The notes under the pieces were generated by a model that was not told where the DNA came from, ran no database searches, and worked only from the letters and a program-made list of their open reading frames with translations. From Flavobacteriales bacterium (GTDB taxonomy: Bacteria > Bacteroidota > Bacteroidia > Flavobacteriales_E > Vicingaceae), in contig JABWCF010000015.1 in the NCBI GenBank assembly GCA_013359255.1, positions 26 to 64,025 of the forward strand: a DNA stretch of 64,000 bases. Reading direction: 5' to 3'. Each line of letters begins with the position of its first letter. The stretch's first letter is position 1. Below are positions 1 to 64,000 of the stretch, piece after piece. The position numbers were made by a program, and so were the translations under genes.

Positions 1-16
1 TTAATCTAAAAAAGAC

Positions 17-244
17 ATGAAAAAGTTCTTATCAATGATTATGATTGCAGGTCTATTTTCAATGGTAGCTTGTGGTCCTTCTGAAGAAGAAAAAGCGGCT
101 GCTGAGGCTGAAGCTGAAAGACTTACTAACGAATTAATGCAATCGTTAGATCAGGCTGTTGAAGAATCTGAAGCTACTGCTGAAGAAGCTACAACAGAAG
201 AAGCTCCTGCTGAAGAAGCTCCTGCTGAAGAAGCTACAAAATAA
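17..244 (+). CDS. small acidic Ala/Glu-rich lipoprotein
   Basis: Signal peptide with lipobox (MVAC); low-complexity EEA(P/T)A repeats; followed by a terminator. Confidence 0.75.
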   Translation: MKKFLSMIMIAGLFSMVACGPSEEEKAAAEAEAERLTNELMQSLDQAVEESEATAEEATTEEAPAEEAPAEEATK

Positions 245-266
245 ATTTTTAGTAAAAAGTTTATTT

Positions 267-297
267 AAAGGCCTCCGAATTTCGGGGGCCTTTTTAT
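267..297. terminator. bidirectional intrinsic terminator
   Basis: AAAGGCCTCCGAA-T-TTCGGGGGCCTTT hairpin plus T tract between convergent genes. Confidence 0.8.
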
Positions 298-1919
298 TTT
301 GATAAAAGTTTAACGGTTTCTTTTATCATTATGTCTTCTTCGTTTAATACAGAATATAAACCTTCTTCTTTCCACAAATAGCGGGCAATATGAGCTTTAA
401 TTCGGTTTTGTATGATTTTTTTAGACAGTTTAATTTCGTTCTCGGTTTTAGAGACACCCAACTCTTCGGCATATTTATAAAAACTAAGTAAAACAGGCTC
501 GTTTACCTGAAAGAGTTTTTTAAAATCGTTCAAATTTTTATACATACTTAGTTTCTTTTTTTCTTTTTCCATGTAATAGAAAGCAAATTCTTGAAATACG
601 GCATTGCCATGCAAGTTAGATAAGTACATAGTATACCCAATCGTATCAATCGGAACAAAATAATCCGGCATAATACCTCCTCCGCCATACACTACTTTTC
701 CTTTTGGAGTAAAGAACTTTAGCGAGTCGGGATATTTAATACTATCAACCGAGAACAATTCTCCTTTTTCCATTCGTATATAGGTTTCGTGTCGGTAGTT
801 ATCGAGTCCGTCATTATAGGGTTTTTGTATGTTTCTTCCGGCAGGGGTGTAATATCGTGCTACCGTTAAGCGTATGGCAGAATGGTCCGGAAATTCTATT
901 TGTTCCTGCACAAGTCCTTTTCCAAACGAGCGTCTGCCAATAATGATACCCCGATCGTTATCTTGAATAGCTCCGGCCAAGATTTCACTTGCCGATGCCG
1001 AATTTTCGTTTATCAAAACAGCGAGTGGCAAATCGTGGTAATTTCCTTTAGAAGTGGCAAGATAAGCTTCTTTATTTCGTTTTCTGCCTTTGGTATAAAC
1101 AATCATTTTCCGTTGATCTAAAAATTCATCGGCAATCTCTATGGCTGCGTTCATTACTCCTCCGCCATTATTACGGAGGTCAATAATCATTTTTTCCATG
1201 CCTTTGTTTTTAAGATTTTCGGCTGCTTCTAAAAATTCGAAATAGGTATTTTTGGCAAACTTGTTTATTTTAATATACCCGATTTTTGGGGCAATCATAT
1301 AGGATGCATCAATACTGTAAATAGGTATTTTATCTCGTTTTATAGTAAAAAAAAGCGTTTCGCTTTTCATTTTTCGAAGTACGCCTATTTTAACATTGGT
1401 GCCTCTGGGGCCTTTCAGCAATTTCATTACTTTTTCGTTGGTGATGTTATGGCCGGCAATAACCGAATCGTTGGCTAAAATAATTTTATCGCCCGAAAGC
1501 AATCCTGCTTTTTCAGAAGGTCCTCCGCCAATGGTTGAAATAACGGTTACTGTATCATTGATAATACGAAATTCAATACCTATTCCTTCAAAATTTCCTT
1601 CCAGCGGTTCGTTTGCTTCATCAAATTCGGCAGGTGGTATGTAATACGAGTGAGGGTCGAGACTTTGTAAAATATCATTAAAACTTTTTTCTAGCAGTTG
1701 ATTTTTATTAATGGTATCAACATAGGCTTCTTCAACAAAATGGAGCAATTCGTTCAGTTTATTTAATCCGGAAATTTTTTGTTCTTTGGTAGGAAAGAAA
1801 AAAGATTCCGATTGTGGTTGGGTAATTAGTGTGCCTAAATAAAGGGAAACGGCCATTACGAAGGCAAGAAGAATGGGCATTAATACCGACTGGTAATTGA
1901 ATTTTTTGCGGTCTTCCAT
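294..1919 (-). CDS. S41 family carboxyl-terminal processing protease (PDZ + S41)
   Basis: GIGIEF PDZ motif, DLRNNGGG, SASASEI catalytic Ser, GRRSFGKG. Confidence 0.92.
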   Translation of the reverse strand: MEDRKKFNYQSVLMPILLAFVMAVSLYLGTLITQPQSESFFFPTKEQKISGLNKLNELLHFVEEAYVDTINKNQLLEKSFNDILQSLDPHSYYIPPAEFDEANEPLEGNFEGIGIEFRIINDTVTVISTIGGGPSEKAGLLSGDKIILANDSVIAGHNITNEKVMKLLKGPRGTNVKIGVLRKMKSETLFFTIKRDKIPIYSIDASYMIAPKIGYIKINKFAKNTYFEFLEAAENLKNKGMEKMIIDLRNNGGGVMNAAIEIADEFLDQRKMIVYTKGRKRNKEAYLATSKGNYHDLPLAVLINENSASASEILAGAIQDNDRGIIIGRRSFGKGLVQEQIEFPDHSAIRLTVARYYTPAGRNIQKPYNDGLDNYRHETYIRMEKGELFSVDSIKYPDSLKFFTPKGKVVYGGGGIMPDYFVPIDTIGYTMYLSNLHGNAVFQEFAFYYMEKEKKKLSMYKNLNDFKKLFQVNEPVLLSFYKYAEELGVSKTENEIKLSKKIIQNRIKAHIARYLWKEEGLYSVLNEEDIMIKETVKLLSK

Positions 1920-2353
1920 TATGGTTCTGGTATTTGCACTATTTCTATACCTGCTTCATTTAAAAAGGCTAATCCGGCATCATCTTTATATCCTTTTACA
2001 TACACTAAACGATGAATACCGGCTTGCAACACTAATTTGCTACACTCTTTGCAAGGCGAAAGGGTTATATAAAGAGTGGCCCCTTTGGCACTTTGAGTAG
2101 AGCGGGCTACTTTCATAATAGCATTGGCTTCGGCATGCAGAACGTACCAGTGGGTTTCTCCGTTTTCGTCTTCGCAGCAATTATTAAACCCGGTAGGCGT
2201 ACCGTTGTAGCCATCAGAAATAATCATATTCTCTTTAACAATGAGAGCCCCAACTTGTTTGCGTTTGCAGTGCGAAAGTTTGGCCCATTCCAGAGCCATT
2301 TTAAGATAAGCCCTATCGTATCGTTCTTGTTTTTCGGAATTAGAAATACCCAT
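1919..2353 (-). CDS. dCMP deaminase (ComEB family)
   Basis: HAEANA and SPCKEC zinc motifs; GYNGTP. Confidence 0.92.
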   Translation of the reverse strand: MGISNSEKQERYDRAYLKMALEWAKLSHCKRKQVGALIVKENMIISDGYNGTPTGFNNCCEDENGETHWYVLHAEANAIMKVARSTQSAKGATLYITLSPCKECSKLVLQAGIHRLVYVKGYKDDAGLAFLNEAGIEIVQIPEP

Positions 2354-2440
2354 GCAGCGAAATTAGTAAATGCCACCGATAAACGAAGAGATAAATTTTA
2401 AAGGTATTTTCAACATTTTTACCATATTTTTGAACCCAGA

Positions 2441-3415
2441 ATGGGAAAACTTGAACAGATAAAAGCACCGGTAGCAGAACAAATGGATGGCTTTGAAGAT
2501 TGGTTTCGCCAATCGATGAAAAGCAATGTAGCCTTGCTGGATAAAATAACGCACTATATTGTGAAGCGAAAAGGGAAACAAATTCGCCCCTTATTCGTTT
2601 TTCTTTCGGCCAAGTTGCACGGGCAACCCGGAGAGTCTTCTTTTACAGCCGCTTCGCTTATAGAATTACTGCATACTGCTACATTGGTGCACGATGATGT
2701 GGTGGACGATGCCCACCTCCGCAGAGGTTTTTTTTCGGTCAATGCACTTTGGAAAAATAAAATTGCTGTACTGGTAGGCGACTATCTTCTATCTAAAGGC
2801 CTTTTGCTTTCCGTTGATAAAAAAGAATACCGCTTGTTACAAATCGTTTCCAATTCTGTACGCGAAATGAGCGAGGGAGAATTGCTGCAAATTGAAAAAG
2901 CTCGCAGATTAGATATTAAAGAACCTATTTATTTCGAAATTATTCGTCAAAAAACCGCTTCCCTTATTGCCTCGTGTTGTGCCTGCGGGGCAGCTTCGGT
3001 AAGTGCTTCCGATGAAGTAGTAGAAAAAATGAGGCTTTTTGGTGAATATGTGGGTATTGCCTTTCAAATAAAAGACGATTTATTCGATTACGGCTCCGAT
3101 ATAAGTATTGGCAAACCTACCGGAATAGATATTAAAGAAAAAAAAATGACACTGCCTCTCATTTATGCACTTAATCAAGCCCCTTCTTCCGAAAAAAGAA
3201 AAATTATAAACATGGTAAAAAACCACAATCAAAATCCGAAAAAAGTAAAAGAGGTTATTCAATATGTTATTAAAAGCGGAGGTATTGAGTACACCCGAAA
3301 CAAAATGTTGGAATATCGGAATAAAGCCATCGAATTGCTTCTTACTTTTCCGCAAAACGAAGCCCGTAATTCTTTACAGGATTTAGTTAATTATACAGTA
3401 GAAAGAGTAAAATAA
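2441..3415 (+). CDS. polyprenyl (octaprenyl-type) diphosphate synthase
   Basis: GKQIRP, HDDVVD (FARM), FQIKDDLFD (SARM), KTASL. Confidence 0.92.
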   Translation: MGKLEQIKAPVAEQMDGFEDWFRQSMKSNVALLDKITHYIVKRKGKQIRPLFVFLSAKLHGQPGESSFTAASLIELLHTATLVHDDVVDDAHLRRGFFSVNALWKNKIAVLVGDYLLSKGLLLSVDKKEYRLLQIVSNSVREMSEGELLQIEKARRLDIKEPIYFEIIRQKTASLIASCCACGAASVSASDEVVEKMRLFGEYVGIAFQIKDDLFDYGSDISIGKPTGIDIKEKKMTLPLIYALNQAPSSEKRKIINMVKNHNQNPKKVKEVIQYVIKSGGIEYTRNKMLEYRNKAIELLLTFPQNEARNSLQDLVNYTVERVK

Positions 3416-3837
3416 TGAACCCCGTTTTTATCATTGGCATCTTAGCCATACTGTTCGTTTCCTGCAACCAGGAAGTAGAGGTAATTGAGGAAATATACCC
3501 CAACCAGCAACCACAAAAAGTAGTGGTGTATAAAAACGCTTCGGGTACAAAAGAAAAACTTAAAGAAACCGAATATTACCAAGATGGAAAAGTGAAAATG
3601 AAAGGTAGTTTAAAAAATAATAAACGCCATGGAAAGAGGGAATACTATTATCCCTCCGGCAATATGTGGAGCATTTGCCATTACAACGAAGGGGCTAAAC
3701 ATGGCGAAACCATTGTATATTACGAAAACGAAATAAAGCGATACGAAGGCGAGTATCTAAACGATGCCAAAGCGGGTACCTGGCGATTTTACAGCGAACG
3801 GGGCGAATTAATGAAAGAAGAAAAAATTTATCCCTAA
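3415..3837 (+). CDS. MORN-variant repeat lipoprotein
   Basis: Lipobox FVSC; repeated Y-Y-x-x-G...G-x-(K/R)-H-G units. Confidence 0.75.
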   Translation: MNPVFIIGILAILFVSCNQEVEVIEEIYPNQQPQKVVVYKNASGTKEKLKETEYYQDGKVKMKGSLKNNKRHGKREYYYPSGNMWSICHYNEGAKHGETIVYYENEIKRYEGEYLNDAKAGTWRFYSERGELMKEEKIYP

Positions 3838-3880
3838 GCTCGTTTTACTTTCGTAAATTAGTCATTCATTTTTTACATTC

Positions 3881-5833
3881 TTGATTTCAAAAAACGATAT
3901 AGACAAAATTTTTGAAGCCGCACTCATAGAAGAAGTTGTAGGCGATTTTGTGGTACTGAAAAAAAGAGGCACCAACCTACTTGGCCTATGCCCTTTTCAT
4001 AACGAAAAAACCCCCTCTTTTACGGTTTCTCCCGCCAAAGGAATTTATAAATGTTTTGGCTGCGGAAAAGCCGGAAATTCGGTAAACTTTGTAATGGAAC
4101 ACGAACATTACTCTTACCCCGAAGCACTTAAATACCTAGCCCGAAAATACAACATAGAAATAGAAGAGGCCGAAGCCACTCCTGAACAACTCATTGAAGA
4201 AAATACCAAAGAAAGTTTAATGGTAGTAAGCCATTTTGCCTGGCAGTTTTTTACCGAAAGGCTTCACCATACCGATGAAGGAAAATCGGTGGGTTTAAGT
4301 TACCTGAGGCAACGCGGATTCCGAGACGACATCATTGAAAAATTTGGCTTAGGCTACAGCCCCGATGCACGCGATGCACTCTATACTTCGGCTGTTTCGG
4401 TAGGGCATAACCCATCTTTTTTAGAAAAAACCGGTTTGTGTATTAAAAAAGAAACCGCGTACATCGACCGTTTCCGGGCAAGAGTTATTTTTCCCATTCA
4501 TAACCAAACAGGGCGAGTAATAGGTTTTGGAGGTAGGGCGTTAAAAAAAGAAGAAAAAGCAAAATACATCAACTCGCCCGAATCGGAAATTTACAACAAA
4601 AGCAAGGTATTGTACGGATTGTTTTTTGCTAAAAAATCAATCATAGTCAACAACAACTGCTTTTTGGTAGAAGGCTACACCGATGTGATTTCTTTTGTGC
4701 AGGCAGGAATAGAAAACGTAGTTTCTTCTTCGGGCACTTCGCTTACTACCGAACAAATTCGCCTTATTAAACGCTTTACAAATAATATTACCATTTTATA
4801 CGATGGCGATGCTGCCGGCATTAAAGCCTCTTTCAGAGGAATAGATATGATTTTGGAAGAGGGAATGAATGTGCGCGTAGTACTTTTTCCAGATGGCAAC
4901 GACCCCGATTCGTACGCACGCATGGTTTCTACCGAAGAGTTAAAAAAATACATTACCGAAAACACTCAAGATTTTATTCGTTTTAAAACAAACATTCTCA
5001 ACGCAGATGTTGCAAACGATCCTATTAAAAAAAGCGAATTAATAAAAGATATTGTTACTTCCGTTTCTTGCATTCCCGATCCAATTTACCGATCGGTATA
5101 CATTAAAGAATGTGCTTCATTACTGCAAGCCGAAGAGCAGGCTTTACTCAGTACATTAAACCGAATAAGAAAAGAGCGTATCAATAAAAAAGTAAAACAA
5201 CAAGGTAGCAATGAACTAGAAGAACTGCCCGATACCTTTGTTCCGGTTACTACCCCTGCAAATGATGGCGAACCCGAAAACCATATTCTCGAAAAAGATT
5301 TAATTCGTATTCTTTTAAGTTACGGGCACAAAAACATTACCATAGAAAAGACTGACGAAAGAGGGTTGCCTGCTAAATTTGAATTGCCGGTAGCTCATTA
5401 CATCATTAACGATTTAACGAATGATGAGATTGAATTAGCCCATACCCTTTACAGCAAAATGTTTTGCGAGTACAAATCGTTTACCGAACAAAACAAACTT
5501 CCGAGCGAACATTATTTTACGCAACACCCAGATGCCGATATATGTACTGCAGCAGTAAATATTATTTCTCAGCCCTACCGCCTAAGTGATAAATGGGAGA
5601 AAAAAAATATTTTTGTGGTAACCGAAGAAGACATGCTTCACAAAACCGTTCATCAGGTATTGTACGCACTTAAGTTAAAGGAGATAAACAAAATGCTAAA
5701 AGATATCGAAATAGAAATAAAAAATACAAGTAACGAAGAAGCGTTGTTTGAGCTTTTAAACAAATACAAATCAATAAAAGATATTCAACAAGAATTGGCA
5801 GAGGCTTTGGGTGGAAGAATTATTTTAAAATGA
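3881..5833 (+). CDS. dnaG: DNA primase
   Basis: CPFHNEKTPSF...CFGC zinc finger, KYINSPES, VEGYTDV and YDGDAAG TOPRIM motifs; TTG start. Confidence 0.97.
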   Translation: MISKNDIDKIFEAALIEEVVGDFVVLKKRGTNLLGLCPFHNEKTPSFTVSPAKGIYKCFGCGKAGNSVNFVMEHEHYSYPEALKYLARKYNIEIEEAEATPEQLIEENTKESLMVVSHFAWQFFTERLHHTDEGKSVGLSYLRQRGFRDDIIEKFGLGYSPDARDALYTSAVSVGHNPSFLEKTGLCIKKETAYIDRFRARVIFPIHNQTGRVIGFGGRALKKEEKAKYINSPESEIYNKSKVLYGLFFAKKSIIVNNNCFLVEGYTDVISFVQAGIENVVSSSGTSLTTEQIRLIKRFTNNITILYDGDAAGIKASFRGIDMILEEGMNVRVVLFPDGNDPDSYARMVSTEELKKYITENTQDFIRFKTNILNADVANDPIKKSELIKDIVTSVSCIPDPIYRSVYIKECASLLQAEEQALLSTLNRIRKERINKKVKQQGSNELEELPDTFVPVTTPANDGEPENHILEKDLIRILLSYGHKNITIEKTDERGLPAKFELPVAHYIINDLTNDEIELAHTLYSKMFCEYKSFTEQNKLPSEHYFTQHPDADICTAAVNIISQPYRLSDKWEKKNIFVVTEEDMLHKTVHQVLYALKLKEINKMLKDIEIEIKNTSNEEALFELLNKYKSIKDIQQELAEALGGRIILK

Positions 5834-5840
5834 GGAGTAA

Positions 5841-7631
5841 GTGGAAATAAAGAATAACAAGTCCAACCACCACTACATAAAAAAATTTTTAAAATGGAGA
5901 TTACGGTACATTAAAGACCGGGAATTTATTTTTATAATTAGTATTTTAGTGGGCCTTATTGCCGGTATTGCTGCCGTGATTATTAAAAATGCGGTTCACT
6001 TTACACAGTTTTTACTTACCGGTTTTTTTGTAAAAGAATACCAAAATTTTCCTTACTTTTTTTATCCTATTGTAGGAATTTTGATTGCACTTCTTTTTGC
6101 CCGCTTTGTCATTCGTCAGAAATTAGGACACGGAATTCCCAATACCTTATACGCCATATCTAAACGAAAAAGCATTATTCCACCCTTTGCTATGTACGCC
6201 TCTATTGTTACCAGTGCGTTTACGGTGGGTTTTGGAGGTTCTGTAGGTTTAGAAGGCCCTACGGTTGCCACCGGCAGTGCATTGGGCTCTAACATTGCAA
6301 AATTTTTGCGTTTAAATTATAAAGCAACCACCTTGCTGTTAGCCTGTGGAGCAGCCGGTGCTATATCGGGTATTTTTAATTCACCCATTGCCGCTATTAT
6401 TTTTTGTATCGAAGTGTTTATGCTCGATTTAACGATGTCATCGCTTATACCTTTACTTATTTCATCGGCTACAGCGGGTTTAACCTCTCGATTAATACTA
6501 GGAGAAAACGTGTTGTTTAATATAACCACCCATCATGCTTTTCAAATTCAAAATATTCCGTTCTATATTTTATTGGGCATTTTTACCGGATTACTTTCTG
6601 TTTACTTTGTTAAAGTATATTGGAAAATGGAAAATGTATTCGAACGTATTTCAAATCAATATTTCAAACTCGTGGTATTTGGCAGTTTATTAGGCGTACT
6701 TATTTTTTTAATTCCCCCATTATATGGCGAAGGATACGATGTGATAAATAAGCTGATAAACGGTAACTTTTCAGAGATTGTAGATAACAGTATTTTTTAT
6801 CAGTTTAAAGAAAACACCCCTATTTTGCTGCTCCTATTGTTTGGAATTGTATTGCTTAAAGTGGTAGCCTCTTCGCTTACCTTTGGGGCCGGTGGTGTAG
6901 GCGGAATTTTTGCCCCCTCTTTATTTACGGGGGCTACCGCAGGCTTCGTTTTTTCTAAGGCCATAAACCATTGGGGGCATATTCAGTTACCGGTTTCTAA
7001 TTTTACCTTAGTGGGCATGGCCGGATTAATTGCCGGAGTATTACATGCCCCTTTAACCGGATTATTTCTTATTGCAGAAGTTACAGGAAGTTACAGCCTT
7101 ATGATACCGCTTATGATTACGGTGGCTATTTCGTATTTTACGGTAAACTATTTCGAGCCCCACTCTATTTACACCAAGCACCTTGCAAAGCGAGGCGAGT
7201 TAATTACACATAATAAAGACCAAGCGGTATTAACGCTTATGAACGTACGGTCCGAAATAGAAACCGATTTTTTATCTGTTAAAGTTTCCGATAGTTTAGG
7301 CGATTTAATAAATACGATTTCTCGTTCCAAAAGAAATATTTTTCCGGTTTTGGATAATGAAAAACTGGTTGGCACCATTCAGTTAGATGATGTTCGCGAT
7401 ATTATGTTCAACCCCGATAATTACAATAAATACTGGGTAGAAAATTTAATGACATTACCTCCGGCTATTGTTTATTCTGATGAAAACATGGAACAGGTAA
7501 TGCAAAAATTTCAGGAAACCGAAGCGTGGAGTTTGCCGGTTGTTGAAAATGGAAGATACATAGGCTTTGTTTCTAAGGCAAAGCTTTTTAATGCATACAG
7601 AAGGGTGCTGAAGGATTTTTCGAATACATAA
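5841..7631 (+). CDS. ClC chloride channel/transporter with CBS domains
   Basis: GHGIP, GGSVGLEGP, GGIFAP motifs; C-terminal CBS pair. Confidence 0.93.
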   Translation: MEIKNNKSNHHYIKKFLKWRLRYIKDREFIFIISILVGLIAGIAAVIIKNAVHFTQFLLTGFFVKEYQNFPYFFYPIVGILIALLFARFVIRQKLGHGIPNTLYAISKRKSIIPPFAMYASIVTSAFTVGFGGSVGLEGPTVATGSALGSNIAKFLRLNYKATTLLLACGAAGAISGIFNSPIAAIIFCIEVFMLDLTMSSLIPLLISSATAGLTSRLILGENVLFNITTHHAFQIQNIPFYILLGIFTGLLSVYFVKVYWKMENVFERISNQYFKLVVFGSLLGVLIFLIPPLYGEGYDVINKLINGNFSEIVDNSIFYQFKENTPILLLLLFGIVLLKVVASSLTFGAGGVGGIFAPSLFTGATAGFVFSKAINHWGHIQLPVSNFTLVGMAGLIAGVLHAPLTGLFLIAEVTGSYSLMIPLMITVAISYFTVNYFEPHSIYTKHLAKRGELITHNKDQAVLTLMNVRSEIETDFLSVKVSDSLGDLINTISRSKRNIFPVLDNEKLVGTIQLDDVRDIMFNPDNYNKYWVENLMTLPPAIVYSDENMEQVMQKFQETEAWSLPVVENGRYIGFVSKAKLFNAYRRVLKDFSNT

Positions 7632-7685
7632 CACCGCATATTGTTAATAAGATGTTAATGTGGGTTTGTGTGGGTTTAGGTTTTG

Positions 7686-7693
7686 TATTTTTG
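7686..7693 (+). promoter_or_regulatory. Bacteroidota-type -7 box (TATTTTTG) with TTTG at 7665
   Basis: Matches TAnnTTTG with an upstream TTTG; no ORF before the next terminator. Confidence 0.4.
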
Positions 7694-7744
7694 GTAGCAT
7701 TAAAGAAATTAGTTCTTTATTAGATTAAGGTTGTTGAATAGTAG

Positions 7745-7775
7745 AAAGGCGTACAATGTACGCCTTTTGTTTTTA
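7745..7775 (+). terminator. intrinsic terminator
   Basis: AAAGGCGTACA-A-TGTACGCCTTT perfect inverted repeat followed by T-rich tail. Confidence 0.75.
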
Positions 7776-7985
7776 CGCTTATTTGTATTTTACGACCGTT
7801 TAATGTCTCAAAACGACCCATTATTAATTGATACGATTATTTTTTATGCCGACCATTAACTTTATTGCATCGTTCTTCTTCATAGTCCACCTTTTTAGTA
7901 TTTAGCTTTTTTAGAGAAAAGGTTAAACAGGTAATAATAAGCCCCTCCTATTCCGAGGGGTTTATTATTTTTACAAAAAAAATAA

Positions 7986-8753
7986 ATGGCAAAAAAAATA
8001 ATTTTCATTACCGGGGCTACTTCGGGCTTCGGAAAAGCTATGGCCGAAATATTTGCCCAAAACGGACACGATGTAATTATTACCGGACGCAGAAACGAAA
8101 GGCTTATTGAACTTAAAAATACTTTGCAAAATAAATTCAATGTAAAAGTGTTATCGCTTTGTTTCGATGTGAGAAACCAAAAAGAGGTGGCAGAAAATAT
8201 TCAAAACCTTTCTGCTGAATGGAAAGCCATAGATGTACTCATTAACAATGCCGGATTAGCCAGCGGATTAGATAAAATTCAAAACGGAATATTAAGCGAT
8301 TGGGAAAAAATGATTGATACCAACATGAAGGGCTTACTTTATGTTTCGAAAGAAGTGATACCCTTAATGATACAACGTAAAAAAGGACACATCATAAACA
8401 TTGGTTCTACGGCCGGAAAAGAAGTGTACGAAAAAGGCAATGTGTATTGTGCCACCAAACATGCCGTAGATGCAATAAGCAAAGCCATGCGCATAGATTT
8501 GTTGGAGCACGGAATAAAAGTATCACAAATTTGCCCGGGGGCGGCCGAAACCGAATTTTCGATGGTGCGTTTTAGTGGCGATACCGAAAGAGCCAAACAA
8601 GTATACAATGGCTATAAACCACTTACCGCCAAAGATGTGGCTGAGGTAGCTTATTTTGTAACGGCATTGCCACAACATGTGTGTATCAACGATTTGGTAA
8701 TGACTTCTACCGCTCAGGCAAACAGCACTTCTATTCTTAGAAACAGCAAGTAA
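7986..8753 (+). CDS. SDR family NAD(P)-dependent oxidoreductase (YdfG-like)
   Basis: TGATSGFG, NNAG, YCATK catalytic motif. Confidence 0.93.
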   Translation: MAKKIIFITGATSGFGKAMAEIFAQNGHDVIITGRRNERLIELKNTLQNKFNVKVLSLCFDVRNQKEVAENIQNLSAEWKAIDVLINNAGLASGLDKIQNGILSDWEKMIDTNMKGLLYVSKEVIPLMIQRKKGHIINIGSTAGKEVYEKGNVYCATKHAVDAISKAMRIDLLEHGIKVSQICPGAAETEFSMVRFSGDTERAKQVYNGYKPLTAKDVAEVAYFVTALPQHVCINDLVMTSTAQANSTSILRNSK

Positions 8754-8815
8754 TTTGTTTTTATTTATTTAAATAATATATTTACTACTTGTAAATAAAA
8801 TCTCATAAATATTCT

Positions 8816-8879
8816 CTTATCTATACTAAAAAGTAAGGATTGGGGAATGTTTATGGCGAGTATAGGTAAGTTACCACCA
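8816..8879 (+). other. left anchor of the cassette array (target half-site, crossover G8870|TT)
   Basis: GTTACCACCA at 8870 is the reverse complement of TGGTGGTAAC at 13423. An 11/12 inverted repeat (8816-8827 / 8859-8870) ends at the crossover G. Confidence 0.7.
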
Positions 8880-9094
8880 ATGGTATTAAAGACAGTGCAA
8901 AATGACTAACATTGGACACAATGTAACGGACAATTCAGTAATGAAACTTACGAGCAGACATAGTAACGGGCGACACGCAAGCCGACCAAAACAAGATTTA
9001 ATATTTGCTCCACCGCACGACAAAAAAATAAAAAAAGAAAAGGGACAACCCCCGCTAAATTTTTTGTCAGGGTTTTTGTGCCCCGCTTCGTTTA

Positions 9095-9178
9095 GCACAT
9101 TTGCAAGTCGTGCATTTTTGTTTTTAGGAAAATTTAAAAACAAAAAGTGCACGCCCTTCGGGAAATTTGCAAAAGAGC
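9095..9178. repeat. CACATT...AAAGAG hairpin motif (X1, leader of cassette 1)
   Basis: GCACATTTGC...GCAAAAGAGC with an inner TGCA...TGCA stem. Confidence 0.6.
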
Positions 9179-9383
9179 TGAACTCCACCCGCAAAACAAA
9201 AACACCCGCCAAAAAATTTTCCTTCGCTCCTACTTCGTGGAATGTTTTGTGCCTATTAATAAATCAAACCACTCTTTATTTCAATGACTCCTAATAAATC
9301 GATTAAGGATTTAGCAAAATATATATCCTTTTATTGAAACATAAAATCAACTTCAAATTCACATTTTAAAAATTTAAAATACA

Positions 9384-12275
9384 ATGAAAACAAAAATAAT
9401 AACAGCATTTGTCGCCATAATTTTTGTTACAAATATTATGGCTCAGAGTTCATATGTAAAAGTGAACTGTAATAATTTTGAGCTAAATGGTATCCCATTT
9501 CAACCATTAGTTTGTAATTATTTGACTCAATTCACTAAAGATTATAACAATAATACTTATTACTTATCTCCAAATTGGAATTATAGTGATAACTGGGGAT
9601 ATCCAAATACAGGAGGCCCCGGTAGATTTATTTATAGTTCAACAGATGATAAAGGAGTAAGTATAACAAAAGTTGGGAAAGATATGGCAAGAATAAAAAA
9701 TATGGGATTTAATACAATTCGGGTATTTGTTCAACCTGATAATAATAATGGGGTACTTGAAGTTCCTACAGGTTCTTATACTTCATACTTTTCAATTATA
9801 GATCAATTACTTGATTCGGCAAATACATATGATTTAAAAGTGATACTTGTTGTTGGTCCAAAAAAATCATGGGAAATACACGCGAGCTTTAAATCCTACT
9901 TAGAAATAATTTCAAACCATTTTAAGAATAACTCGACTATTTTGGGTTATGATTTATATAATGAGCCTTTTAATGATTATAGCCACAACAATGTAAATGA
10001 TAAATATAAAATTTCAAATTGGGTTTCTGAATGGTGCCACACAATAAGAAAACATGACATCAATCACTTAATAACCATTGGTCTTACTCATCCAGAAAAT
10101 TCAATAGCTTGGGATCCGCTAGTGATGCCAATTGACTTCGTCTCGTTTCATTTCTATGCATGGACAGAAAATTTACAAACCTCAAAAGATAGAATACAAG
10201 CTTATTTATACTGGGCTTCTCGAACAATTAAAATGCCTTGGATTATTGGAGAGATTGGATATAGTGGTACGAATACTTTTATAATTGACCCAGATGCTTT
10301 GGTTGGATCAGAAAATGACCAAGCAAATTTCGCTACTACAACCATGCAGAAATCTCTTGATTGTAATTGCCAAGGATATTCATGGTGGCAATATCAAGAA
10401 ATTAACTGGCAAAACCCTTGGGAGGATTATTTAGGTCTAATAAATAATTATGGTCCTAGTGGATTTGCAAATGAAACAAATAAACAAGCAGCAAGTGTTT
10501 TTTCTTCATATTCGTCAATGTCTGGAAATGCAAGTAATTGTACGAAACCATCGAATTATTACAATATTTATAATTATTCAAACATAGACTTAACGGGACG
10601 AGTGCTTGATAATTGGGGCATACCTGTTAAAAACGCTGTTATTATTGGTTGGAAAAATGTAAATGGTAATTGGCCATATTATATTACATATTCTGATGAT
10701 AATGGCTACTTTATATTGCGTTCAAATACTCCTGGCTATAATATACAAACATTATGGATATCGCTTCCTGGCTATTCTACTGTAAAGGCATCTAATCCAA
10801 TTTCCGGATTAAATTACTCTATAAAACCTATAAACTTTAATCGATGGACGAAAAAATGGACTAATGATGCAAACAATAAAATAGATGGCTGGTATGTTTT
10901 AGACACAGATCAATTTTTCTTTGCTGATTTTGATGGAAACGGGCAAGACGAATTGCTTTGTACTCAAAATAAAAATACGGGGAATAATTATATGACGATG
11001 TTATATTACAACAATTCCTCAGCTGATTGGGATTGGGGTTGGAGCAATTCTGGTAATGGGTGGATTGGCCCTTGGTACAAAAGAAATATAGATAGATTTT
11101 TTACTGGAGATTTTAACGGAGATGGGAAGTCGGACTTGTTATGTATGCAAGTTACAAATAACAATACTGATTGGTGGTCATTATTAAAGTTTAACAACAA
11201 TCAATGGAGTTATTTAACGAACAATTCTTATAATTCAGGAAGTGATTGGATTGGCTCTTGGCAAATACGCTCAATTGATGAGTTTTATGTTGGGGATTTT
11301 AATGGAGATGGTAAAGATGACTTATTTTGTATTCAAAAAACAAACAATAATACCGACTGGTTTAGTATACTAACTTTTAATCCCGTATCTGGCCTTTGGG
11401 ACTATCTTTATATTAATGGAATACCTATCACAAATTATGGTAGTGATTGGTTCGGGAGCTGGAAAATCAATTCTATTGATAAATATTATGTGGGGGATTT
11501 TAATGGAGACGGCAGAAGCGAGATTTTATGCACTCAATATACAGGTGGTTCAAATGATTGGATGGCTTTAAATAAACTTAATCTTTCAAATGGCACTTTT
11601 CAAAGGATTTGGTGTAATTGCGATAATGGAATACTTTATGATGATGGAATATATCCTTACAGGAATAAGTTAATAGTAGGAAATTTTGATGATGATTCAA
11701 AAGACGAAATTTTAGGTATACATACATGGGGTACAAAGTTCGATTTTGAATCAAATGATTTCCAATGGTCTTGGAGTACTGGAAATGGAGGTATATTTTC
11801 AGACTGGCAAGTATCTCCATCAGGTGAGAAATATTTTTTCACTAAAACTTACAAATATTCGCCCGAACAATTGATGTCCTTTAAGAAAATTGGATCAAAT
11901 TATCTTATAAATATGTATTCTTTTAATAAGGTAATAGAGTGCTCAACTCTTAGGAAGTTTAATCATACAGATTACCCGAATAACTCTGAAATTAATATCA
12001 TTAATGATGTTGATACTATACTGAATGTTTTTCCAAATCCTACAAATGGGAAAATATATATATCATTTGATTCAGATTCGAATTCTGGTACATTAATAAC
12101 CATAATCAATAATAAAGGAGAAATAGTTAGGAAAACATATCTCGATTATAAATCATCTATTGATAATATTGAGATTGATATTGATATGAAGGATTTATCA
12201 GAAGGAATGTATTTTATTAAGGTAATAAATGGTAAATTTGCTGCCTCTAAAAAGATTATTTATTTAAAAAAATAA
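9384..12275 (+). CDS. T9SS-secreted clan GH-A (GH5/GH2-like) glycoside hydrolase with FG-GAP/VCBS repeats
   Basis: Signal peptide; YDLYNEP acid/base and IIGEIG nucleophile motifs; repeated GDFNGDGxxD; C-terminal VFPNP...GMYFIKV T9SS domain. Confidence 0.8.
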   Translation: MKTKIITAFVAIIFVTNIMAQSSYVKVNCNNFELNGIPFQPLVCNYLTQFTKDYNNNTYYLSPNWNYSDNWGYPNTGGPGRFIYSSTDDKGVSITKVGKDMARIKNMGFNTIRVFVQPDNNNGVLEVPTGSYTSYFSIIDQLLDSANTYDLKVILVVGPKKSWEIHASFKSYLEIISNHFKNNSTILGYDLYNEPFNDYSHNNVNDKYKISNWVSEWCHTIRKHDINHLITIGLTHPENSIAWDPLVMPIDFVSFHFYAWTENLQTSKDRIQAYLYWASRTIKMPWIIGEIGYSGTNTFIIDPDALVGSENDQANFATTTMQKSLDCNCQGYSWWQYQEINWQNPWEDYLGLINNYGPSGFANETNKQAASVFSSYSSMSGNASNCTKPSNYYNIYNYSNIDLTGRVLDNWGIPVKNAVIIGWKNVNGNWPYYITYSDDNGYFILRSNTPGYNIQTLWISLPGYSTVKASNPISGLNYSIKPINFNRWTKKWTNDANNKIDGWYVLDTDQFFFADFDGNGQDELLCTQNKNTGNNYMTMLYYNNSSADWDWGWSNSGNGWIGPWYKRNIDRFFTGDFNGDGKSDLLCMQVTNNNTDWWSLLKFNNNQWSYLTNNSYNSGSDWIGSWQIRSIDEFYVGDFNGDGKDDLFCIQKTNNNTDWFSILTFNPVSGLWDYLYINGIPITNYGSDWFGSWKINSIDKYYVGDFNGDGRSEILCTQYTGGSNDWMALNKLNLSNGTFQRIWCNCDNGILYDDGIYPYRNKLIVGNFDDDSKDEILGIHTWGTKFDFESNDFQWSWSTGNGGIFSDWQVSPSGEKYFFTKTYKYSPEQLMSFKKIGSNYLINMYSFNKVIECSTLRKFNHTDYPNNSEINIINDVDTILNVFPNPTNGKIYISFDSDSNSGTLITIINNKGEIVRKTYLDYKSSIDNIEIDIDMKDLSEGMYFIKVINGKFAASKKIIYLKK

Positions 12276-12278
12276 AGC

Positions 12279-13139
12279 ATGGCTGGTTCCTTTAAAACAT
12301 TGCTAAAGTTTCTGATGCCAAAATATCAAAAACTCATTTTAGAATATAAAGTTGAATTTAAGCCAAGGTATGGGTATGGGTTAAAGCCCCATACCCTACT
12401 TTATGAACTTATAAATAAAAATAGATTTGTTTATATACATTTTCTTAAAAAAATTTTGACACATGAAAATATTTTTCAAGCAATAAAATCATTCGAGTTT
12501 GAAAAAAATGAAAATGAACCTACATGGAACAACGGTTTTCTGCCAGGGCTGGATATAGTATCTTTATATACTATTTTGGCTCATTATAAGCCAAGCAAAT
12601 ACATCGAAATTGGTTCAGGTAATTCTACTAAAGTAGCAAGAAAAAGTATTATAGAAAATAAATTAAACACAAAAGTTGTTTCAATAGATCCTTTTCCCAG
12701 AGCTAATATTGATCATTTGGCGGATGAAGTTATAAGACAACCTCTCGAAGATATAAAAGATTATCAATTTATTATTAGTGAATTAAAAGAAAACGATATT
12801 TTATTCATTGATAATTCACATAGATGTTTACCAAATTCAGATGTTACAGTTTGTTTTTTAGAGTTATTGCCTTATCTTAAAAAAGGGGTAATTGTTCATG
12901 TTCATGATATTTATTTGCCTTATGATTATCCTCAATTTATGTGCGACAGGTTTTATTCTGAACAATATGTTTTAGCGGCTTATATTTTAGCAAATCCTGA
13001 AAAATACAAACCAATATTTCCAGGTATGTTTATTAGTGAAGACAAAGAACTATCAGATATTATTTCGTCAATATGGGAACATTCTAATACAAGGGGTGTA
13101 GAAAAACATGGAGGTTCATTTTGGATACAGATTAATTAG
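12279..13139 (+). CDS. class I SAM-dependent methyltransferase (Methyltransf_24-like)
   Basis: YIEIGSGNST SAM motif; FIDNSH; VHVHDI. Confidence 0.8.
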   Translation: MAGSFKTLLKFLMPKYQKLILEYKVEFKPRYGYGLKPHTLLYELINKNRFVYIHFLKKILTHENIFQAIKSFEFEKNENEPTWNNGFLPGLDIVSLYTILAHYKPSKYIEIGSGNSTKVARKSIIENKLNTKVVSIDPFPRANIDHLADEVIRQPLEDIKDYQFIISELKENDILFIDNSHRCLPNSDVTVCFLELLPYLKKGVIVHVHDIYLPYDYPQFMCDRFYSEQYVLAAYILANPEKYKPIFPGMFISEDKELSDIISSIWEHSNTRGVEKHGGSFWIQIN

Positions 13140-13195
13140 ATTAAATATCAAACCCTCACTTTTTTTGTCATACTTTTTGTGCCGACACACTTTTA

Positions 13196-13233
13196 GCACA
13201 TTGCCGTCCTCGTTCCTGCGTGTGGCAAAGAGC
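13196..13233. repeat. CACATT...AAAGAG hairpin motif (X2, trailer of cassette 1)
   Basis: GCACATTGCC...GGCAAAGAGC. Confidence 0.6.
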
Positions 13234-13422
13234 TAAAGACAACCCTATAACAAAAAGATATGCCAAAAAGCAAACGCTCTTTGAAAAAATTCCTCGCTTC
13301 GAAAAAGTTAAATCTTTTCGACCGCTCATTGCCAACAGACAAAAAAGTGTTTCGACAAGGCAAAAAGCGAACAATAAAAACTATAAAAACACTATGAATA
13401 TAGCATTGCGGGACAGAACCAC

Positions 13423-13555
13423 TGGTGGTAACAGCACCTACCCAAAATTGGCGGTACAGTTGTTAAATCAAGCTATGTGCTTCAAAGTTTGTGCTTGGTT
13501 GACAGTGAAGTGCTTCAAAATCGCCACCTTCGGGTAGCTGCAAACCGTTGGCAGC
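13423..13555 (+). repeat. attC-like site B
   Basis: TGGTGGTAAC-A-GCACCTACCC...GGGTAGCTGC-AAACC-GTTGGCAGC. Confidence 0.85.
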
Positions 13556-13750
13556 AAGTGTATTAAGACAGACACGACAAACAAACGAGTGACAGAAACA
13601 GAAAAAAGTAAACCATTTTGACAGGTGACCAAAAACATAGAAACGATATTACAAACGGACAAGGAGTAAGCCGACACTCATTGCCAACCCTATATTTTTT
13701 ATTTTTTTCCCACCCGGATTTTTTAAAAACAAATTTAAGCCAGCACGCAA

Positions 13751-13812
13751 GTGGCACATTTGGCTTTGCCCCTACCCGCAAAGCCGACCCTTCGCAAAGC
13801 CAAAAGAGCCAC
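13751..13812. repeat. CACATT...AAAGAG hairpin motif (X3, leader of cassette 2)
   Basis: GTGGCACATTTGGCTTTGC...GCAAAGCCAAAAGAGCCAC. Confidence 0.65.
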
Positions 13813-13858
13813 TTATTATCAACGCTGATTTGTAAACAAAATTTACTTTATTGAATAT

Positions 13859-16687
13859 ATGATGAAGTATCTAGAATGGAATAATATCATATCGGCTTAT
13901 TTTTTCAATCCTGACAATGCAGGAAAGGATATTCATTTGTATCTAACCAAGAATGATATTATTGGTTTAGCGAGGCAAAATTTCAACGAAGAAACAGAAG
14001 ACGAAATTTGGACTGATTTTATCAATTCTATTAAACGAGGCATTCCGGGCTCAAACGGAAATGTGATTACAAAGGCAAAACACGCTCATTCCAAAAACAA
14101 TCTTATCGGCTTAAAAAAATCGGACGGAACATTTGCCACAATAGACGATGTTCCGGTATTATATCCACCTTACATTTCTTATTTGACTTTCTTAGTGCTA
14201 CCGTTAATTGAAAGTATTGATAACACTAATCTAAGAGCAAACAACTATTACGGCAGGCTTAATACTTTTTTACAAAGTAATCAAATAAATGAGAACATAG
14301 GAACAACCGATTTTAGCAACAATCAAATAAATAGTTTGTGGGAAGATTTGGCGAATTGGGCTAATATCAAAAAAAATGGTGATTTAGGTTTATTTAATGT
14401 AGTTCCCTTTTCAAATGCAAATTGGGTTTATGTTGGTAAAGTTTTTTCGCAATGTGTTTTACCGCCAAAATTTTTGAATCGTTTACCGGAACTATTTGAT
14501 TCTATTGGTTTAGTGCCGAACACGTTTTACGATGACAAGTTTTTACAAGATAAAATCAAAAACAGTAGAACAGATTTAATTCCGAAAAGCACGTTAGATT
14601 TTTTGAAAAAAGATGATGAGTTATCCAATTCAATTATTCAAACAATCCAACGTCAATACAAAAAATGGTCAGGCGAAACACACGAAGAAATTGAAGAAGG
14701 AACAAAAAAGAAAAGAAATTACACCGTTGCCCCCTTGTTTCTTCAATTTAAAGTAAACACAAACGATGAAGTTATTTCGTTCTCTTACAGAATGTATTCT
14801 TCAAATGATTATCCTGAAGATTTGAAATTTGGCGAACACGAAAACTTGTATGAAATCAACGGTTGGTCTAAAACACTACCCCTTGAATTTAACGAAGGAC
14901 TTGAACTGAAAGATAATTTCAACAAATGGATTGCAAAATTTCCAAATCGTGATGTGAGATTATTTGTAAGTGCAGGAACATTTCAGTTGAGTAATGATTT
15001 TTGGATTGAAACGGACTTTCTTTCAAAAACAGAACGAATGTATTTGCTATGCAAAAATGACAAACAAGAACTAATCAGAGATTGGGGTAAAACATTTAGC
15101 AACGGAAATTTTAAACAGGAAGATTTTGACGGCTTACCTGAAAACTATTCTTTGTTTTGGTTTCGTAACCCAACACAAGGTCTTACCGAAATTCCACTTC
15201 TTACACTCTATACCGAAAAACGAATTGAATTAGTTGGTGGTTTAAAAGTAAATTTCAGAACCTACTCAAATGACTTTTTACCGGAAGTTGAAATTGTAAA
15301 TTCAGACGGAAACGAAAAAGTGTATTTGCAATACAAAGACACAGACGAAAAAATATTTCTTTCTAAAAAGACATCGCTCAACAACCGTTGGCTATTGAGC
15401 GAAAAAACGGCAATAAATGCCGATTTTTATATTAAAGTTGAGGACGAAACTTTTTCAGGAAATGCACTTGTATACAATCTTGTTTCTTCTGACAATGCCG
15501 CTATCAAAGTTGATGAATCCAAATTGCCCAAAAGAGATTCCTTTGGAAGAAAAATCACAACTGATATGGAACAATATTGTTTAGGCAGCAATATCATAAA
15601 CCCAAACATTCAACGACAAGTCCCTTACACACATTTATTCCGTTCCATAAACACAGATACAGCCACACAAATAACAACAGCAATATTTAATCACCATTGC
15701 GGAAATAGACTTTGCGATTTTCTTTCATTAAAAGGCGTATTGACTACTGAAGAATTTTTCAGAGCATTTGAGTTTTACTATTCAAAAGAATTTACTGAAC
15801 AGCTGGTAAGTTCAAATTTCAATCTTACAAAATTGAAAAGAGCATCTTTAAATTTTTATGATTTTATCGGAATTCTTGATTATGATTATGAAACCAAAAA
15901 TATTGTGTTGAATCCTCCTCAATTAATCTACATACCTACAACAAAAGGAAGAAAAGTTTTGCTGATTGGTGCAAGAGATTCCGCATTGATTGAAACAATC
16001 ATAAAAACTGCACCAAAACACAATTTACAAGCAGAAATAACTAAACAATTTTCTTCCAATGAAAGATTGCTTTTACCCGATGTTATTACTTTAAAAGCAT
16101 TTCAACAATCTTCTGACAACTTTGGTGAAAAAAGCTTAGTAGCATTTGCAGATGAATTGCAGATAAAATTCAATGACAATAGCCTACCTCAAGTCGCATT
16201 CCTGAATTTTTCGGCAAGCATCACAGAATATGAGAGCTTATTACAACTTACAGATGAAAATGATTACGATTGGGCAAGATATAGTTTCAATCCTGAAACT
16301 TTAATGTTTGAGAAATGCGAGGAAAATTCAATTGATAAATCATTTTCATTACTTCAATACAAATTAAATGAATACACATACCAACACAAGCTATGGAAGC
16401 ATGGTAATTGTTATCAAATTGATATAAATTGGGGTAAATTTATTGCTTTAAAGCATTTTCAAAAAAACGTAATCTTGTTTGATCAAGCAAATAATAAAGT
16501 TGCTATACCCATAGAGCTTCCTTTACCAAGATTACTCGCAGAATCAATTATGTTGTTAAGTGGGTTTGCCCCTGACTTCAAAGTGATTGAAGATAAGAAA
16601 TATAGAATTTACGAAAATATCCCAAGTATTTTTACAACTAATTTATTCAGTAGGTTAGGTCAAACACCGATAAATACAACATTATGA
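13859..16687 (+). CDS. large hypothetical protein; putative Druantia partner (DruH-like)
   Basis: 942 aa with no recognisable catalytic motif; stop overlaps the start of a DruE-like helicase. The partner role is inferred from position and size. Confidence 0.55.
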   Translation: MMKYLEWNNIISAYFFNPDNAGKDIHLYLTKNDIIGLARQNFNEETEDEIWTDFINSIKRGIPGSNGNVITKAKHAHSKNNLIGLKKSDGTFATIDDVPVLYPPYISYLTFLVLPLIESIDNTNLRANNYYGRLNTFLQSNQINENIGTTDFSNNQINSLWEDLANWANIKKNGDLGLFNVVPFSNANWVYVGKVFSQCVLPPKFLNRLPELFDSIGLVPNTFYDDKFLQDKIKNSRTDLIPKSTLDFLKKDDELSNSIIQTIQRQYKKWSGETHEEIEEGTKKKRNYTVAPLFLQFKVNTNDEVISFSYRMYSSNDYPEDLKFGEHENLYEINGWSKTLPLEFNEGLELKDNFNKWIAKFPNRDVRLFVSAGTFQLSNDFWIETDFLSKTERMYLLCKNDKQELIRDWGKTFSNGNFKQEDFDGLPENYSLFWFRNPTQGLTEIPLLTLYTEKRIELVGGLKVNFRTYSNDFLPEVEIVNSDGNEKVYLQYKDTDEKIFLSKKTSLNNRWLLSEKTAINADFYIKVEDETFSGNALVYNLVSSDNAAIKVDESKLPKRDSFGRKITTDMEQYCLGSNIINPNIQRQVPYTHLFRSINTDTATQITTAIFNHHCGNRLCDFLSLKGVLTTEEFFRAFEFYYSKEFTEQLVSSNFNLTKLKRASLNFYDFIGILDYDYETKNIVLNPPQLIYIPTTKGRKVLLIGARDSALIETIIKTAPKHNLQAEITKQFSSNERLLLPDVITLKAFQQSSDNFGEKSLVAFADELQIKFNDNSLPQVAFLNFSASITEYESLLQLTDENDYDWARYSFNPETLMFEKCEENSIDKSFSLLQYKLNEYTYQHKLWKHGNCYQIDINWGKFIALKHFQKNVILFDQANNKVAIPIELPLPRLLAESIMLLSGFAPDFKVIEDKKYRIYENIPSIFTTNLFSRLGQTPINTTL

Positions 16688-19600
16688 AAGACCCCATAGG
16701 ATCGTTTGAAACAATTAAAGAGAATTTTATTCGCTATGTGAGAACAGCGTTCAGAACAAAGTTTAAAGGCGTTGAAAAAGAGCGATACGATTTGCTGAAT
16801 TACGACAGAGTTCTTTATCGTAAACCTTGGATTGAACCATTGCCCGACTATGTTTCAAGTGGAAAAAAAATAAACGACTTAACAGCTGAAGATTTAGGAA
16901 ATGCTTTGAACGAAGGAGAAATCGAAACATTCAAAGGACTTGTAAATACCGGACTTGTAGGGAATTTCCCTTTGCATTCTCACCAAGCGGAAATGTTGAA
17001 ACAAGCATTGCTTGGAAATAATTGTATAATCACTTCCGGAACAGGTTCAGGAAAAACAGAATCTTTTTTGCTTCCATTGTTCGCTCAACTTTCAAAAGAA
17101 CTTGCAAATTGGACAGCACCCAACCAACAATCTACAAGCATAAATACTTGGTGGCGTGAAAATGGTGGACTTTCTGCAAGGCAAATTGTCAATACTTCAA
17201 ATTTCACGTTAAGCAACGATGTAAGACAACGCAATCACGAAACACGAAAAGCCGGTGTAAGAGCATTAATTCTTTATCCAATGAACGCTTTGGTGGAAGA
17301 CCAAATGAGCCGTTTGCGTAAAGCGTTAGATTCTGACGACACAAGAAATTGGTTGAGCGAAAACACAAACGGAAATAAAATTTATTTTGGACGATACAAC
17401 GGAAGTTCACCTGTTGCAGGTGAGTTGAAGAAAATAAAAGATGACCGAACTTTTGCAATCAATACAAACAAAGTAAATCAACTCAAAGAACAGTTACAGC
17501 AAATTGAGACGGACTCAAACCGTGTTGCGCAATACATTCAACAAACAGGAAAAACAGGAAACGAAGCAAAAGATTTAAAATCATTTTTCCAACGCTTAGA
17601 CGGTGCAGAAATGAGAAGTCGTTTTGATATGCAAGTGGCACCACCGGACATTATGATTACAAATTACTCAATGTTGAGCATAATGTTAATGCGTGATATT
17701 GACAAAGGAATTTTTAATGAAACAAAACAATGGTTAGAAGAAAGCGAAAACAACATTTTTCACTTAATCATTGACGAGTTGCACTTATACAGAGGAACGC
17801 AAGGAACAGAAGTTGCATATTTGCTCAAACTTGTTCTTAATCGCTTAGGTTTAAATCCTAATCACCCACAATTGCGAATTCTTGCTTCAAGTGCTTCGTT
17901 GGAAGCAAAAGAAGAAACGAAAGAAGGACAGGAAAGCAAGCAGTTTTTGAAGGACTTTTTTGGAACAGAAAAACCGTTCAAAATTATTGAAGGAAAAAAT
18001 AATCCGATTACTGCGTTCCCTGAAAATGGAATAAAACTTCCAATAAATCCTTTCAAAGAAATTGCGAATAAATTTTCGGAAGTAAAAGGAAATATTACTG
18101 ACGTAAATTTCATTTCAACTTGTGAAGCAAGTGCAACACAACTTGAAACAGCGTTTAATTTATCACAAGACGGAAACGGAATTTCAAAATTAATTTCAGT
18201 AATAATCAATCCAAGCTTTCAATTAAAAGAACGTTTGTTTTCGCCTTGTCAAGATTACAAAGCAGTTTGTTCAACCCAAGCAAACGGTGATGATGATAAC
18301 GGAAAATATTTTGCTGAAACAATTTTTGAAAGAACATCCAATAAAGAAGATTTAGAAAATGCTTTGCGTGGTTTGTTGATTGTAAGAGCGATGTTAGACG
18401 AAAAAGAATTTGAAGACATTGCAAAAACAATTCCTGACGATAGGAAGTTACCACGTTTTAGATTTCACTATTTCTTTAGAAACATCGAAGGAATTTGGGC
18501 TTCTGTTAAGTCAGATGAAATTGACGAAGCATATTCAGACGAAGAAAGAACAGTTGGGAAATTATATTCTACCACACGTATAAATTCGGAAAATGGAAAC
18601 CGTGTTTTAGAATTGCTCTATTGTGATAATTGCGGAACAACCTTATTTGGTGGTAGCCGATTGGTAACAAGAAATGAATCAGGAAACAACTCTTTTGAAA
18701 TGCTTCCGATTAGTCCGAACATTGAAGGTATTCCTGAAAAAACGCCTGCAAAGTTGGTTGAAAGGCGAAGTTACCAAGAATACGCTGTATTTTGGGCTTG
18801 CGGAAATCAACAATACACGCCACACGATGCGGAAGCAGGTATACCGCAAGTTGGTTGGCGACAACCAACTATGAACGGTTTTAATCAAACTGATTTTCTT
18901 GCAGATTGGATTCCGGCTTCACTGAATTGTATTTCGGGCGACATTGATAATTCACATAACAAGGCGGAGGAAAAACCTGAACAATGGATAAAAGGATATT
19001 ATTTCATCATTACAAACAATTCAAATCGTGACATTGCTTTGCCTGATGCAAATGGAAACATTTCTACGATTGAAACACACAAAGCATTACCAAGCGTTTG
19101 TCCAAGCTGTGGCGTAAATCATCAAAAAAGACGACAAGATTGGAATAAAAATAAAACTTCTTCTATTCGTGGTTTTAGAACCGGTTTCGCTAAAACAACA
19201 CAAATGTTTGCAAAGGAATTGATGTATCAACTTCCGAGTAACGAAGCAGAAAGAAAATTAGTAGTGTTTTCCGATAGCAGAGAAGATGCGGCACAAATTG
19301 CAAACGGAATTGAACGCAATCACTTTTCTGATTTAATGCGTGAAGTTTTAGTCAAAGAATTGCATTCAAACTTGATGTTCCGTTTTCAAATTGTAGATGC
19401 TTTTGACAAAGGAAATACAGCAAGACAACAAGAGCTAAAAGAGCAATCGCAAACAATTTTTGATGAAATTGAATTCTTAGTTGAAAATTCCGCTTACACA
19501 GGAACAAACGCAAGCCGCATACGAGAAAAACAAGAAGCTGAAATAAAGTTGAACGAAATCCGTTCGCTGACTTTAAATGTAAGAAGTTTAGTTCACATCA

Positions 19601-22600
19601 CAAATTCATTAAATCTTGCACCACTCATTAAACACTTTGTTGGTTTAGGAATAAATCCAGGTGGTAATGACATTTCATTGCAAACAAGGTTATTGAACAA
19701 CAATTTTGTTCCTTGGTATGACCTTATTGATTTTACAAATTTTCAATGGGCTGCCGGTGCAAACCAAGATTACATTGACGCATTGAAAGAAGGTTCATTT
19801 GATGGACTCGCTACAATATTTTTCGGTTCGCTGTTTTATTCGTTTGAATCTTCCGCATTGGGTTATGTTTGTATAAATCCTGAATTACAGGTTATCACAG
19901 AGCAAGCAAAAACTGTTGCTTTAGCAAAAGATGATTTTTTGCAAATCGTAAATTCCACAATCCGGATTTTGGGTGATAAATACAAACACAACAAAGTTGA
20001 AGATGTAAGTCCATTCAACTTTACGCAATACAACGATTTTCCCGGGCAAGTGAAAAAATACATTCGTGCAGTTGAAACAAGGTATTCAAAAAATCAAAAC
20101 GAAATTGGCGATGCCGTTTTTAATACGCTTTCAACAAGTAGTTTGTTGAGAGGCGACACAGGCATTCAAATTGAAAACCTTTTTATCAAAGTAGCACGTT
20201 CAACGGATTCTATTTGGACAAGTCAAAGAGGAAGCAGACCACACTTGCATTTTAGCGGTGGAATTTGCACTCATTCTGTATCGGCACTGCAACATCAACC
20301 GGACAGAATTTGTGATGATGTTTGGAAAGAAAATTATCTTTCTTACAATGCCATTAAGCAACAACGTGAACCAATCCGTTTGCATTGCGAAGAACTCACC
20401 GGACAAACAGATGACCAATTTGAAAGACAAAGACATTTCAGAAATATCATTTTACCAGATGAAGGCAACAAACAAGTCAAAACAATCGACTTATTGAGCG
20501 TAACAACAACACTTGAAGTTGGAGTTGATATTGGTGCATTGCAAGCCGTGATGTTGGGTAATATGCCACCGCAACGTTTCAACTATCAACAAAGAGTTGG
20601 TCGTGCAGGACGTAGAGGACAAGCGTATTCCGTTATTTTGACATTTTGTAGAGGTAGAAGCCACGATGAGTTTTACTTTGCTAACCCCCAAAAAATTACA
20701 GGCGATGCCCCACCAACACCTTTCTTGACAATGGGACAAGAAAGGATTTTTAAACGTTTGCTTGCAAAAGAAATTTTTCGCAGAGCATACGTTGAAAAAG
20801 AGATTGACATTACTTCTGATGATAAATCAAGTGTTCACGGAGAATTTGGTTCAGTTGATAGTTGGACGATTTACAAACCTGAAATTTCTAATTGGATAAA
20901 TGAAAACAGAACTGTCATCGAACAAACAGTTGATGCATTACTAACGCCACAGCTAAAAGACAAAAAAGATGAATTTGTAAATTGGGTTGCAGATACAACA
21001 ACGCCAAATGGTTTAATTGAAAAAGCAGAAAGCATTATCAAGAATGAAGAAATTGCAAGTAATGACATTTCTGAAAAATTTGCCGAAGGCGGAATTTTGC
21101 CAATGTTTGGAATGCCGACCACAGTTAAAAACTTGTACCACGGTATTAACAGGAAACCAGAACCACTTTCAATTGACAGAGCACAAGCAATGGCAATTTA
21201 TGAATTTGCACCGGGAGCACAGAAAACAAAAGATAAAGCGATTCATCAAGTAATTGGTTTTACAAGCGATTTTATCAATGTTCATAATGGAATTAAAAAT
21301 GCTGACACAGCCAATCAACTTCCCTTTTCACTTAACCGTTGGTTTGTGCGTTGTAGGGCTTGCGGATTTTTTGAAACGTATTCAGAAGAACGAAAAGCAG
21401 AATTGGAGAGTCAAAGTCAATTTGATGTTTGTCCAAATTGTGGTGAAGAGAATCCGAATAAATATCAACCGCCATTTAAACTGAAATCGCCAAGAGCATA
21501 CAGAACAAATCTTTCAGCCGGAAGCGACACGAAAGATGATTCTGAATTTTTGCTTTCACGTCCGCCAATTTTTGCAGAGAAAACCGGTTCAGCAAACGTA
21601 GAAACAATAAGTAACGCTTCAATTTCTATTTCTGATAATGATGTTACTTGGCGTGTGAATACAAATTCTGATAAATTTTTTACAGGAAGATTATACAATA
21701 CAAATAATAAATTTCCTTTTAATCAAAGCGGATTTTGGTTTAACAATCAATGGTTGTTAAATGATTTAGCATTACCAACAAATGACAGCAATGGTCATTC
21801 AATGTTTGTTCAATCAAATCCAACAAGTTCTGATGAACTAATTGCATTAGCCAGCAATAAAAACACCGAAATTTTCCGAATTGCACCAACAAATGTTCCT
21901 TATGAACTTGACTTAAATATGTTTTTTAGCGAAACAGATTTGCCACACGTCAAAGCACAAAGTAACGGAGTGCGTTCCGGTTATTATTCCGCAGCATTTT
22001 TACTTCAAAGAATATTAGCAGACAAACTTGACGTTGACCCTACAGAAATTGAGATTGCGGATATTCCAGTTAAAGTTCTTGAAGACGGAAGAAGAATTGC
22101 TGAAATTATCTTGACTGATGAATTACCAAACGGTTCGGGCTTCGTAAGATATTTATACAACAATCTTGTAAACATACTTTCAGAATCCATAAATCCAAGC
22201 AATTCAGTTAGTTATTTAGGAAAAATTCATTCGGAAACTCATCAAGGAAAATGTGCTGATGCTTGTTATGATTGTTTAAAAGTGTTCCGGAATATGAATT
22301 ATCATAGTTTGCTTGATTGGCGTTTAGGTTTATCAATGCTTCGTGTAATGAATGATTCAACTTTTGTTTGCGGGGCTGACGGAAATTTCAACTTTGTTGA
22401 ATTGCAGAATTGGATTGCATTTGCAACGGAATTAAGAAATGCTTTTGCTCAAAGTTTTGGTTTCTCAAATACAGCCGAGATAAATGATTTGCCAATTATC
22501 AAATTTGGAAGAAATCAAAGAAACGTGATAATGATTGTTCACCCATTTTGGAATATGAGAAATTTCACGGAAGCAAATTGGTTGGCGGAAATTTACAATG

Positions 22601-22707
22601 AAATAAAAGTACATACAGAGAGTAACGGTGGGAAAATTAGCATAATTGACACCTTTAACTTGCATCGCAGACCGGGTTGGTGTTATGAAAAATTAATTGA
22701 GAGATGA
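16684..22707 (+). CDS. giant SF2 DEAD/DEAH-box helicase with Zn motifs and C-terminal DUF1998-like region (DruE-like)
   Basis: SGTGSGKT, YPMNALVEDQ, TNYSML, DELH, SAS, TTTLEVGVDIG, QRVGRAGR; CxxC pairs; CADACYDCL. Confidence 0.85.
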   Translation: MKDPIGSFETIKENFIRYVRTAFRTKFKGVEKERYDLLNYDRVLYRKPWIEPLPDYVSSGKKINDLTAEDLGNALNEGEIETFKGLVNTGLVGNFPLHSHQAEMLKQALLGNNCIITSGTGSGKTESFLLPLFAQLSKELANWTAPNQQSTSINTWWRENGGLSARQIVNTSNFTLSNDVRQRNHETRKAGVRALILYPMNALVEDQMSRLRKALDSDDTRNWLSENTNGNKIYFGRYNGSSPVAGELKKIKDDRTFAINTNKVNQLKEQLQQIETDSNRVAQYIQQTGKTGNEAKDLKSFFQRLDGAEMRSRFDMQVAPPDIMITNYSMLSIMLMRDIDKGIFNETKQWLEESENNIFHLIIDELHLYRGTQGTEVAYLLKLVLNRLGLNPNHPQLRILASSASLEAKEETKEGQESKQFLKDFFGTEKPFKIIEGKNNPITAFPENGIKLPINPFKEIANKFSEVKGNITDVNFISTCEASATQLETAFNLSQDGNGISKLISVIINPSFQLKERLFSPCQDYKAVCSTQANGDDDNGKYFAETIFERTSNKEDLENALRGLLIVRAMLDEKEFEDIAKTIPDDRKLPRFRFHYFFRNIEGIWASVKSDEIDEAYSDEERTVGKLYSTTRINSENGNRVLELLYCDNCGTTLFGGSRLVTRNESGNNSFEMLPISPNIEGIPEKTPAKLVERRSYQEYAVFWACGNQQYTPHDAEAGIPQVGWRQPTMNGFNQTDFLADWIPASLNCISGDIDNSHNKAEEKPEQWIKGYYFIITNNSNRDIALPDANGNISTIETHKALPSVCPSCGVNHQKRRQDWNKNKTSSIRGFRTGFAKTTQMFAKELMYQLPSNEAERKLVVFSDSREDAAQIANGIERNHFSDLMREVLVKELHSNLMFRFQIVDAFDKGNTARQQELKEQSQTIFDEIEFLVENSAYTGTNASRIREKQEAEIKLNEIRSLTLNVRSLVHITNSLNLAPLIKHFVGLGINPGGNDISLQTRLLNNNFVPWYDLIDFTNFQWAAGANQDYIDALKEGSFDGLATIFFGSLFYSFESSALGYVCINPELQVITEQAKTVALAKDDFLQIVNSTIRILGDKYKHNKVEDVSPFNFTQYNDFPGQVKKYIRAVETRYSKNQNEIGDAVFNTLSTSSLLRGDTGIQIENLFIKVARSTDSIWTSQRGSRPHLHFSGGICTHSVSALQHQPDRICDDVWKENYLSYNAIKQQREPIRLHCEELTGQTDDQFERQRHFRNIILPDEGNKQVKTIDLLSVTTTLEVGVDIGALQAVMLGNMPPQRFNYQQRVGRAGRRGQAYSVILTFCRGRSHDEFYFANPQKITGDAPPTPFLTMGQERIFKRLLAKEIFRRAYVEKEIDITSDDKSSVHGEFGSVDSWTIYKPEISNWINENRTVIEQTVDALLTPQLKDKKDEFVNWVADTTTPNGLIEKAESIIKNEEIASNDISEKFAEGGILPMFGMPTTVKNLYHGINRKPEPLSIDRAQAMAIYEFAPGAQKTKDKAIHQVIGFTSDFINVHNGIKNADTANQLPFSLNRWFVRCRACGFFETYSEERKAELESQSQFDVCPNCGEENPNKYQPPFKLKSPRAYRTNLSAGSDTKDDSEFLLSRPPIFAEKTGSANVETISNASISISDNDVTWRVNTNSDKFFTGRLYNTNNKFPFNQSGFWFNNQWLLNDLALPTNDSNGHSMFVQSNPTSSDELIALASNKNTEIFRIAPTNVPYELDLNMFFSETDLPHVKAQSNGVRSGYYSAAFLLQRILADKLDVDPTEIEIADIPVKVLEDGRRIAEIILTDELPNGSGFVRYLYNNLVNILSESINPSNSVSYLGKIHSETHQGKCADACYDCLKVFRNMNYHSLLDWRLGLSMLRVMNDSTFVCGADGNFNFVELQNWIAFATELRNAFAQSFGFSNTAEINDLPIIKFGRNQRNVIMIVHPFWNMRNFTEANWLAEIYNEIKVHTESNGGKISIIDTFNLHRRPGWCYEKLIER

Positions 22708-23777
22708 TGAATAAAATTGGAGAAACGAATTTTAAGGAAATCAAACGTATTTCGCCAAGCCAATTTTATTCAATGAAAAATTGTGCTTACAAATCATTAT
22801 TGGCAGAAGCGTTTGACAAGAAGCCGTTACTTCCACTTTCGCCAAATGCGTATTTCGGCACAGTTTTGCACAAAATGCTTGAGCTGATTGCAAAAGGAAT
22901 TGTGAAAAGTGAAGATGATTTTAATGCGGAATTTGACAAGCAAGTGAAAGCACTTGAAGAAGATTTAAAACAAAAAGGCTTTGGTTTTTTTGTTCCGCTA
23001 AAAGTTAAGTTACGAAATTTTGGGTTGAAGAAAATTCAACTAAAAAAGCATTTGCGAAGCGAATCCGAAAAAATAACAAGTTCAGGTAACATCAAATTTC
23101 ATTCTGAAAAATGGTTTGAATCAAACGACAAATTGATTGGCGGAAAAGTTGATTTAGTGATTGAAAACGGAAACGAAATTGAAATAATTGATTTTAAAAC
23201 CGGAGCAATCACACAAGATTGTTTAGATGATGAAGGCGAAATTTATTCAGATGTAAAGAATGAATACAAAGAACAACTTAAACTTTATGCTTACTTGTAT
23301 TTTGAAAACACAAACAAGTTTCCAACGGACTTGAGTTTGGTGGATTTAGCTAAACAGAAATTTCCGGTTGAGTTTTCAGAAGAAGAATGTAAATCCCTTT
23401 TTGATGAAGCGAAAAGCCTTTTAAAATCTACTAATGATAGCATAAAAACAAAATCATTTTCAGCAAATCCAAAACAAGAAAATTGCAAGTATTGTCTTTA
23501 CAGACCAGCTTGTTCTTTCTTTCATAAGAAACTTGAAACAGATTTTTCTTTCAACGATGTGTTGGGTGAAATTAAAGACGTGAAGAAATTTCAGAATGGA
23601 AATGTGAGTTTATTTTTACAAAATGGAAATATGAATTTAACCATAAAAAATTTTTCTGAGGAAGAATTTGATGAACTAAACAGAAATAAGAACAAACAAA
23701 TTAGAATTTACAATGTAAGAAATGAAGCAAAAGAATTTGTTTATTCTGCTACTGACACGACAATAATTTATGAGTAA
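22704..23777 (+). CDS. RecB/AddB-like PD-(D/E)XK nuclease with a probable 4Fe-4S cluster
   Basis: ISPSQ...NCAYK, GKVD...IDFKTG, QLKLYA, CKYCLYRPAC. Confidence 0.85.
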   Translation: MMNKIGETNFKEIKRISPSQFYSMKNCAYKSLLAEAFDKKPLLPLSPNAYFGTVLHKMLELIAKGIVKSEDDFNAEFDKQVKALEEDLKQKGFGFFVPLKVKLRNFGLKKIQLKKHLRSESEKITSSGNIKFHSEKWFESNDKLIGGKVDLVIENGNEIEIIDFKTGAITQDCLDDEGEIYSDVKNEYKEQLKLYAYLYFENTNKFPTDLSLVDLAKQKFPVEFSEEECKSLFDEAKSLLKSTNDSIKTKSFSANPKQENCKYCLYRPACSFFHKKLETDFSFNDVLGEIKDVKKFQNGNVSLFLQNGNMNLTIKNFSEEEFDELNRNKNKQIRIYNVRNEAKEFVYSATDTTIIYE

Positions 23778-24897
23778 GAATAAAGAACATAAAATTCCGA
23801 TACTTTCTTTTTTTTCCGGAGGAGGATTTATGGATATGGGTTTTGAGCAAGCCGGATTTGAAGTAATTTGGACAAATGAATTTGATGAAATTTTTGCTAA
23901 ACTTCACGCTGCTGGTGTGACTTCCTGGAGAAAATCTAAAGGCAATGGAATTAAAGCGGAAATTTTTAATACTAAATCAATCGTTGAAGTAACATCAAAA
24001 GAAATTGTTTCTGAAGCTTTTCCAAATGGTAAGCCGAAGCATTTTGGAATGATTGGAGGCCCGCCTTGTCAGGACTTTAGTATGAATGGTTCATTAAAAG
24101 GTTTTGGTGGAGAAAGAGGAAAACTTACAATTGTTTACTTTGATAAAATCTTGGAATTAAAACCAACGTTTTTCGTTATGGAAAATGTAACCGGTTTAAC
24201 AAAAAGAAAAGACACAAAAGAATATTTACAAACGCTGTTGAAGCGAGTTGAAAAAGAATACTACGTTGACCACGAAAAACTTAATTCGTTGAATTATGGT
24301 GTACCGCAACACAGAGAACGTGTATTTTTTATAGGTATTAGAAAAGATTGTTTGAACAAACAAGCCATTGAACAAGCTCTGTTTGGTAAATGGTTCCCGT
24401 TTCCTGTAAACGAGAAATATCAGGATTCTGCGACAAAGTATAATTGGGGGAAACAAGTTTCTTTTGGGAACAAATTGAAAAAACCGGAAGATGTTCCTTT
24501 TGAATTGTGTGTTGAAAGCTGTTTAGTTCCAAATAGTAAAATTGATGTAATTCCGAATGCGAATGAGGTATTTACCTTATACAAGCCTATATCTGAATTA
24601 AATAAAATAGCTGAAGGTGAAACGAATAGACCATCATTTAAACGACTTCATCGTTTTAAATACAGTCCGACAGCTTGCTACGGAAATAACGAAGTTCATT
24701 TGCACCCATATTTAAATAGACGTTTATCTGCGAGGGAGGCTCTAAGAATACAAGGTGTGCCTGATGAATATATACTTCCGTCAGAAATTTCATTATCGAA
24801 GAAATTTAAAATGATTGGTAATGGTGTTCCTGTTCCATTAGCAAAAGCAGTAGCAGAATCATTAAAAGACTTTTTATTTACAAATGAAATCATTTAA
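23770..24897 (+). CDS. DNA (cytosine-5)-methyltransferase
   Basis: FSGGG, GGPPCQDFS, ENV, QHRERVF, GNGVP motifs. Confidence 0.93.
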   Translation: MSKNKEHKIPILSFFSGGGFMDMGFEQAGFEVIWTNEFDEIFAKLHAAGVTSWRKSKGNGIKAEIFNTKSIVEVTSKEIVSEAFPNGKPKHFGMIGGPPCQDFSMNGSLKGFGGERGKLTIVYFDKILELKPTFFVMENVTGLTKRKDTKEYLQTLLKRVEKEYYVDHEKLNSLNYGVPQHRERVFFIGIRKDCLNKQAIEQALFGKWFPFPVNEKYQDSATKYNWGKQVSFGNKLKKPEDVPFELCVESCLVPNSKIDVIPNANEVFTLYKPISELNKIAEGETNRPSFKRLHRFKYSPTACYGNNEVHLHPYLNRRLSAREALRIQGVPDEYILPSEISLSKKFKMIGNGVPVPLAKAVAESLKDFLFTNEII

Positions 24898-24909
24898 ATC
24901 CCTCAATAT

Positions 24910-24977
24910 TTTGCAAGCACATTGCCGAAGCTCCACAACCCTAGCACAGACCAAAGCTTTGTCAAAGAGCTTGCAAA
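24910..24977. repeat. CACATT...AAAGAG hairpin motif (X4, trailer of cassette 2)
   Basis: TTGCAAGCACATTG...CAAAGAGCTTGCAA. Confidence 0.65.
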
Positions 24978-25136
24978 GCCAACGCAAGAAAAATTGTTTT
25001 TAAAAAATGTCCCGACCCATCAAAAAATAAAAAACGCTATGCACAACCCGACTCAGATAGACAAAAAAGCAAACGGACAATGACACTGAAACTCAACACT
25101 GACAATGGTTTACAAAGACGAACAGACAGTACACCA

Positions 25137-25272
25137 GCTGCCAACAGCCGTTTTGCAAAAGCGGGGTTTTCGTGCTTATATGACAGTGAAGTGCTAAATT
25201 CAAGCTTTGTGCATCTAATGAAGTTTAGTGCTGAAAATCCCCGCCTTCGCAAAGCGGCAAAACGTTACCGCC
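25137..25272 (+). repeat. attC-like site C
   Basis: GCTGCCAAC-A-GCCGTTTTGCAAAAGCGGGG...CCCCGCCTTCGCAAAGCGGC-AAAAC-GTTACCGCC. Confidence 0.88.
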
Positions 25273-25334
25273 AATGCTAAAAAAACAACGACAGTGAACA
25301 AAATGAACGACAGAGATAAAATGCCGACCGCACA

Positions 25335-25395
25335 TTCAAGCACATTTGGTTTTTACCGACACGCAAAGCCAAACCAAAAACCAAAAGAGCTTGAA
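25335..25395. repeat. CACATT...AAAGAG hairpin motif (X5, leader of cassette 3)
   Basis: TTCAAGCACATTTGGTTTTT...AAAAACCAAAAGAGCTTGAA. Confidence 0.65.
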
Positions 25396-25422
25396 TTTTG
25401 CCAACACGCAGACATAAAAATA

Positions 25423-25430
25423 TAAATTTG
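25423..25430 (+). promoter_or_regulatory. Bacteroidota -7 box inside cassette 3
   Basis: TAAATTTG ends 4 nt before the ATG at 25435. Confidence 0.45.
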
Positions 25431-25434
25431 AAGA

Positions 25435-26415
25435 ATGAAAGAAAACAAAATATTCTATGAAACCGACCTTGGGAAACTACTCCTTACAGACTCTTACAAA
25501 GAGTTAAAGAATGGTTCATTGAAAAAATATAAGGGCAAGATAAATCTAATTATTACCTCACCACCGTTTCCATTAAACAACAAGAAAAAATATGGAAACC
25601 TTCAAGGTGAAGAATACAAAGAGTGGTTTGTTAGTCTTGCTCCTATCTTTGAAGAATTATTAGCTGATGATGGTTCACTTGTTATTGAAATCGGGAATGC
25701 TTGGGAATCTGAACGACCTGTACAGTCACTTTTACATTTAGAATGTTTACTTGGGCTTGTTCAAAATTCCAATCTAAGATTAATACAGGAATTTATATGT
25801 TACAATCCTTCAAAACTTCCTTCCCCAGCTCAATGGGTAACAGTTAATCGTATTAGGACAGTAGACAGCTATACTCATATATGGTGGCTTGCCAAATCAG
25901 ACTACCCAAAGGCTGATAACACAAAAGTTTTGCGACCTTACAGCAAGAGTATGAAACAACTTCTCAAAAATCAAAAATATAACTCAGGAAAACGACCTTC
26001 GGAACACATCATTTCAGAAAATGGATTTCTGAAAGATAATGGAGGAAGCATTGCTCATAATTTTTTTGAAATGGAGCCAATTGATGAAAATAGAGAGGTT
26101 AGACTGCCTCACAGTGTTTTGAGCTTTTCAAATACACATTCAAACGATTACTATCTGAAAGCTTGTAGAAAGAATGATATAATTCCTCACCCTGCAAGAA
26201 TGAATCAAGGAATTGTTAGTTTTTTTATCAATTATTTGACTGATGAAAAAGACTTAGTTTTAGACCCTTTCGCAGGTAGTAATACAACCGGGGCAACAGC
26301 TGAAAAGCTCAACAGAAAATGGTTGGCAATGGAGATTGACCGAGAATTTGCAGACCAATCAATTTACAGATTTGAAGATAAAGAACTTAATGCCGAACTT
26401 AAAATCCACTTTTAA
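25435..26415 (+). CDS. beta-class amino-MTase, M.PvuII-like (probably N4-cytosine)
   Basis: TSPPF catalytic motif before the DPFAGS SAM motif; NPSKLPSP, KDNGGS and HPAR segments as I recall them in M.PvuII. Confidence 0.85.
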   Translation: MKENKIFYETDLGKLLLTDSYKELKNGSLKKYKGKINLIITSPPFPLNNKKKYGNLQGEEYKEWFVSLAPIFEELLADDGSLVIEIGNAWESERPVQSLLHLECLLGLVQNSNLRLIQEFICYNPSKLPSPAQWVTVNRIRTVDSYTHIWWLAKSDYPKADNTKVLRPYSKSMKQLLKNQKYNSGKRPSEHIISENGFLKDNGGSIAHNFFEMEPIDENREVRLPHSVLSFSNTHSNDYYLKACRKNDIIPHPARMNQGIVSFFINYLTDEKDLVLDPFAGSNTTGATAEKLNRKWLAMEIDREFADQSIYRFEDKELNAELKIHF

Positions 26416-28421
26416 TGCTTGACGTAATAAAAAAAATAACAGACATTGACTTCTTTAAAGAAGGACAGAATGAAGACCTTTTTGTGGGTAGACCTTACTC
26501 GATAAACTACAATAAAGCTAATCTACTTATTTCAGATTTTTGGAAACATAAAGTAAAAGGAATACCACAAGGTTCTTTCTTGTTGGCATTTTACGACAAT
26601 CCATTTGAAGAAAATATTCAAGAAGCTTTACTCCTTCGAGTGTTAAACCCTTCTTCACTACCCACTGACAATAATGTCATTTCGTCAATGATTGAGTATT
26701 ACAAAGACAATCTTAATACATCAGGCAAAAAGAGTGAACTAGACGATTTTACTAGATATGAATTTAGTTTTTCGGGTTTGGAATGTAGAATCTTAGGCGC
26801 ATTCTACAAGGAGGGTAATTCTTTTGAATTTGGCGCTGACGTAGAAAATTTTTATTCGGCTCACAACTACAAAGTTTTTAAAGCAACCTCGAAAATTTTA
26901 GAGCTTATTGTAAATCAAAGAGACAAAGATTTAGTAGCAGGTGGAGAGAATGAATTTCCCATAGGTACAGTTCGTTATAGCTCGACTAGACGTTTCTATG
27001 CTACTGATGATTCCGTTAAAAGTGTTAAGGTATTTATTAATCCAGGTGATATGCTTGGAAAGCGAACCGCTCTTTTCGGTATGACTAGAACAGGTAAGTC
27101 CAACTCTGTTAAGAAAATAATTGAAGCTTCTGTTGAAATATCTAGAAAATCAAAATATAAAACGTTAAGCACCACTTCAAGTCCAACTGACAACCTTATG
27201 GAAGCAATTGATAAGGAATCAGGTGCACCGAAATTTCCTGTTGGTCAAATTATTTTTGATATAAATGGTGAATACGCCAATGCTAATATGCAGGATAAGG
27301 GTACTGCAATATTTGAATTGTACTCTGACATTACTACAAGATTTTCGACCTTGCCCAAAACGGATTTCAAAATTATGAAGGTTAACTTCTATAATGATTT
27401 AGAAGCAGGATTCGAGCTTGTTCGATCTCACTTATTACAAAGTTCGGGTAACTATATAGAAAGTTTTTGTGCTGTTGACTTTACTCCACCCGAGAATTAT
27501 GATTTTTTCAGCTCTGAGGGCACTCGTCACGATAGATTAAAAGCTGCTTATTTCTGCTGCCTTTATAAAGCCAATATTCCAGTTCCAAAGAATTTCAAAG
27601 TTAAGTTTCGTGGCAATGACATACTAAATAAGTTGGTAAAAGAAGATGGCTCAATAAAACCAGACAACGGAATTTCACTTGAAGATGCTTACAATTGGTT
27701 CAAAGCTGTTGCAGATAATTATAATACTCACGAATACTTTAGTAAATATAAAGCTCAAAAGGGTCACGAATGGGCAGACGAAGATCTAAAAGCAGTACTA
27801 GTATTTCTTTCAAGAAAAAAAGACGGTAGAGTTGTAGATGGATATGTTAAACTTAGAAGCTTAAAGGAACTACATACAGAGACAATCGACAAACCTTTTG
27901 ATGCTGAGATAATTGATGAGTTAAGAAAAGGTAAGATTGTCATTATTGATTTGTCTCAGGGAAATCCTGAAATTCAACAACTATATTCAGAGCGAATTTG
28001 TAAGAAGATATTCAATGATTCTATGAATAGATTCATTTCAAACTCACCCAACAATTTCATCCAATTCTATTTTGAAGAGGCTCATAATTTGTTTCCTAAA
28101 AAGGACGACAAAGATTTAAGTCAAATATATAACCGAATTGCCAAGGAAGGTGCAAAATTGAATCTTGGGATGATTTACGCAACGCAAGAAGTTAGCTCTA
28201 TAAGTTCTAACATACTAAAAAACACTCAAAATTGGTTTATTGCACACTTAAACAACGAAGATGAAACTAGGGAACTTAAAAAGTATTACGACTTTGAAGA
28301 TTTTACAGAATCACTAGTTCGTTTTAGTGCTAAAAATGACAAAGGTTTTGTGAGAATGAAAACATATTCAAACCCGTTTGTTGTACCAGTCCAAATAGAC
28401 CAATTTTTAGCAAACAAGTAA
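26415..28421 (+). CDS. herA: HerA/FtsK-family ATPase (DUF87)
   Basis: GMTRTGKS Walker A, FDINGEY, FEEAHN Walker B, ATQ; N-terminal HAS-barrel-like region. Confidence 0.85.
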   Translation: MLDVIKKITDIDFFKEGQNEDLFVGRPYSINYNKANLLISDFWKHKVKGIPQGSFLLAFYDNPFEENIQEALLLRVLNPSSLPTDNNVISSMIEYYKDNLNTSGKKSELDDFTRYEFSFSGLECRILGAFYKEGNSFEFGADVENFYSAHNYKVFKATSKILELIVNQRDKDLVAGGENEFPIGTVRYSSTRRFYATDDSVKSVKVFINPGDMLGKRTALFGMTRTGKSNSVKKIIEASVEISRKSKYKTLSTTSSPTDNLMEAIDKESGAPKFPVGQIIFDINGEYANANMQDKGTAIFELYSDITTRFSTLPKTDFKIMKVNFYNDLEAGFELVRSHLLQSSGNYIESFCAVDFTPPENYDFFSSEGTRHDRLKAAYFCCLYKANIPVPKNFKVKFRGNDILNKLVKEDGSIKPDNGISLEDAYNWFKAVADNYNTHEYFSKYKAQKGHEWADEDLKAVLVFLSRKKDGRVVDGYVKLRSLKELHTETIDKPFDAEIIDELRKGKIVIIDLSQGNPEIQQLYSERICKKIFNDSMNRFISNSPNNFIQFYFEEAHNLFPKKDDKDLSQIYNRIAKEGAKLNLGMIYATQEVSSISSNILKNTQNWFIAHLNNEDETRELKKYYDFEDFTESLVRFSAKNDKGFVRMKTYSNPFVVPVQIDQFLANK

Positions 28422-28424
28422 GGT

Positions 28425-29759
28425 ATGTCATACAACAAAACAGGAAACAGGCCATTTGAATTTGCTAGTAAGAGCAACCATATTCATATTATCAAAGACC
28501 CAGAAGTTCAGAAGTTTTTAAGCCAACACGAACTTCCCAAAGAGGGTGATGAAATTTCTCTATTTGACCATTATTTGGTGGATATAAATTATGATGTTGC
28601 AGATTCTGTAGAATTCATTATAGCAGTAGATGGAGGTGATACAACAGTTCCAGTCAAATCAAAATTCCCTTCTTCAACAATAACCTTTTTTCAGTTTGGG
28701 GCTAACTTATTGAAAATTTCAGACCTTAAAGAATTGAGGGAGCAACCTTTCATTTCTCCACAATCAATCTCAAAACTAAAAGAATTACAGCGGATAAAAT
28801 TTACCTTACCGACCAAGAACATTGGCTTAATTGATGAAAATGGTAAACGAGCAACACTGACTTATTCTGTCAGAAAAGCCCTTTATGAATTTTTCAAACA
28901 ACACGATTTCCTATCAACTTTGAAATGGTTTCTTTTTGAAGAGTACAAGAAAAATCCAAAGTCGGAAAGAGAACTTGCAAGCCACCCAAATAATTCTGCT
29001 ACAAAGAAAGTGGTTATTCAAAGAGATAAAATCAATTCCGAATATAAAATACCACACGCAGACGGTGATTTGTTTTTGACAGATATTTTTAGGCTTCACG
29101 AAGTAGTGGATGAAGATTTAGGTGCAGGAGGTATTGTTGGCTATTTAAGAAATTTGATTGAACATTTCATTCTGATTGACACCATTAGAGGATTGTATAG
29201 AGTTAAGAAAGATACCTTAAAAGAGGTGTTATTTGTAAAAGATGGCCCATTAGGTTTCTTTGGACAAACTGCGAATATGCACGAGCCTATGAGAGAATTG
29301 TTGAATCACCTTAATTCTGAATTAAATATCTTTTTAGCAGGAATAGAAAAATCAGGTCCTTTTGTAGAGCACGCATTGGAAATTAAAGATAAAATTAAGC
29401 AAGGACAGGCGTATTTACTTTCAAACAAGCACATTTACAAGTATATAAAGCCGGGTGACTCTGACAATCCAGAAGCGTATGGACGTTCCTCATATTATGG
29501 CAGCAAAGTAATTTTTAAGTCCAGAGATGAAAGAATTTACGTGGTGACTATTCCTACTGAGAAAAGTGAAGTAGTTCTTAATCCTATCAAGTCGGACTTC
29601 AAGCACATTGACATCATAATGAAATACATTGAACGACTAAAAAGTGATATGTATGATAATTCTCTTTTACCGATTGCACTTGCAAACAAACTTGTTTCAC
29701 TTTCAGACCATCCAAGCTCTGTTTTACTTGAAAAGTTTGCTAAACACAATATAAAGTAG
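28425..29759 (+). CDS. nurA: NurA-family nuclease
   Basis: IAVDGG, VKDGPL, GIEKSG motifs; directly downstream of HerA. Confidence 0.75.
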   Translation: MSYNKTGNRPFEFASKSNHIHIIKDPEVQKFLSQHELPKEGDEISLFDHYLVDINYDVADSVEFIIAVDGGDTTVPVKSKFPSSTITFFQFGANLLKISDLKELREQPFISPQSISKLKELQRIKFTLPTKNIGLIDENGKRATLTYSVRKALYEFFKQHDFLSTLKWFLFEEYKKNPKSERELASHPNNSATKKVVIQRDKINSEYKIPHADGDLFLTDIFRLHEVVDEDLGAGGIVGYLRNLIEHFILIDTIRGLYRVKKDTLKEVLFVKDGPLGFFGQTANMHEPMRELLNHLNSELNIFLAGIEKSGPFVEHALEIKDKIKQGQAYLLSNKHIYKYIKPGDSDNPEAYGRSSYYGSKVIFKSRDERIYVVTIPTEKSEVVLNPIKSDFKHIDIIMKYIERLKSDMYDNSLLPIALANKLVSLSDHPSSVLLEKFAKHNIK

Positions 29760-29787
29760 ATTATGAAAATGCTAATGCTTCACAGCC

Positions 29788-29844
29788 ACACACATTGCCA
29801 AGTCGCTCAAGCCGACACGCAAGCCAAAACTTGGCAAAGAGTGT
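29788..29844. repeat. CACATT...AAAGAG hairpin motif (X6, trailer of cassette 3)
   Basis: ACACACATTGCCAAGT...ACTTGGCAAAGAGTGT. Confidence 0.65.
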
Positions 29845-29897
29845 GTCTGTCCAACTGCGCAACCGACAGACAAACGGACGAAGAAAAAGAAGCACTA

Positions 29898-30035
29898 GGC
29901 GGTAACATCACCTATACGCAAGCAGGGGTTTCGTGCTTCGTAGGACAGGTAAGTGCCAAATTTGAAGTTCAGTTCTTCGTAGGAAGTTCAGTGGTTAAAA
30001 TCCCTGCCTGCGTATAGCTGAATCCCGTTGTGCGT
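29898..30035 (+). repeat. attC-like site D
   Basis: GGCGGTAAC-A-TCACCTATACGCAAGCAGGG...CCCTGCCTGCGTATAGCTGA-ATCCC-GTTGTGCGT. Confidence 0.88.
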
Positions 30036-30091
30036 CAGTGTAAAAGCGACAACCCGACAAGTAAAAACGAATGACAAAACATATTAATTGA

Positions 30092-31771
30092 ATGACCGAA
30101 CACGAAAAATTTAAAAAACTTCTAGAATACTTTGTGACCCATCTTGAATGGCTCATAAATAACGATACAAATAATCGTGGTTACAATTTATACCTAAAAC
30201 CACTAATTGATAAAAATGAATTTTACTCTACTGGACAGGGTTACAATAACGGAAACATACAAAAACATATTGCTGAATGGTGTCACTATGAGAATGGCGA
30301 CATATTTATTAACATTCAGTCGAATTATGGAAATTACAAGACTGTTAAATGTTATTTAAACTGGGCTGACACAGGATTGAATGTTATCGCTCGTTGGAAT
30401 GACAACAAAATTAATTCACTTGCTTTAGAAGAGTATCAATTTTGGCTTAAACCAACAAAAAGAATTGATTTAGGAATCAATAAGTCAATAACAGAACTTG
30501 GTCTCTTTGACAATAATACACCGAATGAGAGTTTAAAAGATTTCTTCAATCAGTTCGAAAAGTTAATCATTGATTGGAACATAAAAGAACAAAATGAAGC
30601 TCAAATGAAAAAAATTCAACCATACTTAGATTTGCTTAAATCATCCAAAAACATAATCCTTACAGGTGCTCCTGGAACGGGTAAAACATTTTTAGCGAAA
30701 CTAATTGCAAGACAACTGATTGGAGTAAAAACCGATGACGAATTAGAAGAAAGTGGACAATTTAATTTTGTACAATTCCATCCTTCTTATGACTACACAG
30801 ACTTTGTTGAAGGACTGAGACCGACTCCACCTGATGAAAACGGAATAATCGGTTTTGAGATAAAAGACGGAATTTTTAAATCATTTTGCCAAAAGGCATC
30901 TGAGGCAAATTTTTCAGAAATAGTAGACAATTTTGATGTGGCTTGGGAAAATCTTTTGTCTGCGATTAGAAACAATATAGGACAAGGAAATTTAACCAAT
31001 ATCGGTTCTTGGGATTATGGTCTATCATCAAAAGACTCATTGAAATACACATCAGTTGATACACCCTCACAATATAATTTTACAATAACGAAAAAAAATG
31101 TTTACGATGCCTATCAAGGTAAGAAAGCAAGACCCTCCGGTGCTTTTCAAAAGGATATGGAAGATGTCGTAAATTATTTGAAAGCACATTTCAATTTAGT
31201 CGATTTTGTGGCAGGACAGGAAAATTCAACAAATGGATTAAAATACTTTGTTTTTGTCATTGACGAAATTAATAGAGGTGAAATCTCAAAAATATTTGGA
31301 GAATTATTCTTTTCGATTGACCCAAGTTATAGAGGTAAAAAAGGTGCAGTTAAAACTCAATATTCTAATTTACATAATGATGAAAAAGAGGTTTTTTATG
31401 TACCCGAAAATGTTTACATAATCGGCTCAATGAATGACATCGACAGGAGTGTTGAAAGTTTTGATTTTGCAATGCGAAGACGTTTTACTTGGATTGAGAT
31501 TACAGCAGAACAAAGTGCCGATAATATGAATTTGCCACAAGACATTAAAGAAAGAATGTTGAGGTTAAACAAGCAAATTTCTGAAACAGAAGGTCTTAAT
31601 CCTTCTTACCACATTGGCGCAGCTTACTTCTTAGATTCAAATGGTAATGCAAGACAAGACATTGACAACATTTGGAATTTACGAATCGAGCCACTTCTGA
31701 AAGAGTATTTGAGAGGAATGCCTGACAGCATTGATAAAATTGAACTTTTGAAAAATGCCTTTACAGCCTGA
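30092..31771 (+). CDS. mcrB: McrB-family AAA+ GTPase
   Basis: GAPGTGKT, FHPSYDYTDFVEG, IDEINRG, MNDID (NxxD), DFAMRRRF. Confidence 0.9.
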   Translation: MTEHEKFKKLLEYFVTHLEWLINNDTNNRGYNLYLKPLIDKNEFYSTGQGYNNGNIQKHIAEWCHYENGDIFINIQSNYGNYKTVKCYLNWADTGLNVIARWNDNKINSLALEEYQFWLKPTKRIDLGINKSITELGLFDNNTPNESLKDFFNQFEKLIIDWNIKEQNEAQMKKIQPYLDLLKSSKNIILTGAPGTGKTFLAKLIARQLIGVKTDDELEESGQFNFVQFHPSYDYTDFVEGLRPTPPDENGIIGFEIKDGIFKSFCQKASEANFSEIVDNFDVAWENLLSAIRNNIGQGNLTNIGSWDYGLSSKDSLKYTSVDTPSQYNFTITKKNVYDAYQGKKARPSGAFQKDMEDVVNYLKAHFNLVDFVAGQENSTNGLKYFVFVIDEINRGEISKIFGELFFSIDPSYRGKKGAVKTQYSNLHNDEKEVFYVPENVYIIGSMNDIDRSVESFDFAMRRRFTWIEITAEQSADNMNLPQDIKERMLRLNKQISETEGLNPSYHIGAAYFLDSNGNARQDIDNIWNLRIEPLLKEYLRGMPDSIDKIELLKNAFTA

Positions 31772-33090
31772 TGAGAACAACCGACAATAATGGCGGAAAA
31801 AGTATTGATAAATCCGACAATTTAAACATTGCCGATTTATCAGAAATAGCAAATAGAAACCTTTTGGATTTACAAATAGAAAATCCTGATTTGCTTGTTT
31901 TTCCTCATTCATTTGGTAAATATCAAGACGATGTTGAAAAACCTCATATTTTCTCACTAGACAGTGAAAACCTGACAACATACAATCTAATGGGTTTTAT
32001 TGGCCGAAATTCAACACAACTTACAATTTCATCACGCTTTGCCAAAGATGAAAACAACGATTATTTTTTGCATTATATGTTGCAAAAAGTCTTTTCGATT
32101 AACCTTTTAAAATTTGACCAAACACCCAATAAAGAGAACATTTGGGATTTTCTTCTTTACCTTTTTCCGTACTATCTCAAAAAAGCTTATTCTCAAGGAA
32201 TCTACAAAGCATACAAAAAGGAGGAATACAATGACACTAACGTCAAGGGAAGTATTGATGTTAAACGCCATATTCTTAGAAACATTCCGTTTACAGGAAA
32301 AATAGCATATACTACAAGAGAGCACAGCTATGATAATAATTTAACACAACTAATTAGACATACAATTGAGTTCATCAGAAACCACCCTTATGGCAGTGGA
32401 GTACTAACGGGTGACAGCGAACTAAGAGACATTGTGAGTAAATTTATTTTTGTAACTAATAAGACCTACAATGGTAATTCGAGACAAAAGATTATTACAG
32501 CCAATTTAAAACCAGTTACTCATCCTTATTTTACGGAGTATTCTGCGTTGCAGAAAATTTGTTTAAAAATTCTTCGTCACGAGAAAATTACATTTGGCAA
32601 AGAAAAAGATAAAGTTTACGGATTGTTGTTTGATGGTGCTTGGCTTTGGGAAGAGTACCTTAATATCATTCTAAAAGAAAACTTCATTCATCCAGAAAAC
32701 AAAACAGGGAAACATCGACAATACCTATTTGAAAACAATATACAATCAATATTTCCTGATTTCATCAGCAAACTTGAACCAAAATCTGTCGGGGATGCAA
32801 AGTATATTCCACTTGACAGACAACAATCATATTCAGAAAATTCCGAAAAGGCAACAAGCATTTACTACAAGACAATTGCTTATATGTACAGGTTTAGTTC
32901 AAAAAATGGTTTTTTAATCTTCCCAAGACAAGACACGAGCTTTTTTGAAACATACCGCATAAAAGAGACAGACGGAACACTAAATAAAATTGGACTTGCA
33001 ATTCCACAGACAACAGAAAACTTTAAAGATTATATAAAAACAATGAACTTTAATGAAGAAGAATTGAGACAACATTTAATGACAAACTAA
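31771..33090 (+). CDS. mcrC: McrC-family nuclease subunit
   Basis: Coupled to McrB; LWEEY, PDF...DAKY PD-(D/E)XK motif. Confidence 0.85.
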   Translation: MRTTDNNGGKSIDKSDNLNIADLSEIANRNLLDLQIENPDLLVFPHSFGKYQDDVEKPHIFSLDSENLTTYNLMGFIGRNSTQLTISSRFAKDENNDYFLHYMLQKVFSINLLKFDQTPNKENIWDFLLYLFPYYLKKAYSQGIYKAYKKEEYNDTNVKGSIDVKRHILRNIPFTGKIAYTTREHSYDNNLTQLIRHTIEFIRNHPYGSGVLTGDSELRDIVSKFIFVTNKTYNGNSRQKIITANLKPVTHPYFTEYSALQKICLKILRHEKITFGKEKDKVYGLLFDGAWLWEEYLNIILKENFIHPENKTGKHRQYLFENNIQSIFPDFISKLEPKSVGDAKYIPLDRQQSYSENSEKATSIYYKTIAYMYRFSSKNGFLIFPRQDTSFFETYRIKETDGTLNKIGLAIPQTTENFKDYIKTMNFNEEELRQHLMTN

Positions 33091-33097
33091 ACACCGA

Positions 33098-33234
33098 ACG
33101 CACAACAGGCGTTTGGCTCAATGGCGGTTGAAGTGGTTAATTGAACATTCTACCTCGTATCAACTTTTGTGGTGTATTGACAGTTTTGTGCTCCGAAATC
33201 CGCCACTGCGCCAAGCGCCAAAACGTTATGTGAT
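33098..33234 (+). repeat. attC-like site E
   Basis: ACGCACAAC-A-GGCGTTTGGC...TGGCGG...CCGCCA...GCCAAGCGCC-AAAAC-GTTATGTGAT. Confidence 0.88.
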
Positions 33235-34309
33235 ATAATAAAAAGACGACCAACAAAAGATGATAGACATAATTGGAGACATTCACGGACACGCAGACAA
33301 ACTCGAAGAGTTGCTTTTAAAGTTAGGTTATACAAAAAATAACGGGACATATTTACATCCAGACAGAAAAGTGTTGTTTGTTGGAGACTATATTGACAGG
33401 GGACCAAAAATCAGAGAAACACTTCAAATAGTAAGAGCAATGGTGGACAGTGAAAATGCCATTGCAATAATGGGAAATCACGAATACAATGCACTATGTT
33501 TTCATTTCCAAGAAACCGAAGGCGGACACCTCAGAAAACATTTAATCAAAAATATTATTCAACATTACGAGACGCTCAAACAATTTCAAAATAGACAGAA
33601 GGAATATGAAGACTATTTGGACTGGTTTAAGACATTACCACTTTACTACGAAACCGACACTTTCAAAGCTGTTCACGCCTGTTGGGATAACAAAAACATT
33701 GAATATTTAAGAAACATTTTAGTAAATGACAGACTTACTGACGAACTTATTTATCAATCAGTTAAGAAAGGAACGGAATTAAATGAAGCAATAGACCAAA
33801 CACTTAAAGGCAAAGAAATGAAAATGCCGGAGGGGCTTTACTTTACTGACAAAGACGGAACAAAAAGAACTGAAATAAGAATAAAGTGGTGGGAAGACCC
33901 AGCAACTATGACTTACAAATCTATTAGTGTTGAACCAATCGATAATTTACCAGAGAAACCAATTGAATTATCAGAATTAAAATCGCTTGACTTTTACAGA
34001 GACAATGATAAAAAAGTATTCTTTGGACACTATTGGCTTAAAGGAGAACCTTCCCTATACAAGGAAAATATTTGTTGTTTAGATTACAGCATTGCAAAAG
34101 GTGGAAAACTTGTTGCTTACCGATTAAATGGAGAGACAGAATTAAACAGTAAAAATCTAACTTATGTCTAAAAGAATTACATCACATAACAGCCGTTTTG
34201 CGTCAGGCGGGGTGACGTGCAAACTTGAAGGTTTGTGCTCCTATTTAGCTTTGGTGCAGGTTGACAGCTTAGTGCTTCTATGCCCGCCCGACCGCAAAGC
34301 CGCAAACCG
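33226..34309 (+). mobile_element. cassette 5 (1084 bp): metallophosphoesterase
   Basis: Starts G|TTATGTGAT and is closed by ATCACATAAC at 34181 (10/10 complement). Confidence 0.82.
33260..34171 (+). CDS. calcineurin-like metallophosphoesterase (PPP/ApaH-like)
   Basis: GDIHG, GDYIDRG, GNHE, HAC, FGHYW, CLD motifs. Confidence 0.9.
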   Translation: MIDIIGDIHGHADKLEELLLKLGYTKNNGTYLHPDRKVLFVGDYIDRGPKIRETLQIVRAMVDSENAIAIMGNHEYNALCFHFQETEGGHLRKHLIKNIIQHYETLKQFQNRQKEYEDYLDWFKTLPLYYETDTFKAVHACWDNKNIEYLRNILVNDRLTDELIYQSVKKGTELNEAIDQTLKGKEMKMPEGLYFTDKDGTKRTEIRIKWWEDPATMTYKSISVEPIDNLPEKPIELSELKSLDFYRDNDKKVFFGHYWLKGEPSLYKENICCLDYSIAKGGKLVAYRLNGETELNSKNLTYV

Positions 34310-34311
34310 AT
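34181..34311 (+). repeat. attC-like site F
   Basis: ATCACATAAC-A-GCCGTTTTGCGTCAGGCGGG...CCCGCCCGACCGCAAAGCCGC-AAACC-G|AT. Confidence 0.85.
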
Positions 34312-34485
34312 AGAACGCAACCCTTACTCCAGAAAAGCAGACCCTCCCACCGGTCGGGATCTCTTCTCCACAACGCTTCGTTGCGTTCTATCGGTCAGGG
34401 CTTCTCGTTCCGAATATCCGCAACCCTGCGGGATGCGTCTATCAATGGCTTATCGCCATTGAAACGGAACGACAAGCCCGGACCG
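34310..34485 (+). mobile_element. cassette 6 (176 bp): ORF-less mini-cassette with G|AT core and a distinct palindromic site
   Basis: GATAGAACGCAAC (34309) complements GTTGCGTTCTATC (34380); CGGTCAGGGCTTCTCGTTCCG pairs with CGGAACGACAAGCCCGGACCG (19/21). Confidence 0.7.
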
Positions 34486-34686
34486 TTAGCGGTAATTATT
34501 ATTGACAGTTATTGCTATTATGTTAAGGCATCCCATAACGACAAAAAATGAGAAAAATAATATCCCGTTTATAAGGACATTAAAATCCAACTTTATCAGA
34601 GCGACTAAACCAAAAACAATAACTGCAATGACATAAGAAATACCAAGCCACTTCCAATCAATAGATTTTACAATATTTTGTATCAT
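34486..34686 (-). CDS. small membrane protein
   Basis: 66 aa with two hydrophobic helices; start overlaps the Fic stop; its TAA stop is the complement of the TTA of the cassette core. Confidence 0.55.
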   Translation of the reverse strand: MIQNIVKSIDWKWLGISYVIAVIVFGLVALIKLDFNVLINGILFFSFFVVMGCLNIIAITVNNNYR

Positions 34687-35477
34687 TTTATAGACTCTTT
34701 AAGTGCTTCGGGCAACATCAATAAAAACGGTAAACATCTATCCCAATAAAGGGCATAGTAATTATATCCCAATGCAATGTTTTGATAATAATCAGGACGG
34801 TTATCCCAATAATATTTTTCAGAATTTATAGACCAAGCCGACAAACCAAGTTTAGACACCAAAAACCATTTTTCAAGCAAACGTGCAGACCGACCATTAC
34901 CATCCATAAATGGGTGAATTTTTGCAGTCCACAAATGAATCATTGAAGCATAGTAAAAAACCTCTTTGTAAGACAAATCCCTTTTCAATAATTCTGATAT
35001 ATCATTAAACAATTTGCTTAATTCTTCATTTACAAACTGTGGTTCGACAGCCAAATAAACAGGTCTAAGTGTTTTTGAATCCCTCACTCCCACTTGCTCT
35101 TTTCTGACTTTTCCACGTAAATTGACAGGCAAAAGTGTTTTGGATAGTATTTCATGAATCTTAAGAAAATTGGTTTTATTAAGGTTGTTTTCAGAGGCAA
35201 ACTTGTATGCTTTTACTAAATCTTCAATCTCTTGCACTTCTTTTTTCTTTGGAAAACTTTTATTTCCTCTGTTTCTAAAAAAGCTGTTAGCATCAAGAGT
35301 GTTACCCTCAATTTTAGACGAGTAAAGCGAAGAAGCTATCAGATAATATTCAAAATCATCAGTTGTAAATGTTGACTTTGACCTTAATTTATGGAATACC
35401 TCTAACCAATCAATTTTGCACTTTGACGAGTATTTATCAAGGTATTCGGGCGATATAAATTTCAAGTGTTTTCCCAT
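34683..35477 (-). CDS. Fic family protein (class II, N-terminal inhibitory helix)
   Basis: HPFMDGNGRSAR canonical Fic motif; SSKIEG matches (S/T)xxxE(G/N). Confidence 0.9.
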   Translation of the reverse strand: MGKHLKFISPEYLDKYSSKCKIDWLEVFHKLRSKSTFTTDDFEYYLIASSLYSSKIEGNTLDANSFFRNRGNKSFPKKKEVQEIEDLVKAYKFASENNLNKTNFLKIHEILSKTLLPVNLRGKVRKEQVGVRDSKTLRPVYLAVEPQFVNEELSKLFNDISELLKRDLSYKEVFYYASMIHLWTAKIHPFMDGNGRSARLLEKWFLVSKLGLSAWSINSEKYYWDNRPDYYQNIALGYNYYALYWDRCLPFLLMLPEALKESIK

Positions 35478-35481
35478 AGGA

Positions 35482-35489
35482 CAAATTTA
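35482..35489 (-). promoter_or_regulatory. Bacteroidota -7 box for the inverted Fic cassette
   Basis: TAAATTTG on the minus strand, 4 nt before the Fic start. Confidence 0.45.
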
Positions 35490-35510
35490 CTATTTTTGAG
35501 TATATATAAC

Positions 35511-35647
35511 TACCGCTAACATCGGTTTTGCGTCAGGCGGGGTGACGGGCTTCTATTGACAATTTTGTGTATAATTGAAGTGCGGTTCTTCGTATCAAGC
35601 GTAGTGCTAAAAAGCCCGCCCGAACGCAAAGCCGAAAAACGTTATAC
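35511..35647 (+). repeat. attC-like site G
   Basis: TACCGCTAAC-A-TCGGTTTTGCGTCAGGCGGG...CCCGCCCGAACGCAAAGCCGA-AAAAC-GTTATAC. Confidence 0.88.
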
Positions 35648-35680
35648 CTCACCTTATGACATAACACCAAATCTAACAAC

Positions 35681-35887
35681 ATGAAAGTTAACAAAAAAGA
35701 AATAGCAAAATTTTTCGCAGGACTAACTGCTTGGGAAGCTATTGTTCATTTATCATTATCAACTTGTAATATGTTGCCAATTACTTGGTGCAATTTCACC
35801 CTGACAAGCACTTTAAACACAATACAAATAATAGTTCCAGGTGCAATTTCAATATTATTGACCTGGTATGCTTGGTTTAAAAAATAA
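35681..35887 (+). CDS. small membrane protein
   Basis: 68 aa with two predicted TM segments, starting just after the cassette core. Confidence 0.6.
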   Translation: MKVNKKEIAKFFAGLTAWEAIVHLSLSTCNMLPITWCNFTLTSTLNTIQIIVPGAISILLTWYAWFKK

Positions 35888-35891
35888 TATA

Positions 35892-36521
35892 ATGGAAAAT
35901 TTTGACCGTAAAAAACACTGGGAAAATATCTATCAGACTAAAGAACTGAAAGAGGTAAGTTGGTTTCAACCTACACCCGAAACTTCATTGGACTTCTTTA
36001 AACAATTCAACGTGCCTACAACTGCAAAAGTGATTGACATTGGCGGTGGTGATAGTTTTTTAGTTGATCATTTACTCGACTTGGGTTATCAAGACATTTC
36101 TGTTCTCGACATTTCAGCGGCTGCCATTGACAGAGCAAAACAACGACTTGGAGAAAGAGCAAAAAATGTAAAATGGATAGTTGCAGATGCTGCGACTTTT
36201 CAGCCGACAGAGAAATATGACTTTTGGCATGACCGTGCAGCATTTCACTTTTTGACAGACGAACAAGAAATTTCAAACTATATCGACACTGCACAAAAAA
36301 GTATCAAGCCAACAGGAGTTTTGGTAATCGGGACATTTTCGGAACAAGGACCAAAAAAATGTAGTGGAATAGAAATAAAACAATACTCGGAAACGACAAT
36401 GACCGACCGAATGAAAAAGTTTTTTGAGAAAATTAAGTGCATTACGGTTGACCACAAAACACCCTTTGACACTATTCAGAATTTTGTTTTTTGCAGTTTC
36501 AGAAAATTACAAACGGATTGA
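35892..36521 (+). CDS. class I SAM-dependent methyltransferase
   Basis: IDIGGGDS, DISAAAI, WHDRAAFHFL; ATG at 35892 is the likelier start. Confidence 0.88.
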   Translation: MENFDRKKHWENIYQTKELKEVSWFQPTPETSLDFFKQFNVPTTAKVIDIGGGDSFLVDHLLDLGYQDISVLDISAAAIDRAKQRLGERAKNVKWIVADAATFQPTEKYDFWHDRAAFHFLTDEQEISNYIDTAQKSIKPTGVLVIGTFSEQGPKKCSGIEIKQYSETTMTDRMKKFFEKIKCITVDHKTPFDTIQNFVFCSFRKLQTD

Positions 36522-36545
36522 CACGACACGAGAAAATAGAAGGGC

Positions 36546-36686
36546 ATCCGCTAACAAGGGCTTTGTGTCAGACCTGGTAACGTGCAAACTCAGAGTTTTG
36601 CGCTTCTATCTAAGTTTATGCTTAGTTGACAGTTTTGTGTGCTTCTAAATTGCCCTCCTTTTGGTAGCTGAAAACCGTTACCAACA
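36546..36686 (+). repeat. degenerate/chimeric attC-like site H
   Basis: CCGCTAAC...AAAACC-GTTACCAAC with the conserved loop. The left arm resembles sites F/G and the right arm resembles site B, so they do not form the long stem. Confidence 0.65.
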
Positions 36687-36803
36687 AGGCGAAAAAACGA
36701 CAGCGACATTGAAAATGGTTTGAGAATGAATAACGAAATGACAATGAAAGAAAAAAGATTTAGTTTTTTGCCAACCCCTAAAAAATAAAAGTGGAAAGCT
36801 GTT

Positions 36804-36868
36804 CCACATTTGGTACATTCGCTTCTGCTGCCACATAAGCAGATACTCCGCATAAGTAAAAGAGCCAC
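36804..36868. repeat. degenerate CACATT...AAAGAG motif (X7)
   Basis: CCACATTTGG...TAAAAGAGCCAC in the leader that follows site H. Confidence 0.45.
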
Positions 36869-36893
36869 TCTTCCAACTGTTCCATTAAAATCC

Positions 36894-36901
36894 TAACTTT
36901 G
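36894..36901 (+). promoter_or_regulatory. Bacteroidota -7 box
   Basis: TAACTTTG 5 nt before the AraC ATG. Confidence 0.45.
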
Positions 36902-36906
36902 AAGTT

Positions 36907-37737
36907 ATGGATCAACTTTTCAAAATATTTAAAGTAGATGAAGCAGAAGCTACTAAAATTAGTGCTTCGCCTAATGAACCTCATCAACACAATTTTGAAG
37001 AATTGATTATTGGCATAGAAGGGCAATTAGAACATTTTATTGATTTCAAAAACATTACACTTGACGCTCCTCTGGTAAGTTTTGTAACAAAAGGAAAGGT
37101 TCACCGCATTGTTCCAAAATTAAAAAATGGCAAATGCGACATGTGGGTGCTTCGTTTCCAAAGCGAGTTTATTCCCGAAACTACCTTTCAGCTTTATGCT
37201 AGCTATCACGACCATGCTACACTAAAAATTCAACCCGGTGATTGTTTTAACCGACTGGTTACGCTTTGTGAAATCATTCATGGTGCTATGCAACAAGAAA
37301 ATCCAGACCTTGGGGTGGTAAAGCATTTACTAAGTGCTTTGTTTATTATGATTGAATCAGAAAAAAATAAAATAACACCAAACCATACTAGTTTAGAAAT
37401 ATCTCAAAACACCACCATTCAAAGTTTTCTAAAAATATTGGAAGAAAATTACCAAAGACCTGTTGGAGTAGAATTCTATGCCGAAAAATTGTTTATGTCT
37501 GCAAGAAATTTGAATTTGATTTGCAAAAATATACTCCATCAAACCGTGAGTGAGATTATTGAAACCCGAAAACTTATTGAAGCTAAAAATCAGTTAACCC
37601 ATTCCAATAAAAATATTTCTGAAATAGGATTTGACCTAGGGTATAACGAAAAAGCTTACTTTACCAACGTATTTAAGAGACGAACCGGACAAACTCCATC
37701 TGAGTTTCGGGAAGAAATGAAGAAATTGCTTTCCTGA
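36907..37737 (+). CDS. AraC family transcriptional regulator
   Basis: N-terminal cupin-like HQHNF; C-terminal double HTH (ISEIGFDLGYNEKAYFTNVFKRRTGQTPSEFR). Confidence 0.92.
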   Translation: MDQLFKIFKVDEAEATKISASPNEPHQHNFEELIIGIEGQLEHFIDFKNITLDAPLVSFVTKGKVHRIVPKLKNGKCDMWVLRFQSEFIPETTFQLYASYHDHATLKIQPGDCFNRLVTLCEIIHGAMQQENPDLGVVKHLLSALFIMIESEKNKITPNHTSLEISQNTTIQSFLKILEENYQRPVGVEFYAEKLFMSARNLNLICKNILHQTVSEIIETRKLIEAKNQLTHSNKNISEIGFDLGYNEKAYFTNVFKRRTGQTPSEFREEMKKLLS

Positions 37738-37828
37738 TTTTACAACTCTTCTTCCAAAAAACATTACCACTAGCCATTTAAATGATAGCAACTTTGTAGT
37801 GTAAAATTTATTAATCATTTAAAAACAA

Positions 37829-38377
37829 ATGAAAATGGAAACAGCAACACAAAAAACAACAAAATGGGTTTTAGACCCTACACATAGTGAACTTACTTTT
37901 AAAGTAAAACACATGATGATTGCGAATGTAAAAGGCGAATTCAAAAACTTCTCGGTTGAAGTAAACGGAGATGATATTTTTAAATCACCGCTAAATGTTA
38001 CAGTAGATGCCTCTTCTATCAGTACCAACAACACCGATAGAGATAATCACCTGAAATCTGTCGATTTCTTTGATGCAGAAAACCACAAAGAACTTTCGTT
38101 TAAAAGCACTTCGTTCAAACAAAAAGACGATGATGAATATGAGTTGAAAGGTTTGCTTACCATTAAAGGAATGAGTAAAGAAATAAAACTAGAAGTGGAA
38201 TTTGGCGGTATCAACAAAGACCCTTGGGGAAATGAAAAAGCAGGTTTTTCTGTAGAAGGAAAAATCAACCGCAAGGATTGGGGGTTAAACTGGAACGCAG
38301 CGTTGGAAACAGGCGGTGTATTGGTAAGTGAAGAAGTAAAAATTGCAGGTGAAATTCAGTTTGTAAAACAATCTTAA
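37829..38377 (+). CDS. YceI family protein
   Basis: WVLDPTHS, RDNHLKSVDFFD, INRKDWGL. Confidence 0.93.
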   Translation: MKMETATQKTTKWVLDPTHSELTFKVKHMMIANVKGEFKNFSVEVNGDDIFKSPLNVTVDASSISTNNTDRDNHLKSVDFFDAENHKELSFKSTSFKQKDDDEYELKGLLTIKGMSKEIKLEVEFGGINKDPWGNEKAGFSVEGKINRKDWGLNWNAALETGGVLVSEEVKIAGEIQFVKQS

Positions 38378-38401
38378 AAAACGTAAAAGGAAGAGTCATC
38401 A

Positions 38402-39442
38402 ATGTATGATGGCTCTTCCCTATACTATGAAACAACTCAACCCATGAATTTCTCTGACTTTGCAATCATAGGATTTTTAACATTTTGCAGTTTAAGCTGC
38501 AAAACACAAACACAAGGTAAAATGGACAATAAAAATAGTAATCCGCTTTTATGCGACATAGAAACCGGTATGTGCGAAATGCCAGCCGGAAAAGAAAAAG
38601 ACAGTGTTTCTGGAATGACTCAATCAACCCAAAAACCAGTAAAGGTTATTTATTATACCGACCCAATTTGTTCGTCTTGCTGGGGCATAGAGCCACAGTT
38701 ACGAAAACTCAAACTGGAATACGGAAACAGTATTGAAATTGAATACCGAATGGGTGGCTTGTTGCCCGATTGGAGTTATAACAGTGGCGGCATCAGCAAA
38801 CCATCGGATGTAGCGCATCATTGGGACGAAGTAAGCGTGTATTACGATATGCCTATTGATGGCGATGTGTGGTTAGAAGACCCGTTGAATTCTTCTTATC
38901 CGCCTTCTATTGCTTTTAAAGCAGCACAAATGCAAGACCATGAAAAAGCCATTCTATTTCTTCGTGAAATCAGAGAGATGGTTTTCCTGCAAAAGAAAAA
39001 CATTGCCAAATGGGAGCATCTAGAAACAGCTGCAAAAGTGTTAGGGTTAAATGCTGAACAACTAAAAACCGACTACGAAGGAAAGGCAAAAGAACTTTTT
39101 CAAGAAGATTTAAAATTAGGAAAAGAGCTTGGCGTAAGAGGTTTTCCGACCATGTTTTTCGTTGATGAAAAAGGAAATAAAGAATTTGTATATGGTTCCA
39201 AACCCTATTCATTTTATGAAGTGGCGATTTTGAAACTTGCTCCTACTGCAAGTAAAAGCGAATACAAAAAAAGTTGGGAAGACCTTTTTGCAAAACATCA
39301 AACGCTAACGGCAAAAGAATTTTCTGAGTTATCGGGAATGCCAAGAACGGAAAGCGAGCAACTGCTAAATGAACTAACCGAAAAAGGCAGTTTAACAAAA
39401 GTAGTTACCAAGAATGGGAGCTTATGGAAGCATGTTAAATAA
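38402..39442 (+). CDS. DsbA-like thioredoxin-fold protein
   Basis: YTDPICSSCWG CxxC motif, GVRGFPT; true start may be downstream. Confidence 0.8.
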   Translation: MYDGSSLYYETTQPMNFSDFAIIGFLTFCSLSCKTQTQGKMDNKNSNPLLCDIETGMCEMPAGKEKDSVSGMTQSTQKPVKVIYYTDPICSSCWGIEPQLRKLKLEYGNSIEIEYRMGGLLPDWSYNSGGISKPSDVAHHWDEVSVYYDMPIDGDVWLEDPLNSSYPPSIAFKAAQMQDHEKAILFLREIREMVFLQKKNIAKWEHLETAAKVLGLNAEQLKTDYEGKAKELFQEDLKLGKELGVRGFPTMFFVDEKGNKEFVYGSKPYSFYEVAILKLAPTASKSEYKKSWEDLFAKHQTLTAKEFSELSGMPRTESEQLLNELTEKGSLTKVVTKNGSLWKHVK

Positions 39443-39453
39443 AATGTAGCACA

Positions 39454-39732
39454 ATGGAAATACTTCAAAAAGACGATGGTTACAAAGGAGCATTTTATGT
39501 AGAACAGGGAAATCAAGTTCTTGCTGAAATGACGTATGTGTGGGCTGGAACAGATAGAATAATTATTGACCACACAGATGTAAACGCTGTTTTAAAAGGT
39601 AAAGGAATTGGTAAGCAAATGGTAACTAAGGCAGTTGGTTTTGCAAGAGAAAAAGGAATAAAAATAGTTCCGCTTTGCCCCTTTGCAAGAAGTGTTTTTG
39701 ATAAGGTAAAAGAATTTAAAGACGTTCTATAA
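39454..39732 (+). CDS. small GNAT acetyltransferase (YjdJ-like)
   Basis: IIDHTDV...GKGIGK...PLCPFA. Confidence 0.88.
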   Translation: MEILQKDDGYKGAFYVEQGNQVLAEMTYVWAGTDRIIIDHTDVNAVLKGKGIGKQMVTKAVGFAREKGIKIVPLCPFARSVFDKVKEFKDVL

Positions 39733-39744
39733 AATCAAATAATC

Positions 39745-39969
39745 ATGGATAAAAAAAACATTACAAAACACTATTCAAACGGAGAGATAACCGTAGTTTG
39801 GCAATCGGGAAAGTGTATTCACTCTGCCAATTGCGTTAAGAATTTACCGCAAGTATTTAACACCAAAGAAAGCCCTTGGGTAAATGTGGCAAATGCTTCT
39901 AGCGAAGAAATTATTGCAACTGTAAATAAATGTCCTTCGGGTGCTTTGTCAATAATTAAAAAAGAGTAA
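39745..39969 (+). CDS. divergent 4Fe-4S mono-cluster protein (YjdI-like)
   Basis: CIHSANC...CPSGAL; adjacent to the YjdJ-like GNAT. Confidence 0.85.
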   Translation: MDKKNITKHYSNGEITVVWQSGKCIHSANCVKNLPQVFNTKESPWVNVANASSEEIIATVNKCPSGALSIIKKE

Positions 39970-39971
39970 AG

Positions 39972-40595
39972 ATGAAATGGACTTACACCATAAAAAACAA
40001 ACTTTTGGCTTCAGGAGTGCTGCTTGTGTTATGCCTATTGGTATTATTGAGCCATTACCTTGACAAGATTCATACTGAAAATGTAAAAAAATCAATTACT
40101 ACGCTGTATGAAGACAGACTAATTGCAGAAGATTACATTTTAAAGATGACAAGTAATACATATCAAATTAGAGAAGTATTGCATTCTGAAATGAATGATG
40201 ATTTGAAATTGAGTACTATTAAAAACTTGCTTGATGATTTCAATAAAAGTTACACAGTTTATATTGTTACAAAACTAACAACAAAAGAAAATACATTAGC
40301 TAAAGAGTTAGTTGAATACATTAAACATTTTGAGCAAATCTTTTCAAAAAACAATTTAGAGGGATTGGTTTATACCAACAAAGTACTTGTTTTATTAAAC
40401 AAGCTATCTGATGTTCAATTAAACGAATCGAAATTGATAATGAAAAATGCAGAATCAGAGTATTCAACTATTAAATCATCATCGCAATTTGCTTTTGCAA
40501 TCATCATCCTCATATTAGTTGTGTTGCAAGCAATCGTTTTCTCATCAAAATCATTAATACCTATAACCCACCCAAAAGATCCAAAACTTAATTAA
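39972..40595 (+). CDS. four-helix-bundle (MCP ligand-binding-like) membrane protein
   Basis: Two TM segments flanking a helical domain; TLYEDRL motif. Confidence 0.65.
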   Translation: MKWTYTIKNKLLASGVLLVLCLLVLLSHYLDKIHTENVKKSITTLYEDRLIAEDYILKMTSNTYQIREVLHSEMNDDLKLSTIKNLLDDFNKSYTVYIVTKLTTKENTLAKELVEYIKHFEQIFSKNNLEGLVYTNKVLVLLNKLSDVQLNESKLIMKNAESEYSTIKSSSQFAFAIIILILVVLQAIVFSSKSLIPITHPKDPKLN

Positions 40596-40629
40596 AAACT
40601 AATTTAAATTTAGGATTTAAACTTATCCG

Positions 40630-40932
40630 ATGAAAACATACACCACATTATCTGAAGCAATAAACGACCTTACCAAAAAAGGTTATACATTCAATTTCAA
40701 TGTTCAACACGATTGTATTTGGTGTGCAGAAAACAATATGCAGTTGCTACATGACGAATTTGAAATTGATGAAGTATATCGTTTTCAGGAAATGTCGGAT
40801 GTGGATAATGAAAGTATTTTGTATGCCATTTCATCAAAACAAAATAATGTAAAAGGGTTGTTGGTGAACGCTTATAGCATTTATGCCGACACCGCATCTA
40901 CAAAATTGATTGAAAAATTGAATAGCAGGTGA
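40630..40932 (+). CDS. conserved hypothetical protein
   Basis: 100 aa, co-oriented in the operon; YRF-E/Q-x-SD...SILYAI pattern. Confidence 0.65.
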   Translation: MKTYTTLSEAINDLTKKGYTFNFNVQHDCIWCAENNMQLLHDEFEIDEVYRFQEMSDVDNESILYAISSKQNNVKGLLVNAYSIYADTASTKLIEKLNSR

Positions 40933-40955
40933 GTATTTTTTAATCGCTTAAAAGT

Positions 40956-41840
40956 ATGATGAACAGAAAAACATTTTTAAAATCACTGGCAATTTTGCCA
41001 CTAACAGCAGCAGCTATGAAACTGAATGAATTAAATAGAATAACAGCACCATTGGGCAAAACTTCTAAAATACCTGTGTTGTTTCTTGGTCACGGAAGCC
41101 CTATGAATGCCATAGAAGAAAATGAATTTGTAACTGGTTTTAGAAATATCGCCAAAGGAATTCCAAAACCAAATGCCATTTTGTGTATTTCTGCACACTG
41201 GGAAACGAAAGGAACCTTTGTAACCGCTATGCAAAATCCACCAACTATTCACGACTTTGGTGGATTTCCAAAAGCCTTATTTGATGTGCAATACCCTGCA
41301 CCCGGAAGCCCTGATTTAGCAAAAGAAACCAAATCATTAATAACAAAAACTGAAATAGGTTTAGACAACAAATGGGGACTTGACCACGGAGCTTGGAGTG
41401 TAATTAAACATTTATATCCTAATGCGGATATTCCTGTCATTCAAATGAGCATTGATTATAGCCAAGGTCCCCAATATCATTACGAATTGGCTCAACAAAT
41501 AAAATCGCTTCGCGAAAAAGGCGTGTTGGTTATCGGGAGCGGTAACATCGTTCACAATCTTGGTAAAGTGGAATGGAGAAGATTAAATGAAACATTTGGT
41601 TATGACTGGGCAATGGAAGCTAACGGTAAAATAAAAAAATTTATTCTTGATGGAAACCACAAAGAATTGATCAATTTTCGTTCGCATGGAAAAGCCTTTG
41701 ATTTGGCTATTCCAACCCCGGAACATTACTTACCACTAATTTATTCTATTGCTTTAAAAGATAACAAAGATGAAATTAGTATATTTAACGACAAAGCAGT
41801 AGCTGGCTCATTAACCATGACCTCTGTAAAAATTGGGTAA
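40956..41840 (+). CDS. ygiD: 4,5-DOPA extradiol dioxygenase (LigB family)
   Basis: GHGSPMN, SAHW, DHGAW, GSGNIVHNL, PTPEHYLPL. Confidence 0.9.
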   Translation: MMNRKTFLKSLAILPLTAAAMKLNELNRITAPLGKTSKIPVLFLGHGSPMNAIEENEFVTGFRNIAKGIPKPNAILCISAHWETKGTFVTAMQNPPTIHDFGGFPKALFDVQYPAPGSPDLAKETKSLITKTEIGLDNKWGLDHGAWSVIKHLYPNADIPVIQMSIDYSQGPQYHYELAQQIKSLREKGVLVIGSGNIVHNLGKVEWRRLNETFGYDWAMEANGKIKKFILDGNHKELINFRSHGKAFDLAIPTPEHYLPLIYSIALKDNKDEISIFNDKAVAGSLTMTSVKIG

Positions 41841-41860
41841 GTAAAAAATAACAAATAGAA

Positions 41861-42370
41861 ATGAAAAAAAAACAATTAATTATTGCGGGCTCACTTGTAT
41901 CCTTTGCAATCGGGTTTTACCTTAATTCTGTTTTTGCACAAAAGTCAACAATCGAGAATATAGAAAAAACAAACACCGAAAAACAAAACAATATGAAATT
42001 GGGAGCGTTTTCAATCAGTCTTAACGTAAAAGATTTAAAAACATCAAAAGAGTTTTATGAAAAATTAGGATTCAATGCTTTTGCAGGCGGAATGGAGCAG
42101 AATTATCTCATCATGAAAAATGGCAATGCACTCATTGGGCTTTTTCATGGAATGTTTCAAGGAAATATTTTGACATTTAATCCGGGTTGGGATGAAAATG
42201 CAAACAATGCAGAAAACTTTGACGACATTCGTGAAATTCAAAAAAAGTTAAAAAACAACGGACTTACACTTACAAATGAAGTGGATGAAAAAACGAAAGG
42301 CCCCGCAAGCTTTATGTTATCTGACCCTGACGGTAATGTGATTTTACTTGACCAACATCGTTCATACTAA
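41861..42370 (+). CDS. VOC/glyoxalase family protein with N-terminal signal
   Basis: SLNVKDLKTSKEFYEKLGF...DPDGNVILLDQ. Confidence 0.85.
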   Translation: MKKKQLIIAGSLVSFAIGFYLNSVFAQKSTIENIEKTNTEKQNNMKLGAFSISLNVKDLKTSKEFYEKLGFNAFAGGMEQNYLIMKNGNALIGLFHGMFQGNILTFNPGWDENANNAENFDDIREIQKKLKNNGLTLTNEVDEKTKGPASFMLSDPDGNVILLDQHRSY

Positions 42371-42376
42371 TAAGAT

Positions 42377-42832
42377 ATGAAAGCAAACGGAAAAACGGTA
42401 AATGAAATTCTGGCAAACCTTCCTAAGGACAGGGCAGAACCATTTAATAAGCTACACAATGTTATTGTAAAAAATTTACCTAAAGGTTTTGAAGCAGCCA
42501 TTAGTTATGGTGGCTTAGGTTATGTTGTTCCACATACTATTTATCCGGCAGGCTACCATTGCAAACCCAGCGAACCTCTGCCCTTTGCAGGAATTGCTTC
42601 TCAAAAAAACTCAATCAATTTTTACCACATGGGTATTTATTCCGATACAAAACTATTGAGCTGGTTTGTTTCTGAATATCCTAACTATTGTAAACAAAAA
42701 TTAGATATGGGAAAAAGCTGTATCCGGTTTAAAAAGTTTGAAGAAATTCCTTATGAACTCATTGGTAAATTAATGACAAAAATGACCGTAAATGAATGGA
42801 TAAATATCTACGAGAAGAATTTGAAAAAATAA
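42377..42832 (+). CDS. DUF1801-like protein
   Basis: FEAAISYG, ASQKNSINFY, MGKSCIRFKK. Confidence 0.75.
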   Translation: MKANGKTVNEILANLPKDRAEPFNKLHNVIVKNLPKGFEAAISYGGLGYVVPHTIYPAGYHCKPSEPLPFAGIASQKNSINFYHMGIYSDTKLLSWFVSEYPNYCKQKLDMGKSCIRFKKFEEIPYELIGKLMTKMTVNEWINIYEKNLKK

Positions 42833-42938
42833 AACAATGAATAATTAAAAGTATCTACTCATAAGAGCGTATTTGGTTAAAAAAGTACTTTTAAATATTT
42901 TATTTTACTCTTGTTAAATCCGTTAATACTCCCAATCA

Positions 42939-44207
42939 TTATTCCAACACCATCTTTTTAATAAACGAATAATGTCCGCTTTTAATTCTTGTAAAATAAA
43001 TTCCTGCTTGGAGTTGCGAAACCGAAATACGGTTTAGGGTACTGTTCAATTCTCCTTTAAAAACAAGATTTCCGAGTATATCAAAAATTTCTATACCCTT
43101 ATTTTCGGAATTTAATTTTTCAGAAAACTCAATATAAATAGCATCTTTAGCAGGGACGGGATAAAGACGAGTATTTTTTTCTATCCATTCTTCTATAGAA
43201 AAACTCCCAAAGGCATAAAGGGCCGATTTGTATTTGCAACCCAGGGTATCAATTTCTACCTCGTAATTTCCGTTTTGTGTTGGGGTATGTGTTTGAAAAA
43301 TTTCGCCCGGTAACAAATTGCCGTTTACATACCACTGATAACTCGGAGCAAGCGATGAAATGAGTTCGGGCCAGTTGTAGGTAATTGTGGGAATAATAGG
43401 CAGAGAGCTAACTACTTTATATTCTACTAAACTGGTATCGCAGCCATTAACGGCTTTAACCCAAAGGGTATCGGTTATAGCATTGGTAAAAGTAATGCTT
43501 ACGGTGTCAGTGCCTTGTCCGTTATTTAAGGTAGCACCCGGGGGTGCCGACCAAATGTATTGTGTGGCCGAATAAGAAGAATCAATATAAAACGAGTAAG
43601 GAATATTCATGCAAACTTCGGAAGGCCCGTATATAAAATCGGGTTTTGGCGGTTCGCAGCAATGGTAACGCATAGAAATACGGCCAATTTCCTGACTTTG
43701 TTCACTGAAAATATCTTTCATTTGTTGATTATGCAAAGGAGAATTCATTCCACTGCGAATAAAAGTTACCGGTTTTCCGTAAATGTTGCTCACGTAATTG
43801 GGTGTACTCAAACTGTTGTACATCAACGTGGTGTTTCCTCTAGCCCCGTAAACACCAATAATATCGCCTTTGGCAACCGGAATGGAACAAGGTATGGTAT
43901 CGTTTATGGCATACTGCGAAATATAAAATAGCGAAACAAAATCATTGGTGGTCATTATCCATGCCGGTGGTGCACCATTAGTAAACCTTACCACTTCTAT
44001 ATTTTGCGGAAGAGAAGAATTATCATCGGGGATATACAAACCACAAATAGTAAAAGAGGTGGTGGCTGTAAAATGATAGCCCCGAATTTGATTGGCCGTA
44101 TTTAGCGTAATGTTTTGAGGACCAACAGGTGCAGCAAACTGGGCATTTAAAATAGAAATAGAGAAAAGAAACAGAAAAACAATTAAATACAATTTCATAA
44201 AAAACAT
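42939..44207 (-). CDS. T9SS-secreted protein with Ig/PKD-like domains
   Basis: Signal peptide; YQW/YIW Ig-like motifs; LYPVPA...GIYF C-terminal domain. Confidence 0.8.
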   Translation of the reverse strand: MFFMKLYLIVFLFLFSISILNAQFAAPVGPQNITLNTANQIRGYHFTATTSFTICGLYIPDDNSSLPQNIEVVRFTNGAPPAWIMTTNDFVSLFYISQYAINDTIPCSIPVAKGDIIGVYGARGNTTLMYNSLSTPNYVSNIYGKPVTFIRSGMNSPLHNQQMKDIFSEQSQEIGRISMRYHCCEPPKPDFIYGPSEVCMNIPYSFYIDSSYSATQYIWSAPPGATLNNGQGTDTVSITFTNAITDTLWVKAVNGCDTSLVEYKVVSSLPIIPTITYNWPELISSLAPSYQWYVNGNLLPGEIFQTHTPTQNGNYEVEIDTLGCKYKSALYAFGSFSIEEWIEKNTRLYPVPAKDAIYIEFSEKLNSENKGIEIFDILGNLVFKGELNSTLNRISVSQLQAGIYFTRIKSGHYSFIKKMVLE

Positions 44208-44356
44208 TTTTTACAAAGTAACGAAAAACAATAAAACGGCCTGATTGTTTTGTATTTAAGAATAGTTGTTTGTTCGAATAACAAGGTTCGTGCATATTGA
44301 GAACAGAAAAAAGAGAATATTCAAAAAAAAGAAAAATCAGTAAGAAACATGTTTAG

Positions 44357-47300
44357 TTAAAAGAATGCTCTTACTTGTACACCTCCTGAATGAACTGTTT
44401 TTGAGTTTTCCGACAAACGGCCATTATACGTTAAATTAAGTTGAGTATTTGCAGAAAGATTGTGTTGCCAAACAGCACTCCATGTATAATTTTTTCCGGG
44501 TTGTAAGGCCTCCATCATATCATATGCCACAGCTGTATTGGGCGTAGCATTGTAGTTGATATCAATAAAATTAAAATTTAAAATAACATTTCCTTTTGCA
44601 GGAGCAATATAGCGTAACTCGATTCCTGCCTTATTTAAAAAAGTTTTTTCGTTGCCATAAATCGGCTTGTTTATTTTTTGAATGTAGGTATAGTAAACCG
44701 ATAACCGAAAGGTTGTATTGGGCTGAAAACTAAAACGAGGTTCTGCTTCTTCGTAAGTAAAGGAGTAATTGCGATTGCTGAAATATTCCGAGAGGTTTGA
44801 TTTAACTCCGTTTTTGTAGTTTGCATTTAAGGTAAATTGGCTTAAAAAATTCCATCTACTTCGTACTTCGTAATACGTGTTTTCTCGCAATTCGTAGCCG
44901 TTGGTAAGCAGGGTCTTTCCTTTGTTATCTTGAAAAGTAAAGTCGAAACCATAAATGGGCGAAGTTCTGTTAAAGTAAAATGAATTTAATAAGGAGGTAT
45001 TTAGTGCTACCAAATGAGTGTCTGTAATATTTTCAGATAGGGGATTGTAGATGTTGTTGCGATTACCTGTTTTACGGTCAATACGGTACGAAGTTTTATC
45101 GGAAAATCGCGAAACAAATTTTTTAATTCCTTTTTTATTTCCCCAACGAGTTTCCGGCCTAATAAAAAAAGTTTGACTAAATTGGTTGGTGTAGGTCCTA
45201 ATGTATTGGTTGGTGGGGGTAAATATTTTAATGTAATGGGCCTGATCTTGAAACTGAGCTACTTCAAATTCGTTGAGTTCTTTAATTCCGTTATCGTTGT
45301 AGTCTTTCCATGCATGGGTTCCTTGTCCGGGCTGCACTTCTAAAAATCTGAACTCTTTTTTCAGTTCCATGCCTGAACCAATTTCATAATAGGAGCCCGA
45401 GGTAAGCAGGCCTTTTCCTGCAAGTGCGTGGTATTCGGCACGACCTAAAATCGTTTCTTCTGGTTTGGTAACGCTAATAAGCGAATCGGTAACTCTTAAT
45501 TTACGATAGGTAGTTTTTATTTTAAAACGGCTGTTTTTATTTTGATTCATTGCCCATTCAAAATTTATATCATCGGCTATACTGGCCAGTTTAAAGCGGC
45601 TTTGGAAAGGAAATAAATCTTCGCGATACTGATAGCTTACGCCTAGCTTGTTTTCAAGAGTATCGGCTACTTCTACAAACGCTTTAAGAATGTTCCACCG
45701 AAAACTATTTGCCAGTAAGGTATCGATACGGGGTAAAGAAAATTTATTTTGTTCTACCTCTTCGTAGAGGCCAATTTGCACTTTTCTTATAGTTTGAGAA
45801 AGGCTGGCATTGTGGCGCAAAAACGCTGAAACTACTTTGCCGTCCGACTGAAGGAAACTCCCATTTCCTTTTACCTGAAACCCTTTTTGAAAAAAGAACA
45901 CATTGGCCGTATTTTTAAATCCTTCGTATTCTTTTTCGCTTACAAAAGAGCCCGCTTCGTAGCGTAGCAGGAGCTTGTCTTTTTTTTCAATTCCGGAGTA
46001 GGCTTTGGCAATGTATTGTTTATTGAGCAGAGGGATTTGGCTTACGTTCCAGTCGCGTTCAAATTCAACAGTTCTGAATCGTTCAATGGGCTCAAAATAT
46101 TCGTCTGTCATTTCAAATCCGCCCCCTGCAATAATTTGTAGTGGGTTTTTATGTGTATCGAGCGGAAAAGCGTTATCGGCTAAAATTCTTAAGGCATACC
46201 CAACATTGTCGTTTTGATCTTTAGCCGAAAAGGTATTGATATCGTTCGATGAAACGGCTGTTTCCAGTTGAATTTTTCCTTTTTTACCCCATTTAAAATC
46301 GCTGCCAAAGGTGGCCATTTGTTTACGTTTTGGCGTAATAAGCAATATCACCGGTTCGTAATTACCTTGCGGAATACCGTTAAGGGGAGCTACCCATTTA
46401 AATACCCTCCCGTTGGCGGTGCTTTTCGTTTGCACATAATTTCCTTTATTGATTCCAACTTGCGAAAAAGAGAGTTTATATCGTGCACTATCTGAATTTG
46501 TAGAATACACATAAACCGGAGAATAAGACACACTATTGACCAACGTATCCATTTTTTTATACAGCACGGCATCATTTACAAAGGGAACACTGTCAATGCC
46601 CGGAACCACAGCCATGTAGAGGCTGTCGCCTATTTGCGAAAGCAACCTGCGTTGGGCGGTATCTAACTCTTGCCGCAGGGGTTGGTTTTTGGCATCTTGT
46701 TCAGAATACATGTTGATGCGGTAATTAGCACGCGATGTTTGGTATTCGGTTCCGGCATAAAAAAGCGAGCGGGCATAGTTTTTATCGGAATACTGAAACT
46801 CGGCTACAATACGCGAAAACTGAGTAATTAAGCGATTAGCGGTAAATGTAATTTCGGCTGTATTGTAATCAATTACGTAGTCGTAATCCTGTCCGCGTTC
46901 CATCAGTTTTCCATCTACAAATACTTTTTCTGTGCCTGCTAATACAATAATAAATGTTTCGTTTTCACTGCCTGTAAGTCTATATGGACCTTGATTTCCC
47001 TCAATTCCATTTATTACATTGCGGGCAAATTTCCCTTTAGATACTGCACCACTTCCTTTAACCACTACGGAGTGTTCTTTTTTATTTTCTTTTGGAATCG
47101 CATATTTTCCCGAAAAACTTCCGCCTTGTGCCCTTTTATTAAAATTCATGAAATAACCTATGGGCTTATTTAGAAAAAAATCTCCGGCAACGAGTTCGTT
47201 TTTTTCGTCAAAAACTTTTATGTACACTTGGTCAAATTCCTGCAAAAGTTGCGTGTTTCCATCAGGTTGAATGGGAATATTATCATCAGAAATAGCCGCC

Positions 47301-47848
47301 ACAATATTTATGTTTTCCGTAAGCTTACCCGAAAGCTGAAGGTTAAGATTGGAGTTAACTGCTAAATCCTGATTATTGCCAAAACTTACGCCACGAGAAA
47401 TACTTCCTGTTTTATTTAACCCTTGCCAACTAAAAATATCATCGGGGCTCGAGATGTATTTAAAAACAAAAGGATTCGTTTCGGAATTTCCTGAGTTTTC
47501 GTTTATCGTAAATTTTTTATGGAAATAAGGTTTTGTAAAAAGAAGGGGGAAAACTCTGTAGCTTACCGTTATTTCGGTGGGTATAAAGTCTAATTCATCT
47601 AATTTTTCTCTGTTGAGAACGAGTATACTGTTGGCTACATCTAAGGTGTAAAACGAACTATCCAACACATTGTGTTGATTGATTTTAATAAACTCTGAAC
47701 CGGGTATAATGCTCAGCGTATCGAGCAGTAGGGTATCTTTTAGCAGATAAAAATTTTTACTCCGAAAATTAGAAGAAACCTGAGCTTTTACAGAGATGAC
47801 TGCAACCAACAGAAAAAATAAAAACGATATAAATTTATTTGCCTGCAA
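44357..47848 (-). CDS. large hypothetical outer-membrane protein (beta-barrel-like)
   Basis: 1163 aa; signal peptide; amphipathic strands; ends in the aromatic VQVRAFF. Confidence 0.7.
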   Translation of the reverse strand: MQANKFISFLFFLLVAVISVKAQVSSNFRSKNFYLLKDTLLLDTLSIIPGSEFIKINQHNVLDSSFYTLDVANSILVLNREKLDELDFIPTEITVSYRVFPLLFTKPYFHKKFTINENSGNSETNPFVFKYISSPDDIFSWQGLNKTGSISRGVSFGNNQDLAVNSNLNLQLSGKLTENINIVAAISDDNIPIQPDGNTQLLQEFDQVYIKVFDEKNELVAGDFFLNKPIGYFMNFNKRAQGGSFSGKYAIPKENKKEHSVVVKGSGAVSKGKFARNVINGIEGNQGPYRLTGSENETFIIVLAGTEKVFVDGKLMERGQDYDYVIDYNTAEITFTANRLITQFSRIVAEFQYSDKNYARSLFYAGTEYQTSRANYRINMYSEQDAKNQPLRQELDTAQRRLLSQIGDSLYMAVVPGIDSVPFVNDAVLYKKMDTLVNSVSYSPVYVYSTNSDSARYKLSFSQVGINKGNYVQTKSTANGRVFKWVAPLNGIPQGNYEPVILLITPKRKQMATFGSDFKWGKKGKIQLETAVSSNDINTFSAKDQNDNVGYALRILADNAFPLDTHKNPLQIIAGGGFEMTDEYFEPIERFRTVEFERDWNVSQIPLLNKQYIAKAYSGIEKKDKLLLRYEAGSFVSEKEYEGFKNTANVFFFQKGFQVKGNGSFLQSDGKVVSAFLRHNASLSQTIRKVQIGLYEEVEQNKFSLPRIDTLLANSFRWNILKAFVEVADTLENKLGVSYQYREDLFPFQSRFKLASIADDINFEWAMNQNKNSRFKIKTTYRKLRVTDSLISVTKPEETILGRAEYHALAGKGLLTSGSYYEIGSGMELKKEFRFLEVQPGQGTHAWKDYNDNGIKELNEFEVAQFQDQAHYIKIFTPTNQYIRTYTNQFSQTFFIRPETRWGNKKGIKKFVSRFSDKTSYRIDRKTGNRNNIYNPLSENITDTHLVALNTSLLNSFYFNRTSPIYGFDFTFQDNKGKTLLTNGYELRENTYYEVRSRWNFLSQFTLNANYKNGVKSNLSEYFSNRNYSFTYEEAEPRFSFQPNTTFRLSVYYTYIQKINKPIYGNEKTFLNKAGIELRYIAPAKGNVILNFNFIDINYNATPNTAVAYDMMEALQPGKNYTWSAVWQHNLSANTQLNLTYNGRLSENSKTVHSGGVQVRAFF

Positions 47849-47987
47849 CTAATATAGGGAGAGTTTAGAAAGCATAAAAGTACAACCGTTTTTTTATTCG
47901 TGTTTTTATAACGCAACAGTCTGTAATTTATTTAAAAATTATGTACGTTTACTTCCTCCCAAAATAGGGAAGTATAAATTACCCAAA

Positions 47988-48752
47988 ATGAAAATAGTAA
48001 CTTACAATGTAAATGGCATACGATCGGCTATTGGTAAAGGTTTTGCAGAATGGCTAAAAGCGGTAAATCCTGATGTTTTATGCCTTCAGGAAATTAAAGC
48101 AAATGCAGAACAAATACCGGTTAAATTATTTGAAGAGCAGGGATATTACCACTATTGGTATCCGGCACAAAAAAAAGGATATAGTGGAGTCGCCATTCTC
48201 ACAAAAACAAAGCCATTAAATGTTACCTACGGTTGCGGAATAGAGAAATATGATGTAGAAGGAAGGGTATTACGTGCCGACTTTGATTTTGCTTCGGTAA
48301 TGAGCGTGTATATGCCTTCGGGCACTACAGGAGACGAGCGTCAGGCCTTTAAAATGCAATGGCTCGATGATTTTAGAAAATACATTTCCGAACTTCGGAA
48401 AACGCACCCTTGTTTAGTTATTTCGGGCGATTTTAATATTTGTCATAAACCCATAGATATACATAACCCCGTTTCCAATAAAAACTCCTCAGGCTTTTTG
48501 CCCGAAGAAAGGGCTTGGGTCGATTTATTTCTTTCCGATGGATTTATAGACTCATTTAGGGCGTTTAACCACCAGCCTCACCAATACACATGGTGGAGTT
48601 TTAGGGCCAATGCAAGGGCTAAAAATTTAGGGTGGAGAATAGATTACCACATGACCAGCGAAGTGCTACGGGAATGCCTGAAATCTAGCCATATACTTCC
48701 AGAGGCCAAACATTCCGACCATTGTCCCGTTTTGCTAGAATTAAACTACTAA
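47988..48752 (+). CDS. xth: exodeoxyribonuclease III
   Basis: NVNGIR, LQEIK, GYSGVA, GDFNICH, GWRIDY, SDHCP. Confidence 0.95.
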   Translation: MKIVTYNVNGIRSAIGKGFAEWLKAVNPDVLCLQEIKANAEQIPVKLFEEQGYYHYWYPAQKKGYSGVAILTKTKPLNVTYGCGIEKYDVEGRVLRADFDFASVMSVYMPSGTTGDERQAFKMQWLDDFRKYISELRKTHPCLVISGDFNICHKPIDIHNPVSNKNSSGFLPEERAWVDLFLSDGFIDSFRAFNHQPHQYTWWSFRANARAKNLGWRIDYHMTSEVLRECLKSSHILPEAKHSDHCPVLLELNY

Positions 48753-48819
48753 TCGCCCATCTTTAGAATAATTTTTTAGGAATAATATAATAAAATTTAG
48801 AATATTCTAAGGTAAATTA

Positions 48820-48827
48820 TATATTTG
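48820..48827 (+). promoter_or_regulatory. Bacteroidota -7 box
   Basis: TATATTTG upstream of the substrate-binding protein gene. Confidence 0.45.
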
Positions 48828-48833
48828 TAACTT

Positions 48834-50615
48834 GTGAATTTAAAAAGAAAAGCTACATTGATTATGAAAAAAATAGCATTGGCAGTATTTGCGGCAACTT
48901 CGGTTTTACTTTATTCATGCGGAGGCGGAAATAACAAAAACGATAAAGAAGGTAAAATTGCAAAAGGAGGAGTGTATTACGGAGGGGTATTCAGAGTGAA
49001 CGAAACAGAAGACTTTAGAAGTCTTTACCCCTTAGATGTTACCGAAGTAGTATCTCATCGTATAGCGAACCAGGTTTACGAAGGCTTGGTAAAACTAAAC
49101 CAAGAAGATTTATCGGTAAAGCCTTGTATAGCCGAAAAATGGGATGTAAACGAAGATGCCACCTCGTTTGTTTTTTACCTGCGTAAAGGAGTTAAATTTC
49201 ACGAAAACGAATGCTTCCCCGAAGGAAAAGGAAGAGAAGTAAAGGCTCAGGATTTTAAATATTGTTTAGATAAAGTATGCGAATCGAACCCACAAAATCA
49301 AATGTTTTGGCTTTTTAAAGACCGTGTGGTAGGAGCCAACGAATACAACGAATCTACGGTTAAAAAAACTCCGCTTCAAGGTGGAGTTTCCGGAGTGAAG
49401 GTTATTGACGATTATACCCTGCAAATAGATCTTAGCTATTCTTTTGCAGGATTTTTAAATATTTTAAGCCATTCAGCCTGCTGGGTATATCCTAAAGAAG
49501 CATACGATAAATATGGTGTGGACATGCGTACCAATTGCGTAGGAACAGGAGCCTTCCGGATTAAAAATATCAAAGAAGGAGAAGCCGTTATCTTAGACAG
49601 AAATCCGGATTATTGGGGAATAGATCAATTTGGCAACCAGCTTCCATACTTAGATGCCGTTAAATACACTTTCATTAAAGAGAAAAAAGCAGAGTTGATG
49701 GAGTTTCGCAGAGGAAATCAGGAAATGGTTTTCCGCCTTCCTTTGGAAATGGTAAAAGAAGTAGTAACCGAATTTGAAGAAGCTAAAAACGGTGGAAATA
49801 TTTCATTCGAAATGCAGGTAGTTCCCGCTATGAGCGTTTTCTATTACGGCTTTCAACACAAATTGCCTCCCTTTGATAACAAATTGGTTCGTCAAGCATT
49901 CAATTTCGCAATAGACAGAGAATCTATAGTAAATTACACCTTGCAAGGTGATGGACGTGCCGGAATTTATGGCATTGTGCCTCCTTTTAAAGGGTACGAG
50001 TACGAAAAAATTGAAGGATTTAAATACGACCCCGAAAAAGCTCGCCAACTCTTAAAAGAAGCAGGGTACCCCAATGGAAAAGGATTTCCGAAAATGATTT
50101 TACAAATAAACAGCGGAGGAGGAGACCGAAATGTGCAAACAGCTGAAGTGATACAGAAAATGCTGAAAGAAAATTTGAATATTGATATTCAGATAGAAAT
50201 TATGCAGTTTGCTCAGCACTTAGAAAATTTGGAAACGGGTAAAGCTCTTTTTTGGAGAACAGGATGGACAGCTGATTACCCGGATCCAGAAAACTTTTTA
50301 AACTTGCTTTACAGCAAACATGTTCCCGAAAACTTAGCCGATAAATCATACATCAACTCGGTTCGATATCAAAGCACTCGGTTCGATTCTATTTTTGAAC
50401 TTGCACTTAGAGAAGTGGATGCTAAAAAACGTTTTGAACTTTTCCGTTTAGCCGACCAAGAAGCAATTAACGATGCTGCCATCATGCCTATTTTCTATGA
50501 TGAAAATACTCGATTGCTGCAAACTTACGTTAAAAACTTTCCGGCAAACGCCATGGAATACCGAGATTTGTCAGAAGTGTATCTTGACCAAAAGGAAATG
50601 AATGCTAAGAAATAA
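48834..50615 (+). CDS. ABC transporter family-5 (peptide/nickel) substrate-binding lipoprotein
   Basis: Lipobox LYSC; EGLV, LRKGVKFH, VRQAFNFAIDRE, WTADYPDP; probable start at 48864. Confidence 0.9.
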   Translation: MNLKRKATLIMKKIALAVFAATSVLLYSCGGGNNKNDKEGKIAKGGVYYGGVFRVNETEDFRSLYPLDVTEVVSHRIANQVYEGLVKLNQEDLSVKPCIAEKWDVNEDATSFVFYLRKGVKFHENECFPEGKGREVKAQDFKYCLDKVCESNPQNQMFWLFKDRVVGANEYNESTVKKTPLQGGVSGVKVIDDYTLQIDLSYSFAGFLNILSHSACWVYPKEAYDKYGVDMRTNCVGTGAFRIKNIKEGEAVILDRNPDYWGIDQFGNQLPYLDAVKYTFIKEKKAELMEFRRGNQEMVFRLPLEMVKEVVTEFEEAKNGGNISFEMQVVPAMSVFYYGFQHKLPPFDNKLVRQAFNFAIDRESIVNYTLQGDGRAGIYGIVPPFKGYEYEKIEGFKYDPEKARQLLKEAGYPNGKGFPKMILQINSGGGDRNVQTAEVIQKMLKENLNIDIQIEIMQFAQHLENLETGKALFWRTGWTADYPDPENFLNLLYSKHVPENLADKSYINSVRYQSTRFDSIFELALREVDAKKRFELFRLADQEAINDAAIMPIFYDENTRLLQTYVKNFPANAMEYRDLSEVYLDQKEMNAKK

Positions 50616-50647
50616 ATTTTATTTCATAAATCATTGACATTTTAGCT

Positions 50648-51073
50648 ATGAAGAAGTTTTTGTTTGCTGCGGTTTCGGTAGTTCTCTTTACTGCCTGTGC
50701 TAACCATTACAAGTATTTTGGCAGAACATACGCCCCTACCTCTGACGCACAACTTTATTTCAGAGAAACAGATATTTCAGAGCCATTTGAAGTAATGGGC
50801 AAAATGGATGTTACGGTTCCAGAAAAAATGAAAACAGAAAAAATTCAACGCAAAGTGCAGTCTACTGCAGCTAAAAAGGGAGCCGATGCAATCATTGTAG
50901 ATAATTTTGATATGCAGGCCGGAAGTTTTATAACTACCGGTGGCAATATTTCTCGCGAGTCGGAAGATGGAAGAACAAAAGGCGAAGGAGGAAAAAGCAA
51001 AACAAAAATTAAAAAAGATATTGTTGTAAAAGCCTCATTGGTTAAATTCAAAAAGAATATCCCAACCAATTAG
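50648..51073 (+). CDS. lipoprotein (YbjQ-like fold possible)
   Basis: Lipobox FTAC; AAKKGADAII motif. Confidence 0.65.
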   Translation: MKKFLFAAVSVVLFTACANHYKYFGRTYAPTSDAQLYFRETDISEPFEVMGKMDVTVPEKMKTEKIQRKVQSTAAKKGADAIIVDNFDMQAGSFITTGGNISRESEDGRTKGEGGKSKTKIKKDIVVKASLVKFKKNIPTN

Positions 51074-51094
51074 GAATCCTTTTTTACGAATTCT

Positions 51095-53185
51095 CTATTC
51101 CTTTATAAATCGTTGTATTTTGGTTCCTGCGGTTGTGTGCAGTTGTAGCAAGTAAACCCCCTTTGCTAAATACCCTACGTCCATTTTATAATTTTCGACC
51201 GAAATAATTTCGGTTTCCATTATAGGTTGTCCTATCAGGTTAAGCATTTTTAGTTTTCCATTTAGTTTCTCATTAAAGGATATAGTTACTTCATCTCCGG
51301 CAGGGTTTGGAAATAGTGAGAATGAAACTGTATTTTCATTTTCTTCCATTCCCACATTCACGGTAATATTAATATCATCAATGTAAATATAGTTTCCGCT
51401 TCCTTTGGCTGTTAGTTCAAATTTTAAAAGCACATTCGATAAGCCTTGAAAAGTGGTGCCCAAATTGGCTACGTCATCTCTCCAATGCCATGTAACCGCA
51501 GGAACAAAATTCCCAGAAACTAAACTTCCGCCATTGGTTACCAAATTATTTCCTTTTTTGGCATAGCGGATGGTCCATGTATTACCACAATCTTTCGAAG
51601 CATAGACTCTTAACATGTCTTCATCTTCTTCGAAACGCTTGGCATAAGCCACTTTAAACTTAACTCCGGGAACTCCTGTTAATCCGGACAAATCAATGGG
51701 AGGTGAAATAAAAGAAGATTTTTCATCATCGGGCACATCGGAGCAATTTAAACGTACAGAAGCTGTGCCTGTAGCTGCTGCATTTGTGGTTCTATTCCAA
51801 AAAAATCCCGATTCGCTTTCGTATTGCCAATTTTTAATAGGGTTGTTTATATGCAAAGGAAAATTGGAGTATTCAATACCTTCTAAAAAGGGAGCTACTT
51901 CTCCTCCGTTAATGTTTCCTACAATAATATATTGGTTTTTAGTTATTATATCGCTACCGGAAAGGTTAGACACGGTTAGTGTTGTATTGTAAACACCGGG
52001 CGAATTATAAAATACAATAGGATGTTGTAAATTGGAAGTAGCGGGTGTTCCTCCCTGAAAGACCCAGTTCCACTGCCAGTTTCCATCAATAGGAGCGTTG
52101 TAAGATAAATCGATGTATTGAACACTATCGGCTGCACAAATATTATTTTTATTGCTTTTAAAATCGGGAATGGGAATGCAATTAACGGGAACATATCCGT
52201 CATTGGTGCCCGTAGCAATAAGGTTTGCATTGGTCCATAAATTATTACGACCACCTGCTCCGGAAGCTAATGCGGCATGCATTCGGTCTTTTTGCCCTTC
52301 AGTAAACATTTTGGTGCATACTGCATAATCCATGTAGTTTTGCACGTTATCTAAGGAGTTGCAGTTCACAGCAGCCAAATCACACGACTGGCAATTGCCA
52401 ATCGTGTTGGGGGTATCAAAAACACCATCATCGGTAGAACAATTTCCCAAATCTCCACAACTGTTGCTGCTGCCCCATGTATGGGGTAAATTGAGGTAAT
52501 GTCCCACTTCGTGGGTGGTGGTACGTTTAGCAAAATTGCTTCCGTATGAGGTGCCTATGCCACCAAACTGTTTATTCAGCATTACGACTCCTTCGTATTT
52601 AGCTTGTGGTGCGGTGCCCGGGTAATAGGCATATCCGCCTGCTCCGAAAGAAATTTTTTCTACAATCCACATGTTTAAATATTTGTTCGTTGGCCAACTT
52701 ATTAAATCTTTTACATTATCATTTGCACTGTGTGTAAGTGGAGAAAATGTACGTGTAATCCCTTCGGTGCAGTTCCCGTAGGGGTCTATTCTGGCTAATC
52801 GAAATTCAATTTCACTATTGGCTGCAATGCCTTTGAAAGCCTGAATAATTTGATTTGTATCGGAGTTTAATTTTTGGAAATCTTCATTTAATATTTTCAA
52901 TTCATCTTCTACTTGTGCTTTGGAAATATTTTCGCTGCCATAGGTGTGAATGATGTGTACTACTACCGGAATAATTTTATTGACACCTTCTGTTCCATTA
53001 TTTTTGTATGAATATTGAAGTGCTTTTTCGTTTTCTTCTTCCATCAGCAAACGCAGAGAGGGGTTGCTCTGTATAGATTTTTCAATCATTTCGGTGGCTC
53101 CGCATGGAAGTTCCTGAGCAGAAACAAGGCTAGCCCTATTAGATAAAAACAAGGTAAACAAAAGGTATACTGTAACTTTTTTCAT
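51095..53185 (-). CDS. M43 (pappalysin-like) zinc metalloprotease with PKD and T9SS domains
   Basis: HEVGHYLNLPH, NYMDY Met-turn, WNWVFQGG PKD, LFPNPA...GVYLL C-terminal domain. Confidence 0.9.
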   Translation of the reverse strand: MKKVTVYLLFTLFLSNRASLVSAQELPCGATEMIEKSIQSNPSLRLLMEEENEKALQYSYKNNGTEGVNKIIPVVVHIIHTYGSENISKAQVEDELKILNEDFQKLNSDTNQIIQAFKGIAANSEIEFRLARIDPYGNCTEGITRTFSPLTHSANDNVKDLISWPTNKYLNMWIVEKISFGAGGYAYYPGTAPQAKYEGVVMLNKQFGGIGTSYGSNFAKRTTTHEVGHYLNLPHTWGSSNSCGDLGNCSTDDGVFDTPNTIGNCQSCDLAAVNCNSLDNVQNYMDYAVCTKMFTEGQKDRMHAALASGAGGRNNLWTNANLIATGTNDGYVPVNCIPIPDFKSNKNNICAADSVQYIDLSYNAPIDGNWQWNWVFQGGTPATSNLQHPIVFYNSPGVYNTTLTVSNLSGSDIITKNQYIIVGNINGGEVAPFLEGIEYSNFPLHINNPIKNWQYESESGFFWNRTTNAAATGTASVRLNCSDVPDDEKSSFISPPIDLSGLTGVPGVKFKVAYAKRFEEDEDMLRVYASKDCGNTWTIRYAKKGNNLVTNGGSLVSGNFVPAVTWHWRDDVANLGTTFQGLSNVLLKFELTAKGSGNYIYIDDINITVNVGMEENENTVSFSLFPNPAGDEVTISFNEKLNGKLKMLNLIGQPIMETEIISVENYKMDVGYLAKGVYLLQLHTTAGTKIQRFIKE

Positions 53186-53247
53186 AGTTACAATTTTACT
53201 GATATTACTTTTAAGAATTAAATATGAAATTTTTTTATCTTGGATTC

Positions 53248-53997
53248 TTAATTAGGTTTTGAAAGTTCGGTAATCAATTTTTGAGTAGCAATAGGCAATA
53301 GTGTTTCTTTTATTGGATAAGCTCCGTCAGATTCTACCACAAATGTTGCAGGTACCGGAATTTTTCGGTAATTTCTCAAGAAATCTAGTTTTACTGAGTA
53401 GATGGTATTTGAAACGCTTAAAATATACGACTGAATAAAAGTTGTTTTAACAGTAATATGAGAGGCAAAAGAGCTTATGTTATCTATTGCGTACTCAAAA
53501 ATAAAGACTTTATTTTTTCTTTGTAAATCTAAAATAATTATGCCCTCCTCTTTGTAAAGAGGAACAATTCCAAGAGAGTAAACGTGTATTGTTTGTTCAG
53601 CCTTTTGTTTTATTTCTTTACCTATTTCTATAGTGCTTTTTAAAATGGGTTCAGTAAAATCAAGTATTTTATCTATAGGTTCGAGTATCATCTCCTCTTC
53701 TTTATTTGCAGCATAATGCAGTTTTGCTTCTTTAAGGTCAACACCCGATAAAAAGAAATTTACTTCTGTTTTTAGTCTTTGTCTTTCGTTTTTTAATTTC
53801 ATTAAATCATCGAGATGCATTGTTATTTCGGACAAAAAAGGTTGTATCTTTTTGTTTCGGAAATTGCTTTTCGCTTTATTTATATAACTCAGAAACTGGT
53901 ATTGCTTGTACTCAAAGTCTAAGGTATGTTCGGTTATCCAATTTCTACTTAGCATGGTATTATTAATAGTTGTGTGTTTATAAATTAGTATAAGCAA
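53248..53997 (-). CDS. conserved hypothetical protein
   Basis: 249-aa ORF; likely start at MLSRNW. Confidence 0.65.
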   Translation of the reverse strand: MLILIYKHTTINNTMLSRNWITEHTLDFEYKQYQFLSYINKAKSNFRNKKIQPFLSEITMHLDDLMKLKNERQRLKTEVNFFLSGVDLKEAKLHYAANKEEEMILEPIDKILDFTEPILKSTIEIGKEIKQKAEQTIHVYSLGIVPLYKEEGIIILDLQRKNKVFIFEYAIDNISSFASHITVKTTFIQSYILSVSNTIYSVKLDFLRNYRKIPVPATFVVESDGAYPIKETLLPIATQKLITELSKPN

Positions 53998-54002
53998 TAA
54001 AA

Positions 54003-55031
54003 ATGCCTAATATACATTATCGTATTCTTGTAATAAAAAAGGTTATGCTTATACGTGTTCAAAATATATGTGTTGCGGTTTTTGGTTTAATTCTTTTTGC
54101 CTGTGTGCCTGCCAGAAAATTTGAAGAAGTTCAGAACCGACAAAAAAAATGTGCAGCCGAATTAGAGGCTTATAAAACAGCCAATATGGAGCTGGAAAAT
54201 AAAAATAATGAGCTGAATGCAAAATTTGCCGATATGGAAAAACGTATTGCGGCACTGCAAAACGATACATTTATTCAGGGAATGTCGTTGAGGCAATTAA
54301 CAGAGAACTACAATAATATTAATAAAACCTATCAACTTCTGTTAGATAAAAATAAAGAATTGCTTTCCGGTAATGCCGAAGAAACTAAAAAATTGATGAA
54401 ACAATTACAAGTTACACAAGAAGAATTACAAAGAAAAGAAGATGCTTTGCGGGCCTTAGAAAAAGATTTAAATACAAAAACATTCGAACTTTCTAAAAGA
54501 GAAGCCAGGGTAAAGGAATTAGAATCAATTATTAGTAAAAAAGATTCAGCCGTAAAGGCACTAAAACAAAAAGTACAGGATGCCCTGCTTGGTTTTGAAA
54601 ACAGCGGGCTTACCATAGAACAAAAAAATGGCAAAGTGTATGTTTCACTCGAAGAAAGTTTATTGTTCTCATCGGGCAGCTATACGGTAGAACAAAAAGG
54701 AGTAGAGGTGCTTAAAAAACTGGCAAAAGTATTGGAACAAAATGCCGATATAAATATTTTGGTAGAAGGCCATACCGATAATGTGCCCTACAAAGGCAGC
54801 GGAGCCATAAAAGATAATTGGGATTTAAGTGTTATGCGAGCTACCTCGGTAGTTAAAATAATAACCAGCAACAGCAAGGTTGACCCTAAACGTCTAGAGG
54901 CTGCCGGCAAAGGCGAATTTATGCCTATTGATGCCGCCAACACTCCGGAAGCAAGGAAGAAGAACAGAAGAACCGATGTAATACTTACTCCTAAACTAGA
55001 TGAGCTGTTACAAATTTTAGAAACCAATTAA
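54003..55031 (+). CDS. OmpA/MotB family lipoprotein with coiled coil
   Basis: Lipobox LFAC; coiled coil; VEGHTDNVP, NWDLSVMRA, NRR. Confidence 0.88.
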   Translation: MPNIHYRILVIKKVMLIRVQNICVAVFGLILFACVPARKFEEVQNRQKKCAAELEAYKTANMELENKNNELNAKFADMEKRIAALQNDTFIQGMSLRQLTENYNNINKTYQLLLDKNKELLSGNAEETKKLMKQLQVTQEELQRKEDALRALEKDLNTKTFELSKREARVKELESIISKKDSAVKALKQKVQDALLGFENSGLTIEQKNGKVYVSLEESLLFSSGSYTVEQKGVEVLKKLAKVLEQNADINILVEGHTDNVPYKGSGAIKDNWDLSVMRATSVVKIITSNSKVDPKRLEAAGKGEFMPIDAANTPEARKKNRRTDVILTPKLDELLQILETN

Positions 55032-55450
55032 ATTTTAAAATCTTCTGTTTTAGTTTTTCTATATCTGAGGTCGGCTCGGAGATTTAATCATAGAACTTAA
55101 TACCGCAACTTTTACAGGAACCAAATCTTCTGTTTTTATTATCATGTTGTCCGTTGGCCTTATCTCTTTAACCAGATGAAGAATTTTATCGTCTACGATT
55201 TTTCTAATAACCACCACATAATTTTTAGAAGATGGGATTTTGCTGAATAGAAAATTTCCGGAGTTGCTTGAAGTGGTACCAATAATAGAATTTAATAACA
55301 ATATATTTAGTATTTTATTTTATTAATTACAATTTATTAATTATTTAATTCTTTTATAAATCATATAAACAATAGATAACATAAGCAAATGTTCTATAAA
55401 TTAATATTTATACTGTTTAAATAGGTTGCTCTATATTTTATTAATTGGGT

Positions 55451-55458
55451 TATTTTTG
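55451..55458 (+). promoter_or_regulatory. Bacteroidota -7 box
   Basis: TATTTTTG upstream of rfaD. Confidence 0.4.
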
Positions 55459-55473
55459 CCTTATATATAAAAT

Positions 55474-56436
55474 ATGATTGTAGTAACAGGTGCCGCAGGA
55501 TTTGTTGGAAGTTGTTTAATTTCTCTTCTTAATCAACAGGGATACAAAGACGTTGTAGCCGTTGACGATTTTTCTTCGGAAACGAAAAATAAAAATTTTG
55601 AAAATAAAAGACTAACCGCTAAAATTCATCGCAATGATTTTTTTAGATGGTTAGACGAAAACGAAAAATTTGTACAGTTTATTTTTCATATCGGTGCAAG
55701 AACAGATACCACAGAATTTGATGTGTCCATCTTTAATACACTAAACCTAGAGTACTCAAAAAAGGTGTGGGAGAAATGCGTGCAATATGGCCTACCCTTA
55801 GTGTACGCATCATCGGCAGCTACATACGGAATGGGCGAGCATGGATATAGCGACAACCTTTCTCCTTCGGTTTTAAAGCCGCTCAACCCTTATGGACATT
55901 CAAAAAACGATTTCGATAAATGGGCTTTAGAACAAGAAAGAAAACCATACTTCTGGGCCGGACTCAAGTTTTTTAATGTTTATGGCCCCAACGAATACCA
56001 CAAAGGAAGAATGGCATCGGTTATTTTTCATGCGTACAAACAAATCATCGATTCCGGAAAACTTAATTTATTTCAATCACACAATTCTCTGTTCAAAGAT
56101 GGAGAACAAATGCGCGATTTTGTGTATGTTAAAGATGTAATTAATGTTTGTTTGTTTTTAATGGAACATCGTAAAAACAATGGTATTTATAACCTTGGTT
56201 CCGGAAAAGCAAGAACCTTTTTAGATTTAGCTAATCATACTTTTTCTGCATTAAACAAAAAACCCGATATTCATTTTATTCCTACTCCGGAAGATATACG
56301 TGGCAAGTACCAGTATTTTACCGAAGCCGATATGCAAAAATTATATTCCATTGGCTACAACAAACCATTTTACAGCCTCGAGGAAGGCGTAAAGGATTAT
56401 GTAAAAAATTATTTGATGAAGAACAGCTATTTTTAG
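55474..56436 (+). CDS. rfaD: ADP-L-glycero-D-manno-heptose 6-epimerase
   Basis: TGAAGFVG, YASSAATYG, YGHSK, FNVYGPNEYHKGRMAS, RDFVYV, YQYFTEAD. Confidence 0.93.
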   Translation: MIVVTGAAGFVGSCLISLLNQQGYKDVVAVDDFSSETKNKNFENKRLTAKIHRNDFFRWLDENEKFVQFIFHIGARTDTTEFDVSIFNTLNLEYSKKVWEKCVQYGLPLVYASSAATYGMGEHGYSDNLSPSVLKPLNPYGHSKNDFDKWALEQERKPYFWAGLKFFNVYGPNEYHKGRMASVIFHAYKQIIDSGKLNLFQSHNSLFKDGEQMRDFVYVKDVINVCLFLMEHRKNNGIYNLGSGKARTFLDLANHTFSALNKKPDIHFIPTPEDIRGKYQYFTEADMQKLYSIGYNKPFYSLEEGVKDYVKNYLMKNSYF

Positions 56437-56804
56437 TGTAAACTTTGTTTCAGTTGTTTTAATTTTAAACGAAGTTCTATTAATCGTTTTTTTAATTCTT
56501 CTTCCTTTTGCGTACTCTTTAAAGCCGAAACCAATGGAAGCTCTTCTTTAATTTTCAGGGCTTTTTTGGCCCCTTCTAATGTGTAACCCTGAACCTTTAC
56601 AAGTTGGTAAATTTTTTCAAAAATTTCCAAATCTTTTTTTGTAAACAAGCGATTTCCCTTGCTGCTTTTGTGCAGATGAATAATTGCAAACTCTTTTTCC
56701 CAAAAACGAATTAAAGAATGTTTTACTTTATACATGCTGGCTACTTCGCCAATGGTGTAATATAACTTATCTGTTTGCATATTGGAGCAGATAAAGATAA
56801 ACAA
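56433..56804 (-). CDS. MerR family transcriptional regulator
   Basis: YTIGEVA...IRFWEKEF...GNRLF. Confidence 0.88.
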   Translation of the reverse strand: MFIFICSNMQTDKLYYTIGEVASMYKVKHSLIRFWEKEFAIIHLHKSSKGNRLFTKKDLEIFEKIYQLVKVQGYTLEGAKKALKIKEELPLVSALKSTQKEEELKKRLIELRLKLKQLKQSLH

Positions 56805-56809
56805 AAAAA

Positions 56810-57781
56810 CTAATCGAGAGCCTGAGTGGGGTCGTTCGCAAGCTGAATAAGTCGGTCGTACTCTTCCGGGGTTAAGTCGTTAAAGAAAAAGTTGATGGGA
56901 TTAATCGGATTGTCATTTTTTCGCACCTCATAGTGCAGATGAGGCCCAACTGATTTTCCTGTATTACCAACATACCCGATTATATCGCCACGTTTCACTT
57001 TTTGAGATGCTTTTACGGCCATTTTGCTTAAGTGTGCATATAGGGTTACATATCCGTAGCCATGATTAATACGAATAAAATTGCCATATCCCGAGTATCC
57101 TTCTGCGTAAGGCATAATCACTCCATCACCGGTTGCATATACAGGAGTTCCTATGGGTGCGGTAAAATCTATGCCTGCATGAAATTTGGTGGTTTTATAC
57201 ACCGGATCTATTCTAAACCCAAAGCCCGAAGCCATATATTTTAATTCTTTGTTCGAAACAGGCTGTATGGCCGGAATGGAAGCCAATAATTGTTCTTTTT
57301 TCTTGGCCATGGAAAACACCTCATCGTACGATTTGGACTGAATATAAAGTTGTTTCGAAATTTTATCTACCCTTTTGGTGGTTTCAACTAATAAATCGGA
57401 GCTTCTAAAACCCTCCATGTGTTTGTAGCGGTTTATGCCGCCAAACCCTGCATTTCTGATGTTTTCCGAAATGGGTTCAGCCTCAAAAATGACACGATAA
57501 ATATTGTTATCGCGAGTCTGAATATCATTTAATACCATTTCAATATCTTCCATTCGTTTATGAAGAATTTTATATTGTGCCTGTAGCTGATAATTTTCTT
57601 CCTGTAATATCTTTTCTTTGGGCGATTCTACAATCAGGTAAACAATATACACCATACCGGACGCTATTACACCCGATGTAACAAAATAACCCATAGCCCT
57701 TAAAATACGAGTACGCCAAGTTATTTTTACCTTTTCGTAATCGAGCGTTTGGGTATTATACCTGTATTTTATTTTAGACAT
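56810..57781 (-). CDS. M23 family metallopeptidase
   Basis: HAGIDF, YAHL, HLHYEV. Confidence 0.92.
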   Translation of the reverse strand: MSKIKYRYNTQTLDYEKVKITWRTRILRAMGYFVTSGVIASGMVYIVYLIVESPKEKILQEENYQLQAQYKILHKRMEDIEMVLNDIQTRDNNIYRVIFEAEPISENIRNAGFGGINRYKHMEGFRSSDLLVETTKRVDKISKQLYIQSKSYDEVFSMAKKKEQLLASIPAIQPVSNKELKYMASGFGFRIDPVYKTTKFHAGIDFTAPIGTPVYATGDGVIMPYAEGYSGYGNFIRINHGYGYVTLYAHLSKMAVKASQKVKRGDIIGYVGNTGKSVGPHLHYEVRKNDNPINPINFFFNDLTPEEYDRLIQLANDPTQALD

Positions 57782-57796
57782 TCTGCTTTAATTCAT

Positions 57797-57831
57797 TATT
57801 TTTGGCAACCGTTGCAGCGTATGCAAATATA
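57797..57831. promoter_or_regulatory. divergent -7 boxes for alaS (+) and the M23 gene (-)
   Basis: TATTTTTG at 57797 (+) and TATATTTG at 57824-57831 (-). Confidence 0.35.
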
Positions 57832-57914
57832 AAACTACAAACTCACTTTGCCAAGTTTTATAAATACGATGCCGCACTTGTTAAATATAGGATTAACAAA
57901 CATTAACATTCTAC

Positions 57915-60530
57915 ATGAATTCTACTGAAGTACGCGAAAAGTTTTTGCAATTTTTTAAAAATAAAAAACACGAAAGAGTGGCATCGGCTCCCATGGTTAT
58001 TAAGAACGACCCCACGCTGATGTTTACCAATGCCGGAATGAACCAGTTTAAAGATATTTTCTTAGGAAACTCTCCCGTTCAATTTCCCCGCATTGCCAAT
58101 ACCCAAAAATGCTTGCGCGTTTCAGGAAAACATAACGATTTGGAAGAAGTAGGAGTAGATACCTATCATCATACCATGTTTGAAATGCTTGGAAACTGGA
58201 GCTTTGGCGATTATTTTAAAAAAGAGGCCATTGAGTGGGCATGGGAATTGCTTACCGAAGTGTATAAACTAGATAAAGATAAACTTTATGTTACCATATT
58301 TGAAGGTAGTTTAGATGATGCGTTGGATTTTGACCAAGAAGCCTTCGATTGCTGGAAAAAATGGATACCGGAAAACCGTATTTTAAAAGGAAATAAAAAA
58401 GATAATTTTTGGGAAATGGGCGATACTGGACCTTGTGGCCCTTGTTCCGAAATACACATAGACTTGCGTAGCGATGAAGAAATAAAAAAACAAAGCGGAG
58501 ATAAATTGGTGAATACAGGACACCCGCAGGTAATAGAAATATGGAATTTGGTTTTTATGCAATACAACCGCATGGCCAATGGAGAATTAAAACCTCTTCC
58601 GGCAAAACATGTTGATACAGGCATGGGTTTCGAGAGGCTTTGCATGGCACTGCAAGGAAAAACTTCTAACTACGATACCGATGTGTTTATGCCTTATATA
58701 AAAGAGCTAGAAACCATTTGCTCGTTTCAATATGCTCACTCTTCCTCTAAACAGGATATTGCCTTTCGGGTAATTGCCGACCATTTGCGAGCTATCTCTT
58801 TTTCTATTGCCGATGGACAACTTCCATCAAATACGGGTTCAGGGTACGTTATACGCAGAATTTTAAGACGGGCAGTGCGTTACGGATACAGTTTCCTTTC
58901 CCTAAAAGAACCATTTATTTACAGGCTGGTTCCTGCTCTTGCTCACCATATGGGAGTCTCGTTTCCTGAATTAAAAGCACAGGAAAAATTAATTGTAAAA
59001 GTAATACTTGAAGAAGAACAAAGTTTTTTACGAACCTTAGAACAAGGAATATCCCGCTTCGAAAAATATATTCACGAACACTCTTCTACTAAAATTATAA
59101 ACGGAACTTTTGCCTTCGAACTTTACGATACCTTTGGATTTCCCATTGATCTTACTCATCTTTTAGCCAAAGAATCGGGGTTTGAAATAGACATGCCTTC
59201 TTTCAACCAGTGTTTGCAGTTACAAAAAGAACGCTCTCGGGCTGCTACTAAAATAGAAACTTTCGATTGGATAGAACTGCAACCATTTAAAGCAACAGAG
59301 TTTTTAGGTTACGACCACACACAGGCAGAAATCAAATTACTACAATACAGAAAAATTAAAACCAAAGAGAAAGAGTTGTTTCAACTGGTTTTTGATAAAA
59401 CCCCGTTTTATCCCGAAGGAGGGGGGCAAATAGGCGATACCGGTTTTTTAGAATACAACGGTTCTAAAACATACGTTATCGATACCAAAAAAGAAAACAA
59501 CCTTATTATACATTTTGCCGAAAAACTTCCCGAACCAACAGATGCCACTTTTAATGCTTTTATTGATGATAGAAAAAGAATAGCCACCGCAAAAAATCAC
59601 TCGGCTACGCATTTATTACACTATGCATTAAGAAAAGTGATAGGAACACACGTAGAACAAAAAGGCTCTTTGGTAACTCCCGACTATTTGCGTTTTGATT
59701 TTTCGCATTTTCAAAAAGTAACCGATGAAGAACTTAGTCAGATAGAAAGATGGGTTAACGAAACGATTTCAAATGCAATTGCATTAGAAGAAATGCGAAA
59801 TGCCCCTATTGCAGAAGCCGAAAAAATGGGAGCCATGATGCTGTTTGGAGAAAAATACGGTAATACGGTAAGGATAATAAAATATGGGCAGTCGGTTGAG
59901 TTGTGCGGGGGTATTCACGTATCAAACACCTCGCAAATTTCTTTGTTTAAAATTATTTCTGAAAGTTCGGTTGCTGCAGGAGTAAGAAGAATTGAAGCCA
60001 TTACTTCGCAAAAAGCAGAGGAGTTTATTAATGCAAAAATTCAACTGCTGGAAGAAATTAAAACATTGCTTAAAAATCCTAAAGATCTTAAGAAAGCAAT
60101 AATTGAACTGCAAAGTAAAAACGAAGAGCTGCAAAAAAAGACCGATACATTGCTGCACGAAAAGGCTAAAATAATCAAAGCAGAATTAAAAAATAATTTG
60201 CACTTAGAAAATCAAATTCATTTTTATATTGGAAAAATTAATCTAAGCGATGCAGCCTCCCTTAAAGACATTTCTTTTCAGTTAATGAAAGAATACGATA
60301 ATTTATTTTTGGTATTAGGAGCAGAACTTGATAATAAACCTCTTATTACCGTTGTTATTTCCGAACAATTAGCCAAACAAAAAAACTGGCATGCAGGAAA
60401 TATGACAAAAGAATTGGCAAAAGAAATAAGGGGTGGTGGAGGTGGACAGGCTTTTTATGCTACTGCAGGAGGCTCCGATATAAATGGCCTTAATCATGTT
60501 TTTGAAAAAGCAAAAAAGTTTATTTTATGA
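57915..60530 (+). CDS. alaS: alanine--tRNA ligase
   Basis: FTNAGMNQFK, HHTMFEMLGNWSFGDYFK, DTGMGFERL, HSATHLLH, ELCGGIHV, GGGGG. Confidence 0.98.
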   Translation: MNSTEVREKFLQFFKNKKHERVASAPMVIKNDPTLMFTNAGMNQFKDIFLGNSPVQFPRIANTQKCLRVSGKHNDLEEVGVDTYHHTMFEMLGNWSFGDYFKKEAIEWAWELLTEVYKLDKDKLYVTIFEGSLDDALDFDQEAFDCWKKWIPENRILKGNKKDNFWEMGDTGPCGPCSEIHIDLRSDEEIKKQSGDKLVNTGHPQVIEIWNLVFMQYNRMANGELKPLPAKHVDTGMGFERLCMALQGKTSNYDTDVFMPYIKELETICSFQYAHSSSKQDIAFRVIADHLRAISFSIADGQLPSNTGSGYVIRRILRRAVRYGYSFLSLKEPFIYRLVPALAHHMGVSFPELKAQEKLIVKVILEEEQSFLRTLEQGISRFEKYIHEHSSTKIINGTFAFELYDTFGFPIDLTHLLAKESGFEIDMPSFNQCLQLQKERSRAATKIETFDWIELQPFKATEFLGYDHTQAEIKLLQYRKIKTKEKELFQLVFDKTPFYPEGGGQIGDTGFLEYNGSKTYVIDTKKENNLIIHFAEKLPEPTDATFNAFIDDRKRIATAKNHSATHLLHYALRKVIGTHVEQKGSLVTPDYLRFDFSHFQKVTDEELSQIERWVNETISNAIALEEMRNAPIAEAEKMGAMMLFGEKYGNTVRIIKYGQSVELCGGIHVSNTSQISLFKIISESSVAAGVRRIEAITSQKAEEFINAKIQLLEEIKTLLKNPKDLKKAIIELQSKNEELQKKTDTLLHEKAKIIKAELKNNLHLENQIHFYIGKINLSDAASLKDISFQLMKEYDNLFLVLGAELDNKPLITVVISEQLAKQKNWHAGNMTKELAKEIRGGGGGQAFYATAGGSDINGLNHVFEKAKKFIL

Positions 60531-61693
60531 AAATAATATTCTTTTTTATACTTTCTCTTTTTCTTTTTTCAGAAATCTTTTCACAAAGTTTTCAGGTAGG
60601 GATTACCAGCAAAACGTATACCGATGTAAATCGTAACAATAGGCAGGTAAAAGCCGAAATTTATTACCCTGCCTTATCGGCCGGAAATAATACAACTCCT
60701 GCCAACGGAAAATTTCCGTTTATTGTTTTCGGGCATGGCTTTGTGATGACGTACACGGCCTACGAAAATCTTAGCAGTGAGTGGATTCCCAAAGGGTATA
60801 TTATCGTTTTTGCAAATACCGAAACAGGATTTTCTCCCAACCACGAAGAGTTTGGTAAAGATTTAAGATTTTTGGTCAATTCATTTTTAATGGATAATTC
60901 CAATAATGCATTTCTTCTATATAATAAAATAGATTCTGCCTCGGCTATTATGGGACATAGCATGGGTGGAGGCAGTTCTTTTTTGGCAGCTGCTAACAAC
61001 AACAGTATTAAAACCGTTATAGGATTTGCTCCAGCCGAAACCAATCCATCGGCCATCACAACTGCGGCTAATGTAACAGTTCCTGCTTTAATTCTTTCGG
61101 GCGAAAAAGATGGGGTTACGCCTCCTGCCCAACATCATTTGCCCATTTATAATGCATTGGCTTCTGTTTGCAAAACATTTGTAAACATTAAAGGAGGCGC
61201 ACACTGCTATTTTGCAAAACCAAATTTTAACTGCGATTTTGGTGAAACAACCTCTTCTCCGGGTATTAGTATTACACGTCAGGAGCAGCAACAGGTTACG
61301 TACGATTTGTTGGGCTTGTGGTTAAATTATTATTTAAAAAACGATACCAATTCCTTGTCTGTTTTTTTAGATTCGCTTCAACAATCGAATCGCATTACGT
61401 ATCAAAATTCCTGTGTAATACCTAGTGCAGCTGAGGTAAACATTTTGCAAAAAATGGAGTTTGAAATTTTTCCTAATCCGGCTAGCGACTACCTTAGTGT
61501 AACTTCAGATGAGTTCCCTTACGAACTAAAAATATTTTCGGCAGATGGGCGGTGGTCTAGGCTCGAAAGGATTTTTGAATATTCTCAATGCATTGACCTA
61601 TCGACTTTTCCCAATGGTCTTTACTTTGTTTCATTTCATTATGAAAAAACGGTTTTGCATAAAAAATTATTCATTGTTCGCAATTCATTTTAA
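60527..61693 (+). CDS. T9SS-secreted alpha/beta hydrolase (chlorophyllase/cutinase-like)
   Basis: GHSMGGG nucleophile elbow; GEKDGV; GGAH; IFPNPA...GLYF C-terminal domain. Confidence 0.85.
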   Translation: MKIIFFFILSLFLFSEIFSQSFQVGITSKTYTDVNRNNRQVKAEIYYPALSAGNNTTPANGKFPFIVFGHGFVMTYTAYENLSSEWIPKGYIIVFANTETGFSPNHEEFGKDLRFLVNSFLMDNSNNAFLLYNKIDSASAIMGHSMGGGSSFLAAANNNSIKTVIGFAPAETNPSAITTAANVTVPALILSGEKDGVTPPAQHHLPIYNALASVCKTFVNIKGGAHCYFAKPNFNCDFGETTSSPGISITRQEQQQVTYDLLGLWLNYYLKNDTNSLSVFLDSLQQSNRITYQNSCVIPSAAEVNILQKMEFEIFPNPASDYLSVTSDEFPYELKIFSADGRWSRLERIFEYSQCIDLSTFPNGLYFVSFHYEKTVLHKKLFIVRNSF

Positions 61694-61704
61694 CGAAATC
61701 GTAT

Positions 61705-62934
61705 ATGCGAATTTTATACACCTTTGCCATACATCTTTATACGCTGGGTGTTTACATTGCTTCGTCTTTCAATACCAAAGCAACGAAATGGATTGAAGGT
61801 AGAAAAAACTGGAAAGCAGAATTAAAAGAAAAAATAAAAGATGAAAATTATTTTTGGGTGCATTGTGCCTCTTTGGGCGAATTTGAACAAGGCAGGCCAC
61901 TGATTGAAAAGCTAAAGAAAGAGCACCCACACATTCCTGTTTTACTTAGCTTTTTTTCACCATCAGGCTATGAAATACGCAAAAACTATTCCTATGCCGA
62001 TGTGATTTGTTATCTGCCTTCCGATACTCCAAAGAATGTAAAACAATTTTTAGACATTGTAAAACCTTCAGCCGTCTTTTTTATTAAATACGAATTTTGG
62101 TTTAATTACTTAAACGAAATAAAAGAGAGAAATATTCCGTGCTACTTAGTTTCCGGTGTATTTAGGCCTAATCAGCATTTTTTTAAAATTTACGGAAACT
62201 GGTTTAAAAAGCATTTAAACAGCTTTACTTTTTTCTTTTTGCAAAACGAAGAATCTTGTTTGCTGTTAAAAAAGATAGGTTTTACTAATTATTTAAAAAC
62301 GGGCGATACCCGTTTCGACAGATGCTTAGAAAACGCTGCTTTTGCCAAAGAAATAGAATCAATCAAAGAATTTAAAGAGAATCATTTTCTTGTGGTTGCC
62401 GGCAGTTCCTGGCCTTCTGAAGAAAAGATACTAGCGGCATATATAAACAAACAGCAACAACAGGTAAAATGTATTATTGCTCCACACGAGATTCATGAGG
62501 CACACTTAACATTTATTGAATCTTTATTTACCGTTCCTGTTGTTCGTTACTCCAAAGCAAGCAAAGAAAATATTCATAATGCTAAGGTGCTGCTGATAGA
62601 TAATATTGGCATGCTCTCTTCTCTTTATCAGTATGCCGATTTGGCTATTATTGGAGGAGCTTTTCACGGTAGATTGCATAACAGTTTGGAAGCTGCTGTT
62701 TTTGGTATTCCCGTTTTATTCGGCCCTAATCATCACAAAAATGCTGAGGCCAAAGACCTCATGGAACGTAAAGCGGCTTTTTCTTTTTCTACGATAGATG
62801 AATTTACAGAATGGATGAAAAAATTCCTGAATGAACCATCCTTTACAGCCAAATCCGGAAGTGCGGCAAAAACCTACATTGCCGAAAATATAGGAGCTAC
62901 CAATAAAATTTTGAAAGTCTTATTCAATAAATAA
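61705..62934 (+). CDS. waaA: 3-deoxy-D-manno-octulosonic acid (Kdo) transferase
   Basis: WVHCASLGEF, YLPSD, KYEFW, GDTRFD, IGG...HNSLEAA. Confidence 0.93.
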   Translation: MRILYTFAIHLYTLGVYIASSFNTKATKWIEGRKNWKAELKEKIKDENYFWVHCASLGEFEQGRPLIEKLKKEHPHIPVLLSFFSPSGYEIRKNYSYADVICYLPSDTPKNVKQFLDIVKPSAVFFIKYEFWFNYLNEIKERNIPCYLVSGVFRPNQHFFKIYGNWFKKHLNSFTFFFLQNEESCLLLKKIGFTNYLKTGDTRFDRCLENAAFAKEIESIKEFKENHFLVVAGSSWPSEEKILAAYINKQQQQVKCIIAPHEIHEAHLTFIESLFTVPVVRYSKASKENIHNAKVLLIDNIGMLSSLYQYADLAIIGGAFHGRLHNSLEAAVFGIPVLFGPNHHKNAEAKDLMERKAAFSFSTIDEFTEWMKKFLNEPSFTAKSGSAAKTYIAENIGATNKILKVLFNK

Positions 62935-63304
62935 TATATTCTTTTTTATTTTAAACCATTTGTCTGTGGTTTTATATGTTGCTTTTTTGAAAATGCTGAA
63001 ATCCGGTTAAAAAAATCTAGCGTTTTTGGCACTTCTTCTATTTGGCGGTACGCTTTCAGGTGTCTGTCAATCATCCGAATTCCCTTTACTGACGAGGCCT
63101 GTGACAGTTTTAGTAATTCATTCATAAATTCTATTGCAACGAATTATAAGCAAAAATACAAATTAAAAACATGAAATACAGATAGATAAAAACATACACC
63201 ACGCAATACATACTCAATTCTATTGCAACGATTTGAAAAAAGTGTTACAAAAAAATTATAATATTACTCTGTATTTTGTAGCACAAATTTTAAAAATACA
63301 TACC

Positions 63305-63513
63305 GTGAAAAACCAAACAAACTCATTCAACCATGTTTTGAAAGGCTTTGTCTTTCTTTTACTACTCAGTATTTCTTCATTAAGCCATGTGTAGTATTAC
63401 AAATAAATAAATAAATAATTGAAATACCTCTCGAAGATTTCGAAAAAGGTTTTTATGTTCTTTCGGTAGAAAACGATTTGCATAAAAACTCTTTTCAACT
63501 AAATAAGAGCTAA
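63305..63513 (+). pseudogene. possible relic of a T9SS cargo gene (signal peptide joined to a CTD-like tail)
   Basis: GTG-start MKNQTNSFNHVLKGFVFLLLLSISSLSHV*, then IIEIPLEDFEKGFYVLSVEND...* after an (AAAT)4 tract. Confidence 0.35.
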
Positions 63514-63588
63514 ATAAAATCAGGTGTATTAATGTATTGAGTTTTTTCTCTCTTGATAATTTTTGTTTAACTTTAAAAACCAATTTTT

Positions 63589-64000
63589 ATGAAAACTTTA
63601 TCTAAAATCTCAGCCTTGTTTGTGGTAATCTTTGCATACAATTTTCTGCAAGCTCAGCAAATGGTTTCCGAGCATTGGCAAGACAATCAAGGCTCCCAAG
63701 CTTTTTTTCAAAAATCGGTGGTACGTTCCGATGCTTCGGGCAATGCACATATTGCAGGTGCTACCCTTAACCAAAACGGAAATTACGATTTGTATCTTGC
63801 CAAATACAACGCCTCGGGTATTTTGCTGTGGGATGTAGTGTATGCCGGTGCGGGAGGCTGGCATGATGCCGCTGCCGACCTAAGGGTAGACGCCTCCGGC
63901 AATGTATATGTTACCGGCTCGGTCTTTACTTCTTCTAACGACAGCAACGATGTGATTACCCTAAAATACAATTCATCCGGAGTGTTGCAATGGAGCAAAA
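63589..64000 (+). CDS. secreted SBBP/beta-propeller repeat protein (runs off the window)
   Basis: My translation from ATG 63589: signal peptide, then DASGNAHIAG...LAKYNASG and VDASGNVYVTG...TLKYNSSG repeats. No stop, so it is absent from the ORF track. Confidence 0.85.
   Translation, partial: MKTLSKISALFVVIFAYNFLQAQQMVSEHWQDNQGSQAFFQKSVVRSDASGNAHIAGATLNQNGNYDLYLAKYNASGILLWDVVYAGAGGWHDAAADLRVDASGNVYVTGSVFTSSNDSNDVITLKYNSSGVLQWSK

Follow-up and report, generated by a model that had tools for sequence, protein, structure and literature searches.

A mobile methyltransferase–HerA–NurA cassette that probably encodes an ATP-dependent, restriction–modification-like defence system

A 4.76-kb unit (25265 to 30027) of the window, as we call the whole stretch of 64,000 nucleotides that was analysed, is filled by the genes for a DNA methyltransferase (MTase), a HerA-like ATPase and a NurA-fold nuclease, and it probably represents a self-contained, ATP-dependent and methylation-based defence system, similar in kind to restriction–modification (RM), that would mark self and destroy unmarked DNA. 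All three genes are intact, and they are tightly coupled and co-inherited as a mobile unit; the only studied relative of the system marks DNA with sulfur, not with methyl groups. A preliminary description had proposed an RM-like role, and this reading is supported by the co-conservation of the methylase, by the lack of a matching system in PADLOC 2.0 and by the neighbouring defence systems (Druantia and McrBC), from which we infer the function. PADLOC 2.0 returned only generic methyltransferase matches, partial HerA matches and nothing for the nuclease; no model for a methylase–HerA–NurA defence system was found in it, nor was one described in the full-text literature searched.

Results

Gene content and boundaries of the cassette

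The cassette carries three co-directional ORFs, with a 1 nt overlap between the methylase and HerA genes and a 3 nt gap between the HerA and NurA genes. All of the elements previously listed for a three-gene coupled operon were found in their places in the ORF list, the motifs and the family matches. The features are the following.

25131 to 25274, + strand: upstream attC-like site, an imperfect hairpin of about 144 nt (repeat family D2; covariance model R1, 136.5 bits)
25335 to 25395, + strand: leader hairpin, second repeat family (fold −15.7 kcal/mol, z = −4.2)
25397 to 25430, + strand: promoter-like motif of the Bacteroidota type, TTTG-N22-TAAATTTG (motif match; conserved in relatives)
25435 to 26415, + strand: DNA methyltransferase, beta-class N4C/N6A, 326 aa (PF01555, M.PvuII 1boo and PADLOC MTase_II matches)
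26415 to 28421, + strand: HerA/FtsK-class ATPase, 668 aa (DUF87 and TdpA matches, invariant columns)
28425 to 29759, + strand: NurA-fold (RNase H/PIWI-like) nuclease, 444 aa (AlphaFold/Foldseek, hhalign against TdpB, invariant columns)
29788 to 29846, + strand: trailer hairpin, second repeat family, 29 nt past the NurA stop codon (fold −22 kcal/mol, z = −3.35)
29892 to 30037, + strand: downstream attC-like site (R1, 115 bits; single-stranded DNA fold z = −3.25)

An 84-codon ORF (29763 to 30017) is not credible as a further gene, as its span falls within the trailer hairpin and the attC-like site and it has no family match. Neither a site-specific endonuclease, R.PvuII-like or other, nor a C-protein was found in the cassette using the ORF list, Pfam and PADLOC.

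The view that these genes make up one cassette was confirmed in two ways. Its proposed ends, 25265 and 30027, are the G/TT crossover points of two attC-like sites: the upstream site, which has a 5′ ..CAAC box and a 3′ CGTTA box, sets the left boundary at 25264/25265, and the downstream site sets the right one at 30027/30028. In addition, a copy that is 94.5% identical (L001) is homologous to the window across 25261 to 29907 only, and its flanks differ. R1 sites also lie beside the cassette in L002, L003 and L008, so that one cassette is found in several contexts, with attC-like sites as its borders. Alignment of 36 such sites revealed covariation in 18 of 20 pairs, with pairing in 88% of cells compared to 63% after shuffling and at most 43% with the partners slid, values that are somewhat inflated because the alignment was fitted to the model. 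The core boxes were AAC in 36/36 and GTT in 34–36 of the 36 sites. No tyrosine recombinase was found in the window, and the best match to an integron integrase in the genome scored 206 bits against TIGR02249, below the cut-off of 265; this candidate is without the IntI-specific middle segment and adjoins tRNA genes at a contig end. The adjacent cassettes encode Druantia (11.7 kb) and McrBC, and the other attC-like arrays of the genome also hold defence genes (9 of 10 sampled large ORFs matched PADLOC models). A calcineurin-like phosphoesterase gene (33260 to 34171) forms a separate cassette, without an adjoining Rad50 gene.

Upstream of the methylase gene, TAAATTTG occupies 25423 to 25430; TTTG precedes it by 22 nt and the ATG follows after 4 nt, a distance that implies a leaderless or near-leaderless mRNA, as we infer from the motif. 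The operon had been credited with its own promoter box; a box is indeed present and its position is kept in five close relatives (ATAAATTTG at −12 in L001, L002, L003, L005 and L008), but the window holds no more copies of the motif than expected at random (7 found, 7.8 expected). Between the cassette boundary and this motif lies the leader hairpin, a member of a repeat family that combines a C-ACAUU...AAAGAG frame with variable complementary stems, whose sister copies at 13751, 24910 and 29788 have the same fold. The leader hairpin may be a transcriptional insulator or terminator, and the trailer hairpin may similarly serve as a terminator or insulator.

The three proteins

The first protein matched PF01555 (4.7e-30), PADLOC MTase_II (1.2e-84) and, over its full length with about 50% identity, M.PvuII (PDB 1boo; 6.2e-67). 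The ITSPPF sequence (motif IV) precedes DPFAGSNTTG (motif I), the order typical of the beta class, and judging from its sequence the methylase has every catalytic motif. In a tree, the HerA-linked methylases formed a clade of their own (100/100 support) that was sister to the M.PvuII group, likewise with 100/100 support. Thus, the label 'M.PvuII-like' is apt for a member of the M.PvuII family but would be misleading if taken to mean an orthologue. The SPPF motif suggests N4-cytosine as the methylated base; since the linked methylases form a clade apart from M.PvuII, neither m4C nor CAGCTG is established for the cassette. The observed/expected ratio of CAGCTG in the host genome was 0.76, which is mid-range among 6-mer palindromes and so indicates no special depletion. 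Conservation among the linked methylases was unusually high and ran over the full length across phyla, with a mean pairwise identity of 63%; for residues 121–200, which include the presumed target-recognition region, column conservation was 79–89% per 20-residue block.

The second protein matched DUF87/HerA (DUF87 at 2.7e-12), and the PADLOC HerA models matched it in part only. It carries what are predicted to be the Walker A (GMTRTGKS, 222–229), Walker B (FYFEEAH, with FEEAH at 553–557), arginine-finger (R574) and sensor (ATQ, 589–591) residues of HerA/FtsK. TdpA was the best match both for the family profile against the PDB (9.6e-21) and in Foldseek (8wet_A, 1.7e-16), and blastp against a Thermaceae TdpA, itself scoring 1240 bits against PDB 8wet_A, gave 24.5% identity over 530 aa (E=1.5e-19).

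The third protein had no match in Pfam, NCBIfam or PADLOC. With its AlphaFold model (pLDDT 79), Foldseek retrieved NurA-fold proteins only: the best was TdpB (8wfd_G, 1.6e-8), followed by the NurA entries 7f6d, 3tai and 2ygk, with Deinococcus radiodurans NurA (7e-6) and archaeal NurA among them. Although a plain sequence search against TdpB was marginal (E=0.55), hhalign with the TdpB profile gave a probability of 83% (E=8.7e-6, 188 columns). The model thus shows a NurA fold, and among the conserved acidic and histidine residues of the protein, D69 (AVDGGD), E226, D273 (VKDGPL), H316 and H429 are invariant. A Zn ribbon, present in most relatives, has been lost in the subclade of the window nuclease, and the family comprises 880 clusters at 50% identity counting the nuclease alone.

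By both sequence and fold, then, the motor and nuclease of the window are nearest to TdpA and TdpB. The Tdp locus was found in Thermaceae in the order TdpC (PAPS-reductase domain), TdpB, TdpA, and PF01507 is present in the gene that precedes TdpB in true Tdp loci, whereas the modifier gene of the cassette is a PF01555 methyltransferase.

Conservation of the methylase linkage

The proposed coupling of the methylase to HerA–NurA proved to be conserved. Among 72 informative loci the methylase was present in 64 and directly upstream in 63, and the same triad order was kept in 63/72, across more than 15 phyla including archaea. The methylase-carrying loci come from Bacteroidota, Chloroflexota, Bacillota, candidate-phyla-radiation (CPR) groups, Planctomycetota, Deinococcota, Pseudomonadota and Methanosarcinales. 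Among 56 intact triads (55 related loci and the window), the gaps were mostly −3 to +30 nt, stop/start overlap of the methylase and HerA genes was common, and all but one (L021) were co-directional. The pairwise distances of the three proteins correlated with one another (Pearson 0.64–0.84; rank correlations were weaker, 0.25–0.57). The family is patchy in its distribution: a close NurA orthologue occurred in 3 of 300 sampled Bacteroidota genomes (∼1%), each time with the linked methylase, and copies with 91–94% DNA identity turned up in MAGs whose assigned orders or phyla differ.

The cognate methylase was missing in 8 of the 72 loci, six of them from Nostocales or Gemmataceae, and annotated Nostocales plasmids carry XRE–HerA–NurA in place of methylase–HerA–NurA. 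The PvuII-family methylases encoded elsewhere in the genomes of the methylase-less loci did not group with the linked clade, and one of them has a Bpu10I endonuclease as its neighbour. The partnership stands for most loci but not for the Nostocales subclade, which keeps HerA–NurA without a cognate methylase; the pair can evidently persist without the marker, which is unexpected if all unmarked DNA is attacked.

More distant HerA–NurA pairs, at 25–37% identity, adjoin Dam-like or other PF01555 methylases, which lie downstream or on the opposite strand. These were seen in four Bacteroidota genomes, one Thermaceae genome, a Deferribacter plasmid, a plasmid of the haloarchaeon Halorarius and a Vibrio temperate phage/prophage, where they are beside the phage integrase.

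Discussion

In the defence system proposed here, the methylase, translated first from the operon, would methylate a fixed short sequence on the host DNA. The HerA-like hexameric ring would dock a NurA-like dimer, as in TdpA6–TdpB2 and HerA6–NurA2, and the complex would load on DNA, translocate with ATP and feed the nuclease, resulting in processive degradation. Methylated self sites might keep the complex from loading or stall it during translocation, in analogy to the sensing of phosphorothioate by TdpA, and incoming phage or plasmid DNA without the mark would be destroyed. With its own promoter and flanking hairpins, the cassette would move between genomes as an attC-bounded unit. The principle is not unprecedented, since TdpAB is a characterised HerA/NurA-like analogue: TdpABC is a phosphorothioate-based RM-like system of thermophiles, in which TdpAB restricts DNA without phosphorothioate, and TdpA reportedly senses the phosphorothioate sulfur. 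Against the proposal, a ring translocase would need to read a base methylation that is placed only every few kb, some loci lack the methylase, CAGCTG is not specially depleted and the Thermus tdtA operon has been assigned to DNA donation.

The strongest alternative, which we nevertheless regard as unlikely, is still methylation-based restriction, but with the methylase built into the restriction complex as a physical subunit that provides sequence recognition for both methylation and cleavage, a Type I/III logic built on a HerA ring, with HerA–NurA recruited to unmethylated sites. HerA and NurA have no obvious sequence-reading domain, the high conservation of the methylase extends to its presumed target-recognition region, a single methylase clade is tied to this HerA–NurA clade with frequent stop/start overlaps, and diverged HerA–NurA clades pair with different methylase families, as would be expected of co-adapting partners. 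Such a subunit fits poorly, however, with the downstream or opposite-strand position of the methylase gene in distant relatives and with a Nostocales clade that has no cognate methylase at all, and in the solved complexes TdpAB works in the absence of its modifier TdpC, according to the titles of the PDB entries.

There is a smaller chance still that the unit is a selfish post-segregational-killing (addiction) module that stabilises the array or a carrier element, phage defence being secondary or absent. It is a discrete mobile cassette, also found on plasmids and in a prophage, and the introduction of a preprint describes RM and toxin–antitoxin cassettes as stabilising integron arrays (bioRxiv 10.1101/2024.07.02.601686). 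Addiction would be compatible with defence rather than exclusive of it, and the Nostocales pairs without a methylase speak against strong toxicity on methylase loss.

A role in DNA processing or export for a mobile element, as in the 'transjugation' DNA donation of Thermus ICEth1, appears improbable. [quoted passage not shown] The cassette, however, has no integrase, type IIG endonuclease, conjugation or competence genes, it sits among defence cassettes with a gene order unlike that of ICEth1, and the ICE context (integrase, att repeats, type IIG endonuclease) is absent from the window. Least probable of all is a housekeeping HerA–NurA pair for end resection at double-strand breaks beside an unrelated orphan methylase, since, despite the confirmed NurA fold and the NCBI name of the relatives ('DNA double-strand break repair nuclease NurA'), the pair is carried by ∼1% of Bacteroidota genomes, is mobile, attC-like-bounded and 91–94% identical between copies in different phyla, has no Mre11 or Rad50 gene in the cassette, keeps its methylase linkage across phyla and is closest to TdpA/TdpB rather than to repair HerA/NurA.

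Beyond the single cassette, we give roughly even chances to a broader form of the RM-like reading, in which a large, cross-domain class of ATP-dependent RM has a HerA ring and a NurA nuclease in place of the endonuclease, its clades being co-adapted to PvuII-like beta-class, Dam-like D12 or other PF01555 methylases; Tdp would be one specialised branch, and the present example would be attC-bounded in integrase-less defence-bank arrays of a Bacteroidota host. Confirmation of the RM-like function would add base methylation to phosphorothioation among the self-marks that a HerA–NurA machine reads. Restriction would then consist of processive DNA destruction and not site-specific cutting, and the question would be posed of how a ring translocase senses a methyl group at a particular sequence. 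The family ranges over bacteria, archaea, plasmids and one prophage, and because pipelines give it DNA-repair names (NurA, DUF87) or call it an orphan methylase, defence inventories would undercount it. Multi-gene defence systems of up to 11.7 kb between attC-like sites would also extend the integron 'defence biobank' idea beyond Vibrio.

Comparison with known systems

PvuII-type Type II RM systems share with the cassette a methylase of ∼50% identity with the same motif order and SPPF, but have a site-specific endonuclease as its partner where the cassette has HerA-like and NurA-like ORFs; restriction by the cassette would be ATP-dependent and processive. Sir2–HerA/Nezha and HerA–DUF4297, which are among the Foldseek matches of the ATPase, also build their defence complex on a HerA hexamer. 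Their effectors are a Sir2 NADase and a DUF4297 nuclease, with no methylase, and they act by abortive infection and not by self/non-self marking; neither effector domain was detected in the window with Pfam or PADLOC.

Canonical HerA–NurA of Sulfolobus, Pyrococcus, Thermococcus and Deinococcus likewise consists of an adjacent HerA-class ATPase and NurA-fold nuclease, and the acidic and histidine residues of the window nuclease are ordered like Asp51, Glu105, Asp126 and His411 in P. furiosus NurA (PMC3300031). The cassette pair differs in being without Mre11–Rad50, patchy, mobile and methylase-linked, and is more similar to TdpAB. The T. thermophilus ICEth1 tdtA operon resembles it, by description, in having NurA-like, HerA-like and PF01555-family methylase genes on a mobile element, and differs in its type IIG endonuclease and integrase, its gene order and its role in DNA donation (PMC5365140). 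As for the array, the sedentary chromosomal integrons of Vibrio likewise hold whole defence systems as promoter-bearing cassettes between attC sites (bioRxiv 10.1101/2024.07.02.601686), whereas the host here appears to be a member of the Bacteroidota with no recognisable integrase nearby or in the genome, the cassettes are very large (4.8 kb; Druantia 11.7 kb) and the sites, at ∼144 nt, have extra internal repeat structure.

TdpABC (TdpAB cryo-EM structures 8wet, 8wfd and 8y1k) has, as does the cassette, a HerA-like hexameric ATPase (TdpA) and a NurA-like nuclease (TdpB) beside a single DNA-modifying gene. The order is modifier–HerA–NurA in the cassette and modifier–NurA–HerA in Tdp, identity is low (24.5% for HerA, with NurA alignable in the C-terminal half only), and the window proteins are 70–80 residues longer than TdpA and TdpB. 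The self-mark also differs, being set in Tdp by a phosphorothioation enzyme of the PAPS-reductase type and, in the cassette, presumably by a classical beta-class PF01555 methyltransferase.

Three genes on one strand

The three ORFs of the cassette at 25265-30027 are co-directional and closely packed:

25435-26415, + strand, PF01555 methylase, 326 aa
26415-28421, + strand, HerA-like ATPase, 668 aa, overlapping the methylase ORF by 1 nt
28425-29759, + strand, NurA-like nuclease, 444 aa, beginning 3 nt after the HerA-like ORF

A further 84-aa ORF at 29763-30017 had no family match and was dropped as a gene. The host is presumably a Bacteroidota bacterium, since the G+C content of the window is about 35%, two of its proteins carry the Por_Secre_tail sorting domain of the type IX secretion system (T9SS), and its nearest relatives are Bacteroidota MAGs.

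The first protein matched PF01555 (4.7e-30) and the PADLOC MTase_II model (1.2e-84), and aligned over its full length with M.PvuII (PDB 1boo; 6.2e-67, approximately 50% identity); its motifs run in the order ITSPPF then DPFAGSNTTG, which is that of a beta-class enzyme. The second protein gave a DUF87/HerA match, and among its invariant positions are Walker A (GMTRTGKS), Walker B (FEEAH), and R574 with ATQ591 after it; an arginine finger together with a glutamine sensor is the HerA/FtsK signature (PMC10853773). For the third protein nothing was found in Pfam, NCBIfam or PADLOC, and phmmer against the PDB gave just E=0.23-0.56. As direct sequence detection had failed, its identification as a NurA required a structure model, which was built with 26 homologues (pLDDT 79, pTM 0.79). 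The structural matches of this model were exclusively NurA-fold proteins, namely TdpB (8wfd_G, E=1.6e-8), Deinococcus radiodurans NurA (7f6d_G, 6.9e-6) and archaeal NurA (3tai, 2ygk and 9x1m). The invariant residues D69, E226, D273 and H316/H429 follow the order of Asp51, Glu105, Asp126 and His411 of Pyrococcus furiosus NurA (PMC3300031), to which they would correspond residue by residue. A Cys-containing, ribbon-like insertion at about residues 185-215 was present in 46 of 55 family members (38 with two CxxC, the rest with one); in the subclade made up of the window's copy and loci L001-L008 all four cysteines are replaced (SHP...H.DGD), and in the window protein the model still has two confident beta-hairpins there.

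A promoter-like motif of the Bacteroidota type, TTTG-N22-TAAATTTG, ends 4 nt 5' of the methylase ATG and is kept in the related loci L001, L002, L003, L005 and L008. Matches to TTTG-N17-23-TANNTTTG numbered 7 against 7.8 expected, a frequency of no significance, and the argument for the box is its position and its conservation in close relatives.

Co-inheritance of the methylase with HerA-NurA

Clustering at 90% identity splits the large nuclease family into more than 1,500 clusters; at 50% identity there are 880 (E<=1e-3) or 251 (E<=1e-30). We fetched 80 genome loci, 72 of which had enough upstream DNA to be judged; the 80 represent Bacteroidota, Ignavibacteriota, Chlorobiota, Chloroflexota, Bacillota, Actinomycetota, Deinococcota, Planctomycetota, Spirochaetota, Pseudomonadota, Cyanobacteria, several candidate-phyla-radiation (CPR) groups and Methanosarcinales. 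The coupling of the methylase to HerA-NurA proposed in the preliminary description was borne out, the methylase being present in 64 of the 72 judged loci and lying directly upstream of HerA in 63. In the intact triads (n=56, window included) the intergenic gaps were mostly -3 to +30 nt, and the pairwise identities of the three proteins were correlated (Pearson 0.64-0.84), more weakly by rank (0.25-0.57). Among 300 sampled Bacteroidota genomes a close nuclease orthologue was found in 3, each with the linked methylase (73-84% identity), and 12 other genomes of the same sample had a PvuII-family methylase without the nuclease.

In a maximum-likelihood tree all of the HerA-linked methylases formed one clade with 100/100 support, and the sister clade contained M.PvuII, one Bpu10I-associated methylase and unlinked Nostoc methylases. 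Because the linked enzymes and M.PvuII thus fall into separate sister clades, the earlier description of the methylase as M.PvuII-like holds at the family level and does not extend beyond it. Avoidance of CAGCTG, considered as a test of PvuII specificity, proved uninformative: the 220 sites found in the genome against 290 expected (0.76) are mid-range for 6-mer palindromes. One methylase of the linked clade (locus L095, G121:C3:177000-185000) is flanked by proteins of 582 aa and 767 aa, neither with a PADLOC match and the larger also without a Pfam match, and no NurA-like gene was found in that genome; these neighbours may be a different restriction partner for the linked methylase clade.

The methylase-less loci of Nostocales and Gemmataceae, six in all, retained intact HerA and NurA. 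In the Nostocales plasmids L099 (Tolypothrix) and L101 (Calothrix) an XRE regulator lies directly upstream of HerA-NurA and there is no cognate methylase; the same lack was seen in the other Nostocales loci (L061, L063, L069 and L070), one of which, L069, has a CD-NTase/SAVED (CBASS-like) pair directly 3'. An unlinked cognate methylase was considered and rejected: a PvuII-family methylase was encoded elsewhere in 6 of the 8 methylase-less genomes, and the four placed in the tree grouped with M.PvuII and the Bpu10I-associated enzymes, outside the linked clade, one of them adjoining a Bpu10I endonuclease. It is these methylase-less loci that argue most strongly against the simple view that losing the methylase kills the cell.

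Packaging between attC-like sites

A 34-nt repeat found by a repeat search of the window proved to form the 5' arm of imperfect hairpins about 144 nt long. These sites, and a second family of hairpins, are placed as follows:

13418, 25131, 29892, 33091, 34176, 35506 and 36541, + strand, attC-like hairpins (repeat family; covariance model)
25335-25395, leader hairpin of the second family, folding z = -4.2
29788-29846, trailer hairpin of the second family, folding z = -3.4
9095, 13196, 13751, 24910, 25335, 29788 and 36804, copies of the second family

The attC-like site at 13418 was found de novo, at 84 bits, by a covariance model of the other six. Covariation was analysed in 36 sites, drawn from the host genome and from four related loci, and revealed compensatory changes in 18 of the 20 stem pairs; paired cells amounted to 88%, compared with 63% in shuffled controls and at most 43% when partners were slid, and the terminal boxes (T)AACA and CGTTA were near-invariant. 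A covarying stem and such terminal boxes are defining traits of integron attC sites. The cassette coordinates 25265 and 30027 are the G|TT points of two of these sites. In L001, a Cytophagales MAG, the copy matches the window at 94.5% identity over 25261-29907 only, and its flanks are unrelated. The same site type lies beside the cassette in L002, L003 and L008. The site at 34176-34319 ends in G|AT, not G|TT, and a Fic/DOC-domain gene (34683-35477, - strand) is the sole cassette cargo antisense to the sites. The site 3' of the NurA gene in L001-L003 (L001:6507-6650) is 94% identical to the site that follows McrBC in the window (33091-33235) and unlike the window's own post-NurA site (29892-30037), which suggests exchange or homogenisation of sites between cassettes.

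The second hairpin family has a fixed C-ACAUU...AAAGAG frame with variable, covarying stems, and in the large cassettes one leader and one trailer copy bracket the cargo. In L005 the stretch homologous to the window extends from one hairpin to the other (25324-29850), with no attC-like site found there; the hairpins may therefore be part of the cargo and not of the array.

The host genome holds 29 attC-like sites of about 144 nt each in six clusters (window 13418-36687; C2:11890-47059; C18:110189-122713; and contigs C9, C12 and C16). No integrase was found in the window, and an integron integrase search of the genome returned Xer-like recombinases only, the best of which scored 206 bits against TIGR02249 (cut-off 265) and adjoins tRNA genes. 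One preprint implies that Bacteroidota had previously been found without integrons (bioRxiv 10.1101/2024.07.02.601686).

Defence neighbourhood

The cargo of attC-like cassettes in the host genome consists mostly of defence-type genes. In the C2 and C18 arrays 9 of the 10 largest sampled ORFs had PADLOC matches: NsnA, viperin-like, Type II methylases, MkoA, PLD nucleases, a Type III endonuclease and a DpdF-like helicase. The cassette upstream of the triad (13558-25264) is a complete Druantia-type system with a DruF/DruL fusion (942 aa), DruE (2007 aa, 1925 bits), a DruK-like PD-(D/E)XK nuclease and a DruM C5 methylase (1e-152). All of it occupies a single 11.7-kb unit with an attC-like site at either end, unusually long for a cassette of the integron type. 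The downstream cassette (30028-33226) is McrBC, which adjoins two cassettes with cytosine methylases, the C5 DruM (23770-24897) and the PF01555 enzyme (25435-26415). McrBC of E. coli attacks m5C and m4C DNA; the McrBC encoded here would therefore have to tolerate the host's own marks.

Proposed mechanism and relation to known systems

Gene content, intact motifs, folds, co-inheritance, mobility and defence context were all observed for this cassette, and on balance it probably encodes a methylation-based, ATP-dependent restriction system. The methylase would mark host DNA, and a HerA6-NurA2-type complex would translocate along unmarked DNA and degrade it; formation of the complex and processive degradation are predicted for this HerA-NurA pair, and inhibition of the pair by methylation is proposed by analogy with TdpAB, which reportedly works by a sulfur-sensing mechanism. 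A Type IV (methylation-dependent) system was discarded as an interpretation, since host DNA, marked by the methylase of the same operon, would then itself be attacked. Much less likely is a holoenzyme in which the methylase acts as specificity subunit, and we doubt that the module is primarily an addiction module. A DNA-donation role like that of TdtA, the HerA-like protein of a Thermus donation operon on ICEth1 (PMC5365140), seems improbable, and a housekeeping repair pair very improbable; NCBI labels the proteins NurA repair nuclease and DUF87. The putative restriction system appears uncatalogued: the nuclease is covered by no PADLOC 2.0 model and there was no system-level match, a methylase-HerA-NurA defence system was described nowhere in the full-text literature searched, and the Aravind-lab papers on HerA 'capture' systems make no mention of NurA-methylase operons.

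More distant HerA-NurA pairs, just 25-37% identical to that of the window, were likewise neighbours of DNA methylases, but these differed in family and in placement. A Dam-like D12 methylase precedes the pair in L087, L090 and the Thermaceae locus L119, and a PF01555 methylase follows it in L088 and L089. On a Deferribacter megaplasmid, whose HerA gene is interrupted by an IS element, the methylase lies upstream; on a Halorarius plasmid it lies downstream; and in a Vibrio temperate phage it is encoded on the other strand, next to the phage integrase. Locus L117 encodes NurA (PF09376), a HerA-like protein and a DruA-domain protein in consecutive genes, and may represent another defence variant built on HerA-NurA.

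In the PDB, the ATPase came closest to TdpA (1.7e-17 with the single sequence, 9.6e-21 with a profile, 1.7e-16 with Foldseek), and the nuclease to TdpB. Thermaceae loci encode proteins essentially identical to the PDB chains (1240 bits for TdpA, 796 bits for TdpB), and the gene 5' of TdpB is TdpC by its PAPS-reductase domain. L116, L114 and L118 are Tdp loci proper, with TdpC, then TdpB, then TdpA; the order there is thus modifier, NurA-like, HerA-like, whereas in the window it is modifier, HerA-like, NurA-like. Within this one family, the sampled Thermaceae genomes contain phosphorothioate, Dam-like-methylase and PvuII-like-methylase versions. Given the Tdp precedent, the principle proposed for the window's system is not unprecedented.
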